In this document: in pieces, positions 1 to 64,000 of the stretch
How positions within the stretch are numbered: position 1 is the first letter of the stretch
Layout of the letters: each line of letters begins with the position of its first letter
Assembly (NCBI GenBank): GCA_964617505.1
Contig: CAZTZB010000002.1
Location: 24,501-88,500, forward strand
DNA length: 64,000 bases
Source of the DNA: an uncultured Peptostreptococcaceae bacterium
Lineage (GTDB): Bacteria; Bacillota; Clostridia; Peptostreptococcales; BM714
Reading direction: 5' to 3'
Translations under genes and position numbers: made by a program
The notes under the pieces: model-generated
The model's input: only the letters and a program-made list of their open reading frames with translations
Databases searched by the model: none
Told to the model about the DNA's origin: nothing

Positions 1-270
1 AGGGAAAGACAGCCTTCATATTTTCCTTCAGATTTCCGGAATGTGCTGAAGTTTCGCCTCTCTCCCGGAGGTCGGCCTTGGAAGGCCCGAACAAAAAGAC
101 GAATACGATGAGCATATAATCGAATCACTCCACATATTCGTACACAAAAGTATAAAAAGCCCCTCAATAGAAATCCATGTTTCCGGTTTTCTATTCTTTA
201 AGACGCTTGATATTAGAGGCATAAATATTATTTAGCAACTTATTTCGGTTTTAAACAAACAGCTAAACAA

Positions 271-1497
271 TTATATGTTTAAAATTTGATTTTCGATTGA
301 TTCAAAAACACTTTCCCATGATTTTCTTTTTACAAACTCTTTACTTATTTCAGACTCAGCAGGAAGCAGGTTTCTATTCATCTGCTTTATTAAAGCCTCT
401 GCGAATCTGATTGCATAATCGCCTTCATCTTCCTTAAGCGGCTTGTCTATCGAAAACATTCTCGGCAGTGCTACCGTTAAGGCGTTTCCGGACGCAGTCA
501 TATCATTTCCAAACCAAGCATTCAATCCTCCCAATTCGGAAACCGCTAATTTCATTCCACAGGCTGCAGCCTCAACCAATACGAGGGGAAGACCCTCATA
601 AAACGATGGCAGTGCAAAAACGCCGCTTTCCCTAAATAAATCTGCAAGGTCGCACTGTTCCATATTGCCCATTAGCCTTGCGCCTTTCATTTTTCTTGCC
701 CGCTCTGAAAGCTGCTCATATTCTCTTCCCTTACCGGATCCCGCAAGGCAAAGTGTCGCTTCCGGCATACTTGCCGAAACTATTTCAAATGCGTCGAGAA
801 GGCTCCCAACACCCTTGGCTTTGCTTATTTTTCCAGCATACACTATCTGTTCTAAATTCCGGCTTAAGCCCTTATCGTCTTCATTGAAGCAACTCTTGTC
901 GTATCCCGCTCCAGTTATGGCTACTTTTTCTGGAGACACATCGTAAAACTTACAGATTCGACTCTTTTGAAAATCATTTAACGCGAAAATACCGTCAAGA
1001 TTTCTGCATGCATTTATTACTCTTTGGCTATGCATCTTGTTGTTTTCCATCTGCCTTAAATCGCTTCCATGAGAAAAAGCAAATACCGGGATCTCAGGAA
1101 AGCTTTCCCTTACTAGAGCGGTCAAAAGCCATAGATGGTGGGATATTATGACATCCGGTTCAAATTCTTTAACGGTATCAGCCAAATGTCTTCCAAACGA
1201 TTTCTCCCAAAGATCTAGATTGCTTCCAAGAAGCTCATCATACCTAGTACTTTCATATGGCATTTCATCGCTCATTCCAACGACTGGAAAGGGCAATTCC
1301 CGGCTTTGGAAAAGCACCGGTTCAAAACAGATTCCTTCAGGGAGGCAATACTCTCCCCTATCACCTTGTGAAGGCATTCCTGCAATAAGTGTTTGCTTGT
1401 AACCCTTGCTTTCTGCTTGGCTTAAAATATTCTTTGCAAAAATACCGCTTCCGGTTTTTCCCGGTTCCTGCGCAATCACATGAAGGATTTTCTTCAT
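271..1497 (-). CDS. Glycosyltransferase, GT-B fold (family 4/1-like)
   Basis: 408-aa ORF with an N-terminal GKTGSG-type glycine-rich motif and a C-terminal E-x7-E-like region (FYEGLPLVLVEAAACG) typical of GT4. I chose the start at MKKILHV because GAGGAGA lies 7 nt upstream. Confidence 0.8.
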   Translation of the reverse strand: MKKILHVIAQEPGKTGSGIFAKNILSQAESKGYKQTLIAGMPSQGDRGEYCLPEGICFEPVLFQSRELPFPVVGMSDEMPYESTRYDELLGSNLDLWEKSFGRHLADTVKEFEPDVIISHHLWLLTALVRESFPEIPVFAFSHGSDLRQMENNKMHSQRVINACRNLDGIFALNDFQKSRICKFYDVSPEKVAITGAGYDKSCFNEDDKGLSRNLEQIVYAGKISKAKGVGSLLDAFEIVSASMPEATLCLAGSGKGREYEQLSERARKMKGARLMGNMEQCDLADLFRESGVFALPSFYEGLPLVLVEAAACGMKLAVSELGGLNAWFGNDMTASGNALTVALPRMFSIDKPLKEDEGDYAIRFAEALIKQMNRNLLPAESEISKEFVKRKSWESVFESIENQILNI

Positions 1498-1549
1498 TTT
1501 TATTCTCCTCATAATTCCTTTTCGCTGAAAGACTTAAAACTTATCCGTT

Positions 1550-2008
1550 TTACTTTTGTCTCACAAGCCTTAGAAGGCCATTCATGAGTTTAGATAAGGG
1601 ACACATGTATATGCACCAAAATCTTTTTCTAAAAATCACTTCCGCGAGCAAGGCCAGAATAGCGCTGCCTGTCATTAGCCTAAAAAAATAATACCACTTT
1701 GCGGCGTCTCTATCACTAAAAGATATAAGGACAAATGCAAGGAATGCCAGGTAAGCTAAAAAGAAGAGCCAACCTGCAAGCTTGGCTTTCTTTGGATTTT
1801 CTTTTATATGTTTAGATGGCTTGTCACCCGCAAAATCCAGAAGATTTCCTATGGGACAGGTATCGTAGCAAAAGCTCCTTTTCTTTCTAAATGCCGTTTC
1901 AATCAATGCATAGGCAAAAATCAGAAATATTCCGCTCCAAATACGCAAAACGCAAACAATTGTAAAAACACTTGCAAAGAACAACCATCCCTTAATTCGC
2001 TTCTTCAT
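1550..2008 (-). CDS. Small polytopic membrane protein with two CxxxCP motifs (4Fe-4S-binding-like, NapH/MauN-type)
   Basis: Four hydrophobic segments plus CYDTCPIGN and CIYMCPLSK motifs. GGGGGGT SD lies 6 nt before MKKRIKG. Confidence 0.55.
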   Translation of the reverse strand: MKKRIKGWLFFASVFTIVCVLRIWSGIFLIFAYALIETAFRKKRSFCYDTCPIGNLLDFAGDKPSKHIKENPKKAKLAGWLFFLAYLAFLAFVLISFSDRDAAKWYYFFRLMTGSAILALLAEVIFRKRFWCIYMCPLSKLMNGLLRLVRQK

Positions 2009-2072
2009 TCCAATACCCCCCAACCGTATATATTCCGATTGTACAGGATAAGCGCAGTTTTTTCAAGCTGGG

Positions 2073-2645
2073 TTAAAGCATTTTTCTGGAACCTGGTTTT
2101 ACCCATGGCATTCCGCTCTTACACAGAGGACATTCATCAGCTTCATATACTTTTATATCAGCCTTTACGGCGCTAAAAACCGGAAAATCCAAGGCATCGC
2201 TCCCGCCGCGATCAACGAGGCAAACTGCCGCTACAACTTCCGCTCCAAGGCTCTCTAACAGAATCTTAACTTCATTTGTCGACTTTCCTGTTGTTATTAC
2301 ATCCTCTGATATTATTACTCTGTCTCCTTGCAAAATTTCAAAGCCTCTTCTAAGACACATTTCATTGTCTTTCCTTTCGGTAAAAAGAGCCTTTCTATTC
2401 ATCTGCCTTCCAAATTCATAGGCAGGTATTACCCCTCCCATAGCTGGTCCCACGAAATAGTCAAACTTCAAATCCTCTATCTTTTTAACTACCTCTCCAA
2501 CCACAATAGCAGCCTTGTCGGGATAAGCCAAAACCTTCGCACACTGAACATATCCTCCACTGTGCTTGCCGGAAGACAGCAGAAAATGTCCCTCCAATAT
2601 TGCCTCGGTTTCTTTAAATATTTCAAGCAATTCCCTCTGTTCCAT
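2073..2645 (-). CDS. pyrE: Orotate phosphoribosyltransferase
   Basis: 190 aa with a PRPP-binding loop (VIISEDVITTGKS). It is the last gene of the pyr operon. SD is AAGGAGA. Confidence 0.93.
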   Translation of the reverse strand: MEQRELLEIFKETEAILEGHFLLSSGKHSGGYVQCAKVLAYPDKAAIVVGEVVKKIEDLKFDYFVGPAMGGVIPAYEFGRQMNRKALFTERKDNEMCLRRGFEILQGDRVIISEDVITTGKSTNEVKILLESLGAEVVAAVCLVDRGGSDALDFPVFSAVKADIKVYEADECPLCKSGMPWVKPGSRKML

Positions 2646-2657
2646 AGCTTTTCTCCT

Positions 2658-3560
2658 TTATAATATGCCTCTTATCTCAGACAGGTTTTTAATATTTTCA
2701 CGCTCCATGAAGCTTTCGATTTCTTCGATTATCCTTGTTCCCGCCCTCAAATCCATGAAATTTGCAGTCCCAATCTGAACACATGACGCCCCCGCCATAA
2801 TAAAAGATATAGCATCCTCTCCGGTAACAATCCCACCCATGCCCATTATGGGTACGTCGACGACTCTTGCCACCTGATGAACCATCCTTAAAGCTATGGG
2901 ACGAATTGCGGGTCCGGACAATCCTGCATAGGTATTGTCAAAAATTATTTTTCGCCTTTTCACATCAACCGCCATAGCTTGAATAGTATTAATTAAAGAA
3001 ATAGCATCTGCCCCTGCCTCTACACATGAAGAAGCAATTTCAGCAATGTCGCCCACGTTCGGCGACAACTTCACCATCAACATCTTCTTTGTATGCTTCC
3101 GGATTTCCTTTACTATACCATACGCCGAATCAGCATCGGTTCCAAAAGCCATACCGCCACTTTTTACATTGGGACACGATATGTTTAGCTCTATGATTTC
3201 AAACGGAGTAGCTTCTATTAAACGCACAGACTCTACATAGTCCTCTATCTTGGATCCGCTTACATTAACCAAAATCCTGGTGTCAAGCTTTTCAAGATAA
3301 GAGGCTTCATCTGTAAGAAATCCTTCAATACCAGGGTTTTCGAGCCCTACACTATTCATCATGCCCGAAGGCGTTTCCCAGACACGTATGCCCTTATTTC
3401 CATCTCTTTTCTCCAAAGTTATTCCCTTTGTGGATATTCCCCCCAGCTTGGAAACATCGTAACATTCTCCATATTCCTTTCCAAAGCCAAAGGTACCCGA
3501 GGCCATAACTACCGGATTTTTAAATCTTAAGTTTCCAAAATCGACTTGGCTACAATTCAT
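2658..3560 (-). CDS. pyrD: Dihydroorotate dehydrogenase 1B, catalytic subunit
   Basis: TIM-barrel DHODH motifs ([24 protein letters not shown]). The start at MNCSQVDF overlaps the pyrK stop. The 20 codons upstream in the ORF track lie inside pyrK. Confidence 0.9.
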
Positions 3561-4257
3561 CAAAGAACACATCCTCTCCTGCGAAAACGGGCCCGTCCTT
3601 ACATGTCTTTTTGTTTCCATTCTTTGTTTTACACGTACATACGAGACATGCCCCTATGCCGCAGGCCATGCGTTTTTCCATGGATACAAACACCTTGGCA
3701 CCATATGGCCTCGCTTTTTTAACTAAAGCCTCCATCATTGGCTCTGGTCCGCAGGCAAGGATAAGGTCATACTTAGATGGATCTAGGCTTTCAGTCACAA
3801 ATCCACCTATGTCTATCTGCATGGAATCTGCATACACTGAAAAGCGGTTCGAATTAATATCTTCATCCGAATATCCAAGATATATATCAAGTCTTTCGGG
3901 ACTCGATTTTCTTATCGTCTTAGCTGCGAACATAAGAGGCGCCGTTCCGAGTCCTCCACCCACAAGCGCAATTCGTCCTGTCTCCATGGGAAATCCCTTT
4001 CCAAATGGTCCGTCGATGTTTATTTCATCGCCAGGCTTTTTCCCTGCAAGTATACGGGTTCCTTCCCCGCAAACCCTATAAAGAAATACTATGCGGTCGT
4101 CCTCTAGATCATGAATACTTAAGGGTCTTGAAAGCACAGGGTACTCATCCCATGCACGAACCATGTAAAACTGCCCCATTCTTCCCTTAAAACTTCCCTC
4201 TACAGCAATCTCACGCACCGTTTCCGTCAAGGATTTATTGTACAAAATTTTACTCAT
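3550..4257 (-). CDS. pyrK: Dihydroorotate dehydrogenase electron-transfer subunit (FAD/2Fe-2S)
   Basis: 235 aa with an FNR-like fold and a C-terminal cluster [11 protein letters not shown]...C typical of PyrK. It sits directly upstream of pyrD. Confidence 0.9.
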
Positions 4258-5107
4258 ATGCCAGGTCCCTTCTCATCATTTCAACACGATTGCTTATTGT
4301 TTCCATAAAAGCGTCTTCATTATCGGTTTTTTGTGCATGTGAAATTATACCTCTTGATGAATTGACCACCGCGCACGGATCGCTTATCGCTTCCTTTATG
4401 TCTTTGCCTGTTCCTCCCTGAGCTCCATATCCCGGTACCAAAAAGAACATTCCGGGGCAAATCTTTCTCACTTCATGAAATTCACGGGTGTTTTTTATAC
4501 CCACCACTCCACCTATTGAACTGTATCCGCTTTTGCCCATGAAGTTAGATCCCCACTCAGCAACTTTTTTTGCAGTTTCAATATAGAGAGGGCTTCCGTC
4601 CGACATTGTCTTTTCTTGAAAATCCGCCGCGGATGGATTTGAGGTCTTGATCAAAACGAAGAGACCCTTATTTTTATTTTTTATATAATCATAATAGGGT
4701 GATATTGCGTCCTCTCCCATGTATGGATTAACCGTCATAAAATCAGCCTCGAACTCGCCGCTAAAATGCGCCTTGGCATATAGCCCCGCAGTAGAAGAAA
4801 TATCTCCCCTTTTCACATCAGCTATGGATATGGAATTCTTTTCCCTAAGATATTCCATTGTTTTTCCGTAGGCCCTCAGTCCTTCGATTCCCTCAGCTTC
4901 ATAGCATGCTATCTGCAGCTTGAAGCAGGCTGCCCTGCCTGATGCCGCATCTATAGCCAAACGGTTGAATGCGAAAATCCTGTCACTTTTAGCTCCATAT
5001 TTCTTTTTCAAAAATTCCGGCATATACTCCATCCGTATATCAAGTCCAAGGCAAATCATCCCCTTGGAAAGGACCTCATCGTGCAATCTGTCTACTATCA
5101 TAAACAA
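4250..5107 (-). CDS. pyrF: Orotidine 5'-phosphate decarboxylase (long type-2 form)
   Basis: 285 aa with the DVKRGDI motif containing the active-site Lys. Operon context supports the call. Confidence 0.9.
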   Translation of the reverse strand: MFMIVDRLHDEVLSKGMICLGLDIRMEYMPEFLKKKYGAKSDRIFAFNRLAIDAASGRAACFKLQIACYEAEGIEGLRAYGKTMEYLREKNSISIADVKRGDISSTAGLYAKAHFSGEFEADFMTVNPYMGEDAISPYYDYIKNKNKGLFVLIKTSNPSAADFQEKTMSDGSPLYIETAKKVAEWGSNFMGKSGYSSIGGVVGIKNTREFHEVRKICPGMFFLVPGYGAQGGTGKDIKEAISDPCAVVNSSRGIISHAQKTDNEDAFMETISNRVEMMRRDLAYE

Positions 5108-6266
5108 TTTCCCCCTCTTTCATCGTCAAAACAATCTCCCCTTTAGTCTCCCATCCGTCAAAAGGAGTATTCTTACCCTTAGATACGAAGTTTTCTGATG
5201 AAATTGTTTTTGTTATATCCAAGTCTGCAATAACTAGGTCTGCGTCAAATCCCTCTTCAAGGCGTCCCTTGGCAAGCCCAAGAAGTTCGGCAGGCTTTTC
5301 GGACATCATTTCAAGCAGCCTGGCAAGACCAATTTTCTCCTTTTCAAAAACAGTATTCACCATTTCAAATGCTATTTCCACATTTGATATTCCAGGGCTT
5401 CCATTCATTTTATCTTGCCTGCTGTGAGGAGCATGGTCAGTCCCTATCACGTCCACCAGACCACTCCTGGCCGCATCTAGAAGAGCATCCCTATCATCGG
5501 CTGTCCCAAAGGAAGGATTCACTCTATAGTCTATGCCTTGGGCGAACAGATGGTGCGGAGTAACTTCGCAGGTTAAGAGTCCCCCAAATGTAGATTTTCC
5601 TGCTCTTATAAGGTCCACAGTTTTTCTTTTGCTTATGTGGCAAATATGAAGTCTTCCAGGCGATTCGGTCATCGTTCCTAAATGCCTTCTGACTATTTTG
5701 GATTCCGGCTCGCAATGAGCCATGACAATCAAATCCATTTCCTGTGATTTACCTAGAATTTTCTTTGCTATTCCCAAATCCAAAAGTGTCTTTCCGTCGT
5801 CAGAAAAAAGCCTTGTAAGCTTTCTCATGGATTCAAGATCAACCATTTCTTTTCCTTCCAACCCCTTTGTAACAGCTGAAATCTGAAGAATATCGCAAAG
5901 CCCGACTTCGCCGTGCCTTTTCATTATTCTTTCATAAACCTCGGGACAATCGCAAACGGGATTGGTATTGGCCATTGTGCAAAGGGTGGTATATCCGCCC
6001 TTAACCGCAGCCGCCTCACCGGTCTCCATGGTTTCCTTGTGCTCCTGTCCAGGATATCTCATGTGAAAGTGCATGTCGGTGAAAGCCGGCATAAGACATA
6101 ATCTTTTTCCATCTATAGATTTTTGGCATAAGGCTAAGGCCGCTTCTATTTCAGCCGTATTGGGCGATTTCATTACCCTTTCAATCTTGCCGTCTTTTAT
6201 AAGAAGAGCCCCATACTCATCCATATGCGAATCGACCAATCTGACATTTTTAATGAGAGTATTCAT
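5076..6266 (-). CDS. pyrC: Dihydroorotase
   Basis: 396-aa amidohydrolase with DMHFHMR metal motif and GTDHAPH. It lies between pyrI and pyrF. Confidence 0.9.
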   Translation of the reverse strand: MNTLIKNVRLVDSHMDEYGALLIKDGKIERVMKSPNTAEIEAALALCQKSIDGKRLCLMPAFTDMHFHMRYPGQEHKETMETGEAAAVKGGYTTLCTMANTNPVCDCPEVYERIMKRHGEVGLCDILQISAVTKGLEGKEMVDLESMRKLTRLFSDDGKTLLDLGIAKKILGKSQEMDLIVMAHCEPESKIVRRHLGTMTESPGRLHICHISKRKTVDLIRAGKSTFGGLLTCEVTPHHLFAQGIDYRVNPSFGTADDRDALLDAARSGLVDVIGTDHAPHSRQDKMNGSPGISNVEIAFEMVNTVFEKEKIGLARLLEMMSEKPAELLGLAKGRLEEGFDADLVIADLDITKTISSENFVSKGKNTPFDGWETKGEIVLTMKEGEIVYDSRQIAR

Positions 6267-6274
6267 ATGACCAC

Positions 6275-6697
6275 CTAGGCCTTTACCGGGGTATCACAGT
6301 ATTCACATGTGTAAATCTTATTCTCAGGGTCTATCAGAGTAAACTCTACGTCCGTTATATTTTCAATCATTGATACGCATCTGGGATTCTTGCATTTCAG
6401 TATTCCCTTGACTTTTTCAGGCAACTTGAGTTTGATTTTTTCGGTTATTTTTCCGTTTTCAACTATGTTGACGGTAAGATTTGGATCTAGAAGCCCAAGC
6501 ATAGTCAGGTCCAAGTCTATTTCATTTTCGATTTTTATCAGGTCTTTTTTACCCATCTTTGTTGATGGTATGTTTTTTATCAGAACAACCGTATAGTCCA
6601 CCTTGTGGAGTCCTAAATCCTTGAAAATCGTGTGTCCGCATCCCGGTTTTATGTGGTCAATGACAATGCCTTTTTTAATGCTGTCGATTTTAATCAT
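6275..6697 (-). CDS. pyrI: Aspartate carbamoyltransferase regulatory subunit
   Basis: 140 aa with a C-terminal Zn motif (CKNPRC...CEYC). It sits immediately after pyrB. Confidence 0.9.
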   Translation of the reverse strand: MIKIDSIKKGIVIDHIKPGCGHTIFKDLGLHKVDYTVVLIKNIPSTKMGKKDLIKIENEIDLDLTMLGLLDPNLTVNIVENGKITEKIKLKLPEKVKGILKCKNPRCVSMIENITDVEFTLIDPENKIYTCEYCDTPVKA

Positions 6698-7612
6698 CTA
6701 TTCCACCCCCAAAAGCTGCATGATCAGCGCCATGCGTATATACATGCCCATTTTAGCCTGCTCGAAATAAACAGCACGCTTGTCATTATCCATATCCGTA
6801 GATATCTCGTTTATTCGGGGAAGAGGATGCATTACAATCATGTCGCTCTTAGCCTTCTCCATCTTTTTAGCGTTCAAAAGGAAGTAATCCTTAAGCTTAA
6901 GATACTCCTCTTCGCTGAAGAACCTCTCACGCTGCACCCTTGTCATATAAAGTATATCCAGTTTTCCGAGACTACCCTCCAGATCCTGGGTTGTTTCAAA
7001 TTGTTCCTTCTGAAGATTGTCTGTTATATATGATGGGATCTCAAGTTCTTTCGGAGCTATGAATACGAATTTTATGTTCTCATATCTTGAAAGTGCCTTA
7101 ACAAGGGAATGCACAGTCCTTCCAAATTTCAAATCTCCACAAAGCCCTATTACAAGATTATCCAAACGATTCTTATATCGCCTGATTGTCATTAGATCTG
7201 TAAGTGTCTGCGTAGGGTGTTGATGGCCTCCGTCCCCTGCATTAATGAGCGGAATTACAGACTTTTTCGAGGCCAGAAGAGGCGCCCCTTCTTTCGGATG
7301 TCTCATTACGGCTATGTCTGCATAGCATCCTATTGTTCTTATAGTATCTCCTATGCTTTCACCCTTTGAAACGGATGACGATCCGGGTTCGGAAAATCCT
7401 ATTGTTTCTCCTCCGAGCCTTAGCATGGCGGCTTCAAAACTGAAACGCGTTCTAGTTGACGGCTCATAGAAAAGAGTTGCCAAAAGCTTGCCCCTGCAAG
7501 CGTCCATGTACCTCTCGGGGCTTTCCATAATCTTGTCAGCCAATTCAAAAAGCCCTTGAAGCTCATCAACCGTAAAGTCTCCCGGTTGTATCAAGTGTCT
7601 GTCTTTAAGCAT
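6698..7612 (-). CDS. pyrB: Aspartate carbamoyltransferase catalytic subunit
   Basis: STRTR and HPTQ motifs plus HPLPR. The start at MLKDRHL (7612) has GGAAGGAAGG SD. The 29-codon extension in the ORF track covers the attenuator terminator. Confidence 0.93.
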
Positions 7613-7658
7613 TTTGCCTTCCTTCCTGGCATCTCTGTGCCAAATTAAAGTAGATTTT

Positions 7659-7754
7659 AAAAAAGCCTCCCCGCTGACGCGGAAAGGCATAGTTCTCATG
7701 TAAAAAATAGTTTCATTATAGCTACCTTTCCGACCTCTCGGGACCAGATTAAAG
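7659..7754 (-). promoter_or_regulatory. PyrR-type transcription attenuator (binding loop + antiterminator/terminator) in the pyrB leader
   Basis: The minus-strand RNA reads CUUUAAUCUGGUCCCGAGAGGUCGGAAAGG, close to the PyrR loop UCCAGAGAGG with flanking UUUAA/AAGG. A 10-bp terminator GCCUUUCCGC-GUCA-GCGGGGAGGC plus U6 follows at 7659-7688. CGGAAAGG of the loop is complementary to the terminator 5' arm. Confidence 0.75.
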
Positions 7755-7789
7755 ATATTCTCATTTAAAAAAATATATCACGGATTTAT

Positions 7790-9190
7790 CTAAAAGTCAA
7801 TCCGAGCTTGGCTGTTCTTGTCCATTGTGGAAAAAACGTTCCCGAGCTCCTTTCTTATCCAAAATACTGCTGCAATGAACGCTATTGCTTCCGAAATAGG
7901 AAAAGCAAACCAGACAAAATGAATATCTCCCAAGCGCGAAAAAAAGTAGGCAATTGGCAAAAGCAAAATGATCTGCCTGGCAAACGAAAGAATCAAGCTG
8001 GGTATCCCCTTTCCCAGTGCTTGAAAGGTAGTGGCTATAATAATTGCCGGCCCAATAATGGGAAATGCGATGCTAATGGTCCTTATGGCATCCGATCCTA
8101 CAAGAAGAAGGGCTCCGTCCGGATTGAACATTGAAACAAGAGGGCCCGATGCGGTTTGAAACAACAAAAATCCCGCCGTTGTAAATGCAGCAGCAGTTAA
8201 GATTCCATACCTAATTACTTCTTTCATTCGATCAGGTCTTCCATGTCCGTAATTGTATCCCAAAATAGGCATGTATCCTTGATTAAGCCCGAAAACCGGC
8301 ATAAACACGAAGGACTGAAGCCTAAAGTATATCCCAAGCGAAGCCACCCCGTTTTCATCCATGCCCCCTGCAATAAGATTCATCCCGCCTATCATAAAGG
8401 ATGCAAGCACCTGCATTACTATAGCCGGAAGACCTACTCTATAGATTCTTTTGATTGATTCCCATTCCGGCCTAAAGCCTCTTGCCTTTGGAACTATTTC
8501 GTTCCCACCCCTGAAAAGCACATACAATACGAAAACACCACTAATGATTCTCGACAAAACCGTGGCATATGCAGCACCTTCTATTCCAAGTCCCTCAAAA
8601 GGTCCAATCCCAAAAATGAAAATCGGATCGAGCGCTATATTCATAACCGAACCGATCAGCATTGCAATCATAGGCAAAAACGTATTGCCTTCTCCCCTAA
8701 GTATGCTATTTGCTATCATTGGAACAAACATGCCTGCAGAACCTATCAGTATTATGCGTATGTATCTTTCTCCCAGACCAATGAGCTCACCGTCGTCTGT
8801 AAAAAATGCTATGATTCCATCGGAAAACATTAATCCTATGCCAGCGAAGACAATGCTGCAGACTATGGATAAGAATATTGCCTGCTCAGCGGCCACATTA
8901 GCCTCTTCCTTTTTGCCCGCCCCTAGGAGCCTGGCAATTAAAGAACTCGCTCCAATACCAGTTCCGACGCCTATGGATATAAGCACCAATTGGATAGGAA
9001 AGGCCAAAGAAAGCGCGGATAATGCCGCTTTGCTAAGATGACCAACATATATGCTATCAACAACATTATAGAGAGCCTGTATTACCATGGAAAAGATTCC
9101 AGGCAAGGAAAGTCTCAGCAGTAAAGAAAAAACCGGATCTTCCCCCAACCTGTTGCTTGTAGGATTTTGTCTTTTTTTATTTATATTCAT
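7790..9190 (-). CDS. MATE family efflux transporter
   Basis: 466 aa with about 12 TM segments. The N-terminus (LLRLSLPGIFSMVIQALYNVVDSIYVG) is characteristic of NorM/MatE proteins. Confidence 0.88.
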   Translation of the reverse strand: MNINKKRQNPTSNRLGEDPVFSLLLRLSLPGIFSMVIQALYNVVDSIYVGHLSKAALSALSLAFPIQLVLISIGVGTGIGASSLIARLLGAGKKEEANVAAEQAIFLSIVCSIVFAGIGLMFSDGIIAFFTDDGELIGLGERYIRIILIGSAGMFVPMIANSILRGEGNTFLPMIAMLIGSVMNIALDPIFIFGIGPFEGLGIEGAAYATVLSRIISGVFVLYVLFRGGNEIVPKARGFRPEWESIKRIYRVGLPAIVMQVLASFMIGGMNLIAGGMDENGVASLGIYFRLQSFVFMPVFGLNQGYMPILGYNYGHGRPDRMKEVIRYGILTAAAFTTAGFLLFQTASGPLVSMFNPDGALLLVGSDAIRTISIAFPIIGPAIIIATTFQALGKGIPSLILSFARQIILLLPIAYFFSRLGDIHFVWFAFPISEAIAFIAAVFWIRKELGNVFSTMDKNSQARIDF

Positions 9191-9273
9191 TACTTGAACC
9201 CGCTTTCATATATTTTAGTGCTGGCAGCTCTAGATTTTCATGCCTTAATCACTCTCAATTGCAAGAAAAACCT

Positions 9274-9522
9274 TCACCTAACCTCATCCTCCCATTCCGA
9301 AAGAATCTGCTCAAAAGCCGCTATTTGCGCATTTATTGCTATATCCATAGCCTCTCCCCTGCCGCTCCAGTCATTTCCTTGTTTAATATAAAGATCCTGC
9401 AACTGCATTTTCAGATCCTCTCTGCTATAGGAGTCATCTGATTCTTTTAAGGCATTAAAATTATAGTATACATTATTGAATATTTTTTCAAATTTTTCTT
9501 CTCTCCACGTTTCCAGAAACAT
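9274..9522 (-). CDS. Hypothetical small acidic helical protein (82 aa)
   Basis: AAAGGTG SD lies 8 nt upstream, and the gene starts 46 nt after the ABC ATPase gene on the same strand. I recognised no family. Confidence 0.5.
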   Translation of the reverse strand: MFLETWREEKFEKIFNNVYYNFNALKESDDSYSREDLKMQLQDLYIKQGNDWSGRGEAMDIAINAQIAAFEQILSEWEDEVR

Positions 9523-9568
9523 TTATTTCACACCTTTCTAAATGACTTTCAAAATTTTTTTGCGTTTA

Positions 9569-10345
9569 TCATAGAATGGAATCCAAAAATTCCCTTGCAT
9601 ATTCACTTTCCGGATTCTCCATTATGGCTTTTACCTGTCCTATTTCCACTATTCTACCTTCGTGAATAATGGCAATTCTGTCGCAAATTTTCTTTGCTGT
9701 ATTCAAATCCTTGCTAATAAAAAGATAGCTGGTGCCGTAAAGTTCTTTGATTTTCTGAATCGTATCAATCACTTGCCCTTTGATTGATTGATCTAGTCTA
9801 TCGGTGGGTTCATCAAGTACTATCAAATCCGGGCGCCACAATGCGGCCAGAGCTATGCCCACCTTCTTAACATCCATTTCATCTAATCGGCTTATATGGC
9901 AATAGGCGATGGACGGATTTAAGCCTACCATCTCCAAAAGCTCCATCATTTCCAGTGGAGCCCAATTTTTTTGGATTTTTTTGCAATTGATAATCGACTC
10001 GCCTATGACCTCTCCTATTGTTAACCTGCTATCAACATGCTGCGCGACATCTTGGAAGACAATTTGGATTTTTCCATGGATTTTCCTCTTCTCTTTCCCC
10101 TTTAAACGTCCAATGTCCTTGCCTCTAAATTCAATTCTGCCGCAATCCGGAACTTCTAGCCCTGCAATCAATTCTCCAAGGGTCGTTTTCCCGCTCCCTT
10201 TTCCACCTATAAGCCCAAGCGTTTCATTTTCAAAAATCTCCAAACTTGCGCAGTCTAAGGCTTTAGCAATTATTTTTGGGCTAAACAGATTTTTCCGGTA
10301 TACAAATTCCTTCCTTAAATTGATTGCTTCAATCAATGTCTTCAT
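9569..10345 (-). CDS. ABC transporter ATP-binding protein (OppF/DppF-like)
   Basis: Walker A GGKGSGKTT and Walker B LIVLDEPT. The start at MKTLIEA forms an ATGA overlap with the upstream ATPase stop. Confidence 0.88.
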   Translation of the reverse strand: MKTLIEAINLRKEFVYRKNLFSPKIIAKALDCASLEIFENETLGLIGGKGSGKTTLGELIAGLEVPDCGRIEFRGKDIGRLKGKEKRKIHGKIQIVFQDVAQHVDSRLTIGEVIGESIINCKKIQKNWAPLEMMELLEMVGLNPSIAYCHISRLDEMDVKKVGIALAALWRPDLIVLDEPTDRLDQSIKGQVIDTIQKIKELYGTSYLFISKDLNTAKKICDRIAIIHEGRIVEIGQVKAIMENPESEYAREFLDSIL

Positions 10346-11313
10346 AACCCTTCCCCTCCCACAGGATAGAAGCATCTGACCTTGTGAAGGCCCTCCCCTG
10401 CAAGCTTGGGCATCTCATTAGCGCAAACATATTTTCTACGCTCACAGCGTTCTATGAAAGGGCATCTCATTGTATTGTCCCCAAATCTTGTCTGACCCCC
10501 AGGCAATGCATACATGTCTTCATTTTTTTCTATTGCCGACTCAATGCTTCGAACGAGTCCCGCAGAATACGGATGGTCGGCTCCTTCAATAAATTGATTG
10601 ACCGTCCCCTCCTCCACAACCATTCCATGGTACATTACTATGATCCTATCGCTAAGGAGTCTTGCCAACTCAAAATCCCTTGTCATTACGATTATAGATA
10701 TCCTGTACTCAATACTTATTCTCTTTAGGAGCACCAGCATCCCTTTTTTCGCCATGCCGCCATAGTTTTCCGCAGGCTCCTCAATAATAAGTATTTTAGG
10801 TCTGCATATGCTAGCCATTGCCAGCCCTATTCTAAATAAAAGTTCATCTTCGAGTTGGGATGTAAAGGCCTTTCTTATTCTCTTGGGATCCTCGATTCCA
10901 AGGCTCTTAAGGACTTCGTCGACTCCGATTTGCCCACCTTCAAATCCATAGTGTTTTTCCAATTCCTTCAATTGCTTGCCTATGGTCAGATAGGGATTAA
11001 GCACGCTTCTCGGATTTCCAAATACATATGAGATTTCACTCCCACGAATTTTTCTCAAATCGGATTCATCCATAGAAAGAATGTCATGTTCCAAATAAAT
11101 AGCCTCTCCAGATAGATTGTATTGATTTTTATTTAAAAGCCCAAGCAATGCCTTGGGTAAATATTCCTTGCCGCTGCCGCTTTCGCCGATAATTCCCAAT
11201 ATTCCGCCCTGCTCAAGCTGAAAATCCATGTTTCGTATAAGCTTTTCCGTTTTTCCAATTAGCTTCTCGGAAACAGAAAGATTGCCGACCCTGAGTATTG
11301 TTTTATGTCTCAT
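10342..11313 (-). CDS. ABC transporter ATP-binding protein (OppD/DppD-like) with Cys-rich C-terminal extension
   Basis: Walker A GESGSGKE and Walker B ILIIEEP. The C-terminal CPFIERCERRKYVC motif is typical of Opp/Dpp ATPase tails. Confidence 0.88.
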   Translation of the reverse strand: MRHKTILRVGNLSVSEKLIGKTEKLIRNMDFQLEQGGILGIIGESGSGKEYLPKALLGLLNKNQYNLSGEAIYLEHDILSMDESDLRKIRGSEISYVFGNPRSVLNPYLTIGKQLKELEKHYGFEGGQIGVDEVLKSLGIEDPKRIRKAFTSQLEDELLFRIGLAMASICRPKILIIEEPAENYGGMAKKGMLVLLKRISIEYRISIIVMTRDFELARLLSDRIIVMYHGMVVEEGTVNQFIEGADHPYSAGLVRSIESAIEKNEDMYALPGGQTRFGDNTMRCPFIERCERRKYVCANEMPKLAGEGLHKVRCFYPVGGEGL

Positions 11314-11323
11314 GTTTTTCCTC

Positions 11324-13375
11324 CTATCGGCCGAGCCTTAAAATGGTCTCAACTATCATGTTGCCGAGGTCTTCAACATCCATAAAGCTTCCTGCATACG
11401 GCTCAAAGCCAAGCCTTATTGTATCAATACCACTTTCTTCAATCATTGTTTCCTCAGCGAAGCTTTGAATCTTACTATATTCAAAAGGATAATCCTTTTC
11501 ATGCAAAACAGACATTATTCTGCTGTCTACCCTTGCCGAGTAACCTGGATTGTCTATTTCCGCTCTATAAACCACAATGCCGGAATCCTCTTGATAAACC
11601 CCAGTCAAATCAATATAAAGAGCGACTTTTTCCTTGCTAAACGGCATGTTCTTCGAAAAGAATTCCATTCCCTCTCCTTCTTCTCCTCCCGCAGAATCGA
11701 AAAACGCAAAAGCAATTGTCTTATCTATTCTATCTTTCCTTCGAGCCAGCTGGCTCGCAAGCTCAAGTCCAAATTCTATCTTTCCGCTCTTTATAGGTTC
11801 ATACTGCCAACCATAGGACAATCCAATGATTATTATTTCTTCATTTGCACATCCCGTGTTTTCAAGCTCTCCTAAAACATAGACGCCTTGGCCATCGTTT
11901 GATTTCGCTATTTGCCTGTAAGATAGCTCCCCTATCCCATTAGCAAAAGCTTCGGCCAGCTCTTCGCTTATAGTCAGAATCGGTTTAGCGGATAGTTCGC
12001 TCCCCTGGGCAGTGTGACGATATCTCATCTCGGCTCCTACAATTAAAACGCCTCTTGCTCCATATTCCGATAGTAGTTTATCCGCAAAATTTATAATATC
12101 CTCGTCACTATATCTGCGCTTTCCAATCAATACCCAACTGCCTGAAAAATCCCGATGGCTTTCATCCAATGAATAATAATCCATTCTTCGTCCGTCGAAT
12201 ACCTTCCCAGATACATCGAATCTTCCGAAGGTGTCTGCAAAGTAATCTCTGCCGGTCAAGTACTTGATTTTATCTTCTCCTGAGACAAAAGTCAGCTCAT
12301 CGTAAATTGGCGCATAGCTTTCGTTTCTTTCATAACTTTGCATAAGAGAATCCGAAACCGGTGAAAAGCCTATCTTCTCTAATTCGTCTGCTATCATCCG
12401 GGCTCTTTCACCAGCCTCTTCGCTGCCCGGAATCAGTTCTCCCGTTCTTTCAAAGTCTAGTTCATGGCGCATATCCGACATGCTAAAGTCAGGAATAAAA
12501 AGATTTAAATATACAAACAGAACCGCCAAAACCGATGCTATGCATAGCGCTACTGCGATTGCCGAGAATCTCAATTTGTCATATGGATTCTCAATCAAGC
12601 GCCTGCTTCTTATCCTCATACCTTCCGCCATAAGATTAAAAGCAAATATAACTATAAAAAACGCACATGCCATGTAAAGAGCAAGCCATGGCTTTTCCTG
12701 CCAATACGGAAGAAATTGTACACCTGTCTTTGACCCGATGTCTAAGCTTTCAAAGAGTCCATAGAATACGCAAAGTTGCGCTATAAGTGTCAATACTCTT
12801 GCTGTTTGATCAAAAAACATAGCCGGAAGGTCATCCTTTAAGAGTCTCCACATATTTCCAAAGGCAACAGAAGAATATCCTTTACCTGCAGCATCGCGGC
12901 CTTTTGATGCCATGCCGTCCTGAAGCTCTTTCATCCCAATCGAAATTCTTTGTGCCTCTCCGCTCCAGCCGACAAGGCTCAACACGGCTGTAAAAACCAC
13001 CGAAAATGTTGCGTCGAACCTTCCGCCTGCAAATATTCCCACAAGGACAAGCAGACTGACTATTATGGGTGGTAAAATCTTGAAAACTGATTCAAATAGG
13101 CTTATCAGCTTTCCTGCGACCCAGCTGCCAATGCCTGCCATAAGCCCAATCACAATTGCAATTATAAGGCGAATTGCCGCAACCAAAACTGCTATAAGTG
13201 AAGCGATACGGATTCCGCTCATTATAAAACACAGATATTCGATTTCGCTTAAATTCATTATATTATCCAAAGAATAGATTCTTGCAGGAAGCATGAATTC
13301 GGGAAAAAGCATAAGTAAAAGAAGAGCAAAAGTCAATATGGAGCCCGCTGCCAAATGGTAGTTTCTCTTTTCCAT
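11324..13375 (-). CDS. ABC permease (OppC-like, N-terminal ~290 aa) + extra TM + C-terminal ~380-aa degenerate M28/PA peptidase-like ectodomain
   Basis: Multiple TM segments sit in the first 290 aa, followed by a basic loop (RIRSRRL), an additional TM helix (FSAIAVALCIASVLAVLFVY) and a soluble domain with M28-like strings (IIIIGLSYG, TIAFAFFDSAGGEEGEGMEFF, ALYIDLTG). Confidence 0.72.
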   Translation of the reverse strand: MEKRNYHLAAGSILTFALLLLMLFPEFMLPARIYSLDNIMNLSEIEYLCFIMSGIRIASLIAVLVAAIRLIIAIVIGLMAGIGSWVAGKLISLFESVFKILPPIIVSLLVLVGIFAGGRFDATFSVVFTAVLSLVGWSGEAQRISIGMKELQDGMASKGRDAAGKGYSSVAFGNMWRLLKDDLPAMFFDQTARVLTLIAQLCVFYGLFESLDIGSKTGVQFLPYWQEKPWLALYMACAFFIVIFAFNLMAEGMRIRSRRLIENPYDKLRFSAIAVALCIASVLAVLFVYLNLFIPDFSMSDMRHELDFERTGELIPGSEEAGERARMIADELEKIGFSPVSDSLMQSYERNESYAPIYDELTFVSGEDKIKYLTGRDYFADTFGRFDVSGKVFDGRRMDYYSLDESHRDFSGSWVLIGKRRYSDEDIINFADKLLSEYGARGVLIVGAEMRYRHTAQGSELSAKPILTISEELAEAFANGIGELSYRQIAKSNDGQGVYVLGELENTGCANEEIIIIGLSYGWQYEPIKSGKIEFGLELASQLARRKDRIDKTIAFAFFDSAGGEEGEGMEFFSKNMPFSKEKVALYIDLTGVYQEDSGIVVYRAEIDNPGYSARVDSRIMSVLHEKDYPFEYSKIQSFAEETMIEESGIDTIRLGFEPYAGSFMDVEDLGNMIVETILRLGR

Positions 13376-13376
13376 A

Positions 13377-15740
13377 TCAATACCCTCCCTTCGGATTCAG
13401 GAGAGCGACAAGTGCCTTAGAAAGCAGCACAGACACAATATATACGAATCCTATTAAAATCATTGCCGAAAAAACCGTTTTCGGGCTGTTAATTTCCACA
13501 AGCAAGCGGTTCATGATACCCGGCAAAGCGAATAAATACTCAACCACTATTAGATTTGACAAGACAATCACCATCAATTTAGGAATAAGCTTCAAAGCAT
13601 TTATGAATACTCCCTTTAAAATATGTCTCGATATTTCTGTTCTTGTAAAGCCCCTAGCTTTTGCCAAAAGAACATAATCCTTATGCATTTCTCCTGCAGC
13701 CAATCTTGACACCTCTCCAGAAAGCCAAAGAAGCGGAAGAATTGCCATTGAAATTATAGGAAGCGTCAATGTTTCAAAACCAAGCAGCAAGGTCCCTCCA
13801 TCTGCCATATCAACTACGATATATAGAGTTGAAACATACAAAAGAGCAAGTGCAATAAATGCCTGCGGAACTGACAATACCATAAGCGGCAATATTCCCC
13901 TGCCTTCCAATTTCCCTCCGCGCATCGTCCCGCGATGCATCCCAGCAAGAAGACCCCCCATAAATGCTATAGCTGCAGATGCGGTCGCTATCCCAACACT
14001 TAAAGCAAAACTTTCATCAAATATATTATTGAAATCTTCAATTCCAACATTCTTTATAAAGGAATATATTCTTTCACATGTGCCGTTAAACGACCTTAAA
14101 TCCAGTAGCTGCAGGTTTGACACAAAGGCAGTCAGCGCTATTACCCCCAAAGCCAGAGCTGCAAAGCTTGCCAGATCCTCCACCAGCATACGCAGGCTTG
14201 AAAAATACAATCTGCCAATTGATTTGCTTCCAAAGTATGCGCCAGGATGTCTTCTATTGATTGTATAGAAAGCAAATGAAATATAGAGAAAGGCAATAAG
14301 AATCAGTCCGAACACAGACGCTCCAATATCCATGTATCCCGAGTAAGGCATATCATAGCAATCAGCCTCTATAAAGTCGAGACATACGGACAGGTTTTCT
14401 GTAAACACAGTCTTGTTCCATTGCCCCATATTGTCTTTTGGAGTAGCGCTAATCCCATTAAGTTCTTCTCTTGATGCGCTGGCAAGCATCACAGCCGAAA
14501 GCCCTGCTTGACTCAAGGCTTTATGGCTTCCCTCTAAATAGGCATCTTCAATATCGAATAGGTCCACATAAAAAAAGGAATTCGGTGTGCAATGGTCTTT
14601 AATAATCATTTCTGCAAGCTTTTCCGATGAAGAACTGCCTGCATAGTAAACAAGCTCTGTCTTATTCGAATTCTTCCATCCGAGATTATTCAAAAATATG
14701 AACTCCGTTTTTTCAAGCGGAAACAAGGGATTATTAATGTATTCATTCATCCCGGCGGCTCCTGTTTTTTCGCCGTCAAGAAACATAAAAACAATGTTTT
14801 TCCTGGGAAGCAAATTGCTTTCACTTAGTTTTTTTGAAAGCTCCAAAAGCCCCGAAACACCGCTTGCATTGTCTATGACTCCAGGCGCATAGCCGCTTTC
14901 GCCGTACCTTCCATAGCCATCGTATCCTGTTGCTATAATCAAGCATTCCTTGCTTTTCAGAGCCGGAATATAAGCAATTATATTTTCACCCGCAAGATAT
15001 GGAAATCCTATTTTTACGCGAATCCTAGCCCCGCCAAAGACTCCATCCTCAGCGCCGTCACTCAGCTTGTCATATACCTTCCCTGTTATACGTGCCACAA
15101 AAATGGATTCGATGCTCTTTCCCGAAGCATCGACACTCTTTACTTCAATTTTAGATCCGTCAGATTCCCCATCGTAATAAAGTATGCCTTGTCCCCCGCT
15201 CCTAATAGCGTGAATCTTAGCTTCATATGTAAGATTGCTTGTCCTTGCCGCAACCACGCGGCCCGCAAGCATATAGCCTGGAATATCCTCTATAGGTCCA
15301 TCAGCGAGCAGTATTTCCCCCACATAGTCTATGCTTCCTCCCAAACCTTTCGTCAAGGGATTGTAGTCTTTGTATATTTCAAGGGTATCTTCAAAGCCTG
15401 CGCCTTTATCTTCAAGCTTGAATTCTGCGGATTCGACAATAGCCGTAGTTGCATAAAATGGAATCCCATATCCCTCTCCACCTAGGCTTTCAATATCTTG
15501 CCCACTCAATACACCCTTTATGTATTCTGATGTTTTTCCCCCTCCAGGGCTTCCTATCTGCCGTCCTTCATAGGCATCATCCGTCAGTTCATCTATGTGT
15601 ACAAACGCTTCCACTTCGTCTATTTCGCCATTTATAGCTTTGCCTCTTGAAGTATTGCTGTAGAAAAATAAGGCGAGCAAAAGCAGGGGTATGAGCAAAA
15701 TTACTATTGTATAAAATTTATTTTTTTTCAACAATCCCAC
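13377..15740 (-). CDS. ABC permease (OppB-like) with a ~440-aa M28/PA peptidase-like domain inserted between TM1 and TM2
   Basis: An N-terminal TM is followed by M28-like motifs (YEGRQIGSPGG; NIIAYIP..LIIATGYDG; APGVIDNASGVSGLLELS; IVFMFLDGEKTGAAGMNEY; EGSHKAL). The C-terminal permease core carries an EAA-like loop (LLAKARGFTRTEISRHILKG). The ORF begins with GTG, so the exact start is uncertain. Confidence 0.78.
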   Translation of the reverse strand: MGLLKKNKFYTIVILLIPLLLLALFFYSNTSRGKAINGEIDEVEAFVHIDELTDDAYEGRQIGSPGGGKTSEYIKGVLSGQDIESLGGEGYGIPFYATTAIVESAEFKLEDKGAGFEDTLEIYKDYNPLTKGLGGSIDYVGEILLADGPIEDIPGYMLAGRVVAARTSNLTYEAKIHAIRSGGQGILYYDGESDGSKIEVKSVDASGKSIESIFVARITGKVYDKLSDGAEDGVFGGARIRVKIGFPYLAGENIIAYIPALKSKECLIIATGYDGYGRYGESGYAPGVIDNASGVSGLLELSKKLSESNLLPRKNIVFMFLDGEKTGAAGMNEYINNPLFPLEKTEFIFLNNLGWKNSNKTELVYYAGSSSSEKLAEMIIKDHCTPNSFFYVDLFDIEDAYLEGSHKALSQAGLSAVMLASASREELNGISATPKDNMGQWNKTVFTENLSVCLDFIEADCYDMPYSGYMDIGASVFGLILIAFLYISFAFYTINRRHPGAYFGSKSIGRLYFSSLRMLVEDLASFAALALGVIALTAFVSNLQLLDLRSFNGTCERIYSFIKNVGIEDFNNIFDESFALSVGIATASAAIAFMGGLLAGMHRGTMRGGKLEGRGILPLMVLSVPQAFIALALLYVSTLYIVVDMADGGTLLLGFETLTLPIISMAILPLLWLSGEVSRLAAGEMHKDYVLLAKARGFTRTEISRHILKGVFINALKLIPKLMVIVLSNLIVVEYLFALPGIMNRLLVEINSPKTVFSAMILIGFVYIVSVLLSKALVALLNPKGGY

Positions 15741-15768
15741 CGCCTATGAATACCTTCTTTAATAATTT

Positions 15769-15805
15769 CAAGAAAACACCCTACCTTTTGCGAGGTGTTT
15801 TCTTG
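15769..15805 (-). terminator. 12-bp hairpin between the FAD-oxidoreductase gene and the ABC operon (possible terminator)
   Basis: CAAGAAAACACC-N13-GGTGTTTTCTTG. No clean U-tract follows on either strand. Confidence 0.4.
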
Positions 15806-15834
15806 AAATTAAATGTACGATTCAAAATATATTC

Positions 15835-17223
15835 CTATGCTTTCTCCATGCTTTGCCTTGCAAAGCTAACCCCGTTTACGCTAGCCTGCATAAGTCCTCG
15901 CGTTATTCCGGCTCCGTCCCCAAGTGCATAGAGATTCGATATATTCGTTTCAAAATTCTTGCCAACCTTTACCCTGTTGGAATAGAATTTAACCTCTACA
16001 CCATATAGGAGCGTTCCATTGCTTGCTATTCCCGGAACTATATTGTCTAAGGCTTTAAGCATTTCATCAATATCCTTCATAATCCTATACGGCAAAACAA
16101 GAGACAAATCACCTGGAACAGCATCAACAAGCGTCGGAACAATATTGTTTCTGGCGAGCCTTTGAACGGTAGTCCTTCTGCCACGCCTAAAATCCTCATA
16201 GCGCTGAACTATGACCTTGTTTCCAGAAAGCATGTTTCCGAGCTGGGCAATATGCTTTCCATATGCCAAGGGCGCATTAAAGGGCTCAGTAAAATGCTTG
16301 GTGACGAGGAGCGCAAAGTTTGTGTTTGCAGTCTTTTTCTCCTCGGACTTATAGCTGTGCCCATTTACAACAGCCAAATTGTCATCATAATACTCTGTTG
16401 AAACTTCTCCCCCGGGATTGTTGCAGAATGTCCTTACCTTGTCGTCAAAGGTGGGCGTATAGTATACAAGCTTGCTCTCGTACATGTTTTCATCAAGCTC
16501 CCGCGTGATTTCACGGCGCGTCTCCACCCTTACCCCTATATCGACATCCCCCACCTCTGTATCTATTGAGTATTTCTCGCAAATAGCCTTAAACCATTCA
16601 GAGCCTTCCCTTCCAATGGATGCTACAATTTTTTCGCCATAGTACTCTTTGTCAGCCACTACTCCGCATATGGCGCCGTTCTCAATCAGAAGGTCCTTTA
16701 CAGGATTTCTGAAGGAAAGCTCCACCCCTATTTCCTTCAAGTGCTTTTGCAGCTCAGTGTATATTGTGTTTCCAACTTCCGTTCCCATATGTCTTATTGG
16801 ACATTCTATCAAATTAAGATTACTCTCTATAGCCTTTTTGCGTATGGATTTTATGCCTTCGCTCTCATCCATTCCGTATACCCTTTTGTCAGCGCCAAAT
16901 TTAATGTAGAGTTCGTCTACATAAGCAATCAGGCTTCGAGTCTCCTCTCGGCCAATATAGCTCGGCAGATTACCGCCAACTTCCTCAGAAAGCGACAGCT
17001 TTCCATCCGACCAAGCTCCGGCTCCTGCAAAGCCCGTCGTTATATTGCATGGATTGCAACCCACGCACTTTCCTGTTATGCGTTTAGGACATGTGCGTTT
17101 TTCTATTGGATTTCCCTTTTCAAGCATCAGTATTTTACATGATTCGTCCAATTTCTTCAATTCAAGCGCGGCAAATATTCCCGAAGGTCCCGCCCCTACT
17201 ATGATGTAATCCCATTTTTTCAT
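15835..17223 (-). CDS. FAD-dependent oxidoreductase (uncharacterised COG2509-like dehydrogenase)
   Basis: N-terminal Rossmann motif DYIIVGAGPSGIFAA and C-terminal GDGAG. Length is 462 aa. Confidence 0.78.
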   Translation of the reverse strand: MKKWDYIIVGAGPSGIFAALELKKLDESCKILMLEKGNPIEKRTCPKRITGKCVGCNPCNITTGFAGAGAWSDGKLSLSEEVGGNLPSYIGREETRSLIAYVDELYIKFGADKRVYGMDESEGIKSIRKKAIESNLNLIECPIRHMGTEVGNTIYTELQKHLKEIGVELSFRNPVKDLLIENGAICGVVADKEYYGEKIVASIGREGSEWFKAICEKYSIDTEVGDVDIGVRVETRREITRELDENMYESKLVYYTPTFDDKVRTFCNNPGGEVSTEYYDDNLAVVNGHSYKSEEKKTANTNFALLVTKHFTEPFNAPLAYGKHIAQLGNMLSGNKVIVQRYEDFRRGRRTTVQRLARNNIVPTLVDAVPGDLSLVLPYRIMKDIDEMLKALDNIVPGIASNGTLLYGVEVKFYSNRVKVGKNFETNISNLYALGDGAGITRGLMQASVNGVSFARQSMEKA

Positions 17224-17334
17224 AATTCTTATCCCTCACCTTCTATTTTCCCTTACACCTTATAATACCAAAAGAGCGGATTGAAATAAACAGGCATACC
17301 CTCTTATTCTTGATAAACGACGCTTTTCAATGCA

Positions 17335-17362
17335 AAAAGCCCCTGCGCGTTTTGCGTAGGGG
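17335..17362 (-). terminator. Rho-independent terminator after the threonine-dehydrogenase-like gene
   Basis: Minus strand reads CCCCUACGC-AAAAC-GCGCAGGGG followed by CUUUUUG. Confidence 0.7.
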
Positions 17363-17399
17363 TTTTAATAGATTCATATATTTACATAATTTCTTGTTT

Positions 17400-18365
17400 C
17401 TATAAAACCTTATCTTTTATATTTAGCTTTACGGTCAATTTTTCGAGCATATCAAGTGTCATGGAATCGAGATCGTATGTCGGTTTCCAACCCCATTCCT
17501 TTCTGGCAACGGAATCGTCAAGTCTATCCGGCCAAGAATCGGCAATCTTTTGAAGCTCGGGCTTTAGGTCGTAAGTCATTGTAAAACCAGGAATATATTT
17601 CTTTATTGCCATATATATTTCTTCGGGTTCGAAGCTCATTGCAGCTACGTTGAAGGCATTTCTGTGCTTGAGCTTTGAGGGGTCCGCATCCATTAGCCCT
17701 ACAATTGCATTTAAGGCATCAGGCATATACATCATGTCCATATATGTTCCTTTTTTGACGGGACATGCAAACTTGCCACTCTTAAGCGCCTCGTAGTAAA
17801 TATGTACCGCATAGTCGGTCGTGCCTCCACCTGGTAGTGTTTCATTTGAGATGAGTCCGGGGAACCTGACTCCCCTCGTATCAACTCCGTATTTCATATT
17901 GTAATAGTCGCATAAGATTTCTCCCGCAACCTTTGTAACTCCATACATTGTAGTGGGACGTTGAAGAGTGTCTTGTGGTGTATCAATTTTGGGAGTATCC
18001 GGTCCAAAAGCAGCTATAGAGCTGGGTGTAAAAACAGAAACGCCCGTTTCCCTCGCTACTTCCAAAACATTGAAAAGCCCTCCCATATTTACATTCCATG
18101 CCAGGGTAGGATTTTTTTCTCCGGTTGCCGACAATATTGCCGCCAGATGAACCACCCAGTCAATCTTATGTTTTTCAATCAATCTTTTTAGCCCTGCTCC
18201 ATCTGAAACATCCAGAAGCTCAAATGGACCTTCATTCGCCACTGGAATGTCTTTCTTAACTATATCACTTACTATGACTTGATCTTTGCCATGTATTTTT
18301 CTGAGTCCGGCGGCCAACTCCGAACCAATCTGCCCTAGCGATCCGGTAATAAGTATTCTTCCCAC
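17400..18365 (-). CDS. NAD-dependent epimerase/dehydratase-family enzyme, L-threonine 3-dehydrogenase-like
   Basis: GTG start behind GGTGGAGGTG. ILITGSLGQIGSEL Rossmann motif and catalytic YGVTK. The overall pattern matches extended-SDR threonine dehydrogenases. Confidence 0.72.
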   Translation of the reverse strand: MGRILITGSLGQIGSELAAGLRKIHGKDQVIVSDIVKKDIPVANEGPFELLDVSDGAGLKRLIEKHKIDWVVHLAAILSATGEKNPTLAWNVNMGGLFNVLEVARETGVSVFTPSSIAAFGPDTPKIDTPQDTLQRPTTMYGVTKVAGEILCDYYNMKYGVDTRGVRFPGLISNETLPGGGTTDYAVHIYYEALKSGKFACPVKKGTYMDMMYMPDALNAIVGLMDADPSKLKHRNAFNVAAMSFEPEEIYMAIKKYIPGFTMTYDLKPELQKIADSWPDRLDDSVARKEWGWKPTYDLDSMTLDMLEKLTVKLNIKDKVL

Positions 18366-18620
18366 AAAAGCACCTCCACCATTATTTAAGTCCTCACTTG
18401 AATTATAATCTTATGGAAATGCTTTTTCAACAGTTTTGTACTCCACCGGTGAACATTATTTGCATATATGTTTCTTCATCGCTTTTTGATCACAATTTAT
18501 ATTTCCCATACCCCTTGCATTTTCAAAGTTCTAGCCTCAAATTATGATTTATATGGTTTTTTAATTTTTTCTGAAAATTCTTTCAAATTCAAACATTTGT
18601 CTTTTCCTTGCAAACAAAAC

Positions 18621-18643
18621 AAGAAGCCCTTAAAGGGCTTCTT
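18621..18643 (-). terminator. Terminator after the HesB-like selenoprotein gene
   Basis: Minus strand reads AAGAAGCCC-UUUAA-GGGCUUCUU followed by GUUUUGUUUG. Confidence 0.65.
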
Positions 18644-18661
18644 GAAAAACTTTACTGTTAT

Positions 18662-18976
18662 TTATCCGCAGGAGCTGCAGCTTTCACAACCTCCGCCTTG
18701 AATGGCGCTTACAGGTCTGACTCCATAACCGTTGCCAATCTTTTCTACCATCAATTCACCGAATTCGTCAATGATATAATCCTCGACAACAAATTTTAAT
18801 CCTGACGATTCATCAGTGAAATCGCCTTCTTTTTGCTCGTCCAGAGCAAGCCCGAATGACGGACCGCTTCAGCCCATTCCCGCTATGTGGATTCTTAATG
18901 TTTCACTCTCGGGTTTGTTCTCTTCAATAAAAGCCTTTATTGAATCAATTGTAGATTCATCTATATGAACTTTCAA
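18662..18976 (-). CDS. HesB/IscA-like selenoprotein (104 aa, in-frame UGA = Sec at codon 36)
   Basis: TTG start lies 5 nt after GGAGGGG. Translation: MKVHIDESTIDSIKAFIEENKPESETLRIHIAGMG-U-SGPSFGLALDEQKEGDF...GGGCESCSSCG. The TGA (18869-18871) sits where HesB/IscA proteins have the conserved Cys (G-x-G-C-S-G). A hairpin follows it directly. The gene is absent from the ORF track. Confidence 0.7.
18845..18868 (-). promoter_or_regulatory. Candidate bacterial SECIS hairpin immediately 3' of the UGA
   Basis: AGCGGUCCG-UCAUU-CGGGC(U)UGCU forms 9 bp with one bulged U and starts at the first nucleotide after UGA. Confidence 0.45.
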
Positions 18977-19058
18977 TTGTACCCCTCCTTTAATGTAAAT
19001 AATTATCATTTAAAAATACTTCTATATTATAATACCCTAAAAGCTTCAATGCAAGCAA

Positions 19059-19868
19059 TTAAATTATTTCAATTATTCCGGCCATTCGACCCGTTCTACC
19101 CTTGTCCCCGCGGTGCGAATAAAACAAATCTTCCCTGCAATAGGTACAAAGCCCTGCCATATCTATATTTTCCTCTCTAAGACCCGCTCTAATCAGACCA
19201 AGCCTATTCGACTCCCAGATATCCACCTTGCACCTTCCGGGATTTTCAGACATGGATACGACCGACTTTCCATACAGTTTAACAAAAACTTCGGCTAAAT
19301 CTTCTTCCATTTCCAAGCAGCAAGGTCCTATCGATGGCCCAACCGCGGCAATGCAATCCGACGCTTTTGTTCCAAATGACCTTGCCATGGCTTCTATTGT
19401 TTTGCGGCCTATTTCCTTTGCCGTCCCCTTCCATCCTGCATGGGCAATACCTATGGCTTTATGCACCGGATCCGCAATAAAAATCCCTGCGCAGTCGGCA
19501 AAATACGCAATGAGCGGCTTTCCGGGAAGATTGGTAACCAATCCATCCGTTTCAAGAGAACACTTCCCAAGCCAGAAACTTTCTCCATGAAAACTTTCAT
19601 CTATAACCGCTATGCAGTCACCATGAACCTGATTTGTAAAAACCGCATTCTTCAGGTCATACCCAAAGTCATCTGCAAGCTTCTTGTAATTCATCAAAAC
19701 GGATTCGCGGCTGTCCTCCGTAAGGAGACCCATATTCAATCCCTTGAAGGGGCCTTGACTGAATCCGCCCTTCTTTGTTGTAACGCAGTGCTTCAAAAAA
19801 TCAAGCGCGCCAAGCTTGGAAAACTGCAAATAGCTTTCTCTTCCCTTATTTTCGATTCGACAAGACAT
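19059..19868 (-). CDS. pgeF: Purine nucleoside phosphorylase/laccase-domain protein YfiH/PgeF family
   Basis: 269 aa with family strings (QVHGD, TDG, ADCAGIF, HAGWKGT, CTYC..FYSHRRD-like). Confidence 0.85.
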   Translation of the reverse strand: MSCRIENKGRESYLQFSKLGALDFLKHCVTTKKGGFSQGPFKGLNMGLLTEDSRESVLMNYKKLADDFGYDLKNAVFTNQVHGDCIAVIDESFHGESFWLGKCSLETDGLVTNLPGKPLIAYFADCAGIFIADPVHKAIGIAHAGWKGTAKEIGRKTIEAMARSFGTKASDCIAAVGPSIGPCCLEMEEDLAEVFVKLYGKSVVSMSENPGRCKVDIWESNRLGLIRAGLREENIDMAGLCTYCREDLFYSHRGDKGRTGRMAGIIEII

Positions 19869-19943
19869 GAACTCACCACCATTTTTATATTTAAACCATC
19901 ATAACACAAAAGCGCAAATGTATAATCCAACCGGCATAGATTT

Positions 19944-22562
19944 CTAATCTGCGTTTCGCGTGCCTTTGAGGAAGAGTCCATCTTCTCCAATGTCTATTTC
20001 CGCAGTCTGCCCTTCCTCTATAAGGTTTCCGATAATCATTCTCGCAACCATCGTTTCCAGATGCCTCTGCAAGAACCTTCTCATTGGTCTGGCACCAAAT
20101 TGGGTGCTGTAGCCCTCTTCCACCAGAAAGTTTTTTGCCTCATCTGTCAGAGATATTCCTATCCTCTTCTCTGCGAGACGATTCCTCAATTCCTTAAGCA
20201 TAAGCTCAAGTATATCCTTTAGTTCCTCCTTGAATAGCGGCTTAAACATTACAATCTCGTCCACCCTATTCAAAAACTCGGGTTTGAATGTACTTTGCAT
20301 AAGAGCCTCGACTCTCTTTCTTGTATCTTCATCTATCGTCCCCTTATCGTCTATTCCCTTTAAAAGCTCCTCGGAACCGACATTGGAAGTCATTATAATG
20401 ACCGAATTCTTAAAATCCACCGTTTTGCCTTTAGAATCTGTAAGCCTACCGTCATCTAGTATCTGGAGCAAGAGATTGAAAACATCGTTGTGGGCTTTTT
20501 CTATTTCGTCAAAAAGAATCACAGAATATGGTTTTCGCCTAACGGCTTCTGTTAGCTGCCCTCCCTCTTCATAACCAACATACCCGGGAGGCGCACCGAT
20601 AAGCCTGGAAACCGAGTGGCGCTCCATGTATTCGCTCATGTCAATTCTTATCATATTTTTTTCCGTATCAAAAAGTGTTTCGGTTAATGCTTTTGCCAGT
20701 TCGGTCTTTCCAACTCCGGTAGGTCCCAAGAATATGAATGATCCTATGGGCCTGCCTGGGTCCTTGATTCCAGCTCTAGACCTAATCACTGAATCAGCCA
20801 CTCTTTCGACCGCCTCGTCCTGACCTATTACCCGCTGATGAAGAATCGACCTAAGATTAAGAAGCTTTTCTCTCTCGCCCTCAACTAATTTAAGTACAGG
20901 AATCCCCGTCCACCGCGAAACAATACGCGATATTTCATCTTCCGTGACAGCCTCTCTGAGATAGGCATCAGTATCTTGCCTATCCTTGAGCCAGTCTTCG
21001 CTTTCTTTTATCTTCTTCATGAGCTCGGGCAATTTGCCATATCTCATCTGAGCCACTCTCTCAAGGTCGTAAACACGCTCAGCCTTTTCTATCTCTACAT
21101 TTAAAGCATCGAGCTCCTCTCTCAGAGCGCCAACCTGCTTTATTCCCTCTTTCTCGTTCTTCCACTTCGCATTCATAGATGCAAAGCTTTCCCTTTTTTC
21201 CGAAAGATCCCTTTGTATTATTTTCATGCGTTTCGCACTCTCTGCATCCTTTTCTCTTTTAAGGGCCGCCTCCTCTATCTCGAGTCTCATGATATCGCGC
21301 GATATCTGATCGAGTTCCGCAGGCATTGAATCTATTTCAGTCCTAATCATTGCGCATGCCTCGTCAACAAGATCGATAGCCTTGTCAGGCAAAAAACGAT
21401 CGGTAATATACCTATCCGAGAGCTTTGCGGCCGCAATCAAGGCCGAATCGTTTATTTTTACTCCGTGAAAGAGTTCATAGCGCTCCTTGAGCCCCCGCAG
21501 TATCGAAATAGTATCTTCAACATTCGGCTCATCAACCATAACCGGTTGGAAGCGCCTTTCAAGTGCAGCATCCTTCTCTATATATCTTCTGTACTCATCC
21601 AGTGTAGTTGCGCCTATGCAGTGAAGCTCGCCTCTAGCAAGCATCGGCTTTAAAATATTTCCGGCATCCATTGCACCGTCAGTCTTTCCGGCTCCGACGA
21701 TTAGATGAAGCTCATCAATAAAGAGAAGAATTTTACCTTCACTTTTCTTTATTTCATTAAGAACTGCCTTTAGCCTCTCTTCGAATTCTCCTCGAAACTT
21801 TGCTCCAGCAACAAGGGACCCCATGTCTAGAGAGAAAACCCTTTTGTCCTCAAGACCGGCAGGGATATCCTTCTTTACTATCCGGTGGGCCAAACCCTCC
21901 GCGATTGCTGTTTTACCAACGCCCGGCTCTCCTATGAGCACAGGATTATTTTTTGTTTTTCTTGAAAGTATCCTTATTACGTTTCTTATTTCTTCGTCCC
22001 TTCCTATGACCGGATCCAGTCGATTTTCCATAGCGTCCGCAACAAGGTCCCGACCGTACTTCTCAAGAGCCTCGTATGAAGATTCAGGCTGATCAGACAG
22101 AACCCGCTGATTGCCCCTAATTAGCCTAAGCTGCTTCAATACTTCCTTCTCATCAACCCCATTCCTTTTGAACACCCTTAAAAGCGCTTCCGTAGCTTTT
22201 TTTACAAGTCCAAGGAAAAGATGTTCAACCGAAACATACTCGTCCTTCATTTTATTTGCTTCATCCTGAGCTGTGTCAATCACATTATTCAATTCTTTAC
22301 CTACATAGAGCTTTCCCACCTCAAACCCAGCATCGTTTTGAACCCTTGGCTTTTGCGAAAGCAATTCTTCGGTTTCACTTTGTATCGTTCTAATGTCGGC
22401 ATTCATTTTAAGCAAGATACGAGGCACTAGACCATCCTTTTGGGTAAGAAGAGCTAATGCAAGGTGTTCCGGATACATTTCCGGATGCCCGTTTGTCTGC
22501 CTGATTTGCTCCGACATCTCTAGAGCTTCTATGGATTTTTGTGTAAACGAATTAATATTCAT
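19944..22562 (-). CDS. clpB: ATP-dependent chaperone ClpB
   Basis: Two AAA+ modules (GEPGVGKTA and GPTGVGKTE), a long middle coiled-coil and a Clp N domain. The start at [10 protein letters not shown] follows GGGGTGA SD. Confidence 0.95.
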
Positions 22563-22576
22563 ATCAATCACCCCAT

Positions 22577-23494
22577 TTATTTTCTAAGTTCTTTCCACTC
22601 TTTAAGCAACTCTTTCTCCTTTTCGTTCAATTGATCAGGAAGACCTATTTTTATTGTTACATAAAGATTCCCTCTATCTTGGGAGCTTCCCAAGCCCTTT
22701 CCCCTTAACCTTATCTTCGTTTCCCTCTTCGTATCCGGCTTTATCTCAAAGCGCAGCTGTTCGTCAAAAAATTCCATTTCCACCGCTGCTCCAAAATACG
22801 CCTCGTATGGCATAACAAAATGGCTTGCAAACAAATCCTTTCCCTTTGCACTTAGAGATTTACTCTCCAAAAACTTGACCTTAAGCATAAGGTCATTTCC
22901 ATGACCCGAACTAGTTTTCAGAGCTTTCTTTATCCTTATACGTTCTCCATCCTGAATACCCTTTGGTATTTTGAACTTGATTTTTCTTGTTTTTTCTCCA
23001 TCCATTATTCGAATCATTTTTTCGCTTCCGTAGTAGCTGTCCCTTATTTTTATTTCTATGGTCTCTTCGCGGGCTTCCGGTGTCGGCACGGGTCTGCTTC
23101 TTGCAGATTGAAACATGTCTCCAACACCTGATCCTCTATTGACTGATTCTTGTCCCCCCTGGGAAAAACGCCCCTCTCCAAAAAACATTTCGAAAATATC
23201 CCTTAATGAATCGGAGGACGACTCTCGGCCAGTCCATCCGGGAGGCGGTTGGCTGAAGCTTTGTCCATCTCTCCATCCATTCCCAAGGGTGTCATATTTC
23301 TTCCTTTTTTCAGGATCACTCAAGGTCTCGTATGCCTCATTGACATCCTTGAATTTGCTTTCCGCATTTTTCTCTTTGCTTACATCAGGATGGTATTTTC
23401 TTGCAAGGCTTCTATAGGCCTTCTTTATTTCAACAGAATCAGCTTCCCGAGACACGCCCAAAATCTTATAGTAATCCTTATACTGAAGCGACAT
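22577..23494 (-). CDS. J-domain co-chaperone without Zn-finger (CbpA/DnaJ class II-like)
   Basis: N-terminal J domain (DYYKILGV...YHPD), a G-rich linker and C-terminal DnaJ_C repeats. It lacks the CxxCxGxG repeats. Confidence 0.85.
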
Positions 23495-23507
23495 AGCTTC
23501 ACCACCT

Positions 23508-23544
23508 TTTGACTGTCCTTAACTTACTTTGACTATCTTTGACT
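23508..23544 (-). promoter_or_regulatory. CtsR operator: AGTCAAAGATAGTCAAA direct repeat plus a third AGTCAAA half-site
   Basis: Minus strand 23544-23528 reads AGTCAAA-GAT-AGTCAAA, matching the CtsR consensus (A/G)GTCAAA-NAN-(A/G)GTCAAA. A further AGTCAAA lies at 23514-23508, next to the SD. Confidence 0.72.
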
Positions 23545-23553
23545 TTATATACT

Positions 23554-23582
23554 ATTTTATACCCATTTTTTACATTTTTCAA
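23554..23582 (-). promoter_or_regulatory. SigA-type promoter of the J-protein/clpB operon
   Basis: TTGAAA, a 17-nt spacer, then TAAAAT on the minus strand, immediately upstream of the CtsR box. Confidence 0.6.
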
Positions 23583-23604
23583 GCCATTTTTTAAAAAAGG
23601 AGCA

Positions 23605-24825
23605 TCAAGCAGTTTCCTCTTCCACCCTTTCCTCTTGTATGAAAATCGTCATTGCTCTGCTTAATATTCCACTTAGGTAGGCCAGCAATACGCCATAGTT
23701 TGTCATTGCCACTCCGCATTCCTTGCAGATTCGCATGCGGCTTTGCATTGTTTTTCGATTGGTCATACATGCCCCACAATGGATAATCAAATCATATTCA
23801 TTATGATTTTCCGGAAAATCGTGTCCCATCTTGAACTCATAATTAAGATTTTTACCAAGGTGTTTGTTTAGCAAAGCCGGTATTTTTACCCTACCTATGT
23901 CCTCGCAGGAAAAATTATGGGTACAACTTTCCGCAATAAGTATTTTCGAATTTTCATCAAGCCCTTCAATTACCTTAAGTCCATCGTTAAATACCGCAAG
24001 ATCTCCCTTGTTCCTTGCAAAAATCATCGAAAATGATGTAAGCCTTATCGATGGAGGAACCATCTCGTCAACCCTCTTGAAGGCCTGTGAATCCGTTATT
24101 ACAAGATCGACCTTGTAATCGAGATCCTTAAGCGCCTCTTCGAGTTCCGTATCCCTCACCACATAGCTTTTAACCCCATGGTCAAGACAATCTCTTATGC
24201 ATTGAACCTGAGGAAGTATTATTCTGCCTTTTGGAGCTTCCGAGTCTATCGGAACAACCATCACTACAGTGCCACCATATGGAAGCAGATCCGCCACAAG
24301 GGGAGGCTCCTCCATGTTTTTTGAAATCCTTTTTGCAATCTCATCCTTCAATTTTATTATGCTGGAAAAATCCCTATCGGAAACCATAACTGCATCCGGA
24401 TATCCTTCCTTCAATTCATTTATAAGCTTCTCATCAAGAAGATCTGTTTTGTTGATGATTTTAAGAAAAGGAATATGAAAACGCTTGAAAAGAAGCTCCG
24501 CTTCCTTTTCATCTTGCATTGAAATATCACTTCCATCCATCACATACAAGGCGAAATCAGTACGCATCAGCATCTTCTTGCTTCGCTCTACACGCAGCTT
24601 TCCAAGATCTCCCTCATCGTCTATACCAGCCGTATCTATGAATATGACAGGCCCTAGCGGTATAAATTCCATAGCTTTTTTGACCGGGTCCGTAGTTGTC
24701 CCCTTTTGCTTTGAAACAAGCGCAACATCTTGTCCCACTATTGCATTTAGAAGTGAAGATTTTCCTGCGTTGCGTTTCCCAAAAAGTGTTATTGTAAGCC
24801 TGTTGGCTTCCGGTGTCGTGTTCAT
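23605..24825 (-). CDS. hydF: [FeFe]-hydrogenase H-cluster maturation GTPase HydF
   Basis: GKRNAGKSS P-loop, DTAG, NKTD, and C-terminal Cys motifs (CTH...CGAC). Its start overlaps the hydE stop. Confidence 0.9.
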   Translation of the reverse strand: MNTTPEANRLTITLFGKRNAGKSSLLNAIVGQDVALVSKQKGTTTDPVKKAMEFIPLGPVIFIDTAGIDDEGDLGKLRVERSKKMLMRTDFALYVMDGSDISMQDEKEAELLFKRFHIPFLKIINKTDLLDEKLINELKEGYPDAVMVSDRDFSSIIKLKDEIAKRISKNMEEPPLVADLLPYGGTVVMVVPIDSEAPKGRIILPQVQCIRDCLDHGVKSYVVRDTELEEALKDLDYKVDLVITDSQAFKRVDEMVPPSIRLTSFSMIFARNKGDLAVFNDGLKVIEGLDENSKILIAESCTHNFSCEDIGRVKIPALLNKHLGKNLNYEFKMGHDFPENHNEYDLIIHCGACMTNRKTMQSRMRICKECGVAMTNYGVLLAYLSGILSRAMTIFIQEERVEEETA

Positions 24826-25883
24826 TTGTTTTTCCTCCAGTCGATATGGTCTCCCCTTGACATGTCCATTTCATATCCGGCGCTTTCTATCTTTTTCCTT
24901 AAGCCCTCACTGCACTCAGCCGATTCTTCTTCCGTGCAAAGTTTGTCATTATACAGCATGTATTTTCTCCTATCCTCCATGGGTGAAAGGTTCGGCATTA
25001 CAACATTGGCTCCCGCCTTGAGTCCCCTTTCTCTGCCACTGGCATCTGCTGTCCCCAGTGCAGTCGTAGCAGGAATCAGAGCCTTCGGAACCATCAAGCG
25101 CGAAAGCGCTATCATCCTTATGGTCTTTTCAACATCCCCTCTTGGAAAATCACGAAAGGGTGTATCAACATGAGGAATGAAGGGACCTATACCGATCATG
25201 TGAGGCTGCATTTTCATAAGAAGCAACAAATCCTCCGCAAGATCATCGTCCGTCTGCCCAGGCAATCCCACCATGAATCCGGCTCCTATCTGGTAGCCTA
25301 TGCGCTCGAGGCTGTAAAGGCATTCCAAACGGCTTTTAAGATGCATATCTTCATGTACCGCGTCATATAATGCTGGCGAAGCTGTTTCATGACGAATCAA
25401 ATATCTGTCCGCTCCAGCCTCATAGTATGCCCTGTATGCTCCTTCTGATTTCTCTCCTATCGAAAGCGTTACCGCAACATCTTTAAAAGAGGCTTTTATG
25501 GCTGAAATTATATCAATCATTATCTCATCGCTATAATAATTGTCCTCTCCGCCTTGAAGCACGAATGTTCTGTATCCCATATCATAACCCTTTGAGCAAC
25601 ATTCAATGATTTCATTCTTGCTTAAGCGATATCTTTCCGCTTTTGAATTCTTGCCTCGAATACCGCAATATTTACAATTCCTTTTGCAAAAATTTGAAAA
25701 TTCTATAAGACCTCTTACAAATACTTTATTTCCATAATTATTTCTTCTTATTTCATCAGCATCGGAGATCAATATACCGGAAATTTCTTTTTCCTCTCCA
25801 GCAATCAAAGTCTTAAGCGTCTCCTTTGATGGTATATCTCCATATTTAATAGCCCTAAGCTTGATCTTCAACTGCTCTTTCAT
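24822..25883 (-). CDS. hydE: [FeFe]-hydrogenase H-cluster radical-SAM maturase HydE
   Basis: CKRNCKYC radical-SAM motif and a biotin-synthase-like architecture. It is paired with hydF. Confidence 0.9.
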   Translation of the reverse strand: MKEQLKIKLRAIKYGDIPSKETLKTLIAGEEKEISGILISDADEIRRNNYGNKVFVRGLIEFSNFCKRNCKYCGIRGKNSKAERYRLSKNEIIECCSKGYDMGYRTFVLQGGEDNYYSDEIMIDIISAIKASFKDVAVTLSIGEKSEGAYRAYYEAGADRYLIRHETASPALYDAVHEDMHLKSRLECLYSLERIGYQIGAGFMVGLPGQTDDDLAEDLLLLMKMQPHMIGIGPFIPHVDTPFRDFPRGDVEKTIRMIALSRLMVPKALIPATTALGTADASGRERGLKAGANVVMPNLSPMEDRRKYMLYNDKLCTEEESAECSEGLRKKIESAGYEMDMSRGDHIDWRKNK

Positions 25884-25899
25884 ATTTATCTCCTTAATT

Positions 25900-25927
25900 A
25901 AAAAGGCTTCCCTTTAAAAGGAAAGCC
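25900..25927 (-). terminator. Intrinsic-terminator hairpin inside the hydE leader, 17 nt before the hydE SD
   Basis: Minus strand reads GGCUUUCC-UUUUAAA-GGGAAGCC followed by UUUUUAAUUAAGGAG. Confidence 0.65.
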
Positions 25928-26056
25928 AGACAAACCAAATACAAAATTGCATATGTCTGAATCCCTTTCAAATCAGTCCACGCTTTTTTGTCAGGTTTTC
26001 ATTTATGTTTTCGGAATAAGAAAATTTTTCCCTTATCTTCCGATATATTTGTTAAT

Positions 26057-26085
26057 ATTTTATCAACATCTTTATTCTTTGTCAA
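26057..26085 (-). promoter_or_regulatory. Candidate SigA promoter ahead of the hydE leader
   Basis: TTGACA, a 17-nt spacer, then TAAAAT on the minus strand, about 170 nt upstream of the hydE ATG. Confidence 0.5.
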
Positions 26086-26094
26086 TCTTTTAAA

Positions 26095-26271
26095 TCATTC
26101 CTCAATCACACGTTTAACCGTTTTTCTTCTTTTTTTAGAAGTGTGCTTGTTTTTACCATTGTTTTCCTCATAAATTTCGTCCATGCACATCCTGCAAATT
26201 GTTTTCCCGTGGTTTGAATAACCTCTGTCATTAATTATTTCATTCCCGCAAATTTCACAAATTTTAGCCAT
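26095..26271 (-). CDS. Small zinc-ribbon protein with Lys-rich tail (58 aa)
   Basis: MAKICEICG...CRMC (CxxC...CxxC) and a basic C-terminus. I recognised no family. Confidence 0.5.
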   Translation of the reverse strand: MAKICEICGNEIINDRGYSNHGKTICRMCMDEIYEENNGKNKHTSKKRRKTVKRVIEE

Positions 26272-26478
26272 TTTTCGCCCTTTCATCTTTTTTTGGATTC
26301 ACTTTCTGATTGTTTAAATGCAAGCTTTTTCAAATGCCTTTCTATTCTCATAATATAAGCCAAGTTTTAAAAAAAATCAATATTATTTTTTCACATTTTA
26401 GGGTAAAATGTAACCGATAAATAAACTGATTGCAATTTATGCAAATAATATTACAAATTTCCTGAAAGGAGATTAAAA

Positions 26479-27483
26479 ATGAATTCCAAAAAACCATATG
26501 TAATAGCATTAACCTACAACCTTAAAGACGAATCTAATTCTATAAACGAGGACGATCAAGCGGAATTTGACTCAATCGAAACTGTCAACGCAATACAGCG
26601 CGCAATAGAAAAGACAGGATGCCAAGTCATCCCAATGGAGGCAAAACGATCGATCGTCAACGAAATTCAAAACCACCATGTTGACATGGTCTTCAATTTT
26701 GCGGAAGGTCTCAAGGGACGCGGCCGGGAATCACAAGTCCCTGCCCTTCTCAACTTTCTTTCAATACCCTTCACCGGGTCTGATGAAACAACTCTAGCAA
26801 TAGGTCTAGACAAAGCACTCTCTAAAAGAATAGCAATGACAGAAAATATAAGGACTCCTAAGTTTCAAATCTTTTTCGAATCGTCGGACATTTTAAAAAA
26901 ATCACTCGAATTTCCTCTCATAGTTAAACCCAATGCCGAAGGCTCAAGCAAGGGTATAATTGATGCCTCTATAGCATATGACGAGCAAAGCCTAAGAAAA
27001 TTAATAGACCGCATACTGTCAGTTTACAACGAACCCGTAATTGTCGAAGAGTATATACCAGGACGAGAATTTACCATCGGCCTGATTGGAAACGGCAAAT
27101 CCGTTGAGGTTCTGCCTCCAATGGAAATACTTTTCGAAAAAGATGAAAATCCATTTTATAGCTATAATGTAAAAAAACATTCTGAAACATTTATAAGCTA
27201 TGAATGCCCCGCTAAGATTGATCCAAAGCTTGAACGAAAACTCAACAAATTGGCTTTGAAAATTTTTTCATCTCTTCAATGCAGAGATGTGGCTCGCATA
27301 GACCTCCGAGTTTCCGACAAAGACGGAGAACCTTATTTCATAGAAATAAACCCTTTACCCGGACTTATCGACGGGTTTAGCGACTTGACGATAATTGCTC
27401 GTTCTGCTTCAATGGAATACGACAAGCTCATCCAAAGAATACTAAATGAAGCTTTGAAACGCTACGGAATGGAAGAACTTTAA
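26479..27483 (+). CDS. ATP-grasp enzyme of the D-alanine--D-alanine ligase family (non-canonical paralogue)
   Basis: AAAGGAGA SD. ATP-grasp strings (LIVKPNAEGSSKGI, VIVEEYIPGREFT, ARIDLR, YFIEINPLPG). The N-terminus differs from housekeeping Ddl. Confidence 0.78.
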   Translation: MNSKKPYVIALTYNLKDESNSINEDDQAEFDSIETVNAIQRAIEKTGCQVIPMEAKRSIVNEIQNHHVDMVFNFAEGLKGRGRESQVPALLNFLSIPFTGSDETTLAIGLDKALSKRIAMTENIRTPKFQIFFESSDILKKSLEFPLIVKPNAEGSSKGIIDASIAYDEQSLRKLIDRILSVYNEPVIVEEYIPGREFTIGLIGNGKSVEVLPPMEILFEKDENPFYSYNVKKHSETFISYECPAKIDPKLERKLNKLALKIFSSLQCRDVARIDLRVSDKDGEPYFIEINPLPGLIDGFSDLTIIARSASMEYDKLIQRILNEALKRYGMEEL

Positions 27484-27485
27484 AC

Positions 27486-28580
27486 CTATGCCATATTAAA
27501 ATAGTTAAATCTTTCCATAATATTCAAAACTTCTTCTATATTAACAGATTTTACCAAGCCCTTGCGTCCTATCATGTCATGGGCAGCAAAAAGAGCATTT
27601 ACAATGGCCTCCTCTACAGCCTCTACAACTGCCTCAAAAAGAGGATTTAAAGCCTCATTCTTAAGCATCTGAATATTTCTAACATGGTTTTCTCTTGCTG
27701 GAGAAGTAGCCGAAGCCTTGTAGTCATCGACGGTTTTAGCAGTGGAAAAAGCCAAAACAATTTCTCCACTTCCGTTTTCCGCAAAGGATCCGCTCTTTCC
27801 TATGCCAAAGGCGGCGCGTTTTGAAAGCCTGATAAGTTGATGGGGAAGCAAGGGTGCATCAGTGGCGATAACAACGATTATCGACCCCTCCATATGCTCC
27901 TTTGTTCCTCCTTCCTTGAGATACCTTCCTACTGGAATTCCATCTATTACAAGGTCCTTTTTGTTTCCAAAATTGCTCATGACGAGGACTCCAAGACGGT
28001 AATTCCATGGAAGCTTCCTCGAGGAGCTTCCTATGCCGGCCTTGTATGAACAGCAAACCATACCTGTTCCTCCCCCGACGGAACCCTCATCTATTCTTCC
28101 TCCGCTTGCACGTTCGATTGCATTCTTGACATTTTCCTGTCTCACATGCCTGTAGTAGGGATCATTCAGTATTCCATCGTTGCATTCGGCTACCACCGGC
28201 AAAATAACATTTCTTGTTTCTCTAATCTCAGGCAATTTCCTATACAGATAGTCCACCAAACCGTCATGTACAATCCCTACATTCATTGATGATGTAAGGG
28301 CTATTGGCGTCTCCATTATGCCCCATTCGTTTATTTGGTTCATCCCGGACATTTCTCCTGCACCGTTTATTATGTATCCTCCTGCAAAAACCTTGTTGTT
28401 GTAAATGTCCTTATTCGGCAAAATTACCGTAACCCCGGTTCTGGCAATCTTGCCGCCAATTTCGCCCTCAATTATTGTATCATGCCCCACTTTAACTCCA
28501 GAAACATCGGTAATGGAGTTATGGCGACCGGTTTTATATTTTCCGAAACGAATTCCATACTCTCTCGCTCTTTTTTCCAT
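27486..28580 (-). CDS. DmpA/S58 (P1) family aminopeptidase
   Basis: 364 aa with strings typical of the Ntn-type L-aminopeptidase/D-esterase family (GVKVGH, TGVTVIL, GGTG). AAAGGAGGGG SD. Confidence 0.82.
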   Translation of the reverse strand: MEKRAREYGIRFGKYKTGRHNSITDVSGVKVGHDTIIEGEIGGKIARTGVTVILPNKDIYNNKVFAGGYIINGAGEMSGMNQINEWGIMETPIALTSSMNVGIVHDGLVDYLYRKLPEIRETRNVILPVVAECNDGILNDPYYRHVRQENVKNAIERASGGRIDEGSVGGGTGMVCCSYKAGIGSSSRKLPWNYRLGVLVMSNFGNKKDLVIDGIPVGRYLKEGGTKEHMEGSIIVVIATDAPLLPHQLIRLSKRAAFGIGKSGSFAENGSGEIVLAFSTAKTVDDYKASATSPARENHVRNIQMLKNEALNPLFEAVVEAVEEAIVNALFAAHDMIGRKGLVKSVNIEEVLNIMERFNYFNMA

Positions 28581-28627
28581 CTCAACCCCTCCTTTCTAAA
28601 TATTGATACCCAAATTGCTTTAAAATC

Positions 28628-28651
28628 AGCCTTTTTGAAAAAAAAAAGGCT
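28628..28651 (-). terminator. Terminator after speB
   Basis: Minus strand reads AGCCUUUUU-loop-AAAAAGGCU followed by GAUUUUAAAG. Confidence 0.55.
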
Positions 28652-28656
28652 TTCGC

Positions 28657-29505
28657 CTATTTTTTTAACACTATGGCCAAAACCATTTCTCTGATTGTCT
28701 TGCATGCGGCGGCAGTACTTATTCCTGAAGAATCGTAATGCGGAGAAAGTTCCACCACATCGGCTCCCACTACATTTAAATATCTAATTTGCCTCAAAGC
28801 ATCAAGCAGCTCCTTGAAGGAAACGCCTCCCGGTTCCGGCGTTCCGGTTCCTGGGAAAACAGACGGGTCCAAAACATCCATGTCGACAGTTACATATACA
28901 GGCTTGTCTCCGATTATTTTCAAATCCTCATGGATATTTTCAAGTGAAAACTTTCTAATAAAGGTGTGTTCCTCGGCCCAATGAAATTCCTCCCGCAAAC
29001 CGGAACGAATACCGTATTGGAAAATGCGTTCGTCTCCCACCGATTCCCAGACTCGCCTCATGACCGTAGCATGGGAAAGCGACTCCCCCATGTACTCTGT
29101 CCTCAAGTCTGCATGGGCATCGAAATGGATAATGCAAAGCTCTTCATGTCTTTCGCAAACAGCCTTGACAGCCGGATAAGTGACCAGATGTTCCCCTCCA
29201 ATCATTAAGGGAATCTTGCCATCCTTTACTATTCCACTCACACAATTTTCGATCATTTCGAGCACTTTTTTCGTGTTTCCGAAGGGCAGGTCCAAATCAC
29301 CCGCGTCGTGCAGCTCATAGTCACCCATTTCTTTATCCAAATATGGACTGTAGGTCTCGAGTCCCCAGGAATCCTTCCTTATGGCCTCCGGACCAAACCT
29401 GGCTCCAGGCCTAAAGGATACTGTTCCATCAAAGGGCGCTCCAAACAATACTATTTCAGCTTTTTCATAATTTGAATCAAACCCTATAAAATCAGCCACG
29501 ACCAA
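28657..29505 (-). CDS. speB: Agmatinase
   Basis: Ureohydrolase Mn motifs (IHFDAHADL, GGEH, DMDVLDP). It is the last gene of the polyamine operon. Confidence 0.9.
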   Translation of the reverse strand: MVVADFIGFDSNYEKAEIVLFGAPFDGTVSFRPGARFGPEAIRKDSWGLETYSPYLDKEMGDYELHDAGDLDLPFGNTKKVLEMIENCVSGIVKDGKIPLMIGGEHLVTYPAVKAVCERHEELCIIHFDAHADLRTEYMGESLSHATVMRRVWESVGDERIFQYGIRSGLREEFHWAEEHTFIRKFSLENIHEDLKIIGDKPVYVTVDMDVLDPSVFPGTGTPEPGGVSFKELLDALRQIRYLNVVGADVVELSPHYDSSGISTAAACKTIREMVLAIVLKK

Positions 29506-30340
29506 TCATCGCCTTTACGTAATTGGGAAGAGCGAAAGCCCCTCTGTGCAGCTCTGTATTGTAGTATTTTGTTTTCATACCCAGTTTTTCCCATTTTGCC
29601 GAATCAAAATCATTGATCGGATGGAGTCCCTTCGATGCAAAACCGAAAAGCCAATGACCCGAAGGATAGGTTGGCATATGGTATTGGTATGCCTCTGCAA
29701 TGGGAAATATCTCTTTTATCTTTTCGTGGGCCCTAACCATTTCCCTGGCATTCTGTTCGTAATATGGGCTCTCGTTTTGATTGACGAGTATTCCTTTTTC
29801 TGTGAGAGCCGTATAACAATCCTCATAGAAGGTCTTTGTAAACAGGCCCTCTCCCGGTCCGATTGGGTCTGTTGAATCGACTATTATGAGGTCATACAAA
29901 GCTTTTTTACCTTTCACAAACTCAAGGCCGTCCTCGTAAAAAAGGCTGACCCTGGGGTCTTTCAAGCGGCAAGAGGTAATAGGCAAATGCTCAAGAGCCG
30001 CCTTAACCACCAATTCGTCTATTTCCACCATATCAATCTTATCGATTGTCTCATATCTGGATACTTCCCTTACTGTTCCTCCATCTCCTCCGCCAATCAC
30101 GAGAACGCTTCTGATTTCGGGATTAATGGCCATTGCAACGTGGCTTATCATTTCATGATAAATGAATTCATCCTTCTCTGTAAGCATAACCAGTCCATCT
30201 ATGGCCATTACTTTTCCAAATTCATATGTATCAAGAATGTCCACTTGCTGGAAATCACTCTTTTCTGAAAACAAATGTTTTTTTACCTTCATGGAGAATC
30301 TGACATTTTCAGTTTGTTCTTCCGTGTACCAAAGTTCCAT
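29492..30340 (-). CDS. speE: Spermidine synthase
   Basis: Start at MELWYTEE behind GGGGGAAG. Motifs: VLVIGGGDGG, DLIIVDSTDP. Confidence 0.9.
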   Translation of the reverse strand: MELWYTEEQTENVRFSMKVKKHLFSEKSDFQQVDILDTYEFGKVMAIDGLVMLTEKDEFIYHEMISHVAMAINPEIRSVLVIGGGDGGTVREVSRYETIDKIDMVEIDELVVKAALEHLPITSCRLKDPRVSLFYEDGLEFVKGKKALYDLIIVDSTDPIGPGEGLFTKTFYEDCYTALTEKGILVNQNESPYYEQNAREMVRAHEKIKEIFPIAEAYQYHMPTYPSGHWLFGFASKGLHPINDFDSAKWEKLGMKTKYYNTELHRGAFALPNYVKAMIGRG

Positions 30341-30350
30341 ATCTTCCCCC

Positions 30351-30764
30351 TTAAGCACTCGGCTTGAATTTAAGTTGATCAATTTTTTCATCAGAAAAAT
30401 TCCGTATCTTTTCGCCTATTCCTCTTGGCACTTCCGTCGTTTCAACGCGTCCCGCCTTAAGTTTTTCGGAAAGATAATTAAACGCATCCCAAGGATTGAC
30501 TTCATCTCCGCATGTAAAAAGATCTACTGCGGCATATCCATATTCAGGCCACGTATGGATTGTCAAATGCGATTCCGAAATAACGACTGCACCACTCACT
30601 CCCCAAGGATTGAAAAGATGAAAAACACTTTGGACTATTGTAGCCTTGGCCTCTATTGCTGCCTGTTTCATGTGTTTTTCAATCATCTGATGGTCGTTTA
30701 ATATCTCCTTATCACAATTGTAAAGCTCTACTAGGATATGTCTTCCCAATTGTTCGATTTTCAT
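30351..30764 (-). CDS. speD: S-adenosylmethionine decarboxylase proenzyme (small SpeH/SpeD type)
   Basis: Self-processing site [13 protein letters not shown]. Length is 137 aa. Confidence 0.9.
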
Positions 30765-30816
30765 AAGAAAACCCCCTTTGCAATATTGAAATACTAAACA
30801 AAAAGTTTAGTCGTAT

Positions 30817-30846
30817 TAAATATAACCGTTCTGCAAAATTTGTCAA
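30817..30846 (-). promoter_or_regulatory. Candidate promoter for speD-speE-speB
   Basis: TTGACA, a 16-nt spacer, then TATATT on the minus strand, between the speA terminator and speD. Confidence 0.45.
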
Positions 30847-30885
30847 TAGTTTTGCGCATTTTTAAAGTATTTTTTTTTTGCACAG

Positions 30886-30920
30886 TAAAAGCGCCTTTCT
30901 CTATTTTCGGGAAAGGCGCT
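30886..30920 (-). terminator. Terminator after speA
   Basis: Minus strand reads AGCGCCUUUC-loop-GAAAGGCGCU followed by UUUUAC. Confidence 0.65.
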
Positions 30921-30923
30921 GCA

Positions 30924-32372
30924 TCAACTACCCAAAACCATTATTGTTTCAACCTTTGGATCTGACGAATCCGTTAGAAGCCCATTCTGACTCTTTAGAA
31001 ACTCTATATGCTCCACCATCTGCAAGGTAATTCTTTCCCCCGGTATAACGATTGGAATTCCGGGAGGATAGGACATTATTGATTCTCCGCTTATCTCACC
31101 GGGAGAAAGCGAAAGCTGCACTCTTTTCTTCCTTGAGAAAAATGCATTTCTAGGAGACACTATAACATCGGGGTTATGGAGATTTTTTTTTGCATAGGGC
31201 AGTTTTTCGCGTTTTTCGCCTTCAACAAGTTTTTTAAGAGCTTGCACCAAGGCATCTATGTCTTCAGGCCTGTCCCCTAAGCTTAGTACAGCAAGCGCAT
31301 TGTAAGCATCCCCTAGCTCCATCTGTATTCCATATTCATCACGCAGACGATAGTAGGCCTCCAGTCCCGACATTCCCGCCTCTGCAAAATGTATCCCAAG
31401 CTTTGTTTCATCGAATCCGAAAACCCCTGGACGTCCAACCATCTCGCATCCGAAAGCGTAGAGCCCCGGAATTTTATTAATTTCCACTCTCGCTCCCCTT
31501 GCAAGGTCAAGTGTCTTTTGAAGACTGCTTTCGCCATTAATTGCAAGATTTTTTCTCGCTAAGTCTAGCGAGCCCATCAAAAGATATGATGCGCTTGTTG
31601 TTTGCATTAGGTTAAGATTGGTTTTAACTCTTATCGGATCTATTAACCCCTCATTTAGAAGCAAAACCGAGCTTTGGGTCAATGAACCCCCCGTTTTATG
31701 AATGCTTGAAGCGGACATATCCGCACCAACCGAGCACCCGGAAACAGGCAACTCCTTATTGAAATTAAAATGTGCCCCGTGGGCCTCGTCAAGCAATACC
31801 GCCATACCATTTTCATGGGCCAAATCAATAATTCGCTCAATATCGGATACTATTCCGTAATAAGTCGGATTAATTATTAGAATTGCCTTCGCATCATTAT
31901 TTTCTTTTATCGCCTTTTCTACGGATTCAAAAGTAACCCCAAGTGAAATCCCTAGCCTGTCGTCTATTTCCGGCTGAAGATACACCGGCACAGCTCCGCT
32001 TAAAATCAGTCCGTTGATTGCCGATTTATGGGCATTCCTCGGCAAGATTATTTTTTCTCCTGGCATGCAGGCGCTAAGTATCATTGCCTGTATACCTGCC
32101 GTTGTTCCATTTACAAGAAAAAATGCATGATCTGCGCAGTATGCTTCCGCCATAAGTTTTTCGGCTTCCTTGATTACCCCTACAGGATTGCTGATGTTGT
32201 CCAGACACTTCATGGAATTAACGTCTAGTTCCAAAATACGAGCTCCGAAATATTGACCGAATTCAGAGAGCCCTCTTCCGTGCTTGTGGCCGGGAACATC
32301 GAAAGGAATTATTCCGCTCTCTCTATACTCCTTCATGGCATCGAAAAGCGGTGTTCTATTTTGATTTTCCAA
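30924..32372 (-). CDS. speA: Arginine (Orn/Lys/Arg family) decarboxylase, PLP-dependent
   Basis: 482 aa of OKR_DC_1 type with the SIHKTGGSL PLP-lysine motif. Same size class as Bacillus SpeA. Polyamine gene context supports the call. Confidence 0.82.
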   Translation of the reverse strand: MENQNRTPLFDAMKEYRESGIIPFDVPGHKHGRGLSEFGQYFGARILELDVNSMKCLDNISNPVGVIKEAEKLMAEAYCADHAFFLVNGTTAGIQAMILSACMPGEKIILPRNAHKSAINGLILSGAVPVYLQPEIDDRLGISLGVTFESVEKAIKENNDAKAILIINPTYYGIVSDIERIIDLAHENGMAVLLDEAHGAHFNFNKELPVSGCSVGADMSASSIHKTGGSLTQSSVLLLNEGLIDPIRVKTNLNLMQTTSASYLLMGSLDLARKNLAINGESSLQKTLDLARGARVEINKIPGLYAFGCEMVGRPGVFGFDETKLGIHFAEAGMSGLEAYYRLRDEYGIQMELGDAYNALAVLSLGDRPEDIDALVQALKKLVEGEKREKLPYAKKNLHNPDVIVSPRNAFFSRKKRVQLSLSPGEISGESIMSYPPGIPIVIPGERITLQMVEHIEFLKSQNGLLTDSSDPKVETIMVLGS

Positions 32373-32535
32373 TCTATATCACCTTCTTATATATATTTAT
32401 AAACTAATTATATTTTCTTTCGAATCATTGTCAACCCAATCATTTTTTCTTTTCTTACATAGAGGATTTTATGCCGTCTTTGTTGAATTAAACATACAAG
32501 TGGATAAATTTCAAACCCAAAAGAGGGATACTATA

Positions 32536-33270
32536 ATGCTGACAAAAAAAGCAAATTCAAACATTAGAATAGCAGTTTTCGTTTTATTCATAGTTGGACT
32601 TCTTTTTTCAATAATGCGTCCGGCAGAGGAAATCATTTTCGAGGCCCGCATAAACAAGCAGGTTGTAGGTTATGGAACAAGCCGACAGGACATAGCTTCC
32701 TCGATTGACAAGATTGAAGAAGAGCTTGCGGCTACATATTTCGTAGACGAACTGTCCCCATATTATGAGACGGTATTCAGTGAAGTATCACAAAACGAAC
32801 TTTCCGCCACAAGCTACGAAAACCTCAAAAGAGAGGTCCTTGCAAACCAGAAATTTGTTACTCCTGGCTATGAATTATCCATAGATGACACGGTCTACGC
32901 AAGAGCAATAAACAAAAGCGACCTCGAATTTTTGCTAGATAATGTCAAATCCAGGTTAAAGAAAGACCACGAAAACATTCAAGCCGTGGTTTTTATGGAA
33001 AACGTCGAAATTGCCCCAGGAAACATATTCATTCGCGATTCAATTGTTCAAACTGAAAGCGATCTGCTTGTAGAACGTCTTTTGACAGGCCGCGAGCAAA
33101 TAGAAACCTACACGGTTGAACCCGGTGACACATTGACTGCAATAGCCGCAAACCAAGGATTATCTGTAAGCGACATAGCGGAAGCCAACCCCGAAACTGA
33201 TGTCGATAAAATCTATGCGGGTCAAAAACTTTTTCTTTCAAAGCCTTCACCTATACTCCATAGAAAATAG
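32536..33270 (+). CDS. Membrane-anchored LysM domain protein
   Basis: Start at MLTKKANS followed by a TM segment. C-terminal LysM (YTVEPGDTLTAIAANQGLSVSDIAEANP...IYAGQKL). Confidence 0.75.
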   Translation: MLTKKANSNIRIAVFVLFIVGLLFSIMRPAEEIIFEARINKQVVGYGTSRQDIASSIDKIEEELAATYFVDELSPYYETVFSEVSQNELSATSYENLKREVLANQKFVTPGYELSIDDTVYARAINKSDLEFLLDNVKSRLKKDHENIQAVVFMENVEIAPGNIFIRDSIVQTESDLLVERLLTGREQIETYTVEPGDTLTAIAANQGLSVSDIAEANPETDVDKIYAGQKLFLSKPSPILHRK

Positions 33271-33298
33271 CTTTAGCTATTTTCATACTCTGCAAATA

Positions 33299-33334
33299 AT
33301 GCCGACGGCAATTTTCTATGCCGTCGGCATTTTA
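33299..33334 (+). terminator. Terminator after the LysM gene
   Basis: ATGCCGACGGCA-N8-TGCCGTCGGCAT followed by TTTTA. Confidence 0.78.
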
Positions 33335-33407
33335 TGCCATTCCAGATTGAGGGTTCATATTGCAACACATCGACCATGGCTTGATTTCGCGTGCCCTGTG
33401 GTATCAC

Positions 33408-33650
33408 AGCTTTGGATAAGGCTAAATCGTAAAGAAATCCGCTTTGGCCTTGGCCCAGCGAGTTTGCGGATTTTAGATTTTGCCTTCTTTCTTCTTTTCA
33501 CTTGCTCCTCAGAACGGCGAATGTACCTGGTTTTAGGCATTGAGCGATCGATAGCTTTTCAAAGCTTTGGATAAGGGAAAACCAACGGAAATCATCTTTG
33601 GCCTTGGCCCGACGCGAAGCGAGTTTGATGATTTCTGGTTTTCTCGATAG
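33408..33650. repeat. Tandem ~155-nt repeat (two units plus a partial third), each unit containing a long-loop hairpin
   Basis: AGCTTTGGATAAGG occurs at 33408 and 33563. Hairpin A is AAATCCGC (33435-42) / GCGGATTT (33466-73). Hairpin B is GAAATCATC (33588-96) / GATGATTTC (33627-35). The loop core TTTGGCCTTGGCCC...GCGAGTTT is shared. Confidence 0.65.
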
Positions 33651-33708
33651 ACAAAGCTGAATGAAAAGCATGAACTGCACTCTGCACGCTGAAAACTTTT
33701 CAACATCT

Positions 33709-33736
33709 AAAGCCCCTCCGAATTCGGAGGGGCTTT
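33709..33736 (-). terminator. Terminator after pyc (palindromic, could act in both directions)
   Basis: AAAGCCCCTCCG-AATT-CGGAGGGGCTTT, a 12-bp perfect stem. Confidence 0.78.
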
Positions 33737-33740
33737 AGCC

Positions 33741-36700
33741 CTATCCCAGCTTAATTATCAGCTGCCCCGCCTTGACCATCTGGCCTTCCTTGACAGGAAT
33801 CGCCTCCACCAAGCCGTCTATTGCACTTTGCAGATTGGTTTCCATTTTCATGGCTTCCAATATGGCTACGGTCTGATTCTTTTTAACCGTTTCACCTTCC
33901 CGCACAAGCACCTTCATTACAGTACCGGGTATAGACGCCCCAATTTCTGTTACATCATCCGGATCCGCCATCATAGCTGCTCCCGAAACCTTTTTTTGCC
34001 TGTCTTCCATGCCCTTGTCCTCAATCAGTATTTCACGTCTGTTTCCATTGATTTCAAAGGTAACCGCCCTGTATCCGTCCGCATCTATCTTGCCCACGCT
34101 TACAAGTTTTATTATCAAAATCTTTCCTTCTTCTATTTCAACCTCGCTTGTTTCTCCCTCGTTTAATCCATAGAAAAATACATGGCTTTCCAGGTTGCTA
34201 AGGCTACCGTAATCTGAAACGGATTTAAGATATTCCTTATAAACCTTTGGATAAAGGGCATAACTTAGTATGTTTCGCATATTTGGCTCATCATGAAGTT
34301 CATCATTCAGCACTTTTTCAATCGCCGAAAAATCTTCAGGCTCAAGCACCTCGCCAGGTCTTGCAGTAAGCGGCTTTTCACCTTTTAGAACCAGTTTCTG
34401 CAAATCCTTAGGGAAACCTCCAAGCGGTTGGCCCATCATTCCTTTGAAAAAGGCTACAACTGAATCCGGAAAATTGAGATTCTTGCCTTTTTCAAACAGG
34501 TTGCCGCTATTAAGGTCGTTTTGAACCATAAATATTGCCATATCTCCTACTGCCTTAGATGATGGAGTAACCTTGACTATGTCTCCGAAAAGATCATTTA
34601 CTTCCTTAAACATCTCCTTGACCTCTCCAAAACGGTCTCCGAGTCCAAAGCTTTCAACCTGAGGCTTAAGGTTGGAGTATTGTCCGCCAGGTATCTCGTA
34701 TTTATAGATTTCGGCTGTTCCCGATTTGAGATCCGACTCAAATGGTTCATAAATCTTACGAACATCGAACCAATAGTCGGAAAGCTTTTGGAGCCCATCA
34801 AGACAAATTTTCGGATCCCTTGCTGTATTTTCAAGGGCAGCCACAACAGAGTTCAGTGCAGGCTGACTTGTTAGCCCAGACATTGAGTTAAACGCCGTAT
34901 CCACAATGTCAACTCCCTGCTCTGCCGCCATAAGAATCGTCGACACTCCGTTTCCGCTTGTGTCATGCGTATGCAAATGAATCGGTATGGAAATTTCATC
35001 TTTCAGCGCCTTTATAAGCTTCTTGGCCGCATAGGGCTTGAGAAGCCCCGCCATATCCTTTATTCCAATTATATGCGCGCCCATGTTTTCTATTTCTTTG
35101 GCCATTTCCACATAGTACTTAAGACTGTATTTATCCCTTTTCTCATCAAGTATGTCTCCTGTGTAGCACATGGAAACCTCAGCCATTTTGCCTGTTTTTA
35201 AAACCTCATCGAGAGCAACTTCCATTCCCTTGAGCCAGTTTAGCGAATCAAATATCCTGAATACATCTATTCCACGCTCGGCAGAAGCCTGTATGAATTC
35301 CCTTATGACATTGTCAGGATAGTTCTTGTAGCCTACCGCATTGGATCCGCGTATAAGCATCTGAAAAAGTATGTTAGGCACCTTTTCTCTTAGCCTCTCA
35401 AGCCTTCTCCATGGGGATTCCTTAAGGTAGCGATATGCAACATCAAATGTTGCCCCTCCCCACATCTCAAGGGAAAACAAATCATTCCCGCAGCTTGAAG
35501 TCGCTTCGGCAATCTTGAGCATGTCGCGTGTTCTGACCCTTGTTGCAACAAGGGATTGATGCGCGTCCCTGAAGGTTGTATCGGTAAGCAAAAGCTTGTC
35601 CTGCTCCTTGATCCACTTTACAAGTCCCTCCGGGCCCCTCTCGTCCAGAAGCTGTTTGGTCCCTCTGAGTTCGTCTTTCATTGTAAAAATTGGCACAACC
35701 GGAGTGTCAAAATCTTTTTTTGTTCCCTTCACCTCGTTGACAACTTTTTCTCCGATATAGCGAAGTATTTTTGTCTCTCTATCTCCTGACGGCCGAATGT
35801 TAAACAGACCCGGTGTATGGTCCAAGAAACCGGTATCGCAATTTCCTTCTCGGAAGGTCTGATGATTGAGTACATTGATAAGGAATGCTGTATTTGTTTT
35901 TACTCCCTTTATAGTGGTATCCCTCAGTGAGCGAATCGCTTTTCTTGAGGCATCATCAAAGGTTCTCGAATACGCTATTATCTTGACTAAAAGGCTGTCG
36001 TAGTAAGGAGAAATCTGGGCTCCCGTATATCCGTTCCCTCCGTCAAGCCTTATCCCAAATCCGGAGGAAGACCTGTAAACCTCCAGCTTGCCCGTGTCTG
36101 GAGCAAAATTGTTTGCCGGGTCCTCAGTGGTTACCCTGCACTGTATTGCGTATCCCCTTGTTTGTATTGCTTCTTGACTAGGAATGTTTATTTCAGCCGA
36201 GTTTAGGGCATAGCCCTGGGCTATCTGAATCTGGCTTTGCACTATGTCAATTCCAGTTATTATCTCTGAAATAGTGTGTTCAACCTGTATCCTTGGATTC
36301 ATTTCAATAAAATAATGGTTGTTGTCGCTATCGACCAGAAATTCAACCGTTCCCGCACTTCTGTAATTCATAGACCCTGCTATCTTGAGTGCATCCGCGC
36401 AAATTCTGTCTCTCAAGCCCTCGTCTATCGAAAATGCCGGGGCAAACTCGATTATTTTTTGGTGCCGCCTTTGAATAGAACAGTCGCGCTCATAAAGATG
36501 CACTATGTTTCCATAGTTGTCACCTAAGACCTGCACCTCAATATGCTTTGGCTTATTGAGATATTTTTCAATGAACATTTCATCAATTCCAAAAGCTTTC
36601 TTTGCCTCGCTTTTTGCACTTCTAAACTCAGAAATTAAATCGCTTTTCTGATATACGATCCTCATTCCCCTGCCGCCGCCTCCGGCAGCCGCTTTTATCA

Positions 36701-37178
36701 TTACAGGATAGCCGCATACCTCTGCAAACTCAAAAGCGTCTTCTTCGCTAGCAATCGGTTTGTCAACGCCGGGTATTGTCGGAACATCAGCTTTTTTTGC
36801 CAATATTTTAGAGCTTATTTTATCTCCCAGGCCCTTTATCATATTGCTGTCGGGACCGATGAAGATAATACCGGTCTCTTCGCATTTTTTCGCAAAATGC
36901 GGATTTTCCGAAAGAAAGCCGTATCCCGGATGAATTGCGTCAACGCCTTTTTTAATTGCCAGATTAATTATTTCATCAATTGCAAGATATGCATCAACCG
37001 GACTCTTCTTTTCACCTATAAGATACGATTCATCCGCCTTGGTCCTAAAAAGCGAATACTTGTCTTCCTTTGAATAAATTGCGACAGACCTTACGCCCAA
37101 TTCACTACACGCACGAAAAATCCTAATGGCTATTTCTCCGCGATTGGCAACCATTATCTTTTTAATTTTCTTATTCAT
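33741..37178 (-). CDS. pyc: Pyruvate carboxylase (single-chain BC-CT-BCCP)
   Basis: 1145 aa. Biotin carboxylase N-terminus (KIMVANRGEIAIR), carboxyltransferase (TTFRDAHQSL), and the C-terminal biotinylation motif EAMKME. Confidence 0.95.
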   Translation of the reverse strand: MNKKIKKIMVANRGEIAIRIFRACSELGVRSVAIYSKEDKYSLFRTKADESYLIGEKKSPVDAYLAIDEIINLAIKKGVDAIHPGYGFLSENPHFAKKCEETGIIFIGPDSNMIKGLGDKISSKILAKKADVPTIPGVDKPIASEEDAFEFAEVCGYPVMIKAAAGGGGRGMRIVYQKSDLISEFRSAKSEAKKAFGIDEMFIEKYLNKPKHIEVQVLGDNYGNIVHLYERDCSIQRRHQKIIEFAPAFSIDEGLRDRICADALKIAGSMNYRSAGTVEFLVDSDNNHYFIEMNPRIQVEHTISEIITGIDIVQSQIQIAQGYALNSAEINIPSQEAIQTRGYAIQCRVTTEDPANNFAPDTGKLEVYRSSSGFGIRLDGGNGYTGAQISPYYDSLLVKIIAYSRTFDDASRKAIRSLRDTTIKGVKTNTAFLINVLNHQTFREGNCDTGFLDHTPGLFNIRPSGDRETKILRYIGEKVVNEVKGTKKDFDTPVVPIFTMKDELRGTKQLLDERGPEGLVKWIKEQDKLLLTDTTFRDAHQSLVATRVRTRDMLKIAEATSSCGNDLFSLEMWGGATFDVAYRYLKESPWRRLERLREKVPNILFQMLIRGSNAVGYKNYPDNVIREFIQASAERGIDVFRIFDSLNWLKGMEVALDEVLKTGKMAEVSMCYTGDILDEKRDKYSLKYYVEMAKEIENMGAHIIGIKDMAGLLKPYAAKKLIKALKDEISIPIHLHTHDTSGNGVSTILMAAEQGVDIVDTAFNSMSGLTSQPALNSVVAALENTARDPKICLDGLQKLSDYWFDVRKIYEPFESDLKSGTAEIYKYEIPGGQYSNLKPQVESFGLGDRFGEVKEMFKEVNDLFGDIVKVTPSSKAVGDMAIFMVQNDLNSGNLFEKGKNLNFPDSVVAFFKGMMGQPLGGFPKDLQKLVLKGEKPLTARPGEVLEPEDFSAIEKVLNDELHDEPNMRNILSYALYPKVYKEYLKSVSDYGSLSNLESHVFFYGLNEGETSEVEIEEGKILIIKLVSVGKIDADGYRAVTFEINGNRREILIEDKGMEDRQKKVSGAAMMADPDDVTEIGASIPGTVMKVLVREGETVKKNQTVAILEAMKMETNLQSAIDGLVEAIPVKEGQMVKAGQLIIKLG

Positions 37179-37422
37179 AAAAACCTCTCCTATTTTTTTG
37201 TTTGTTCTATCTTATACCCACAAACACATAATTATTCCATTTATGCTCTAATTCTTCATATTTGTCCTGATATTCTTCTTTAAAACCTTTCTATCCATTA
37301 TACAATATATCTTTATATTTTCAATTGATTGTTATCCATTATTCTTAAATTTACATATATTTAACACACTTTTCACTATTAATGTTTGTGTTTAGCTTAC
37401 AAATTCGCTATATTCTATTATA

Positions 37423-37463
37423 CATAGGGGATTCCATCCGTGTTTCTGATGAAATCCCCTATG
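37423..37463 (-). terminator. Hairpin after the histidine kinase gene (probable terminator)
   Basis: CATAGGGGATT-N19-AATCCCCTATG, an 11-bp stem. AU-rich sequence follows but there is no clean U-tract. Confidence 0.45.
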
Positions 37464-37489
37464 CTTTAGCCCCTTTTGCAAATGTTTGG

Positions 37490-38872
37490 CTATAGTATCA
37501 CGCTAATTTTTGTACCTTTTTCCAAAACACTCTCTATCTCCATTTTCCCTCCATGAAGCTCTACTATTTCATTTGTAATGGCAAGCCCCAATCCGCTTCC
37601 CTGAGACTTCATGTTTCCTTTGAAAAATTTCTCCGTTATATGCTCAAGATCCTTTTGGTCAATGCCCTGTCCGTTGTCCTTAACGAAAACCGAAACCTTT
37701 TCTCCACGCTTCTCAGAACCTACGGAAATACGGCCTCCCGTTTCGGTGAATTTAATCGAGTTGTCTATAAGATTTATCAGAACCTGCCTAAGCCTGTTTT
37801 CGTCACCCTCAACATATGTCAAACTTTGGTCCAAACTTGTTTCCAATCGTATTGTTTTCTTCATTGCCTTAGGATAGAACTGCTTTGCCACATCCATAAT
37901 CAGATAGTTTATGTCCACCTTTTCTTTTGACAAAACTATCCGTCCTGCTTCGAGCTTCGAAAAATCCAAAAGGTTTTCAACCATATCGCTAAGCCTGTTT
38001 GCCTCTTTTGAAATGATCATTAGCTCTTCTCTTATTTCCTTCTCGTCGTCCAGTTTTCCCATTAGCATAGTCTCACACCATCCCTTTATGGATGTCAGAG
38101 GCGTCCTTATTTCGTGGGAAATAGAGGATATGAAATCGTTTTTCATCTGGCTCGTCTTCATGAGCTCCTTGGCCATGTAATTAAAAGTCCTTCCCAATTC
38201 TCCTATCTCGTCGTTCTTCCTTATTTCTACTCTCGCCTTCAAGTCCCCATCGGCAATTTTTTCCGAAACGGTTTTGAGTTCCTTTATGGGTTTAATTATT
38301 GACTCCGCCAAGAGCATGCTTAGCAGTACAACGAGTATAAGCACTATCGCTCCAAGAAAAACCGCTTGAAGAATGATTCTCTTTACTACCCTATTTGTTT
38401 CTTCTATTGATGTTACATATCTCAAAACACCATCGAATCCTTGCCTGTTTATTAGAGGTCCTGAAACGGCAATAAGCTCCTCTCCCGTATCCTGGTCCTT
38501 GTATCTCCAGGTTCCAATATCGCCAAGCAATGCCTTCCCGAAGTCAGCTGTAGATATGGGTTTTTCCATGCTAAAGCCCGAAGAGGAGTTGACAACCTTG
38601 CCCGACAAGTCGATTATCTGAATTTCAGCTCTCTCATCAATCGAAAAATTTTCTATAATATATTGGGATTTGTAGTCAAATTCCTCATAAACAAGATATT
38701 TCTCGTAAAACTCGGTTGTAACCGCCACTTTTTCCTTAAGTATCTGTGTTATGTTTCCATAATAATACTGCCTTATGAAAACTGCCAGCAGGATTTCGAG
38801 AAAAATAATTGTCACTAGTATTACTATTGTGTAGTTGAATACAACGCGTCTTTTCAGACTCTTCAAACTCAA
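37490..38872 (-). CDS. Sensor histidine kinase (2 TM, HAMP, HisKA, HATPase_c)
   Basis: H-box SHEIRTPLTSI, N-box LINLIDNSIKF, G-boxes DNGQGI and GSGLGLAI. Confidence 0.88.
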   Translation of the reverse strand: MSLKSLKRRVVFNYTIVILVTIIFLEILLAVFIRQYYYGNITQILKEKVAVTTEFYEKYLVYEEFDYKSQYIIENFSIDERAEIQIIDLSGKVVNSSSGFSMEKPISTADFGKALLGDIGTWRYKDQDTGEELIAVSGPLINRQGFDGVLRYVTSIEETNRVVKRIILQAVFLGAIVLILVVLLSMLLAESIIKPIKELKTVSEKIADGDLKARVEIRKNDEIGELGRTFNYMAKELMKTSQMKNDFISSISHEIRTPLTSIKGWCETMLMGKLDDEKEIREELMIISKEANRLSDMVENLLDFSKLEAGRIVLSKEKVDINYLIMDVAKQFYPKAMKKTIRLETSLDQSLTYVEGDENRLRQVLINLIDNSIKFTETGGRISVGSEKRGEKVSVFVKDNGQGIDQKDLEHITEKFFKGNMKSQGSGLGLAITNEIVELHGGKMEIESVLEKGTKISVIL

Positions 38873-39567
38873 TCAGCCTCTTTCCATCGATATCCAAGTC
38901 CCCAAATTGTTTCAATTGTATCCGGTTCCGAGGAATTGTCTTCGATCTTTTGTCTAAGCCTTCTAATGTTTACATCGACAATCTTAAGATCTCCTATATA
39001 ATTTTTGCCCCAGACCTCGTCAAGCAGATTGTCTCTGGAAAGAGCCTTATTCGGATTGGTGACAAAAACCTTTATTAAGAGGAATTCTGTAGGAGTCAGC
39101 TCGATTATTTCATCGTTCTTGTAGAATTTTCTCGCTATAAAATCAATCTTGAAAACCCCTGATTCAATTGCGTTGCGATCTGCAATGCCGTCCTTCAGCT
39201 TAACCCTCCTCATAAGGGAGTTTACCCTTGCTATAAGCTCCATCGGGCTAAAAGGTTTTGTTATATAATCATCGGCCCCAAATTCAAGGCCCATAACCTT
39301 GTCAATATCCTGGGTTTTAGCTGTGAGCATAATTATTCCTATCTCACCATTTTTTTCCCTTATGCTGCGGCAAACCTCAAATCCGTCTATTCCCGGAAGC
39401 ATAACATCGAGAATTGCTATGTCTATATCTTTTTCTGTCTCAAAAATCTTAAGCGCCTTTTCTCCGTTCTCAGCTTCCAGAACTTCCATGTCGTTCCTTG
39501 TCAAATTGATTTTAGTAAAATTTCTTATAGAATCGTCGTCCTCAAGCAATAGTATCTTTCCCTTCAC
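38869..39567 (-). CDS. OmpR/PhoB-family response regulator
   Basis: Receiver domain (LLLEDD...DVMLPGIDG...LTAK) plus a winged-helix C-terminus (LTPTEFLLIKVF..., GLGYRW). Confidence 0.9.
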   Translation of the reverse strand: MKGKILLLEDDDSIRNFTKINLTRNDMEVLEAENGEKALKIFETEKDIDIAILDVMLPGIDGFEVCRSIREKNGEIGIIMLTAKTQDIDKVMGLEFGADDYITKPFSPMELIARVNSLMRRVKLKDGIADRNAIESGVFKIDFIARKFYKNDEIIELTPTEFLLIKVFVTNPNKALSRDNLLDEVWGKNYIGDLKIVDVNIRRLRQKIEDNSSEPDTIETIWGLGYRWKEAD

Positions 39568-39574
39568 CCCAACA

Positions 39575-40936
39575 TCACCTCCAAGTTTTTATGAGTTCCT
39601 TCATTTCATCGTCATCCAATACGACGTCCGTATATCCAGGTATTATATCGTCTGGAATATTCTGCTTCTGATAGATTTTTTCAACCACATATGCATTGCC
39701 ATTCTTGCGCAGAGCAATAAAATATTCCGATTCGAAAAGCCTTGCCCTTTCTTCTAACATATTCTCCTGTATCGTTTCCACTATATACATAGGATAGACA
39801 ATTCCATGTTTTTCGTCAACATAACCTATCTCAATCGCTCCAGGGCTTTCCTCCACATTTCTTACAGAAACCCCTTCGAACCACTTGTATGGAAAATCAA
39901 TTCTTATATCATTATCTTGATCGATGTAACTTTTTAACACCAATTTAAGGCCATATTCTCCATCCCATTGATACCAAGAAGTTATCCACGGCGTATCAAC
40001 CAAAGAATAATTATTGCCGTATGGCTCCTCATATATCCCTATTTCAATTATACCGTCTCCATTTATATCCTGGCTTTCCACAGAATACTGTTTGAATGTA
40101 TTCCCGTAGTAGCTCGAATCTCCTCCGCCAAGTGCATTTTGCAAGGTGCCGTCTTCAACCACAAGAAGGTATGTAGCCGCAGAATGAGCTCCGATTCCCA
40201 TGTCTAGGAATATTCCCTTCTTGCCACTACTCGCATAGCCAAAAGCCACATTATAGTATCCATTGATGTAAGGATCAAGCTCTATCTCATCAATCACGCT
40301 GAAACCATCTCCAGAAAAAGCCACCAGCCTAGCCTTGGAAGAAGGTTCGCTAAAATTGCGATCGAGATCTAGAAGAAGTAGTTCTTCTCCCAATTTTTCA
40401 TCAAAATCTCCCACCACCATTTCCGTATAAGTATCTCTGTATAACTCCCCTTCATTATTTCCGTACTCGTAAATTATCATGTATTTATTTAAGAAAATGT
40501 CAAGCTTGTCAGCCGACCACGCTATCACAATCTCTTTTTTCCCATTCCCGGTTAGGTCGTAGAATCCACTATATGAAATATCAACACCTGACGATTCAAT
40601 CTTGTCAACAACCTTCCAGTTCCCATCTGTTTTGCCGAATATGTAAGCGCCCAACCTATAGTTTGCAACATCCTTAAAATATACAACTGCCTCTTCATTA
40701 TCATCGCCATCCAAATCCACAAAATTTATCGCTCCCAGGCTTTCAGGATTGCCCGGCTTATAGAGGATTTCATCCTTTAAAAGCTCATCATCCACGAATT
40801 CCTTTATAGTTTGCTGATTGACTCCAAGGCTAGGCGGCTCCATCAAATCTCCGGGCGAACCGGCGCCTGCAACAAAGCAACCTGTCAACAATTGAGCCAG
40901 GCATATTACTGTAAAAATAAGTCCGTATCGTTTCAT
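39575..40936 (-). CDS. Lipoprotein with FG-GAP/VCBS-like Ca-binding repeats
   Basis: Lipobox LLTGC after MKRYGLIFTVICLAQ. Repeated D-x-D/N-G-D motifs (DLDGDDNEEAVV, DLTGNGKKEIVI, DINGDGIIEI). It is the first gene of the operon with the two-component system. Confidence 0.62.
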   Translation of the reverse strand: MKRYGLIFTVICLAQLLTGCFVAGAGSPGDLMEPPSLGVNQQTIKEFVDDELLKDEILYKPGNPESLGAINFVDLDGDDNEEAVVYFKDVANYRLGAYIFGKTDGNWKVVDKIESSGVDISYSGFYDLTGNGKKEIVIAWSADKLDIFLNKYMIIYEYGNNEGELYRDTYTEMVVGDFDEKLGEELLLLDLDRNFSEPSSKARLVAFSGDGFSVIDEIELDPYINGYYNVAFGYASSGKKGIFLDMGIGAHSAATYLLVVEDGTLQNALGGGDSSYYGNTFKQYSVESQDINGDGIIEIGIYEEPYGNNYSLVDTPWITSWYQWDGEYGLKLVLKSYIDQDNDIRIDFPYKWFEGVSVRNVEESPGAIEIGYVDEKHGIVYPMYIVETIQENMLEERARLFESEYFIALRKNGNAYVVEKIYQKQNIPDDIIPGYTDVVLDDDEMKELIKTWR

Positions 40937-40990
40937 CCAAGTCACCCCGTCCATTAAATAAAGTCTTTTTTTTTATTGTATACCATAGTC

Positions 40991-41006
40991 TGTTTACTTT
41001 GTTTAC
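40991..41006 (-). promoter_or_regulatory. Direct repeat GTAAACA-AA-GTAAACA upstream of the lipoprotein/TCS operon (candidate response-regulator site)
   Basis: Minus strand reads TTTTGTAAACAAAGTAAACAGACTATGGTATACAAT. The repeat overlaps the -35 position of a TACAAT -10 element. Confidence 0.35.
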
Positions 41007-41067
41007 AAAACAGTTACTCTTGTATCAAAAGGTAAAAAATTATTATGCCAATTATATCAAATATCAA

Positions 41068-41631
41068 TTAAAGGCTGCACGCCCGGCCATCAACACTCGT
41101 CACCCATTCCCTTTTTATTTCCCAACATATAGCTTGATCATTGTCGGAGATTCTTATATTATCATCAAAAAGTCTCTTCCAGCTTTCCATAATCACCCTT
41201 TTCATAATAGGGTAAAATTGGGTCATCACGGCCTCTGACTGGTTGCCTATGCCCTTTTCATCCAATGCCTTTCGAAAAGATCTTGCATCCTCGGCGTCAA
41301 GAGGAATATACCAGTAATTGAGTATGTAATCCCATTTGCCCATGTCAAAAACAAGCAGATTTTCTTCTTCGATTTCCATCTCGAGCACAAGGGTGTTGTC
41401 TGCGGGACATGGCATGAAATCCGGTCTAAGAGCAAGCCATATGGGTCCTTCCGCTCCTTCCGGCCTATAAAGCCTCTCCGAAGCCATTTTAGCCAACCAT
41501 TCGTAGCAAAGCATAAATGTATCACTGAGGTCGCCGTACTTGCGCGATACATAATTCTTTTTAATTCTGAAAACACCATTTTTCTGGAGCTCTTCCCATG
41601 CCTTTGCGCTTTGCCTTGTCCATACCTTCAA
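41068..41631 (-). CDS. Hypothetical protein, DUF3841-like
   Basis: TTG start (LKVWTRQS) lies 4 nt after GGGGGTGA. The N-terminal pattern VWTRQ...W..L...G resembles DUF3841 proteins from memory. The assignment is weak. Confidence 0.45.
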   Translation of the reverse strand: MKVWTRQSAKAWEELQKNGVFRIKKNYVSRKYGDLSDTFMLCYEWLAKMASERLYRPEGAEGPIWLALRPDFMPCPADNTLVLEMEIEEENLLVFDMGKWDYILNYWYIPLDAEDARSFRKALDEKGIGNQSEAVMTQFYPIMKRVIMESWKRLFDDNIRISDNDQAICWEIKREWVTSVDGRACSL

Positions 41632-41859
41632 GCCATCACCCCCTACTTTTTTATTATAACAAAAATAAAAACCCAAAATCGTGGACTTTTACTTAAAAAG
41701 AACATGATTTCGGGTTATTTGAAAAATGCACGTAGCCTGCAATGTCAGCCTCGTATAATTTTTAAGCATTTTCCTTGTTTTTTATATTCCATTCTCTTTT
41801 TTTAAAGATACACCTTGCCCCAAATCAAGAAGGGGGCAATGACTCAATCCCTCTTAATA

Positions 41860-42603
41860 TTACAGCGTAACTCCTCCATCAACACTAAGTACAGTTCCAG
41901 TTATAAAGCTAGCTTCGTCGGATGCCAAGAAAGCATATGCACTGGCGATATCATCAACAGTTCCCATGCGTTTCATAGGGGCTTGTCCTGCTAACATTGT
42001 AAGAACTTTCTCAGGCATTTTGTCTGTCATTGGTGTGAGTATAAATCCCGGTGCTACTGCATTGACACGGATACCACTTTTGCCAAGCTCTTTGCACCAA
42101 GTTTTAGTCATTCCTATAACGCCCCATTTACAAGCTGCGTAGTTGGTTTGGCCAAAGTTTCCATAGAGTCCTACAACTGAAGATGCGCTAAGGATTACTC
42201 CACCTGTCCCTTGTTCTAACATTTGAAGAGCAGCTGCTTGTCCGCAAAGGTATACGCCCTTGAGATTTACGCTTATAACCTTATCAAAATCCGCTTCAGG
42301 CATTTTCTTGAGCTGGTTGTCTGCAGTGATTCCTGCATTGTTGACGATTATATCAAGCTTTCCGAAAGCCTCGACAGTGTCGGCAACCATCTTGTCAACC
42401 GCTTCTTTGCTAGTAACATTGACATTAAGTCCAATAGCTTCTCCGCCCGCAGCCTTGATTTCTGCAACGGTTTTTTCTACATCAGCCATGTTCATGTCTG
42501 CAACTGCGACCTTTGCGCCTTCTGCTGCAAATTTTTTGGCCGTAGCGGCACCAATTCCTCTTCCTCCGCCGGTTACAATACCCACTTTTCCTTCAAGTCT
42601 CAT
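41860..42603 (-). CDS. Short-chain dehydrogenase/reductase (3-oxoacyl reductase / 3-hydroxybutyrate dehydrogenase-like)
   Basis: TGGGRGIG, NNAG, and catalytic S...YAACK. The start at MRLEGK follows AAGGAGGGG. Confidence 0.85.
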   Translation of the reverse strand: MRLEGKVGIVTGGGRGIGAATAKKFAAEGAKVAVADMNMADVEKTVAEIKAAGGEAIGLNVNVTSKEAVDKMVADTVEAFGKLDIIVNNAGITADNQLKKMPEADFDKVISVNLKGVYLCGQAAALQMLEQGTGGVILSASSVVGLYGNFGQTNYAACKWGVIGMTKTWCKELGKSGIRVNAVAPGFILTPMTDKMPEKVLTMLAGQAPMKRMGTVDDIASAYAFLASDEASFITGTVLSVDGGVTL

Positions 42604-42681
42604 TAAAAACCCCTCCTTATTCATTTTTTTCTATCTTCAACAACTTTCAATTGCTTTCTGTAATTCAAATTCTTTTCCGGA

Positions 42682-44055
42682 TCAAACAACACCCATAGTG
42701 GCGAAAACAATAGCTATAGCCGTTGCAAAAATAGGAATGACAACTGTACACATACCGATATCAGCATAAGATTCCCTATGAGTCAATCCACAGATTCCAA
42801 GAAGAGTTATAACTGCGCCGTTATGCGGCAAGCTGTCCAAGCCTCCGCAAGCCATGGCTGCGATTCTGTGGAAGGCTTGAGGATCGATTCCGAGAGCCAA
42901 AGCCTTTTGCATGTAGATGTCTCCGAGTGCTCCGAGGGCTATACTCATACCGCCTGAAGCCGAACCCGTGATACCTGCCAATACACTTGTTGAAACTGCC
43001 AAGGAAATGAGCGGAGTTCCAGGTATTGCCAGTATTGCTGTCTTAACGAGTGCAAAAGCGCCCAAAGTCTTGATAACATTTCCGTAACCAACTTCTGAAG
43101 ATGTATTAACGATAGCAAGCAGCGAACCGAAAGCACCTTGGTTTACACAATTCTTGACGTCGCCAATTTTGTTTTTGAAAAGAGCAATTGTAAGAAGGAC
43201 AGCTGCTACGAGTGAAATTATGATACTCCAGATTCCTCTTACTTTTGCAATGGAAGTTCCGTAATCTGCAAGATATGCTGCTTCCATGTTTGCAAATACA
43301 AATTTAGATAATGCAAAGTTTAGACCCAATACCAGGAAGATGGGAAGAAGCGCCATCATTAGGCTTGGAAGTTCGTCATAAGCGATTTCTTTGATGTTTT
43401 CATTCGGATGGTCTCCATAGCCCTCACCCTTGGCCATTGCAGCCTTGGATCTTCTTTGAAGCCAGAATACTCCACCACCGAACATTACTGCCGCGCCAAT
43501 TAGTCCAAGGAAAGGTGCTGCCCATGGAGTCGTTTCGAAGAAAGGCATCGGTATTGCATTTTGAATCTGAGGCGTACCCGGAAGGGCCGTCATTGTGAAT
43601 GTGAAAGATCCTAAGGCGATAGCTGCAGGGATAAATCTTTTCGGAACATCAGCTTCTCTAAAGAGAGCTGCTGCTATCGGGTAAACTGCAAATGCAACAA
43701 CAAACAATGAAACGCCGCCATATGTAAGGATACCGCAGGAAAGTACAACTGCTGTGATAGCTTTGCCTTTTCCAAGTTTATCGGTTATTCCATGGGCAAT
43801 TGCTTTTGCTGCGCCCGACTCGTCCATTAATTTACCAAAGATGGCTCCCAAGAGAAAGAGTGGGAAATACGCCTTTGCGTACCCTGCGAAAGCCGTCATG
43901 AAAACCTCTGTGTAACTGGCCATTAGCGGAACGTCTCCGGACATTAGTGCTGCAAGTCCTGCAAGAATCGGGGCCAAAATTAAAACAGTAATTCCTCTAT
44001 AAGCAAGATACATCAATAATCCTAGAGATATAATAATACCGAATATTCCTAACAT
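42682..44055 (-). CDS. GntP-family anion permease (candidate hydroxy-acid importer)
   Basis: About 12-14 TM segments. The sequence pattern is typical of GntP/DsdX permeases. The start at the second ATG has correct SD spacing. Confidence 0.78.
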   Translation of the reverse strand: MLGIFGIIISLGLLMYLAYRGITVLILAPILAGLAALMSGDVPLMASYTEVFMTAFAGYAKAYFPLFLLGAIFGKLMDESGAAKAIAHGITDKLGKGKAITAVVLSCGILTYGGVSLFVVAFAVYPIAAALFREADVPKRFIPAAIALGSFTFTMTALPGTPQIQNAIPMPFFETTPWAAPFLGLIGAAVMFGGGVFWLQRRSKAAMAKGEGYGDHPNENIKEIAYDELPSLMMALLPIFLVLGLNFALSKFVFANMEAAYLADYGTSIAKVRGIWSIIISLVAAVLLTIALFKNKIGDVKNCVNQGAFGSLLAIVNTSSEVGYGNVIKTLGAFALVKTAILAIPGTPLISLAVSTSVLAGITGSASGGMSIALGALGDIYMQKALALGIDPQAFHRIAAMACGGLDSLPHNGAVITLLGICGLTHRESYADIGMCTVVIPIFATAIAIVFATMGVV

Positions 44056-44134
44056 GGTCATTCTCCTTTTTTTATTATTTTTCCCTTATAAATTTTCACA
44101 TACTTCTATTCCCATTTATTTATACTGAAAACCC

Positions 44135-45685
44135 CTAGATTTTCAGCCCCATCAATTCATCTCTAAATATAGCCAAATCCATTTCTTTGAGATCGTCTGC
44201 TATAAGTGGTTTAAAATCCATCAAATCAAGAACTTGAGTCTGCATATCTATTCCGGGAGCAACTTCTATTAATGTAAGACCTTCTTTTCTAAGCTCAAAC
44301 ACAGCTCTCTCCGTCACGTAGAGTACAGGTTGTCCAACTTCGTTGGCATAATCTCCACTGAAAGTTATTTGTTCGACTTCCTTGACAAATTTCTTGAATT
44401 TACCTTCTTTTTCAATGACAAGCTTTCCGTCTTCGGCTTTAACCTTAAGTCCACCCGCCATGAATGTTCCACAATAGACAACCTTCTTGGCATTTTGGGT
44501 TATATTGATAAATCCGCCGCAACCGGCAATCTTGGGTCCGAATTTTGAAACATTGATATTACCCCCAAAGTCGCACTGCGCCAAACCTAGGAAAGCAACA
44601 TCCAGACCGCCGCCATCGTAAAAGTCAAACTGGTAAGGTTGATCGAGTATGCACTGGGCATTTATGGAAGCTCCAAAGCTTAACCCTCCGGCCGGAACGC
44701 CGCCGATTGGTCCTGCTTCTACAGTCAATACCAATTCATCCCCGCAGCCCTCTTCGTTTGCAACTGCTGCAACACCCTCAGGCACGCCAATCCCCAAATT
44801 AACCTTGGAGTTTGGAACGAGTTCCATGGCGGCCCTTCTGGCAATCATTTTTCTTTCGTTAAACTTCATTGGCTCAATTCCATCAAGCGGCATGCGAATG
44901 TCACCACAATAAGCCGGATTAAAATCCTCTGCAAAAGTCTGCATGTGATTTTCGGCTTTCGCAACTACAATCGCGTCAACATAGATTCCCGGAATCTTCA
45001 CTTGATGCGGATGCAAACTTCCATTCTCGACAACCCTTTCAACTTGCACAATAACCGTTCCTCCAGAATTGGTAACTGCCTGCGCAATAGAAAGATTTTC
45101 AAGGAATGCCGCTTCCTTATTGAGGGTTATATTTCCCGACACATCAGCGTATGTCCCTCTTATAAATGCCACATTGATAGGAAATGCCTTGTAAATGAGC
45201 CTTTCTTTTCCTAGTATTTCAACAAGCTCTACAACATCTTCCTTTGTAATCTCGTTGAGTTTTCCGCCTTCCAAGCGCGGATCAACAAATGTCTTCAGCC
45301 CAACATGCGTAAGTGTTCCTACTTTACCTGCCGCAATATCCCTAAACATATGCGATATTACTCCCTGTGGCAAGTTGTAAGCTTCGATTTTGTTGTCAAG
45401 AGCAAGCTTCTGCATTTTAGGAGCCAAGCCCCAATGACCACCGATTACTTTTTTTATGAGTCCTTCATGTCCCAAATGATTTAGTCCTCGTTCTGCGCCG
45501 TCTCCCTGTCCGGCAGCATAAACAAGACCAAGATTTTTCGGCGATCCACTCTCGACGAATCTTTTTTCAAGTGCCTTTGTCAATTCTTCCGGATGTCCGT
45601 TCCCTACGAATCCCCCGGTAGCCACCATGTCACCATCCTTGATGAGTGCTATAGCAGCTTCAGCTGTCATAATCTTCGATTTCAA
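44135..45685 (-). CDS. Fused alpha-beta acyl-CoA:acetate/3-ketoacid CoA-transferase (family I, YdiF/Pct-like)
   Basis: About 516 aa with [10 protein letters not shown] near the N-terminus and the family I EXG signature glutamate ([10 protein letters not shown]). TTG start lies 5 nt after GGAGGGG. Confidence 0.85.
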
Positions 45686-45728
45686 ACAATCCCCTCCTTT
45701 TTGTATTTTTTGTCGCACCTATAATGTG

Positions 45729-45746
45729 TTGCAAATATTGTGCCAA
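45729..45746 (-). promoter_or_regulatory. Sigma-54 (-24/-12) promoter of the CoA-transferase/permease/SDR operon
   Basis: Minus strand reads TTGGCACAATATTTGCAA, i.e. TGGCAC-N5-TTGCA with canonical GG..GC spacing, about 45 nt upstream of the start codon. Confidence 0.78.
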
Positions 45747-45861
45747 TTCAATAAGAAATCTCTATGAAAATCCAGCTACGCAAAATGCAGTCGAAAAGCC
45801 GTTTATGATGCCCCGAGCTTCTTCGACTGCATTTATTTAAAAATTCAAAATGCTAGGTTTA

Positions 45862-45895
45862 TATACACAATGTTTACATGTACACATTCTTTACA
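45862..45895 (-). promoter_or_regulatory. Candidate enhancer (UAS) for the sigma-54 activator: two abutting TGTACA-type 17-mers
   Basis: TATACACAATGTTTACA|TGTACACATTCTTTACA. It contains the 13-mer ACATGTACACATT that recurs at 51311-51323. Confidence 0.5.
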
Positions 45896-45897
45896 CT

Positions 45898-47616
45898 TTA
45901 TTGGGCAAACTTTTCAAGATGATATCGTTCTATCTTCGCATATAGACAGGTCCTGCTTATTCCTAAAATTCTCGCGACCTTGTTTTTATTGCCTTCATGC
46001 TCTATAAGTGTAGCCTTTATAATATTCCTCTCTATGTCAGACAATATTTCCTTTAAATGACCGTCTGGACAAGCGTATGTTTTGGCATTGCTGGCAATCA
46101 GATTTTTAGGAAGGTGTTCCGGCCTTATTAACAAATCGCTTTCCAACATGTTAAGAGACCTCTCTATTATGTTTTCAAGTTCCCTGGCGTTTCCTGGCCA
46201 ATCATAGGCAACAAGATATTTAAGAGCTTCCGGCGAAATTCCTTCGACATGGACCCCCAGGCGGTTTTCCACTTTTCTCATAAGCATCTTGGCAATTATT
46301 TCTATATCCTCTTTCCTCTCGCGGAGAGACGGCAACCTGAGCCGAACGACATTGAGTCTATAGTATAAATCCTCTCTAAAAGTCCCTTCATCAACCATTT
46401 TTTCTATATCCCTGTTGGTGGCTGCAATAACTCTAACATCAAGCACAAGAATCTTGTTTCCTCCCACAGACTCTATTTCCTTTTCCTGAATCACTCTTAA
46501 AAGCTTGGACTGCATCTTTAGCGGCATATCTCCAATTTCATCAAGAAAAATCGTTCCCTTGTCGGCTAGGAGGAATTTCCCTTTTTTGCCTCCCTTGCGC
46601 GCTCCTGTGAAGGCTCCCTCTTCATATCCAAAAAATTCCGATTCCAGAAGCTCCGACGGAATCGCAGCGCAATTGATTTTTACGAAAGGGCCAAGGCATC
46701 TCTCGCTGTCACTATGTATTGCATGTGCAAACAGTTCTTTTCCTGTACCGCTTTCACCGGTAATCAAGACATTCGAGTTGGTTTTCGTAGCCCTTTGGGC
46801 CATCCTTTTTACATCATTGATCTTGCTGCTTATTCCTGCTATATTTTCGAAGGAATATTTCGCACTACGCTCTTTTCCCAATTCGCTTTTATAGTATTCC
46901 ACTTCCTTTTCCAGAACATTGAGCTTCTTGTTAAGAAAATCGAGCTCGCTTATATCCTTAAGAATCACCTTTCCGATGGCACCATAGATTTCTCCATCCT
47001 TTATAAGCGGCATTCGCATTGCAATCATCTTGTTGTTCCCTATCTGCTGAATGTCTCCAAATTCTTTTTCTCCGGTCTGAAGAATTATATCCATACGCGT
47101 ATTTTCTATAACATCTCGAACATGCTTGCCCTCGGGATTTGGATCCCCTACAAAATCCTTGTAGGCTTTGCTCATCATAACAATTTTTGCTTCCTTGTCA
47201 ACAACCACCATCCACTCATTAAAGGTGTCAAGCAAAGTATTTACTATGTTTATGTATATTTCATCCTCTTCAAGCTTGTCGCTCATAATTCTAAAATCAG
47301 TCACATCTCTAAAGAAAGAAACCGCTCCAATAATTTCATCATCCTTCTTGACGGGATAGCGATTGACCCTAAATGATTTGTCGTTTTCTTCAAACAGCTC
47401 CCCTATTTCCTGTTCTCCCGTTTCCATCACCCTGCAAATTCCACAGTTTTTTATAATATCGCTCAATTCTTTTCCCAATGCATCTTCTTCTTTAATATCT
47501 AAAAATTCCTCCGCTTTTCTATTGAAAACACTTATCTTCCTTTTATGATCAATACAAACAATAGCAACAGTTGAATGTTCTAAAACCGAATCAAATAAAG
47601 TTTTGTCATCAATCAT
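45898..47616 (-). CDS. Sigma-54-dependent transcriptional activator (PAS-PAS-AAA+-HTH)
   Basis: GESGTGKE Walker A, the GAFTGA loop (EGAFTGA), and a C-terminal Fis-type HTH (KNKVARILGISRTCLYAKI). Confidence 0.9.
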   Translation of the reverse strand: MIDDKTLFDSVLEHSTVAIVCIDHKRKISVFNRKAEEFLDIKEEDALGKELSDIIKNCGICRVMETGEQEIGELFEENDKSFRVNRYPVKKDDEIIGAVSFFRDVTDFRIMSDKLEEDEIYINIVNTLLDTFNEWMVVVDKEAKIVMMSKAYKDFVGDPNPEGKHVRDVIENTRMDIILQTGEKEFGDIQQIGNNKMIAMRMPLIKDGEIYGAIGKVILKDISELDFLNKKLNVLEKEVEYYKSELGKERSAKYSFENIAGISSKINDVKRMAQRATKTNSNVLITGESGTGKELFAHAIHSDSERCLGPFVKINCAAIPSELLESEFFGYEEGAFTGARKGGKKGKFLLADKGTIFLDEIGDMPLKMQSKLLRVIQEKEIESVGGNKILVLDVRVIAATNRDIEKMVDEGTFREDLYYRLNVVRLRLPSLRERKEDIEIIAKMLMRKVENRLGVHVEGISPEALKYLVAYDWPGNARELENIIERSLNMLESDLLIRPEHLPKNLIASNAKTYACPDGHLKEILSDIERNIIKATLIEHEGNKNKVARILGISRTCLYAKIERYHLEKFAQ

Positions 47617-47896
47617 AATAACACCCCCACAAGGTTCATATCTCTTTTAATAAGTAGCAATGCGTCTTAGTCCAAGCACGCAAATACAAATTTATTATAT
47701 CACAATTTTTCAACAAATTTAGGCAACCCCTGCAATTACAACTGCAACGCAAAAAATGCCAATCCTGGATTGACAGTTCTTGCATTTACTTCAACTATTA
47801 TGGGGGTTTATTTCAGCTTTGACGGCTATCATAGGCGTTCGCTATGTGTTGTTATACTGAAAAAGGATACACCTTGTCAGCCGCCAAAGTCAAAAG

Positions 47897-49087
47897 CTAT
47901 TTAATGCGTTTGTAAATCAACGCGTAACAGCTGGCCGAGCTGCCTCCAACATTGAATGTCAATCCTATTTCTGCGTCCTTCTTTTGTATTCCAACGGCTT
48001 TTCCAAGCAATTGCCTTGTTGCAAGAACCGCCATCGAGGCTCCTGTCGTTCCAACCGGATGCCCCTTGGCTTTAAGCCCTCCCGAAAGATTCACGGGGAG
48101 CTTTCCGTCGCGATAGACAATGCCTTCTTCAAGTGCCAGATGCCCCATGCCGCCTTTTGTGATTCCCATCGCTTCATATGATAATAGCTCGTTTATAGTG
48201 AAGCAATCGTGGACCTCTGCGAAATCCAGATCAGCAATCTTAACACCAGCTTTGGCATACGCCTTTTCAATAGCCAATTTTCCAGCTGTCAATTCATAGT
48301 CTGCACGTTTGCCGGAAACGAGACTAAGGTAATCCGTAGTGTGGCCTATTGCCGAAATCTCTACTACTTCATCCCTAATCCTAAGAGCATTTTCCGTTTT
48401 GGTTAAAACCAAAGCGGCAGCTCCGTCGGAAACCAGCGAACAGTCAAACAGTCTCAATGGATCGGCAATGATTGGATTTTTGCGATCTTCCTTGCCGAGT
48501 ATTTTTTCCGCCGTTATGTTCATAGGCATGTGTGCAAGTGGATTTTCTACTGCATTTGTATGATTCTTTGCTGCAATCTTTGCAAAAGTTTCTCTCATCA
48601 TTTCCAAAGGGTAGTCATAATGCTTCATGTATCCCTTTGCATATTCTGCAAACAGTCCCGGGAATGTCATTCCGTTTGCTCCTTCATCAGGCCAATACGA
48701 TGCCGTAGCCAATGCATGGGTAACACCCTTTGTATCGAGTGATGTCATTTTTTCTGCGCCAATGACCAATGCGTAGTCTATTTCTCCCGCTTCCAGAGCA
48801 TATGCCGCCATCTCTATGGCTGCAGATCCTGATGCGCAAGCGTTTTCAAGACGCGTTGAGGGTTTAAACCTTAATCCCGGATCGATATCAACCATCATGG
48901 GTCCAAGATGTTCCTGATTTACAAACTGTCCAGCAGAGAAGTTGCCAATAAAAACGGCCCCTATTGCCTCGGCTTCCATCCCTGAATCCTTAATGGCTCC
49001 GCGGCCTGCATTAAGAATCAAATCGTATATCGTATCGTCCAAAGCTCCAAACTTGCTATGGTATGTTCCAATAACACTAATACTCAT
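47897..49087 (-). CDS. Thiolase-fold protein, SCP-x/archaeal-type
   Basis: Nucleophile motif ENACASGS, HDCF and GHPVGTTG. AGGAGGA SD. It is clearly diverged from the neighbouring canonical thiolase. Confidence 0.78.
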   Translation of the reverse strand: MSISVIGTYHSKFGALDDTIYDLILNAGRGAIKDSGMEAEAIGAVFIGNFSAGQFVNQEHLGPMMVDIDPGLRFKPSTRLENACASGSAAIEMAAYALEAGEIDYALVIGAEKMTSLDTKGVTHALATASYWPDEGANGMTFPGLFAEYAKGYMKHYDYPLEMMRETFAKIAAKNHTNAVENPLAHMPMNITAEKILGKEDRKNPIIADPLRLFDCSLVSDGAAALVLTKTENALRIRDEVVEISAIGHTTDYLSLVSGKRADYELTAGKLAIEKAYAKAGVKIADLDFAEVHDCFTINELLSYEAMGITKGGMGHLALEEGIVYRDGKLPVNLSGGLKAKGHPVGTTGASMAVLATRQLLGKAVGIQKKDAEIGLTFNVGGSSASCYALIYKRIK

Positions 49088-49099
49088 CTTTCCATCCTC

Positions 49100-50281
49100 C
49101 TATGCACGTTTTACTATAACCGCTTCGCCCATGCCTCCGCCTATGCAAAGGGTCGCCAATCCATATGTGCTATCGCGTTTCTGCATTTCATATAACAAAG
49201 AAACAAGAATTCTTGCACCCGAGCATCCGATTGGATGACCCAAAGCAATTGCTCCGCCGTTTACATTTACTATGTCTGTATTAAGTCCCAAGTCCTTTAC
49301 AACTGCTAGGGATTGCGATGCAAAGGCTTCGTTTGCTTCGACAAGATCCATATCATCAACAGTAAGATTGGCTTTTTCGAGAGCCTTTCTTGTTGCCGGA
49401 ATTGGGCCCGTTCCCATTATGCTGGGATCCACACCCGCAGATGCATGTGCTACTATTGTTGCCAAAGGCTTAATTCCAAGCTCATCGGCTTTTTCTTTAG
49501 TCATTATAACGAGAGCAGCTGCTCCGTCATTGATTCCCGATGCGTTTCCAGCAGTAACCGTACCGTCTTTTTTAAATGCAGGTCTAAGCTTAGCAAGTTT
49601 TTCAGGGGTCGATCCGAACTTGGGATGCTCATCCGTATCAAAAATAATAGGATCTTTCTTTCTTTGAGGTATTTCAATAGGAATTATTTCATCCTTGAAT
49701 CTTCCTGATGTAATAGCTTTTTCGGTTCGGAGTTGGCTTTCAAGAGCAAATGCATCCTGATCTTCGCGGCTAAAGCCCCATTGCTCAACTATATTTTCCG
49801 CCGTAACTCCCATGTGGTATCCATTGAAAATTTCCCATAGGCCATCCATTACCATTGGATCATACAGCTCTCCATTGCCCATTCTTTGTCCCCATCTGCC
49901 GTTCTTGACAAGATATGGAGCCATGCTCATGTTCTCGGTTCCTCCCGCTACTACTATTTCGCAGTCGCCTGCTATGATTTGCTGCATTGCAAGCGATACA
50001 GTCTTAAGGCCGGATCCGCAAATCATATTTACTGTCCAAGCCGGCACTTCGCATGGAACGCCCGCTTTCATGGCTGCCTGTCTTCCAACGCCCTGGCCAT
50101 ATCCCGATTGAAGAACGCAGCCGAATATTACTTCATCCACCGTTTCAGGTTCAACCTTTGCTCTTTTCAAAGCCTCTTTTATGACCACAGCACCCATGTC
50201 CATGGGTGTAACTGTCTTAAGCGCTCCGCCGAAAGTACCAATAGCCGTTCTAACGGCACTGGCTATTACTATTTCTTTCAT
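49100..50281 (-). CDS. thlA: Acetyl-CoA C-acetyltransferase (biosynthetic thiolase)
   Basis: [16 protein letters not shown]-terminus, [31 protein letters not shown]. Confidence 0.92.
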
Positions 50282-50312
50282 AACAATCCCTCCATTTATC
50301 ACATTTTATTTT

Positions 50313-51161
50313 CTATTTTGTATAGTCGTAAAATCCCTTGCCTGTTTTTCTTCCCAAAAGATTGGCACGGCACATTTTTCTAAGTAGAGGATGTGCTCTG
50401 TATTTTGGATCTCCATATTCCTCATATAGAACTTCCATTATAGCTAGGTTTACATCGTTTCCTATCAGGTCGGCAAGAGCCAATGGTCCAATGGGATGGT
50501 TAGCGCCAAGCTTCATGGCATCATCAATATCTTCGGCTGTTGCAACTCCGTCTGCAAGAATGCCAACAGCTTCATTTATCATTGGGACAAGAATTCTATT
50601 TACTACAAATCCGGGAGCCTCATTCACTTCTACTGGAGATTTCCCTAATTCCTTAGCCAATCCAAGAACAGTGGCGCAAGTTTCATCCGACGTTAGCATT
50701 CCGCGAATTACTTCCACCAATTTCATTACTGGAACCGGATTGAAAAAATGCATTCCTATTATGTTTGCCGGTCTGCCTGTTACACTTGCTACATCGGTTA
50801 TCGACAAGGATGATGTATTGGTTGCCAAAATAGCTCCCTCTTTGACAATTCCATCAATCTCTTCAAAGATTTTTTTCTTTATAACCATATTTTCAGTAGC
50901 CGCCTCAACTACGAGGTCGCAATCTGCCAAAGCTTGAACATCTGTTGTTTGATGAATTCTTGCAAGAATCGCTTTCTTTTCAGCCTCGTCAATTTTTTCT
51001 TTCTTGACAAGTCTTCCCAAGCTTTTTTCTATGCCCGCCATGCCTTTTTCAAGAAATTCCTGCTTTAAATCGCGGTTCACAACTTCAAATCCTTTTGAAG
51101 CAAAAGCCTGAGTAATTCCAGACCCCATAGTTCCCGCTCCGATAACGCCTATCTTCATCAT
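50313..51161 (-). CDS. hbd: 3-hydroxybutyryl-CoA dehydrogenase
   Basis: [13 protein letters not shown] Rossmann motif, 3HCDH N and C domains, and the C-terminal [11 protein letters not shown]. Confidence 0.92.
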
Positions 51162-51205
51162 ATTAAGCCTCCCTTAATTATGTATTTGCTTTACGCGTAT
51201 ATTTA

Positions 51206-51223
51206 TAGCAATTTTCATACCAA
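51206..51223 (-). promoter_or_regulatory. Sigma-54 (-24/-12) promoter of the hbd-thlA-thiolase operon
   Basis: Minus strand reads TTGGTATGAAAATTGCTA, i.e. TGGTAT-N5-TTGCT with correct GG..GC spacing, about 45 nt upstream of the hbd ATG. Confidence 0.65.
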
Positions 51224-51296
51224 TAATGTATATTGTTATATATGGCTCTTAGCCACACTCCCAGCTCACGCCCACAAAAACTATGGCTAAATTCTG

Positions 51297-51330
51297 TGTA
51301 CATCTTTACGACATGTACACATTGTGTACA
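51297..51330 (-). promoter_or_regulatory. Candidate enhancer (UAS) upstream of the hbd sigma-54 promoter
   Basis: TGTGTACA-N11-TGTACACA inverted repeat and the near-palindrome TGTACACATTGTGTACA. It shares ACATGTACACATT with 45876-45888. Confidence 0.5.
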
Positions 51331-51517
51331 TTATTTAGGAATTATAAATTTGTTGTTTTGCAATTTTGCTTATTCATTATTTCATTTTTAATATGATATA
51401 GTCTTTATTACGGGACTTCACACAAGCTTATTAAACGTCTTTGTCTATTTGGCATCTATATTGCATTAATAAAAAGCATCTTAAATACCTACAGGAATAT
51501 GGCAAAAGGAGAACCCA

Positions 51518-51988
51518 ATGAATAATTTTGAAACCTTAAGAGTAAAACTTTCAAAAGAATATATCGACGATAAAATAATGGAAATGAAACATTTCGGATG
51601 GAAAGTAAAAGAAAAGGAAGACAGCAATAAAAGAGGAAAGGCATATATCCGCACTAAAAATAGCTCTCCTGTTCCAATCCTAGTTAGGGGCGTCTTTTAT
51701 AGCACCGTAACCTTCAAGAGGCAAAAAGACCACAAACCAAAAGATGAAGAGATTCTAGCATTAGAACAAGAATATAGAAAACCCGGAATGTTCCCGGATT
51801 TAAGTATTCCAATCCTTTTCACAATAATCTGCTTGCTGGGATCAGCCATGAGGATAGACTGGGTTTATTATGTAGGTACGGTTTTGGGTCTTGTTTGGAT
51901 TTATTTTAGCTACCGGAAACGAAAACAAACAAAAGAAAATTACATTAATCTTAAAAAACGCATAGAAAAAACTTTTTCACTAAATTAA
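51518..51988 (+). CDS. Hypothetical membrane protein (156 aa)
   Basis: AAAGGAGAA SD. An N-terminal soluble part is followed by two TM segments. I recognised no family. Confidence 0.5.
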   Translation: MNNFETLRVKLSKEYIDDKIMEMKHFGWKVKEKEDSNKRGKAYIRTKNSSPVPILVRGVFYSTVTFKRQKDHKPKDEEILALEQEYRKPGMFPDLSIPILFTIICLLGSAMRIDWVYYVGTVLGLVWIYFSYRKRKQTKENYINLKKRIEKTFSLN

Positions 51989-51991
51989 AAA

Positions 51992-52019
51992 AATTCCGCC
52001 CTTAAGGCGGAATTTTTTT
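51992..52019. terminator. Bidirectional terminator between convergent genes
   Basis: AATTCCGCC-CTTAA-GGCGGAATT, flanked by an A-run on one side and a T-run on the other. Confidence 0.78.
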
Positions 52020-52023
52020 CGCA

Positions 52024-53424
52024 TCAAACAGGATAGACGCTTTCCTTCTGATTTCCAATTGTATCGTCCAATCCATACTTTAGAACCCTGCGTTCCTTAA
52101 AGTACTCCATAGCCACTTGAGGAAAAAGCGCATAAGAAAGGACATCCTCTTCCTTCTCCATATAGCCCTTTATCTCCTTCCTCGCCGCCTCGTACTGCGG
52201 GGAAATCAAATCGGCAGGTCGACAGCTAATGATTTCTTCATTTCCTATGATTTTTTTCCTTATTGACTCGCTTATTTCAAGAGTCGGCTTGCCGTACATA
52301 CCCCTAACGTATGCCTTCACTTCCTTGGGTATTACCTTATATCTTTCTCCCATTACTACATTTAACACAGCTTGTGTCCCTACTATCTGGCTCGTAGGTG
52401 TAACTAGCGGAGGATATCCGAGATCCTCTCGTACTCTTGGAATTTCCTTTAAAACCTCATCAAACTTATTCATTTCATTTTGCATCTTAAGCTGGCTTAC
52501 CAGATTCGACAGCATGCCTCCAGGCACCTGGTAGACCAAGGCCTTTATATTTACCTCAAGAACCTTGGGGTCAAGCAGTCCCTCTTTCATATACCTTTCC
52601 TTTATGGGATTGAAGTATTCGGCTATAGAGTTTAAGCTATTCATATTAAGACCCGTGTCGTACTGCGTACCTATAAGCGTTGCCACCATAGATTCCGTGG
52701 GCGGTTGGCTGGTCCCCCTTGAAAATGGTGAAATTGCCGTATCAACCATGTCGGCTCCAGCCTCGATTGCCTTTAGGTAGGTCATCGAAGCCAGCCCGCT
52801 TGTTTCATGTGAATGCACCTGCAAAGGCAGATTGACCTCGTCTTTAATGGCTCTCACCAATTCATATGCGCAGTAGGGTGTCAAAAGGCCGGCCATGTCC
52901 TTTATGCATATTGAATCGGCTCCCATTTCAGCCATCTCTTTTGCCAATTGAACATACATTGACCTTGTGTGAACCGGGCTTACCGTATATGAAATAGCCG
53001 CCTGAGCATGGGCGTTTTCCACCTTTGCGGTTTCCATAGCCTTCCTTATGTTCCTAGTATCGTTTAATGCATCAAATATTCTTATTATATCTATGCCTCC
53101 GTAAACGGCTCTCTTTACAAACTCCTCAACAATGTCGTCCGAATAGTGCTTGTAGCCTAGAAGATTCTGCCCTCGCAGAAGCATCTGCAACTTCGTATTC
53201 TTAACCATGCTCCTTATTTTCTTCAAACGGTCCCATGGATCCTCGGAAAGAAAACGCATGCTTGAGTCAAATGTAGCGCCTCCCCACATTTCTATCGAGT
53301 GGTAGCCTGCTTGGTCCATTTTTTTTAGTATGGGCTCCATCTCATCTGTTCTCATCCTAGTAGCAATTAGCGATTGATGAGCATCTCTCAAAACAGTTTC
53401 AGTTATCCCAACAGCTTTCGCCAT
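52024..53424 (-). CDS. Carboxyltransferase (oxaloacetate decarboxylase alpha / 5S transcarboxylase-like) lacking a biotinyl domain
   Basis: ITETVLRDAHQSL and the HMGL-like TIM barrel, including HSHETSG. The protein ends after the PYC_OADA region with no AMKM motif. The start at MAKAVG follows AAGGAGG. Confidence 0.82.
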   Translation of the reverse strand: MAKAVGITETVLRDAHQSLIATRMRTDEMEPILKKMDQAGYHSIEMWGGATFDSSMRFLSEDPWDRLKKIRSMVKNTKLQMLLRGQNLLGYKHYSDDIVEEFVKRAVYGGIDIIRIFDALNDTRNIRKAMETAKVENAHAQAAISYTVSPVHTRSMYVQLAKEMAEMGADSICIKDMAGLLTPYCAYELVRAIKDEVNLPLQVHSHETSGLASMTYLKAIEAGADMVDTAISPFSRGTSQPPTESMVATLIGTQYDTGLNMNSLNSIAEYFNPIKERYMKEGLLDPKVLEVNIKALVYQVPGGMLSNLVSQLKMQNEMNKFDEVLKEIPRVREDLGYPPLVTPTSQIVGTQAVLNVVMGERYKVIPKEVKAYVRGMYGKPTLEISESIRKKIIGNEEIISCRPADLISPQYEAARKEIKGYMEKEEDVLSYALFPQVAMEYFKERRVLKYGLDDTIGNQKESVYPV

Positions 53425-53623
53425 GGCAGCCTCCTTGAAAACCAATTCCTTCATTGTTGTGTTTACTACATTGTATTTCATTTTTGTAGTAATTACAATA
53501 TTTCGGGCAAGCTATATATGTTTTTTTCTCTGAACACTTTAAAACGCAAGAAAAGGCGGTGCCATCCCGCGGCCCGCCTTTATCTGTATATTTTGTATTA
53601 ATAGACTTTAATTTGCTTCCTAA

Positions 53624-54490
53624 TTATAAATACATGTCGAACATTTCGAAACCTTCTATTGTTTTCTTCAGATTCCTATACACGAATTCTTTATTTTTCT
53701 CAAGCAATTTGACAAGGAGTATGTTGCACAGCTCCAGAGTAACAATATGGGAATTGAAAAAGCCTGTATTGTCGGTTTCAACAACGAATGAAATGTCGCT
53801 TTTCATTCCTATAGGAGAAAGCTCTCTATCTGTAATTGAAATCACTGACGCGCCCTTTTCTACAGCGAACCGCACGGCATTCAAAGTAGTTTTTGAATAC
53901 CTCGGAAAACTTCCTGCGATCAAAAGATCTCCCTCATGCACTGCTCCCAGCTTTTCTATGTTTTCAAGGCCTCCCTCGGTTATTGAAACAACCTTAAAGC
54001 CCATCCGCCTCATATGCATAAGCAAAAAGTCCATCGCAAGCGCGCCGTCGTGCAACCCAATAAAATATATCGTATCCGAGGCATATATAAGCTCCACGGT
54101 CTTTTCTATTTTTTCGATGCTTATTTCAAGAATAAAAGCCTGTAGATTCTTCAAATCCCGCTCGGCAACCCGAAGTCCCATATCGCCTGAATCCTTAAGG
54201 TCCGAAAGGCTTTTAAGAACACGCTCATCAGGGGTGGCTATTTGCCTTGTTTCCACTATTATTGCGTTCTTCAAGTCGCTATACCCTTCATACCCTATGG
54301 ACCTGGCGAACCTGATTATTGTAGCATCTGAAAATCCGGCCCTTTCACCCAGTTCGCTTGCAGAAAGGAAAGGAACCTCCTCGATATGGTCAATCATATA
54401 TTTTCCTATGCTTTTCTGGCTCCCTGTTAGGCTTTCATAGTTTTCTTTGAGTCTCTCAAGTACATACTTTTCTCTTTTTGTTTTTTTCAT
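53624..54490 (-). CDS. MurR/RpiR-family transcriptional regulator (HTH_6 + SIS)
   Basis: N-terminal HTH (SASELGERAGFSDATIIRFARSIGYEGY) and a SIS domain. The long antisense ORF on the plus strand is a shadow ORF. Confidence 0.88.
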   Translation of the reverse strand: MKKTKREKYVLERLKENYESLTGSQKSIGKYMIDHIEEVPFLSASELGERAGFSDATIIRFARSIGYEGYSDLKNAIIVETRQIATPDERVLKSLSDLKDSGDMGLRVAERDLKNLQAFILEISIEKIEKTVELIYASDTIYFIGLHDGALAMDFLLMHMRRMGFKVVSITEGGLENIEKLGAVHEGDLLIAGSFPRYSKTTLNAVRFAVEKGASVISITDRELSPIGMKSDISFVVETDNTGFFNSHIVTLELCNILLVKLLEKNKEFVYRNLKKTIEGFEMFDMYL

Positions 54491-54507
54491 CCTAGCCCCC
54501 ATCTTGT

Positions 54508-55209
54508 TTATGCGAATATGCCAAGCGCTATCTCAATCATGTCTCTAAAGGTTTTTTCTCTCTCATCAGAGCTTGTAGATTCACCTGTAACTATGCTGTC
54601 GCTCACTGTTAGAATTGCAAGAGCCCTGGCTCCACGCCTCGCAGCTATAGTGTACAGCGCAGCCGCCTCCATTTCCACTCCCAAAACACCAAAGCTTGCC
54701 CAGGTCTTCCACTCTTCCGGGTTTTCCTTGTAGAAGATATCAGTGCTAAGTATGTTTCCAACCTTTACTTCTATCCCCTTTTTTCTTGCAGCTTCAACGG
54801 ACTTTTCAAGTAGCCCGTAGTCGGCACAGGCGGCATAGTTCATTCCTCCAAACCAGCGATTCATCATGCTTGAATCAGAGGATGCTGCCTGAGCGACAAT
54901 AACATCCCTGACCTTTATATTTTCTTGATAGGATCCGCAGGACCCCACCCTTATTAAATTCTTAACACCATATTCCTTTATCAGTTCTGTAGCATAGATT
55001 GAAATTGACGGCATTCCCATGCCGGTTCCCTGTACCGATATTCTTTTTCCCTTATAGCTTCCGGTATATCCGTACATTCCCCTTACATTGTTATAACAAA
55101 CAGCATCATCAAAAAAATTTTCGGCTATGAATTTTGCTCTCATTGGATCACCCGGCAAAAGAATTGTATCGGCTATATCCCCTTTTTTAGCTTCTATGTG
55201 CACGCTCAT
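54508..55209 (-). CDS. deoD: Purine nucleoside phosphorylase (hexameric DeoD type)
   Basis: [49 protein letters not shown]. Confidence 0.92.
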
Positions 55210-55279
55210 GAATTTCCTCCTTTAAAAGATTCCTATTGGCATTATATCACAGTTAGGATACTCACCGAACCTGCCATAT

Positions 55280-56377
55280 CTAGAACTTATCATAATAGAT
55301 ATGTTCCTCATTCATGCCCTTTTCAATTAACAGTTTTACTATGGCATCAATCATCACAGGGCTCCCGCATAGATACGCTTCCTTGTTTTCAATATGGTCA
55401 AGATGTCTCAGCAAAGGCTCGGTCACTCTTCCCCTCTCACCCTCCCAATCATCTTCTGGATCGATTCTGGAAAGCGCCGGAACAAATTCAAAATCGAATA
55501 GGCTCTCCTCAAGATTTTGCATCTTGTCCATGAAAAAGAGATCGTCTTTTGTTTTCGCCCCAAAAAAGAATGAGCATCTTCTATTTATCCCCGAGCTTTT
55601 CATGGCTCTTAGAATGGAAAGTATTGGCGCCATGCCCGTTCCTGCTGCAACCATTATCATTTCTCTTTCATTGTCCTTGTAAAAGAAATTTCCAAAAGGC
55701 CCGTTAAAGTTTACACTGTCCCCTTCTTTCAGGTATTTGTGTATATAGGTAGTACATACGCCTCCCTCTACATACCCTATTATTAGCTCAATAAAGTTTT
55801 TGTCATCAGGACAAGAGGCTATAGAATATGCCCTTTGAACCGATTCGTCACTCTCCGCATAGGGAGGTGCAACAAGCTGCACATATTGCCCCGGTTTGAA
55901 GTCAATTTCTCCTCCATCCACGATATCAAGTATCAAATGCTTGATTTGCGGAGTAATCTTTTCGATTTTCCTGACAATCGCCTTGTATTCTTTAACATTA
56001 AAAAGGTCTTCCGGAATTTCAATTTTTATAGGCTCCTTTACCTTAATCTGACATGCAAGACGTACACCCTCGCCTATTTCTTCAGCTGAAATTAGCCCCT
56101 CCTCCATAGGAAGTATTGCTCCCCCTCCCTCAATCACCTTGAGTTTGCAATATCCGCAGGTTCCTTTACCTCCGCATGCCGATGGAATAAATATCTTTTC
56201 GGATGACAATGCCGACAAAAGGCTATCTCCACCTCTTACTTCGAGTCTCTTTTTCCCATTTATTGTAATTTCAACTATTCCATAATCACCAACAGTCCGC
56301 TTGGCAAGCGTTAGAAGAAAAGCAAGGAATCCAGTGATTCCACACATTATGGCAACCGTAGATACAATGTCGTTCAT
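55280..56377 (-). CDS. nqrF: Na+-translocating NADH:quinone reductase subunit F-like (TM + 2Fe-2S + FAD/NAD)
   Basis: N-terminal TM, CGGKGTCGYC...C ferredoxin motif, RAYSIAS FAD motif and AAGTGMAP NAD motif. Confidence 0.85.
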   Translation of the reverse strand: MNDIVSTVAIMCGITGFLAFLLTLAKRTVGDYGIVEITINGKKRLEVRGGDSLLSALSSEKIFIPSACGGKGTCGYCKLKVIEGGGAILPMEEGLISAEEIGEGVRLACQIKVKEPIKIEIPEDLFNVKEYKAIVRKIEKITPQIKHLILDIVDGGEIDFKPGQYVQLVAPPYAESDESVQRAYSIASCPDDKNFIELIIGYVEGGVCTTYIHKYLKEGDSVNFNGPFGNFFYKDNEREMIMVAAGTGMAPILSILRAMKSSGINRRCSFFFGAKTKDDLFFMDKMQNLEESLFDFEFVPALSRIDPEDDWEGERGRVTEPLLRHLDHIENKEAYLCGSPVMIDAIVKLLIEKGMNEEHIYYDKF

Positions 56378-56390
56378 AGAATCCCCTCCC

Positions 56391-56981
56391 TCAAGATATC
56401 TGCATCATACCCGAAAAACCCATAAAGCCAAGAGCCATGAGCCCGGTTATTATCAATGTAATACCTGCCCCTCTTAGTCCTTTGGGAACCCGACTTTCGT
56501 TTAGACGCTTCTTTAAACCTGCCAATGCGACAATCGCCATTGTCCACCCAACACCGGAACCAAATCCAAATGCCAAGGATTGAACAAGGCTGTATCTTCG
56601 TATCACCATGAAAAGTGAGACACCCAAAATAGCGCAATTTACCGTTATTAGAGGAAGAAAAATTCCCAGAGCATGATGAAGTACCGGCAAATGCCTTTCA
56701 ACAATCATCTCAACCAATTGAACAAAGGCCGCTATGCTTATTATGAATACTATGTATCTTAGATACTCAAGACCCATCGGTATGAGCACATACTTGTATA
56801 GAAGATAATTTATTACGGTAGTGAATGTAAGCACAAATGTCACAGCCTGTCCCAATCCCAAGGAAGTCTTTATATCCTTTGAAACAGCTATGAATGAACA
56901 CATACCAAGAAAATTTGCCAAGATCATGTTGCTTGTAAATATTGATGCCGTAAACAAAACAAAAGGATTAAGTTCGCTCAC
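56391..56981 (-). CDS. nqrE: NQR subunit E
   Basis: [64 protein letters not shown]. From memory this is closer to Vibrio NqrE than to RnfA. Confidence 0.85.
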
Positions 56982-57613
56982 CTGGCCTTCACCTCCTCAG
57001 CACTTTTAGAAAGCTCTTGTCTGTCCCTCAATGTATTAATTCCCCATACAACCAATGCGAGCATAAAGAAGGCTCCCGGGGGCATAATCATTATCACCCA
57101 GTTAACCCAGGAAGATCCCATCACAGGTATACCGAAAAGCGTTCCGAAGCCAAGAAGTTCTCTCGCGAAAGCCACTATAAGAAGCACTGCGGTATAGCCT
57201 ATGCCGTTAAAAATGCCGTCAATAAATGATATCATCGGCCTATTCTTCTGGGCAAACACCTCGCAGCGGCCCATTATGATGCAATTGGTTATGATAAGAC
57301 CAACATATGGACCTAGGGCCTTGCTTACATTCGGCAAGTAGGCCTTAAGATAAATGTCAACAATTATTACAAAAGCGGAAATTATTAAAACCTGAACCAT
57401 CATGCGTATATGCTTTGGCGTGTATTTCCTCAAAAGTGAAACTGTAAGCTCTGAGAAAGCCGTTACAAATATGAGCCCAAGGCCCATTACAAAAGCATTG
57501 CTCATACTATTTGTTACAGCAAGCGCGGAACAGATTCCCAAAACCTGTACCACAACAGGGTTTTCCTTCCATATTCCCATGACGAAAACATCCCTTGCCT
57601 TAACCTTGGCCAT
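56978..57613 (-). CDS. nqrD: NQR subunit D
   Basis: [40 protein letters not shown]. These are NqrD-like rather than RnfE-like strings. Confidence 0.85.
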
Positions 57614-57614
57614 T

Positions 57615-58226
57615 TTACTCGCCTCCCTTCAATTCAACTATCTTGCTTCTTAAAAACGGGTTCAGTATATTAAGTACAGCCTTTGAGGTAGATGTGGCTC
57701 CGGAAATTGCATCAACATTGCCTCCCGGCTCAGGCCTATATTTAATCAAGTCGCCTTCCCTCGAATCCAACGCAACTCCTCTAAATTGTTCCCTATACCA
57801 CAGCTCTTCTATTCGTCCACCCAAACCAGGTGTTTCGCTCTGCTCAGTAAAAACCAAACCCTTAAGTGTTTTCATGTCATCTGAAATAGAAATAAAACCA
57901 TTTATCTCTCCCCAAAGTCCGCTTCCGCTAAAGAATAGGGCCACATCGCCCGTTTTTTTAGCAACATAACCATAATCCTCTTCTATGACCTGCTCGTCGT
58001 ATGCAGCCAGAATACCGTCAAAGGATGCATCATTATCTATACCAAGGACATACAATATGCTTTCCTTTTCTTTTATTTCACTAGCTCTCTTTATTGTTTC
58101 TCTTGTAGAATCATTTAGGTATGCCAATACCGATATGAAAACAAGTGTAACAATTACCATAAAAATCACTGGATAGTAATATGTTTCCTGTAATGGTCTT
58201 TTTGCTTTATCCCTTTCTTCCCTCAT
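57615..58226 (-). CDS. nqrC: NQR subunit C (covalent-FMN subunit)
   Basis: Single N-terminal TM and an FMN_bind domain with the attachment motif ISGATSTS. Confidence 0.8.
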   Translation of the reverse strand: MREERDKAKRPLQETYYYPVIFMVIVTLVFISVLAYLNDSTRETIKRASEIKEKESILYVLGIDNDASFDGILAAYDEQVIEEDYGYVAKKTGDVALFFSGSGLWGEINGFISISDDMKTLKGLVFTEQSETPGLGGRIEELWYREQFRGVALDSREGDLIKYRPEPGGNVDAISGATSTSKAVLNILNPFLRSKIVELKGGE

Positions 58227-59185
58227 GAAGCAATCACCTTCTTTGCTCTTTTTTCAAAGTAACGCACCCCTTCATCTATAAGTGGTCCGAAGGTGTTTCC
58301 AATAAGTATCGCGAAGGTTGTTCCCTCCGAAAAAAGACCGTATCCTCTAATTATTACCACAATTGATCCTATTAAAAATCCGTATATCAGCTTGCCTTTT
58401 GATGTTTTTGGCGCCGAAATAGGCTCAGTTATTATAAAGACCATTGTAAAAAGAAAGGAACCTGAAAGCAGCCCATATAGTGGATTTGCTACAATTTCAG
58501 GTTGGATCAGACTTAAAGCAGAGGACAGCCCAATAAAACCGGTCGCCATTCCCACCATCAGTCTCCAGTCAGCCACCTTTGTCTTAATAAGATAGACCGC
58601 AGCAATCATAATAAGAATTGCGCTTGTTTCTCCCATAGAACCTGCAATATTCCCTATTATCAGCTTGGAATAAGGGAGCATTTCTCCCGCGTTCTTGAAA
58701 AGTGCAAGCGGCGTAGCTGTTGAAACACCTTGAATATTAGCCCCCAAATATGATGAAAACCCTCCAAAACTGCCCTGAACCGCTTCTGTCCATTCCGCGT
58801 TTAACGGCTTTGAGAATGATATGTACACAAAAGCTCTACCCGCTATTGCAGGGTTAAAAAGATTTGTTCCAAAGCCACCGAATACCATTTTGCCAAAAGC
58901 CATCCCGAAAGAAACCCCTACCGCCGCAATCCAAAACGGCGTTTTAGGTGGAAGAGAAAGGGCAAAAATAAGTCCTGTCACCAATGCGGCCTCAGATATC
59001 TTCCCTCCCTTATTTCTAACGAAAAGCCATTCAACAAGGCAAGCAAACAGAATGGAGATCCCCATAAGAAGCAAGCTCCTTATGCCAAAAAACCAAATCG
59101 CTCCTATTGCAACGGGTGCAAGCGCAAAAATAACCCTTTCCATCATCTTCTGCTTCATGAAATGCTTTCTGTATAAATCCGTCAT
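58223..59185 (-). CDS. nqrB: NQR subunit B (short form, about 320 aa)
   Basis: NLFNPAIAGRAF and the flavinylation-type motif GVSTATPL. The start at MTDLYRK follows GGAGGG. No upstream nqrA/rnfC is present. Confidence 0.82.
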   Translation of the reverse strand: MTDLYRKHFMKQKMMERVIFALAPVAIGAIWFFGIRSLLLMGISILFACLVEWLFVRNKGGKISEAALVTGLIFALSLPPKTPFWIAAVGVSFGMAFGKMVFGGFGTNLFNPAIAGRAFVYISFSKPLNAEWTEAVQGSFGGFSSYLGANIQGVSTATPLALFKNAGEMLPYSKLIIGNIAGSMGETSAILIMIAAVYLIKTKVADWRLMVGMATGFIGLSSALSLIQPEIVANPLYGLLSGSFLFTMVFIITEPISAPKTSKGKLIYGFLIGSIVVIIRGYGLFSEGTTFAILIGNTFGPLIDEGVRYFEKRAKKVIAS

Positions 59186-59323
59186 CTTTTCCCTCCGCAT
59201 CAAATAATATTATTCAACTATTTATATTTGATACCCAATTGGCTTTAAGGCTTAACAATCCTTTTCTTTTTTAAACATCCGCTTTAATGTATAATATCAT
59301 TGAAGCAAAAGGAGGCCACCCAA

Positions 59324-59986
59324 ATGATTAAAACAATTCTTTTCGATTTTGACGGCACACTTGTCAACACAAACGAAATCATCAAGCTGACACTAAACGA
59401 AATATCAATAAAGTACGCAGGCAGAGAGCTTGCAGAAAAAGACTTCGACGATATGCTCGGTAAACCGCTAAAAGACCAAATGGCACAAATATACGGCCTA
59501 AACGGTCATGAATTAGAATCAAAATATCCGGAATTCTTAGCTCTTTACCGCGAACTCTACAATAGCCGCAGAGAGGATCTTACAAAAGAATTCGTAGGAA
59601 TTCGTGAAATGTTGGAGGCCCTTCAAAGCAAAGGCTTTTCGATGGGAATAGTTTCAAGCAAGGGAACTGGTGGAATACGCCACGGCCTTGAAAAATTCGG
59701 TTTATCAAAGTATTTCAGCCTAGTACTTTCAAAATACGATGTGGAAAATAGCAAGCCTAATCCGGAAGGACTTTTAAAGGCCATGAAAGCCTTGGATTCC
59801 AATACTGGGAATACCATCTTCGTAGGAGACAGCAGGCACGATTTGCTTGCCGCAAAAAACGCGGGAGTCCCCTTCGTACTTGTTGCATGGACCATAGCGG
59901 GCTATGCAAAACTTAAGGCAATGGATCCAGAATATATAATTGAGCGCCCTATGGAACTGATTAACATCATTAAAGCCTGTGAATAA
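59324..59986 (+). CDS. HAD-superfamily phosphatase (PpaX/phosphoglycolate phosphatase-like)
   Basis: The start at MIKTILFDFDGTL (DxDGT motif) follows AAGGAGG. Also SSKG and GDSRHD. Confidence 0.85.
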   Translation: MIKTILFDFDGTLVNTNEIIKLTLNEISIKYAGRELAEKDFDDMLGKPLKDQMAQIYGLNGHELESKYPEFLALYRELYNSRREDLTKEFVGIREMLEALQSKGFSMGIVSSKGTGGIRHGLEKFGLSKYFSLVLSKYDVENSKPNPEGLLKAMKALDSNTGNTIFVGDSRHDLLAAKNAGVPFVLVAWTIAGYAKLKAMDPEYIIERPMELINIIKACE

Positions 59987-60066
59987 ATCGAAAAATACTC
60001 GATTTATTCCACAGGCTCCATCTTTTTTATTGACTTTTCCACAGATAATTTGCCTCTTTTTAATTT

Positions 60067-60477
60067 TTAAGCTTTTTCCTGGTCTATAATCCACTGAACT
60101 CCGAATCTGTCGACCACAGTAGCAAAACGTGAATTCCAAAAAGTGTCCTGTATCGTAACCAATACCGTTCCTCCCTTGGACAGGTACTCGTAAATCAAGT
60201 CCATGTCCTCGTCCGGCTTCAGATTTATCGAAAGAGATACGGCCCCAACCCCATCCTTCCATTCTCCATCAAGAATATCCGACATGTATATGGTCATATC
60301 TCCAGACGAAAGTTCGGCATGAAGAATCTTATCCTTACTTCCATTGACATCCCACATTCCCTCAGGCGCCGCGTCATACCTTTGCAGATAAGGAACATCG
60401 CCTCCAAAGAGCCCCTTATAGTAATTTAATGCCTCCTCGCAATTTCCCTTGAATCTCAAATACGGAATCAATTTCAT
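60067..60477 (-). CDS. VOC/glyoxalase-fold protein, PhnB-like
   Basis: The MKLIPYLRFKGNCEEALNYYKGLFGG N-terminus is typical of the PhnB/3-demethylubiquinone-methyltransferase-like domain. AAGGAG SD. Confidence 0.75.
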   Translation of the reverse strand: MKLIPYLRFKGNCEEALNYYKGLFGGDVPYLQRYDAAPEGMWDVNGSKDKILHAELSSGDMTIYMSDILDGEWKDGVGAVSLSINLKPDEDMDLIYEYLSKGGTVLVTIQDTFWNSRFATVVDRFGVQWIIDQEKA

Positions 60478-60708
60478 ATTATAATCTCCTTATAAATTCC
60501 AGGTTTACATAGTCAATAATTACATACCCTAGCGATGTGTGGTCCAACCATTCAAACAATAAATCCCTATTAAATTGCCATAAATCCTTCATATAACTAT
60601 GACTCTTTGATACACTTATGATATATTTAAAAAAGACAGCAAACTTACGAGAAATTTTCATTTTTTTGCATGTCTTTAATATACAAAGACTAAAAAGGTT
60701 GGTGCCTT

Positions 60709-62064
60709 ATGAAAATAATTATTATAGGAGCCGGAAAACTTGGGACAAAGCTTGCAACTTCTATGATTAGCAACGACATGCATGTCGCTATAATGGACAG
60801 CAATCCGGTAGTCCTCGGCAAACTCAAAGACCATATGGATGTATTAACCATAAATGCCAACGGAGCGAGAAAGGAAATTCTCGAAAAACTCAATATTTCA
60901 TCCTACGATCTGGCTATTGCCGTAACAAGCAACGACGAAACGAACATACTCATCAGCTCCATGGCCAAGAAGCTAGGCTGCAAGAAAAGCATAGCACGCA
61001 TCCGCAATCCCGAATACGCAGACCAGCTTGAATTCATACAAGAAACCTACGGCATAGACCATGTGGTAAACCCCGACCTTGCAACCGCCAACGAGATACT
61101 CCGGTATCTGATGGAAAGCTACACCTTCTACTTCGGCAACTACGCAATGGGAAAGGTATCTCTTGTTAACTTCAACATAAAGAATATTCCCACTTTCGCA
61201 AACAAAAGCGTAAGCGAGCTCAGCTACATGGACGGACTGCTCATAACCGCCATATCGCGTGATGGTGAGATTATTGTCCCGCACGGGGGAACTGTTCTAA
61301 AGGAAAACGATATAATATATGTAATTGGGCAAAAGAACAAAATAGAGGGAATAGCCAAGAATCTTGAAGAGCCAATCGGAAACAAGGCCATCAAGAAGGT
61401 AATGATTCTAGGCGGTGGAAAGATAGGTTACTATTTGGCCGAACGCCTTTCAAAAAAAAATATTAGCGTCAAGATTATAGAAGCCAATCTTGAGCGCTGC
61501 AAGGAGCTTGCAGACCAGCTTAGCGACAATGTCTTGGTAATCCATGGAAACGGAACTGAAGCCAATCTTCTTGAAGAAGAAGATCTTGCCACTATGAACG
61601 CCTTCATAGGTGTCACCGGCTACGACGAAGAAAATCTCTTCATGTCTCTGAGGGCCAAACAACTTAACATAGGAAAGGTAATTGCAAAAATTTCAAGACA
61701 GAGCTATGTCCATATAATTGAAAAACTTGGAATAGACTTAGCAATAAATCCTGTTGACATAACTGCAAGCGACATACTCAAATACATCAGGGGCGGAAAG
61801 GTAGTTTCAGTCTCCCTGCTTTTAGATGGGCAAGCCGAGGTAAGCGAAATTATAGCCTCTAAAAGTTGGAAGTTTCTGAAGAAACCGATAATGAGTCTCA
61901 ATCTTCCAAAAGGAATCATAATAGGGGCAATTGTACACGACGGCAAAGTCATCATTCCAAAGGGCAATTCGATAATACAGGCAGAAGATAGGATTGTAGT
62001 ATTCTCTCTCATGTCCGAGGTCCCAAAACTTGAATCTTTCTTTCCCTTAAAGGACGGTCGATAA
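60709..62064 (+). CDS. trkA: Trk potassium uptake system NAD-binding subunit
   Basis: Two RCK-N/RCK-C modules (IIIIGAGKLG and VMILGGGKIG). Confidence 0.92.
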   Translation: MKIIIIGAGKLGTKLATSMISNDMHVAIMDSNPVVLGKLKDHMDVLTINANGARKEILEKLNISSYDLAIAVTSNDETNILISSMAKKLGCKKSIARIRNPEYADQLEFIQETYGIDHVVNPDLATANEILRYLMESYTFYFGNYAMGKVSLVNFNIKNIPTFANKSVSELSYMDGLLITAISRDGEIIVPHGGTVLKENDIIYVIGQKNKIEGIAKNLEEPIGNKAIKKVMILGGGKIGYYLAERLSKKNISVKIIEANLERCKELADQLSDNVLVIHGNGTEANLLEEEDLATMNAFIGVTGYDEENLFMSLRAKQLNIGKVIAKISRQSYVHIIEKLGIDLAINPVDITASDILKYIRGGKVVSVSLLLDGQAEVSEIIASKSWKFLKKPIMSLNLPKGIIIGAIVHDGKVIIPKGNSIIQAEDRIVVFSLMSEVPKLESFFPLKDGR

Positions 62065-63512
62065 TGAATCATAGAATGGTATTTAAGGTATTAGGATATT
62101 TATTGCTAATAATAGCTCTTGGGATGGTTACGCCCCTTCTCATATCAGTGTCTCACCAGCAAAGCGACACCATCCCCTTTATTATAAGCATAGCCATAAC
62201 AGCGTTGATCGGTTTTGCTTTAACAAAAATCCCATTAAAAAACAAGATTCTCAAGGTAAAGGAAAGCCTAGCTATAGTAACTTTCGGTTGGATTTTCGCT
62301 TCCATTTTAGGCGCCCTTCCCTTTTACCTATCCGGTTGCATACCTACTTATGTAGATGCTTTTTTTGAAACCGTATCAGGCTTCACAACGACAGGGGCCA
62401 CCATAATAAATGATATTGAGGTTCTCCCAATGGGAATTCTCTTTTGGCGTTCCTTCACCCACTGGATTGGAGGAATGGGAATACTGGTTGTAGCCGTTGC
62501 TATTCTTCCAATAATGGGCACAGGAGGCTTTCATGTATTCAAGGCGGAGAGTCCCGGGCCAGTAGCCGACAAAATTGCCCCAAGAATAATGGAAACCGCC
62601 AAGATACTCTACGTGGCCTACATCATAATATCTCTGGCAGAATTTTTGCTTCTCAAACTTGGAGGAATGTCGGTATTCGAATCCGCCGTCCATACCTTCG
62701 GAACACTGGGAACAGGAGGCTTCTCTACCAGAAACTCAAGCATAGGCGCCTTCAACAGCCCCTACATTTTTAATGTCATATCTATTTTCATGATAATGGC
62801 AGGTGCCAACTTTTCACTCTACTACAGCCTTTATAAAGGAAAGTGGAGGGATGTCATAAAAAATACAGAACTGAAATTCTATCTCGGAATCATAGCGGTG
62901 AGTGTCCTTGCCATAACCATAGACAACAATTTTCACATTTATCACAATTGGTTTGAATCCTTCACGCACTCCCTGTTTCAGGCAAGCTCAATCATGACTA
63001 CCACAGGATATACAACCTTCGACTATGAAAAATGGTCTGCCTTCTCAAGAAGCATCCTTTTCATGCTGATGTTTGTTGGTGGATGCGCAGGATCGACAGG
63101 TGGTTCAATCAAGGTTGTTCGTATTGTTGCACTTATAAAACTTATTAAAAGAGAGCTTACCAAAATTCTTCACCCACGCGCAATAATATCAGTCAAGTTC
63201 GGCGACGATCCCTTATCAGAAGACACACTCCTCAACATATCAAGCTTCTTCATGCTTTATATGCTTATATTTATACTTGGATCTGTTGCAATCTCCCTAG
63301 AGGGAATTGATATAATAAGCGCGACAAGCGCCGTTGCCGCAACACTCGGAAACATAGGTCCTGGATTTGGTTTCGTTGGACCCACACACACCTATTCCGA
63401 GTTTTCCGTTTTGAGCAAGCTGCTTCTTTCATTCTTCATGTTGCTTGGAAGGCTGGAGCTTTTCACAGTAATAGCACTTATGTCACCAAGGTTCTGGAAA
63501 CGCGAAATGTAA
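62064..63512 (+). CDS. trkH: Trk/Ktr-type potassium transporter membrane subunit
   Basis: TAATG overlap with trkA. Repeated pore-loop motifs (SGFTTTG, GTGGFST, TTTGYT). Confidence 0.92.
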   Translation: MNHRMVFKVLGYLLLIIALGMVTPLLISVSHQQSDTIPFIISIAITALIGFALTKIPLKNKILKVKESLAIVTFGWIFASILGALPFYLSGCIPTYVDAFFETVSGFTTTGATIINDIEVLPMGILFWRSFTHWIGGMGILVVAVAILPIMGTGGFHVFKAESPGPVADKIAPRIMETAKILYVAYIIISLAEFLLLKLGGMSVFESAVHTFGTLGTGGFSTRNSSIGAFNSPYIFNVISIFMIMAGANFSLYYSLYKGKWRDVIKNTELKFYLGIIAVSVLAITIDNNFHIYHNWFESFTHSLFQASSIMTTTGYTTFDYEKWSAFSRSILFMLMFVGGCAGSTGGSIKVVRIVALIKLIKRELTKILHPRAIISVKFGDDPLSEDTLLNISSFFMLYMLIFILGSVAISLEGIDIISATSAVAATLGNIGPGFGFVGPTHTYSEFSVLSKLLLSFFMLLGRLELFTVIALMSPRFWKREM

Positions 63513-63522
63513 CAAAAAACAA

Positions 63523-63548
63523 AGCCGGCTCAACTGAGCCGGCTTTTT
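63523..63548. terminator. Bidirectional terminator between trkH and the aminotransferase gene
   Basis: AGCCGGCTC-AACT-GAGCCGGCT followed by TTTTT, with an A-run on the other side. Confidence 0.8.
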
Positions 63549-63587
63549 AACGCCATAAACATTTGCTTCAAAACACTTAAACTACAC

Positions 63588-64000
63588 CTATAAAGATTTA
63601 ATGAATGCTGATATCCTTTTAAGCCCTTCAGCTATAATGACAGGATCATTCGCATATCCTATCCTAAGATATCCCTCCATCTGCATAACATTTCCAGGAA
63701 GTAAAATCACCCCTGTTTCATCAAGTAATCGTTTACAAAAGCTTTCTGAATCCATGTCTAAATCGTATTTAAGGAAAGCAGTCGTTCCGGCCTTCGGTTC
63801 TATATAGCTGATTTTATCCTCTTTAGAAACCCAATCAGAAAGCATTTTCTTGTTTTTCCTTACAATCTCAAGGTTTCTTTCAACAATCTTGTCTTTATTC
63901 TCAAGCGCCAGTGCCGCTAGATATTCGTCAATCATACCGCAGCTGATTGTATTGTAATCTCTATGTTTTAATACCTCATCCATAACCTCTTTTGGTGCGC
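63588..64000 (-). CDS. Class I/II PLP-dependent aminotransferase, C-terminal part (gene runs off the window)
   Basis: The frame stays open to the window edge. The C-terminal domain pattern (PKAGTTAFLKY..., LLPGNVMQMEGYLRIGYA) is typical of the fold-type I aminotransferase small domain. Confidence 0.72.
   Translation of the reverse strand, partial: APKEVMDEVLKHRDYNTISCGMIDEYLAALALENKDKIVERNLEIVRKNKKMLSDWVSKEDKISYIEPKAGTTAFLKYDLDMDSESFCKRLLDETGVILLPGNVMQMEGYLRIGYANDPVIIAEGLKRISAFIKSL

Follow-up and report, generated by a model that had tools for sequence, protein, structure and literature searches.

The Opp/Dpp/Nik importers (PepT family, TC 3.A.1.5), represented by the structures of Escherichia coli DppBCDF and OppBCDF (8Z1V, 8Z21) and of Mycobacterium tuberculosis OppABCD (8J5Q), are built from a pair of BPD_transp_1 permeases, each with an EAA-type loop, and from two ATPases, one OppD-like with the four-cysteine oligo_HPY region and the other OppF/NikE-like. 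All of these components are shared by the locus described here, which lies in the 64-kb stretch of DNA that we analyzed (hereafter the window). It differs from the known systems in having no gene for a cluster-C solute-binding protein (SBP; SBP_bac_5, i.e., OppA/DppA/NikA) and in the presence, on each permease, of extra transmembrane (TM) helices and a ~400-aa M28/PA peptidase-like ectodomain. In the clade to which the window belongs, there is the further difference that both ATPases lack the signature motif and the H-loop histidine.

The closest sequence relatives of the ectodomains are PA-domain-containing aminopeptidases of family M28 (MEROPS MH), namely Bacillus subtilis YwaD/BsAP (6HC6) and the Aneurinibacillus AM-1 enzyme (2EK8), which match end-to-end, including the position of the PA insert, along with the Aeromonas/Vibrio leucyl aminopeptidase (1AMP). 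These are soluble, secreted di-zinc enzymes, whereas here the domain forms part of an ABC permease, as a tethered or an inserted module. Transferrin receptor 1 (TfR1) and nicastrin are catalytically inactive M28-fold surface receptors, in which a domain with a PA/apical insert has lost its metal ligands and serves as a binding module. The ectodomains studied here resemble them in being surface M28-like domains with such an insert and lost ligands. Any likeness in function would be an analogy; these eukaryotic proteins are single-pass and unrelated to ABC transporters. As for the membrane part, MalF, with its large periplasmic P2 loop, has an 8-TM layout with added N-terminal helices, which is resembled by that of the first permease of our locus. 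Finally, the type I ABC importers OpuA and GlnPQ carry their extracellular capture or docking domain within the permease polypeptide (PMC11065425, PMC8025302). The analogy would be one of arrangement, since the fused domain of those transporters has an SBP fold, whereas here it is a putative M28/PA peptidase fold and occurs on both permeases; searches of Pfam, NCBIfam and PDB profiles found no match of the ectodomains to any SBP family.

Organization of the operon

Four tightly coupled genes for an OppB-like permease (P1), an OppC-like permease (P2) and two Opp/Nik-type ATPases occupy positions 9569-15740 of the minus strand. The features of the locus are as follows:

15767-15807, minus strand: strong hairpin in the interval that separates P1 from the FAD-enzyme gene upstream
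13377-15740, minus strand: P1, permease ORF of 787 aa
14343-15647, minus strand: P1 ectodomain (residues ~32-466), M28 fold with a PA-like insert and a degenerate metal site
15006-15350, minus strand: PA-like insert within the P1 ectodomain (residues ~131-245)
13380-14342, minus strand: P1 membrane part (residues ~467-787), with an extra TM at 476-494, a basic cytosolic loop and the OppB-like core
11324-13375, minus strand: P2, permease ORF of 683 aa
11327-12499, minus strand: P2 ectodomain (residues ~293-683), pseudo-M28/PA domain
10342-11313, minus strand: ATPase1, ORF of 323 aa
9569-10345, minus strand: ATPase2, 258 aa counted from the MKTLIE start
9274-9522, minus strand: ORF of 82 aa after ATPase2, acidic and predicted to be soluble

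This layout and its tight coupling had been set out in a preliminary description of the locus, and the ORFs and junctions are exactly as given there: P1 and P2 are separated by a single nucleotide (TGA-T-ATG), P2 and ATPase1 by 10 nt between TAG and ATG, and the two ATPase genes overlap in an ATGA. Both the operon order and the translational coupling match those of Opp/Dpp/Nik operons. The hairpin reported upstream is likewise real, with a folding energy of -29.8 kcal/mol (z = -7.6); it is probably the terminator of the FAD-enzyme gene and marks the operon boundary. At the other end, the gene for the 82-aa protein was found beside the operon in no lineage other than the window clade and L010, the syntenic sister of that clade; in L010 it overlaps the stop codon of ATPase2. 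It evolves with a dN/dS of 0.05-0.23, and its product matched nothing in Pfam or the PDB and has no family assignment.

Domain architecture and topology of the permeases

P1 consists of an N-terminal TM, the M28/PA-like ectodomain, an extra TM and a 6-TM OppB-like core that carries the EAA-type loop (AKARGF...). As had been proposed, its peptidase-like and transport modules are recovered by Pfam models: residues 253-456 match Peptidase_M28 (E 7e-15) and residues 596-784 match BPD_transp_1 (E 3e-11). In a profile search against the PDB, the protein retrieves Escherichia coli OppB (8Z21_A, E 2e-14). The family profile of the ectodomain matches YwaD (6HC6) at E 4e-25, 2EK8 at E 2e-24 with profile positions 4-429 aligned, 1AMP at E 8e-19 and TfR1 at about 1e-10. 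YwaD, 2EK8, TfR and GCPII have a PA domain inserted in the M28 domain. In P1, the PA-like insert is the weakest part of the observation: it aligns with the PA domain of 2EK8 inside the full-length match, but taken alone it gives sub-threshold hits (the TfR1 apical domain at the top with E 0.13-0.27, 2EK8 with E 0.59), and the Pfam PA model weakly matches 3 of 14 family inserts taken alone (best E 0.007).

In P2, the order is a divergent OppC/DppC-like core, a basic loop, an extra TM7 and a C-terminal M28/PA-like ectodomain. The signals from this protein alone are weak (Pfam M28 E 0.078; NCBIfam DppC E 1.9e-5; DppC 8Z1V_B E 0.14), but the earlier assignment becomes clear once orthologs are included. 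Its homologs match BPD_transp_1 at E 1e-10 to 1e-12, and two hhalign comparisons of the P2 and P1 ectodomain profiles gave probabilities of 99.6% (E 1e-23, 377 columns) and 99.0% (E 2.5e-18), the alignments spanning 358-377 columns. The P2 ectodomain also finds 2EK8 in the PDB at E 9e-4.

Hydropathy and positive-inside counts place eight hydrophobic segments in P1, i.e., 8 TMs, with a basic loop at 496-515, and in P2 a basic loop at 254-269 followed by TM7. Both ectodomains are acidic, and the overall pattern is consistent with the known topology of OppB and OppC. Hence, both ectodomains should face the cell exterior, and the outward orientation previously claimed for them fits the charge distribution. 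Two AlphaFold runs yielded a pLDDT of about 40, which is too low for fold comparison.

Phyletic distribution and the missing binding protein

The architecture is not unique to the window genome and defines an undescribed family; our literature searches found no account of such an arrangement. A profile search recovered roughly 40 clusters (at 50% identity) of proteins of 780-840 aa that align over their full length (E 1e-87 to 1e-28), with BPD_transp_1 detected by Pfam in 39/39 and M28 in 34/39. The few relatives with a source name are from Clostridia (Peptostreptococcaceae, Gudongella) and are annotated only as "M28 family peptidase". The four-gene unit is conserved in loci L001-L005, L007, L010-L014 and L017, and the shorter contigs L015 and L016 hold partial operons. 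As the fusion of permease and ectodomain recurs in at least 13 independent loci, it is genuine rather than the product of a frameshift or of assembly. Several family members apparently retain an active M28 site in P1.

The operon contains no SBP gene, in keeping with the original account, and a scan of 10 window ORFs, nine with lengths of 451-572 aa and a tenth of 396 aa, found none. Nor does an SBP_bac_5 gene adjoin the operon within about 8-10 kb in 12 other loci, which represent several lineages and differ in gene order. The E. coli translocator DppBCDF shows no ATPase activity unless DppA docks (PMC12136057), and an SBP-less relative therefore needs a substitute. In the ancestral machine, the paired ectodomains would most likely have furnished it, as a built-in module for capture or processing and for docking that replaced OppA.

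The substitute could also be a conventional one, with an orphan OppA-type lipoprotein encoded elsewhere in the genome and the ectodomains given over to some unrelated accessory role. Orphan SBPs that serve Opp/Dpp translocators are known, DppA1-A5 of Pseudomonas aeruginosa being a case in point (PMC4206461); the genomes were examined only as fragments, our search covering the 64-kb window and contig fragments, so that a distant orphan OppA would lie outside its scope. We nevertheless regard such an arrangement as improbable: the loci examined consistently lack a neighboring SBP_bac_5 gene, a pair of ~400-aa ectodomains on the extracellular side would probably obstruct the docking of an SBP, and the degenerate ATPases described below would be left unexplained.

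Degeneration of the M28 active sites

For the di-zinc site of the Aeromonas aminopeptidase, we take the ligands to be H97, D117, E152, D179 and H256, with E151 as the general base. These positions were mapped onto P1 by aligning its family profile with 1AMP and with the PA-containing 2EK8. P1 keeps the equivalents of the bridging D117 (D290) and of the general base E151 (E324), whereas H97 is replaced by G272, E152 by K325, D179 by N351 at a position that is variable within the clade, and H256 by A432, which is Ala or Gly throughout the window clade. Thus, the P1 proteins of this clade have lost 4/5 zinc ligands, all but D117, and the replacements recorded earlier as GYD, GEK and FLNNLG hold on the family profile. 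The heavier loss claimed for the second protein is also borne out, with the catalytic set absent from the P2 ectodomain of every member examined in the family alignment. Because neither P1 nor P2 has the catalytic and ligand set, both M28 domains are to be regarded as non-peptidase homologs.

Elsewhere in the family, the P1 of L007, L011a, L011b, L013 and L015 has the complete set of M28 ligands; the syntenic sister L010 lacks part of it, and the window clade most of it. In L012, canonical ATPases occur together with a degenerate M28 site. An earlier suggestion was that the ectodomain retains some exopeptidase activity and delivers its products straight into the channel. The relatives with a complete M28 set plausibly work in this way, and a precedent of sorts exists in the pairing of ACE2 or aminopeptidase N with the amino-acid transporter B0AT1, in which an exopeptidase ectodomain sits beside a nutrient transporter. 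There, unrelated eukaryotic proteins associate non-covalently and the transporter is a secondary one; such pairs would offer a plausible working model for the relatives with intact M28 domains, not for the degenerate window clade. In the latter, the retention of E324 and D290 speaks for residual catalysis, but with Gly, Lys and Ala/Gly at three of the ligand positions clade-wide and the D179 position variable, neither zinc site can form. The loss of four of five ligands makes this suggestion very unlikely for the window proteins, and the deficient P2 domains and degenerate ATPases count further against it.

Degeneration of the ATPases

ATPase1 is OppD-like (Pfam ABC_tran E 6e-14, oligo_HPY E 8e-10, OppD subfamily E 5e-52), and its C-terminal oligo_HPY region keeps the four cysteines. 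ATPase2 is NikE/OppF-like, with matches to ABC_tran (E 1e-21) and NikE (E 3e-51) and without oligo_HPY. The preliminary description took both for ordinary Opp/Dpp ATPases. This does not hold: each is devoid of LSGGQ and of the H-loop histidine, and further motifs are altered in ATPase1. Read against M. tuberculosis Rv1281c, an alignment of orthologs and the wider family, ATPase1 has a Walker A of GESGSGKE with Glu for Ser/Thr, a Gly for the Q-loop Gln, a Walker B of EE with Glu for Asp, LEDEL for the signature LSGGx, and Arg for the H-loop His. In ATPase2, the Walker A Lys/Thr, the Walker B Asp-Glu and the Q-loop Gln are intact and invariant among orthologs, but LDEMD stands at the signature and Lys at the position of the H-loop His. 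Within the window clade, the signatures vary as LEDEL/LGDEL and LDEMD/LDMLD, with acidic residues instead of SGG. Judged by these motifs, the window ATPases would have no catalytically competent nucleotide site of the canonical kind, and the changes are kept in the orthologs. In every locus outside the window clade, both ATPases have GESGSGKT/S, FQ, LSGGQ, DEP and (T/S)HD.

Since these motifs are lost in the clade, ATP-driven import with the ectodomain as a stand-in for the SBP is doubtful here; a model of a receptor joined to an importer would fit relatives such as L012 better. One could still keep the importer of the preliminary description for the window clade. The pseudo-peptidase ectodomains would then take over from an SBP both the capture of peptides or amino acids and the docking, and ATPase2 would hydrolyze ATP at a non-canonical site. 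The motifs intact in ATPase2 are compatible with this, as is the maintenance of the EAA-type coupling loops and of all four subunits under purifying selection, and L012 would provide an example within the family of a receptor-only ectodomain on an active transporter. On the other hand, neither composite ATP site has a signature, both H-loop histidines are gone, and, as detailed below, the ATPases accelerated on the stem of the clade and the membrane cores are its least conserved parts. We consider a working importer unlikely, although it is the alternative to which we give most room.

Selection and evolution of the window clade

In comparisons that postdate the loss, dN/dS is 0.23-0.30 for P1, 0.17-0.29 for P2, 0.14-0.16 for ATPase1 and 0.10-0.18 for ATPase2, with dS saturated for the deeper pairs, as against 0.03-0.09 in the flanking genes. 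The values of the operon, 0.1-0.3, are two- to six-fold above those of its neighbors, and the constraint is therefore real but relaxed. The ATPases accelerated on the stem of the window clade: those of L010 share 50% and 57% identity with the distant L011a, whereas the window ATPases share 36% and 41% with it. Invariant columns are more frequent in the ectodomains than in the membrane cores, where conservation is lowest. Among 15-mers, conservation peaks at LIIATGYDGYGRYGE and DNASGVSGLLELSKK in P1 and at QYEPIKSGKIEFGLE in P2, and the best-conserved blocks coincide with the former active-site motifs, near which 52% of the columns are invariant compared with 34% elsewhere (Fisher p = 0.017).

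These data bear on whether the operon is a decaying relic, without current function and on its way to pseudogenization. Catalytic residues have indeed been lost together in two unrelated enzyme modules, and evolution is much faster than in the neighborhood, P1 being 48% identical over the same species distance at which the adjacent FAD enzyme is 93% identical. Yet comparison of four lineages (window, L005, L001 and L002) shows the ORFs and their translational coupling intact, the clade's clusters at 90% identity consist of full-length proteins, and the replaced residues are themselves invariant in the clade (e.g., K325, GESGSGKE and LD.(M/L)DVK). Together with the low dN/dS after the loss and the concentration of conservation in the former active-site blocks, this makes mere decay a poor explanation, to which we assign little probability. 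The state of the window clade is a derived one, in which the M28 site and the ATP-hydrolysis motifs were lost while the genes stayed under purifying selection.

Functional implications

We infer from the motifs that both peptidase and ATPase activity were lost in the window clade, and a receptor role is plausible. The reading that we favor, and hold to be slightly better than an even bet, is that the operon encodes a four-subunit complex of the Opp/Dpp type whose window form is a surface ligand-binding complex that has lost ATP-driven import. Import driven by ATP hydrolysis would have ceased in the window clade, and what remains would be a pseudo-peptidase carried by a transporter framework with pseudo-ATPases, serving as receptor, sensor or scaffold. 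Binding of ATP by ATPase2 may persist and, more speculatively, the complex may cooperate with the co-conserved 82-aa cytosolic protein.

A broader proposal joins two claims: that the family is the first SBP-less lineage of type I ABC importers, with a heterodimer of active and pseudo M28/PA domains on its permeases, and that the window clade is a transporter-derived receptor. We advance the conjunction tentatively, as its chances of holding in full seem to be well short of even. If it is true, the family would couple exopeptidase action or peptide capture directly to translocation. In the window clade, the peptidase and both ATP sites would have been silenced, with selection acting on the remodeled pockets of the former active sites, and the output of the receptor would be relayed by the dimer of degenerate ATPases, with the conserved 82-aa protein perhaps taking part.

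Operon organization and permease topology

The preliminary description had read five ORFs at 9274-15740, and ORF reading recovers all of them as stated, on the reverse strand. They are listed here with a strong hairpin situated between the gene for an FAD enzyme and P1.

13377-15740, reverse strand: P1, OppB-like permease with an M28/PA-like ectodomain, ORF of 787 aa
11324-13375, reverse strand: P2, OppC-like permease with the same kind of ectodomain, ORF of 683 aa
10342-11313, reverse strand: ATPase1, ORF of 323 aa
9569-10345, reverse strand: ATPase2, ORF of 258 aa counted from the MKTLIE start
9274-9522, reverse strand: acidic 82-aa protein, ORF
15767-15807, reverse strand: hairpin, folding energy -29.8 kcal/mol, z = -7.6

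The junctions read TGA-T-ATG between P1 and P2, TAG, 10 nt and ATG between P2 and ATPase1, and ATGA between ATPase1 and ATPase2, with a purine-rich ribosome-binding site at every one of the three; the 82-aa gene is preceded by a 46-nt spacer devoid of a hairpin. The hairpin at 15767-15807 has a 19-bp stem without a clean U-tract, and its outer helix is able to pair with the sequence adjoining the P1 ribosome-binding site; a terminator and a regulatory element are both conceivable. Around the operon, Rfam detects neither a riboswitch nor a leader, and promoter and terminator consensus scans gave nothing informative. The sole Rfam gathering-score match within the window is a PyrR binding site (RF00515, 56.8 bits; 7656-7759, reverse strand) 5' of the pyrB-pyrI-pyrC-pyrF genes, which sit downstream of the operon. 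Elsewhere, two 459-aa ORFs (39575-40954 and 42682-44061, both reverse strand) without a Pfam match at E <= 1e-5 have a two-component system on one side and a CoA-transferase/sigma-54 activator region on the other.

The HMM search of P1 proposed in the preliminary description matched both Peptidase_M28 (residues 253-456, E = 7e-15) and BPD_transp_1 (residues 596-784, E = 3e-11), and the P1 profile matches E. coli OppB in the PDB (8Z21_A, E = 2e-14). As a single sequence, P2 is barely recognizable (M28, E = 0.078; DppC, E = 1.9e-5 and E = 0.14). Hydropathy delineates eight hydrophobic segments in P1: one N-terminal helix precedes an acidic domain of 435 aa, after which come a further extra helix, a basic loop (four K/R, zero D/E) and the six-helix OppB core. 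By the same measure, P2 runs from an OppC core through a basic loop (RIRSRR...) and a seventh helix to a 383-aa acidic domain. OppB and OppC have an N-in/C-in topology; taking this with the hydropathy layout, we infer that both large domains should be extracellular. AlphaFold2 runs on P1 and P2, with alignments of 8 close sequences each, returned unusable models (pLDDT 43 and 40).

The ectodomains and their metal site

A profile built from ten P1 ectodomains recovers from the PDB two M28 aminopeptidases that have a PA domain, YwaD (6HC6, E = 4e-25) and the Aneurinibacillus AM-1 enzyme (2EK8, E = 2e-24). The aminopeptidase of Aeromonas comes next (1AMP, E = 8e-19), and there are weaker matches to transferrin receptor 1 (TfR1), GCPII and glutaminyl cyclases. 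The alignment with 2EK8 spans profile positions 4-429, passing through the PA domain. A shallow comparison of the P1 and P2 ectodomains with eight close sequences was marginal (probability 41%); it was superseded by a deeper one using 11-18 P2 homologs from related loci, in which hhalign aligned the two over 377 columns (probability 99.6%, E = 1e-23; independent run, 99.0%, E = 2.5e-18). The P2 profile also matches 2EK8 directly (E = 9e-4). The deeper comparison is decisive for the homology of the P1 and P2 ectodomains. Of the earlier M28/PA assignment, the M28 homology thus stands for both P1 and P2. The PA insert taken alone gives sub-threshold matches, topped by the TfR1 apical domains and 2EK8, with Pfam PA found in 3 of 14 inserts, and for this reason we call it "PA-like" rather than PA.

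We scored the P1 metal site by alignment to 1AMP, whose ligand set in the literature is H97, D117, E152, D179 and H256, with E151 as the general base. The window P1 has G272, D290, K325, N351 and A432 at the ligand positions and retains E324; the GYD, GEK and FLNNLG replacements noted earlier are correct. Among related loci on other contigs, L007, L011a, L011b, L013 and L015 have a P1 with the complete M28 set, as do several cluster representatives (P0081, P0082, P0084, P0090 and P0101). It is partly lost in L010 (E152 to Asn, H256 to Gly), the syntenic sister of the window clade, and largely lost in L012 and the window clade itself, to which L005, L001 and L002 belong. None of the P2 ectodomains examined has the set; they show SYN/SYGW where HxD is expected and DGT where EE is expected. 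The ancestral arrangement hence looks like one active M28 domain combined with one pseudo-M28 domain, and the window ectodomains are predicted to be non-peptidase M28 homologs.

Degeneration of the ATPases

ATPase1 is OppD-like; it has the oligo_HPY extension, and four cysteines are conserved towards its C-terminus. ATPase2 is NikE/OppF-like. The preliminary description had missed that both are degenerate: alignment to M. tuberculosis OppD (Rv1281c) reveals that the LSGGQ-type signature and the H-loop His are replaced in each.

ATPase motifs scored by alignment to Rv1281c
Motif; ATPase1; ATPase2
Walker A; GESGSGKE (Ser/Thr to Glu); intact
Q-loop; Gln to Gly; intact
Signature; LEDEL versus LSGGE; LDEMD versus FSGGQ
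Walker B; IIEEP (ED in L001, L002); intact
D-loop; NYG; present, variable (RLD; KVD/KVN in L001/L002)
H-loop; His to Arg or Ser; His to Lys or Arg

These states are common to the window, L005, L001 and L002. Outside this clade, both ATPases are canonical in all loci, including L010, which has the window's flanking genes. Each ATP site needs the signature motif of the partner subunit; since both signatures are replaced, neither site is canonical here, and we strongly infer from these motifs that ATP-driven cycling has been lost in the window clade. The ATPase1 cysteines (CPF..RC......C...RC) persist in all family loci, those of the degenerate clade among them, in a pattern resembling the [4Fe-4S] site reported for the E. 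coli Dpp ATPases, whose C-termini carry such clusters (PMC12136057).

Selection on the degenerate clade

Pairwise dN/dS within window clade (Nei-Gojobori); all lineages compared post-date motif loss, deeper pairs are saturated in dS, the most dependable pair being window-L005 (dS 0.4-0.6)
Gene; dN/dS
P1; 0.23-0.30
P2; 0.17-0.29
ATPase1; 0.14-0.16
ATPase2; 0.10-0.18
82-aa gene; 0.05-0.23
Flanking FAD enzyme; 0.03-0.05
Flanking MatE; 0.05-0.09

The ATPases sped up on the stem of the window clade: measured against the distant L011a, the L010 ATPases show 50% and 57% identity versus 36% and 41% for those of the window. Invariant columns within the clade make up 25-41% of the ectodomains versus 22-26% of the membrane cores. 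The 15-residue blocks of highest conservation coincide with motifs of the former active site (P1, LIIATGYDGYGRYGE and DNASGVSGLLELSKK; P2, QYEPIKSGKIEFGLE), with 52% of columns invariant near the motifs versus 34% elsewhere (p = 0.017), and the replacement residues, such as P1 K325, are themselves invariant. Decay of the operon does not fit this pattern, which suits remodeled pockets that have kept a binding function.

Distribution of the family

Word-indexed searches returned only eight close clusters per permease, labeled as Peptostreptococcaceae or Clostridia MAGs. When 1.84 billion cluster representatives were searched with a profile, about 40 further clusters of 780-840 aa emerged, aligning over their full length (E = 1e-87 to 1e-28). 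BPD_transp_1 was found in 39/39 sampled members and M28 in 34 of them (best E = 1.7e-42). With the alignment of these 39 members as query, most of what a word-indexed search brought up was plain M28 peptidases, and the family representatives were not recovered; a single-protein scan of genome contigs gave one relative, and a metagenome scan seeded with a 10-member subset gave four more full fusion loci among 80.

Neighborhoods, taken from looked-up contigs and a single metagenome scan and then searched locally with HMMs, place P1-like, P2-like (733-767 aa), OppD-like and OppF-like genes together in L001-L005, L007, L010-L014 and L017, and parts of this unit on the shorter contigs L015 and L016. 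Gene order varies (P2-ATPase-ATPase-P1 in L013). The earlier reading was that the operon itself encodes no OppA-type protein; of all these loci, partial ones included, none has an adjoining SBP_bac_5 gene. An assembly or frameshift artifact, raised earlier as a way in which the permease-peptidase fusion might be spurious, is ruled out because the same fusions recur across many independent loci and assemblies. The fold, membrane side and peptidase family all differ from those of PCAT-type peptidase-ABC exporters, which rules out that identity.

Several variants accompany the family. L011 has two M28-complete P1-like paralogs (3499-5973 and 10001-12469) on either side of a single P2 and ATPase set. 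Single-chain OppB-OppC-TM-M28/PA fusions of ~1170-1220 aa (L006, 2726-6235; L009, 10001-13660; P0060, P0220, P0221) occur as well, with no ATPase gene seen within the flanking sequence examined. Among P0117-P0216 are many giant proteins of 1600-2150 aa that align to the N-terminal portion of the ectodomain, its M28/PA part (profile positions ~36-360, E = 1e-39 to 1e-22). On one JGI contig of the P0067 cluster, the P2 ortholog is apparently split into two genes (P0251, 338 aa; P0252, 356 aa), which could reflect a frameshift, sequencing error or real disruption.

The 82-aa protein is present only with the window clade and L010, where its gene (16436-16738) overlaps the ATPase2 stop codon. Its conservation exceeds that of the transporter subunits (67-82% identity versus 36-79% for P1 over the same pairs), and it has no relative in Pfam, NCBIfam or the PDB. 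More speculatively, it might partner with the complex.

Functional implications

Type I ABC importers are thought to need a solute-binding protein (SBP), which gives them specificity and turns on ATP hydrolysis. In E. coli, DppBCDF shows no activity when DppA is missing (PMC12136057). By its permeases and ATPases, the present system belongs to the Opp/Dpp/Nik ABC superfamily, of whose defining features it lacks an SBP gene at the locus and, in the window clade, competent ATP sites. We propose that the family comprises SBP-independent Opp-type importers whose paired ectodomains would capture peptides, in some members also trim them, and supply the docking signal that DppA/OppA provides in canonical systems (PMC12136057). 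A role of the ectodomain beyond catalysis is shown by L012, which pairs a degenerate M28 site with canonical ATPases. In the window clade, energization of transport would have been lost and the complex may persist as a device that binds ligands at the cell surface, built on a transporter scaffold in which ATPase2 may still bind nucleotide.

The nearest functional analogies, none of them with this architecture, are offered by the SBD-fused importers OpuA and GlnPQ, the MalF P2 loop, the M28-fold receptors TfR1 and nicastrin, and the peptidase-transporter pairs of ACE2 or APN with B0AT1. Our literature search found no description of this fusion, of PA/M28 domains with ABC permeases, or of doubly degenerate ABC ATPases. 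Databases give no hint of the link to transport: the proteins are annotated just as "M28 family peptidase", as in one named member, from Gudongella sp., or as "hypothetical". An Opp-type family that is conserved, has no SBP and carries peptidase-fold domains on its two permeases would represent a different solution to substrate delivery and a natural example of an enzyme physically coupled to a transporter. Its members appear to form a natural series, from active M28 with active ATPases, through degenerate M28 with active ATPases, to the window clade with both silenced, which could be used to test the role of the ectodomains and the conversion of a transporter to a non-transport role under continuing selection.

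Follow-up and report, generated by a model that had tools for sequence, protein, structure and literature searches.

We find that a five-gene operon at positions 55280-59185 (minus strand) of the window, that is, of the whole 64-kb stretch of DNA that was analysed, probably encodes (at a probability of about 0.6) a five-subunit, redox-driven cation pump of the Rnf/NQR family, which would take electrons from NADH, would work without an output subunit of the NqrA or RnfC type and would deliver its electrons to what we infer is an acceptor other than ubiquinone. The five-gene arrangement, shared by hundreds of anaerobic species, had been noted before in a few genome papers; the present analysis adds the breadth of its clade, the location of the residues that B lacks relative to NqrB, and three relatives with an Fe-S module before B.

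Layout of the operon and absence of an A-type gene

The window has five co-directional ORFs, which form a B-C-D-E-F operon that is apparently translationally coupled; they are given here with the region 5' of B.

58223-59185, minus strand: B, 320 aa; Pfam NQR2_RnfD_RnfE
57615-58226, minus strand: C, 203 aa; Pfam FMN_bind
56978-57613, minus strand: D, 211 aa; Pfam Rnf-Nqr
56391-56981, minus strand: E, 196 aa; Pfam Rnf-Nqr
55280-56377, minus strand: F, 365 aa; Pfam Fer2 + FAD_binding_6 + NAD_binding_1 behind an N-terminal hydrophobic helix
59186-59299, no strand: intergenic region of ~115 nt between the divergent B and HAD phosphatase genes, holding the GGAGGG ribosome-binding site of B
59300-59986, divergent from B: HAD phosphatase, PpaX-like

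Both the coordinates and the Pfam domains agree with the initial annotation, which had described overlapping or abutting genes: B and C overlap by 4 nt, as do D and E, and the gaps are 1 nt between C and D and 13 nt between E and F. The 320-aa length of B follows from an ATG start with GGAGGG just 5' of it, which we preferred to the TTG at 59203 given by the ORF finder, a start that is probably spurious. The identical operon is present in three independent metagenome contigs. Evidence for the strict anaerobe supposed in the initial annotation is indirect: the nearest named homologue comes from a Peptostreptococcaceae MAG (92% identity), and thiolase, Hbd and CoA-transferase genes lie elsewhere in the window.

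As the initial annotation had also noted, the place where nqrA or rnfC would sit is taken by the intergenic region and the divergent phosphatase gene, and since only ~115 nt separate the two genes, there is no room for an A-type gene 5' of B. The operon promoter presumably lies in this region; a consensus promoter scan of 55000-59500 returned 16 sites, a number not above chance (10.8 +/- 3.3 expected), and no Rfam element was found in 59186-59299. Neither apbE nor nqrM adjoins the operon, in contrast to L094 and L095.

Searches of the 64-kb window by tblastn with E. coli RsxC and RsxB and two canonical NqrA proteins gave no match at E<=1, under conditions in which the NqrA positive control worked. 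A further probe, the NqrA-like protein A' (described below), did not hit the window either. Similarly, when the ORFs of 83 related loci were probed with all five of these proteins, a homologue of RnfC, RnfB or NqrA was found within 10 kb in none of the 83. In addition, nqrA is absent from published complete genomes of relatives (PMC4148951, PMC5924567).

The five subunits and the residues missing from B

We aligned B with E. coli RsxD and with V. cholerae NqrB, the sequence of which was checked against 7xk3_B. At 320 aa, compared to 415 aa for the V. cholerae protein, B is without ~95 residues, and the shortening of ~90 aa that had been suggested initially could thus be assigned to two blocks. 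The first (V. cholerae ~1-42) comprises the amphiphilic N-terminal helices by which the quinone pocket is closed, and the second (~67-121) is inserted on the periplasmic side between helices I and II and is likewise missing from RnfD (PMC9588780). Since both NqrB-specific blocks are missing, we conclude that B has the layout and, as modelled, the fold of RnfD. In a fold search with the AF2 model (pLDDT 83), the best reciprocal TM-scores were 0.76/0.80 for RnfD (7zc6_D) and 0.78/0.65 for NqrB (7xk3_B), and against NCBIfam B scored 240 bits for rnfD (above the cutoff of 207) but 211 bits for NqrB (below 414). The alignment also places in B the riboflavin ligands N108, N111 and E254 and a putative cation-site Asp, D304, equivalent to V. 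cholerae D397; the flavinylation motif, G-V-S-T-A-T-P, has T158 as its covalent-FMN threonine. N-terminal to helix I, B has only ~12 residues, which are poorly conserved, and both termini vary among relatives. An SSPH-like arm motif, which is found in RsxD, V. cholerae NqrB and three relatives (L089, L091 and L092), is absent from B in the alignment. In the Rnf complex of C. tetanomorphum, RnfC envelops the N-terminal arm of RnfD, and NqrA is anchored by NqrB in much the same way (PMC9588780).

By score, the other four subunits fall on the NQR side, although D alone reaches an NCBIfam Nqr equivalog cutoff. C, by sequence a single-helix-anchored, extracytoplasmic FMN-binding protein with the motif S-G-A-T178, has the length of RnfG but scores nearer NqrC, both against NCBIfam (nqrC 92 bits, rnfG 75, both below cutoff) and against PDB sequences (NqrC 55 bits, RnfG 24-34). 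The flavinylation motifs of B (STAT) and C (SGAT) that had been read from the DNA are therefore both present. D is a six-helix subunit of the NqrD type (NF006777 NqrD 244.5 bits, cutoff 235; RnfE 181-201; V. cholerae NqrD 195 bits compared to 106-141 for RnfE), and its C28 and C111 make up half of a predicted intramembrane [2Fe-2S] site. The other half would come from C28 and C116 of E, a subunit of the NqrE/RnfA type (nqrE 232, rnfA 224, both just below cutoff; V. cholerae NqrE 204 bits compared to 149-180 for RnfA). F is an NADH input module of the NqrF type, with a [2Fe-2S] ferredoxin domain (C68, C74, C77, C109) and an FNR-like FAD/NADH domain carrying R182-A-Y-S. Its scores (NCBIfam nqrF 279.6 bits, cutoff 295; V. 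cholerae NqrF 207 bits) bear out its earlier assignment to NqrF rather than RnfB. F is compact, lacking in the alignment three insertions of canonical NqrF (~25, 9 and 4 aa).

Distribution, phylogeny and relation to known systems

A scan of species-representative genomes identified 487 stretches encoding a relative of F. Synteny in related genomes, a check proposed at the outset, was retained among the best 80 of these loci (54-87% identity): B-C-D-E-F occurred in the same order in each of the 76 whose sequence extends upstream of F, 74 loci being contiguous by a stricter non-overlapping gene caller and 61 reaching 1.5 kb or more beyond B on its upstream side. Related loci came from Tissierellales, Peptostreptococcales, Fusibacter and a spirochaete, the identity being 50-95% over many genera in two phyla; their flanking genes differ, and we found among them no conserved neighbour gene that would indicate an acceptor. 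Conservation of cofactor residues was nearly complete: T158, N108, N111, D/E254, D304 and E52 of B (77/77 relatives), G-A-T178 of C (80/80), the cluster cysteines of D (80/80) and E (81-82/82), and the four cysteines and RxYS of F (82-83/83). Since the cofactor ligands are invariant across ~80 species, the five-subunit complex appears to be functional.

In a 118-sequence D/E tree, D and E joined NqrD/NqrE rather than RnfE/RnfA (bootstrap 78%), E grouped with V. cholerae NqrE (100%), and the split of Rnf from the rest had 100% bootstrap in both the D and the E trees. D and E thus resemble their Vibrio NQR counterparts, as first proposed, and rooted trees, in addition to the scores, place these two on the NQR side. 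The window clade was monophyletic for B, D, E and F (75-100%), with the window operon and L009 as a subclade of their own (100%), and it adjoined the L092/L089 lineage in the D and E trees (72-90%). Judged by these trees, the clade is old, monophyletic and widespread; it lies on the NQR side and falls outside the canonical NQR that was sampled. An intermediate position between Rnf and NQR, one of two readings offered by the initial annotation, is not established, the subunit trees disagreeing on whether B was short from the start or was shortened secondarily.

The operon shares with canonical Vibrio NQR the NADH/FAD/[2Fe-2S] input, the gene order, the four cluster cysteines of D and E, the flavinylation threonines of B and C, and the riboflavin ligands and D397-equivalent Asp of B, and for its D, E, C and F the Nqr subunits give higher scores than the Rnf subunits. 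It differs in having no NqrA, a B ~95 aa and a C ~55-70 aa shorter, an F without the three insertions, and no adjoining apbE or nqrM. With Rnf (RnfCDGEAB) it shares the length, fold and S-x-A-T-P context of RnfD in B and the compact lengths of C, D and E, D and E aligning with RnfE and RnfA without gaps. Unlike Rnf, it has neither RnfC nor RnfB, its D and E branch with NqrD/NqrE, its B is without the arm motif of RnfD, and its input is an NADH dehydrogenase of the NqrF type, not a ferredoxin-oxidising polyferredoxin. Thus, it is not an ordinary Rnf operon with rnfC or rnfB nearby.

Operons of nqrBCDEF without nqrA have been described in Thermotoga thermarum (Theth_1137-1141) and Pseudothermotoga lettingae (Tlet_0865-0869), reported in 2014, in Clostridium (Schnuerera) ultunense (CUESP_0375-0379) and Alkaliphilus metalliredigens, reported in 2018, and in Ca. 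Izimaplasma ZiA1; nqrA was missing genome-wide and the acceptor was stated to be unknown (PMC4148951, PMC5924567, PMC6256511). The five genes and their order are those of the window (B ~54% and F 58-59% identical for C. ultunense; the Thermotogae operons were compared by their published descriptions), but the window operon represents a separate, uncultured Peptostreptococcaceae-like lineage. The NQR/RNF-like systems of Meheust et al. 2021 likewise combine partial Rnf/NQR parts with a presumed NAD(P)H donor and an FMN-binding partner; in contrast to the window operon, with its separate B and F and its D and E, they fuse NqrB/RnfD membrane and NqrF NAD-binding domains in one protein and occur mainly in Actinobacteria and CPR (PMC8238504). 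Our literature searches found no biochemical or expression report for any member of the clade.

Three relatives have an Fe-S module before B. In L092, the B-C-D-E-F genes follow the gene for A', which resembles NqrA and bears a 2x[4Fe-4S] domain. In L091, a mini-ferredoxin gene precedes B-C-D-E-F, and the gene that follows directly encodes a multihaem cytochrome, apparently with a signal sequence at its N-terminus; in L089, a mini-ferredoxin gene precedes B-C-D-E, with multihaem cytochrome genes upstream. The mini-ferredoxins (97-114 aa) are 36-41% identical to RsxC 369-442 and are, by this match, RnfC-derived. These operons resemble that of the window in their NQR-side B, C, D and E and in a compact F (363-364 aa) without the canonical insertions. 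They differ from the window clade in keeping the RnfC-derived module, no mini-ferredoxin being found near window-clade operons, and B of L092 and L089 has an NqrB-type N-terminal extension that window-clade B lacks.

Electron path and acceptor

The path that we propose is built at every step on the conserved ligands and the solved Vibrio NQR and Rnf structures. NADH would reduce the FAD of F, from which electrons would pass to the [2Fe-2S] cluster of F, cross the membrane via the [2Fe-2S] cluster held by the four D/E cysteines, reach the covalent FMN of C at the outer face, move to the covalent FMN of B and return to the B riboflavin near the cytoplasmic face, a step that would drive Na+ (or H+) outward through B. 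Both the Na+/H+ specificity and the direction of operation are assumed by analogy.

NqrA is now held to be cofactor-free, with quinone bound in NqrB (PMC12174285), so that its loss alone is no argument against quinone reduction. The argument against Vibrio-type quinone reduction rests instead on the truncated B: in V. cholerae, the N-terminal helices of NqrB are recruited by quinone or HQNO binding and form the pocket (PMC10643135), and since B is without them, a Vibrio-type ubiquinone site is unlikely. A different acceptor, the other reading offered initially, is hence plausible. Our best guess is that the riboflavin, uncovered where there is no A, may donate electrons to a partner that is soluble or loosely bound, sits at the cytoplasmic or membrane side and has a much higher potential than NADH, by analogy with the operons that have an RnfC-derived Fe-S module before B.

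As NqrA is cofactor-free in Vibrio, B might still offer a binding site for quinone, and the complex might then be an NADH:menaquinone (or demethylmenaquinone) oxidoreductase without NqrA, its B pocket built otherwise than in Vibrio; we consider this distinctly unlikely. Thermotogae, Tissierellales and Izimaplasma are generally held to be without respiratory quinones, which counts against such an enzyme, as does the lack of the helices forming the high-affinity quinone/HQNO site (PMC10643135), and the genome papers argue for a non-quinone acceptor (PMC4148951, PMC5924567). The idea draws on the riboflavin ligands and the residues around V. cholerae 155-160, broadly kept in B, on an NqrA without cofactor or assigned function and a quinone that sits in NqrB (PMC12174285, PMC10643135), and on the view that NQR began as a menaquinone reductase (PMC12174285). 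Somewhat less doubtful, but still improbable in our estimate, is an outward route, in which the extracytoplasmic FMN of C and/or B would hand NADH-derived electrons to extracellular or cell-wall acceptors such as flavins, Fe(III), humics or flavinylated reductases, and the riboflavin return would not be the main exit. Fusibacter, Tepidimicrobium and P. lettingae are generally known to dispose of electrons on Fe(III), sulphur or thiosulphate, which supports this route, as do the multihaem cytochrome genes beside the L091 and L089 operons. Moreover, A. metalliredigens is a metal reducer (PMC5924567), and a role as one-way conduits leading to extracytosolic FMN domains has been suggested for partial NQR/RNF-like clusters (PMC8238504). 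However, a pure export conduit would need neither the riboflavin ligands nor the D397 equivalent, which are kept in a fully conserved B in 77/77 species, and no recurrent cytochrome, extra FMN-binding protein or reductase gene lies beside window-clade operons.

The RnfD-like B and the complete rnfCDGEAB elsewhere in Fusibacter 3D3 (PMC9751042), C. ultunense and P. lettingae (PMC5924567) might suggest that B-E assemble with RnfC and/or RnfB from another operon, or with the product of an unlinked nqrA. We give this very little credence: NADH entering through F and NAD+ leaving through RnfC would make a futile cycle, B is without the arm motif by which RnfD and NqrB grip RnfC and NqrA and its termini are poorly conserved, nqrA is missing from the published genomes (PMC4148951, PMC5924567), and no A or RnfC gene lies within 10 kb in the 83 loci. 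Finally, the absence of one subunit and of parts of B, C and F relative to Vibrio could be read as decay of a canonical nqr operon that has lost its function, a reading that is contradicted by the conservation data and that we regard as having next to no likelihood; the reading frames are intact, the overlapping or abutting genes suggest translational coupling, and the invariant ligands, the identity held across two phyla and the monophyly of B, D, E and F all speak against it.

The operon and its surroundings

One family of redox-driven sodium pumps comes in two known forms, Rnf and NQR, and both the route from Rnf to NQR and the role of NqrA are debated (PMC4014512, PMC12174285). The initial annotation had described five co-directional, overlapping or abutting genes resembling nqrB to nqrF, and such a run of open reading frames does fill 55280-59185 on the minus strand of the window.

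Genes of the operon (window coordinates)
58223-59185, minus strand: B, 320 aa; start is an ATG with GGAGGG in front; Pfam NQR2_RnfD_RnfE
57615-58226, minus strand: C, 203 aa; Pfam FMN_bind
56978-57613, minus strand: D, 211 aa; Pfam Rnf-Nqr
56391-56981, minus strand: E, 196 aa; Pfam Rnf-Nqr
55280-56377, minus strand: F, 365 aa; Pfam Fer2, FAD_binding_6 and NAD_binding_1

Three identical contigs from metagenomes have B called from the same start. The 4-nt overlaps at B/C and D/E, together with gaps of 1 nt (C/D) and 13 nt (E/F), suggest that the operon is translationally coupled. At the position where nqrA would sit there is, as described initially, only a short gap and a divergent gene, encoding a PpaX-like HAD phosphatase; deoD lies downstream of the operon. 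Since only ~115 nt separate this phosphatase gene from B, we rejected the idea that nqrA is concealed in the gap. A scan for promoters and terminators gave nothing above chance, and an Rfam scan of the window found no riboswitch or other RNA element ahead of B. The sole Rfam match in the window was a PyrR-binding leader RNA (7656-7759, minus strand; RF00515, 56.8 bits against a gathering score of 54), just upstream of a 333-aa ORF (6698-7699).

Canonical Na+-NQR has six subunits with NqrA at the operon head, whereas the window operon has no NqrA; Rnf uses RnfC (FMN, an NAD+ site and 2x[4Fe-4S]) and RnfB (a polyferredoxin), and the window operon has neither. Used as tblastn probes, E. coli RsxC and RsxB (RnfC and RnfB) and two canonical NqrA proteins found no match in the 64-kb window; as a positive control, the NqrA probes detected a distant NqrA-like protein. 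Likewise, RsxC, RsxB, canonical NqrA and the NqrA-like protein from L092, a metagenomic relative described below, matched no ORF within 10 kb of the operon in 83 related loci. Thus, the claim that the operon lacks nqrA holds across the window and these loci, and we rejected an ordinary Rnf operon with rnfC and rnfB close by. The initial description of the operon was borne out in each detail open to checking.

Subunit affinities and the short B

Scores and lengths of the five subunits (NCBIfam models; bits against solved structures; aa in window, Vibrio NQR and Rnf)
B: NqrB 211 (below cutoff 414), TIGR01946 rnfD 240 (above cutoff 207); NqrB 147 bits, RnfD chains 114-137; 320, 415, 310-366
C: nqrC 92, rnfG 75 (both under cutoff); NqrC 55 bits, RnfG chains 24-34; 203, 257, 189-237
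D: NqrD 244.5 (cutoff 235), RnfE 181-201 (below cutoff); V. cholerae NqrD 195 bits, RnfE chains 106-141
E: nqrE 232, rnfA 224 (both just under cutoff); NqrE 204 bits, RnfA chains 149-180
F: nqrF 279.6 (just under equivalog cutoff 295), no Rnf model; NqrF 207 bits, no Rnf counterpart; 365, 408, none

Nqr equivalog cutoffs were reached by D alone, in one of its two models, with B, C, E and F below them. In residue similarity the complex falls on the NQR side; in size it is Rnf-like. The assignment of the last gene as NqrF-type was upheld by its Pfam domains, its nqrF score and the invariance of four cysteines and the RxYS motif in relatives; F shares the canonical NqrF layout of a TM helix, a [2Fe-2S] ferredoxin and an FNR-like FAD/NADH domain. 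Three canonical NqrF insertions (~25, 9 and 4 aa) are missing from the window clade (the NqrA-less B-C-D-E-F operons monophyletic with that of the window) and from the variant operons L091 and L092. In the NQR/RNF-like fused systems (Meheust 2021) a single protein combines an NqrB/RnfD domain at its N terminus with an NqrF NAD-binding domain at its C terminus, whereas in the window B and F are unfused, separate genes ~1.8 kb apart.

The initial annotation had also judged NqrB to be short relative to Vibrio, and the missing blocks can now be located. We aligned window B and two relatives with E. coli RsxD (RnfD) and V. cholerae NqrB, the full sequence of the latter being identical to 7xk3_B at 415 of 415 residues. 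Residues ~1-42 and ~67-121 of the V. cholerae protein are absent from window B, its relatives and RsxD. The first block contains amphiphilic helices at the N terminus whose recruitment upon quinone or HQNO binding completes the high-affinity pocket (PMC10643135); the second is a periplasmic insertion between helices I and II, which RnfD also lacks (PMC9588780). Canonical NqrB has ~400-415 aa with N-terminal quinone/inhibitor-pocket helices, whereas these helices are missing from window B (320 aa). B is collinear with RnfD end to end in the alignment, and its flavinylated Thr lies in an RnfD-type context, G-(V/I)-S-x-A-T-P. Consistent with this, an AlphaFold2 model of B (pLDDT 83, pTM 0.84) was matched by Foldseek to RnfD end to end (TMq/TMt 0.76/0.80 for 7zc6_D; 0.78/0.78 for 9eri_D) and covered NqrB 7xk3_B in part only (0.78/0.65).

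In the Rnf complex of C. tetanomorphum, RnfD reaches with its N-terminal arm into the interior of RnfC, and NqrA is fixed by NqrB in much the same manner (PMC9588780). An SSPH-like motif stands before helix I in RsxD (SSPYTH), V. cholerae NqrB (SSHVRD), L092 (HSPHVRD), L089 (RSPHIRD) and L091 (RAPEHR), the last three being operons with added Fe-S modules (see below). Window B is an RnfD-type membrane subunit, but this motif is missing, and no more than ~12 residues, poorly conserved, stand ahead of helix I. As judged from these alignments, window B appears to have lost the partner-binding arm.

Breadth, phylogeny and variant relatives

Earlier papers describe this gene arrangement, which in itself is thus no new observation: nqrBCDEF without nqrA was reported in C. 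ultunense and P. lettingae, in a paper that figured the A. metalliredigens operon and suggested an acceptor with a potential below that of quinone (PMC5924567). Published genomes of relatives hold no nqrA (PMC4148951, PMC5924567), NqrBCDEF is listed for Ca. Izimaplasma ZiA1 (PMC6256511), and one NqrB is listed beside a full Rnf in Fusibacter 3D3 (PMC9751042). A study on the evolution of NQR found no nqr in Thermotogae and stated that the nqr operon is missing from Firmicutes, with Clostridium and A. woodii as examples (PMC4014512), and a review of Rnf and NQR from 2025 makes no mention of A-less forms and describes NqrA as without cofactor or assigned function (PMC12174285). Searches of the literature turned up no work on the function, proteomics or structure of a complex that lacks NqrA. 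Public naming is uneven: B homologues are called 'RnfABCDGE type electron transport complex subunit D' at NCBI versus 'NqrB' at JGI, and D homologues go under 'NADH:ubiquinone reductase subunit D'. What is new here is the breadth of the clade, the sites of the missing NqrB segments with the apparent loss of the partner-binding arm, the placement as a separate NQR-side lineage, and the Fe-S-bearing relatives.

A scan with an F profile, taking one genome per species, returned 487 stretches encoding F relatives. The best 80 of these (54-87% identity) belong, among other taxa, to Tissierellales, Peptostreptococcales, Fusibacter, Acidaminobacter, Alkaliphilus, Dethiosulfatibacter and Schnuerera (C. 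ultunense). Synteny, which the initial annotation had proposed to compare, is uniform: the order B-C-D-E-F was found in 76 of the 76 loci among the best 80 that have DNA upstream of F, with B at ~315-345 aa. With a stricter, non-overlapping gene caller 74 loci were contiguous, and at least 1.5 kb lay upstream of B in 61. Order and sizes in C. ultunense (L004/L040) and more than 70 other loci match the window operon, and all five genes are also found in L090, a spirochaete MAG. Flanking genes vary between genera; thus, the operon moves as a module complete in itself.

The cofactor sites are invariant as well. In B, T158, N108 and N111 (V. cholerae N200 and N203, riboflavin), D304 (V. cholerae D397) and E52 (V. 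cholerae E144) were each present in 77 of 77 relatives, and D/E254 (V. cholerae D346) is invariant among them; G-A-T178 of C was found in 80 of 80. Also invariant are C28 and C111 of D, C28 and C116 of E, and C68, C74, C77, C109 and R-x-Y-S of F. Hence the covalent-FMN motifs first noted in B and C are there and conserved, and the predicted FMN sites (B, C), riboflavin site (B) and four cysteines (D/E) of canonical NQR are shared by the window operon and invariant in 77-82 relatives. This pattern argues that the operon is a conserved functional unit, a real variant of a known machine type.

We searched D against 1.8 billion representative proteins (296 relatives at E <= 1e-30) and built a neighbour-joining tree from 118 sequences of the D and E families, with the root set by the D/E paralogy. 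The window clade and V. cholerae NqrD fell in a 50-sequence group without any RnfE reference (bootstrap 78%), and the E proteins joined V. cholerae NqrE at 100%. Together with the scores, this bears out the initial reading of D and E as closer to NqrD and NqrE. Operon-level trees, also neighbour-joining, included two canonical operons (L094, Pseudovibrio; L095, Nitrosomonas; both A-B-C-D-E-F with apbE/nqrM); canonical NQR at this level is Proteobacteria only, because the profile search returned Proteobacteria alone. In these trees the window clade including the spirochaete was monophyletic (75-100% with B, D, E or F) and outside the canonical NQR sampled, which was itself monophyletic at 100%, and Rnf stood apart from the rest at 100% in the D and E trees. 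The window operon conforms to the genome-described NqrA-less clade of C. ultunense/P. lettingae type (self-contained operon, short B, compact F).

The relation to a third NQR-side lineage, that of the NqrA-like protein A' (the L092/L089 side), depends on the tree. The concatenated B+C+D+E tree joins canonical NQR with the A' lineage at 78%, and B separately does so at 55%, whereas D and E separately join the window clade with the A' lineage at 72-90%. Since these trees conflict and the 78% is not robust, we claim no branching order among the three lineages, and the short B may be either ancestral or lost together with A. Of the phylogeny proposed for B to E at the outset, the NQR-side placement stood; the window clade is best read from these trees as a separate NQR-side lineage.

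Variant architectures were reached through D profile matches.

Variant operons and added genes
L092:4925-6304 (ENA ERZ24794679 NODE_124): A', 459 aa, heading A'-B-C-D-E-F, with B-F at 6301-10725
L091:5709-11822 (JGI 3300036987): mini-ferredoxin, short B, C, D, E, F
L089:5972-9262: 114-aa ferredoxin, extended B, C, D, E; no F adjacent
L090:10328-10801 (spirochaete MAG): 157-aa protein directly 3' of F
L093:7213-7632 (uncultured Firmicute-like contig): 139-aa protein directly 3' of F

The L092 A' protein matches NQRA_2nd, NQRA_SLBB and RnfC_N, has no Complex1_51K match, carries a C-terminal 2x[4Fe-4S] domain as in RnfC, and shares 24% identity with RsxC 37-443 (E 3e-25). This domain make-up gives it the look of an intermediate between RnfC and cofactor-free NqrA. 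The L092 B (362 aa) has the NqrB-type N-terminal extension and lacks the periplasmic insertion. For the ferredoxins of L091 and L089 (97-114 aa), homology to RsxC is confined to its C-terminal Fe-S domain (36-41% identity); the 97-aa protein of L091 is 41% identical to RsxC 372-442 (E 2e-18). L091 also has a rubrerythrin-like gene upstream and a multihaem cytochrome after F. L090 and L093 are A-less as in the window, with a small conserved protein after F (40% identity, E 5e-37; no Pfam family); since neither the window nor any of the 83 clade loci has this protein, we rejected it as a general subunit. Thus, what accompanies B on the cytoplasmic side varies: RnfC, an Fe-S NqrA, a mini-ferredoxin, nothing, or cofactor-free NqrA.

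Possible electron acceptors and neighbouring genes

Conserved ligands and homology suggest that NADH would reduce the FAD of F, and that electrons would pass from its [2Fe-2S] centre to the intramembrane [2Fe-2S] of D/E, then to the FMN of C (outside), the FMN of B and the riboflavin of B, a path that in homologues points to export of Na+ (or H+) through B. Electron flow in the export direction must be exergonic, so the acceptor would lie well above NADH in potential; on this redox-potential reasoning polysulphide, thioredoxin and ferredoxin are unlikely acceptors. The truncation of B suggests an acceptor other than quinone bound as in Vibrio, and, more speculatively, the uncovered riboflavin might reduce a loosely bound or soluble partner. 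Given the Fe-S modules beside B in L091, L092 and L089, a small Fe-S protein encoded elsewhere is one candidate.

A bolder reading, to which we assign a probability of about 0.3, is that the window clade may form a third functional class of Rnf/NQR, a quinone-independent NADH-driven Na+ pump with an exposed riboflavin that reduces a soluble or loosely docked acceptor directly, giving fermenting anaerobes a so far overlooked energy-conserving exit for NADH, and that L092, L091 and L089 may be living stages between Rnf and NQR. Electrons might instead exit at the outer FMNs to extracellular acceptors, in favour of which stand the cytochromes adjoining L091 and L089 and what Meheust et al. proposed for partial NQR/RNF-like clusters (PMC8238504); against it, the riboflavin site of B is kept in every relative compared, and we consider this route unlikely. 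Somewhat less probable still is a menaquinone site of different build, given a B that has no pocket helices of the Vibrio kind. That RnfC or NqrA is borrowed from elsewhere in the genome seems very improbable for a B without its arm and relatives without nqrA, and a dead remnant is scarcely credible in an operon whose order and cofactor ligands are kept throughout.

Whichever acceptor applies, a complex with a full chain and no output subunit must pass electrons to something, and if that acceptor has a high potential, re-oxidation of NADH would yield a sodium gradient uncounted in current metabolic models. Several hundred species of fermenting anaerobes (Tissierellales, Peptostreptococcales and spirochaetes, with Thermotogae and Izimaplasma by literature) encode this form of five subunits, in which NADH is the input, the cofactor chain is fully conserved and an output subunit is missing. 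Operons with an Fe-S NqrA-like subunit or a stand-alone RnfC-derived ferredoxin make the order of NQR evolution directly testable, and the related operons offer natural minimal complexes for structural work.

Neighbouring genes, considered as a clue to the acceptor, yielded Tissierellaceae-specific synteny only. In that type of neighbourhood (L008-L087) we found a PpiC rotamase (position -1, 25 loci), a RelA/SpoT-like protein (+1, 33), DUF4153 (+2, 23), MsrA (26), a GAF protein (22), methylglyoxal synthase (22) and a rubrerythrin-domain protein (16). This is probably lineage synteny, and its mild oxidative-stress flavour, even with the rubrerythrin-like gene of L091, is too weak a clue.

Elsewhere in the window, three large ORFs on the minus strand (11324-13375, 39575-40954 and 42682-44061; 683, 459 and 459 aa) had no NCBIfam match at E <= 1e-10. 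A trkA/trkH potassium-uptake pair (60709-63512, plus strand; TrkA 451 aa, TrkH 482 aa) lies on the opposite strand, 1.5 kb from the operon start; trkH and deoD were called split or shortened in L002 and L003, metagenome copies of the region, which may reflect frameshifts or strain variation. An acetoacetyl-CoA/butyrate-type metabolism cluster occupies 44135-51161 (minus strand).

Genes of the cluster (window coordinates)
44135-45718, minus strand: FadX-like CoA-transferase
45898-47616, minus strand: sigma-54 activator with PAS domains
47897-49087 and 49100-50302, minus strand: two thiolases
50313-51161, minus strand: 3-hydroxybutyryl-CoA dehydrogenase

A stand-alone carboxyltransferase resembling oxaloacetate decarboxylase alpha/pyruvate carboxylase B (52024-53481, minus strand; 485 aa, HMGL-like and PYC_OADA) adjoins an RpiR-type regulator, and a full-length pyruvate carboxylase of 1145 aa is encoded at 33741-37178 (minus strand).
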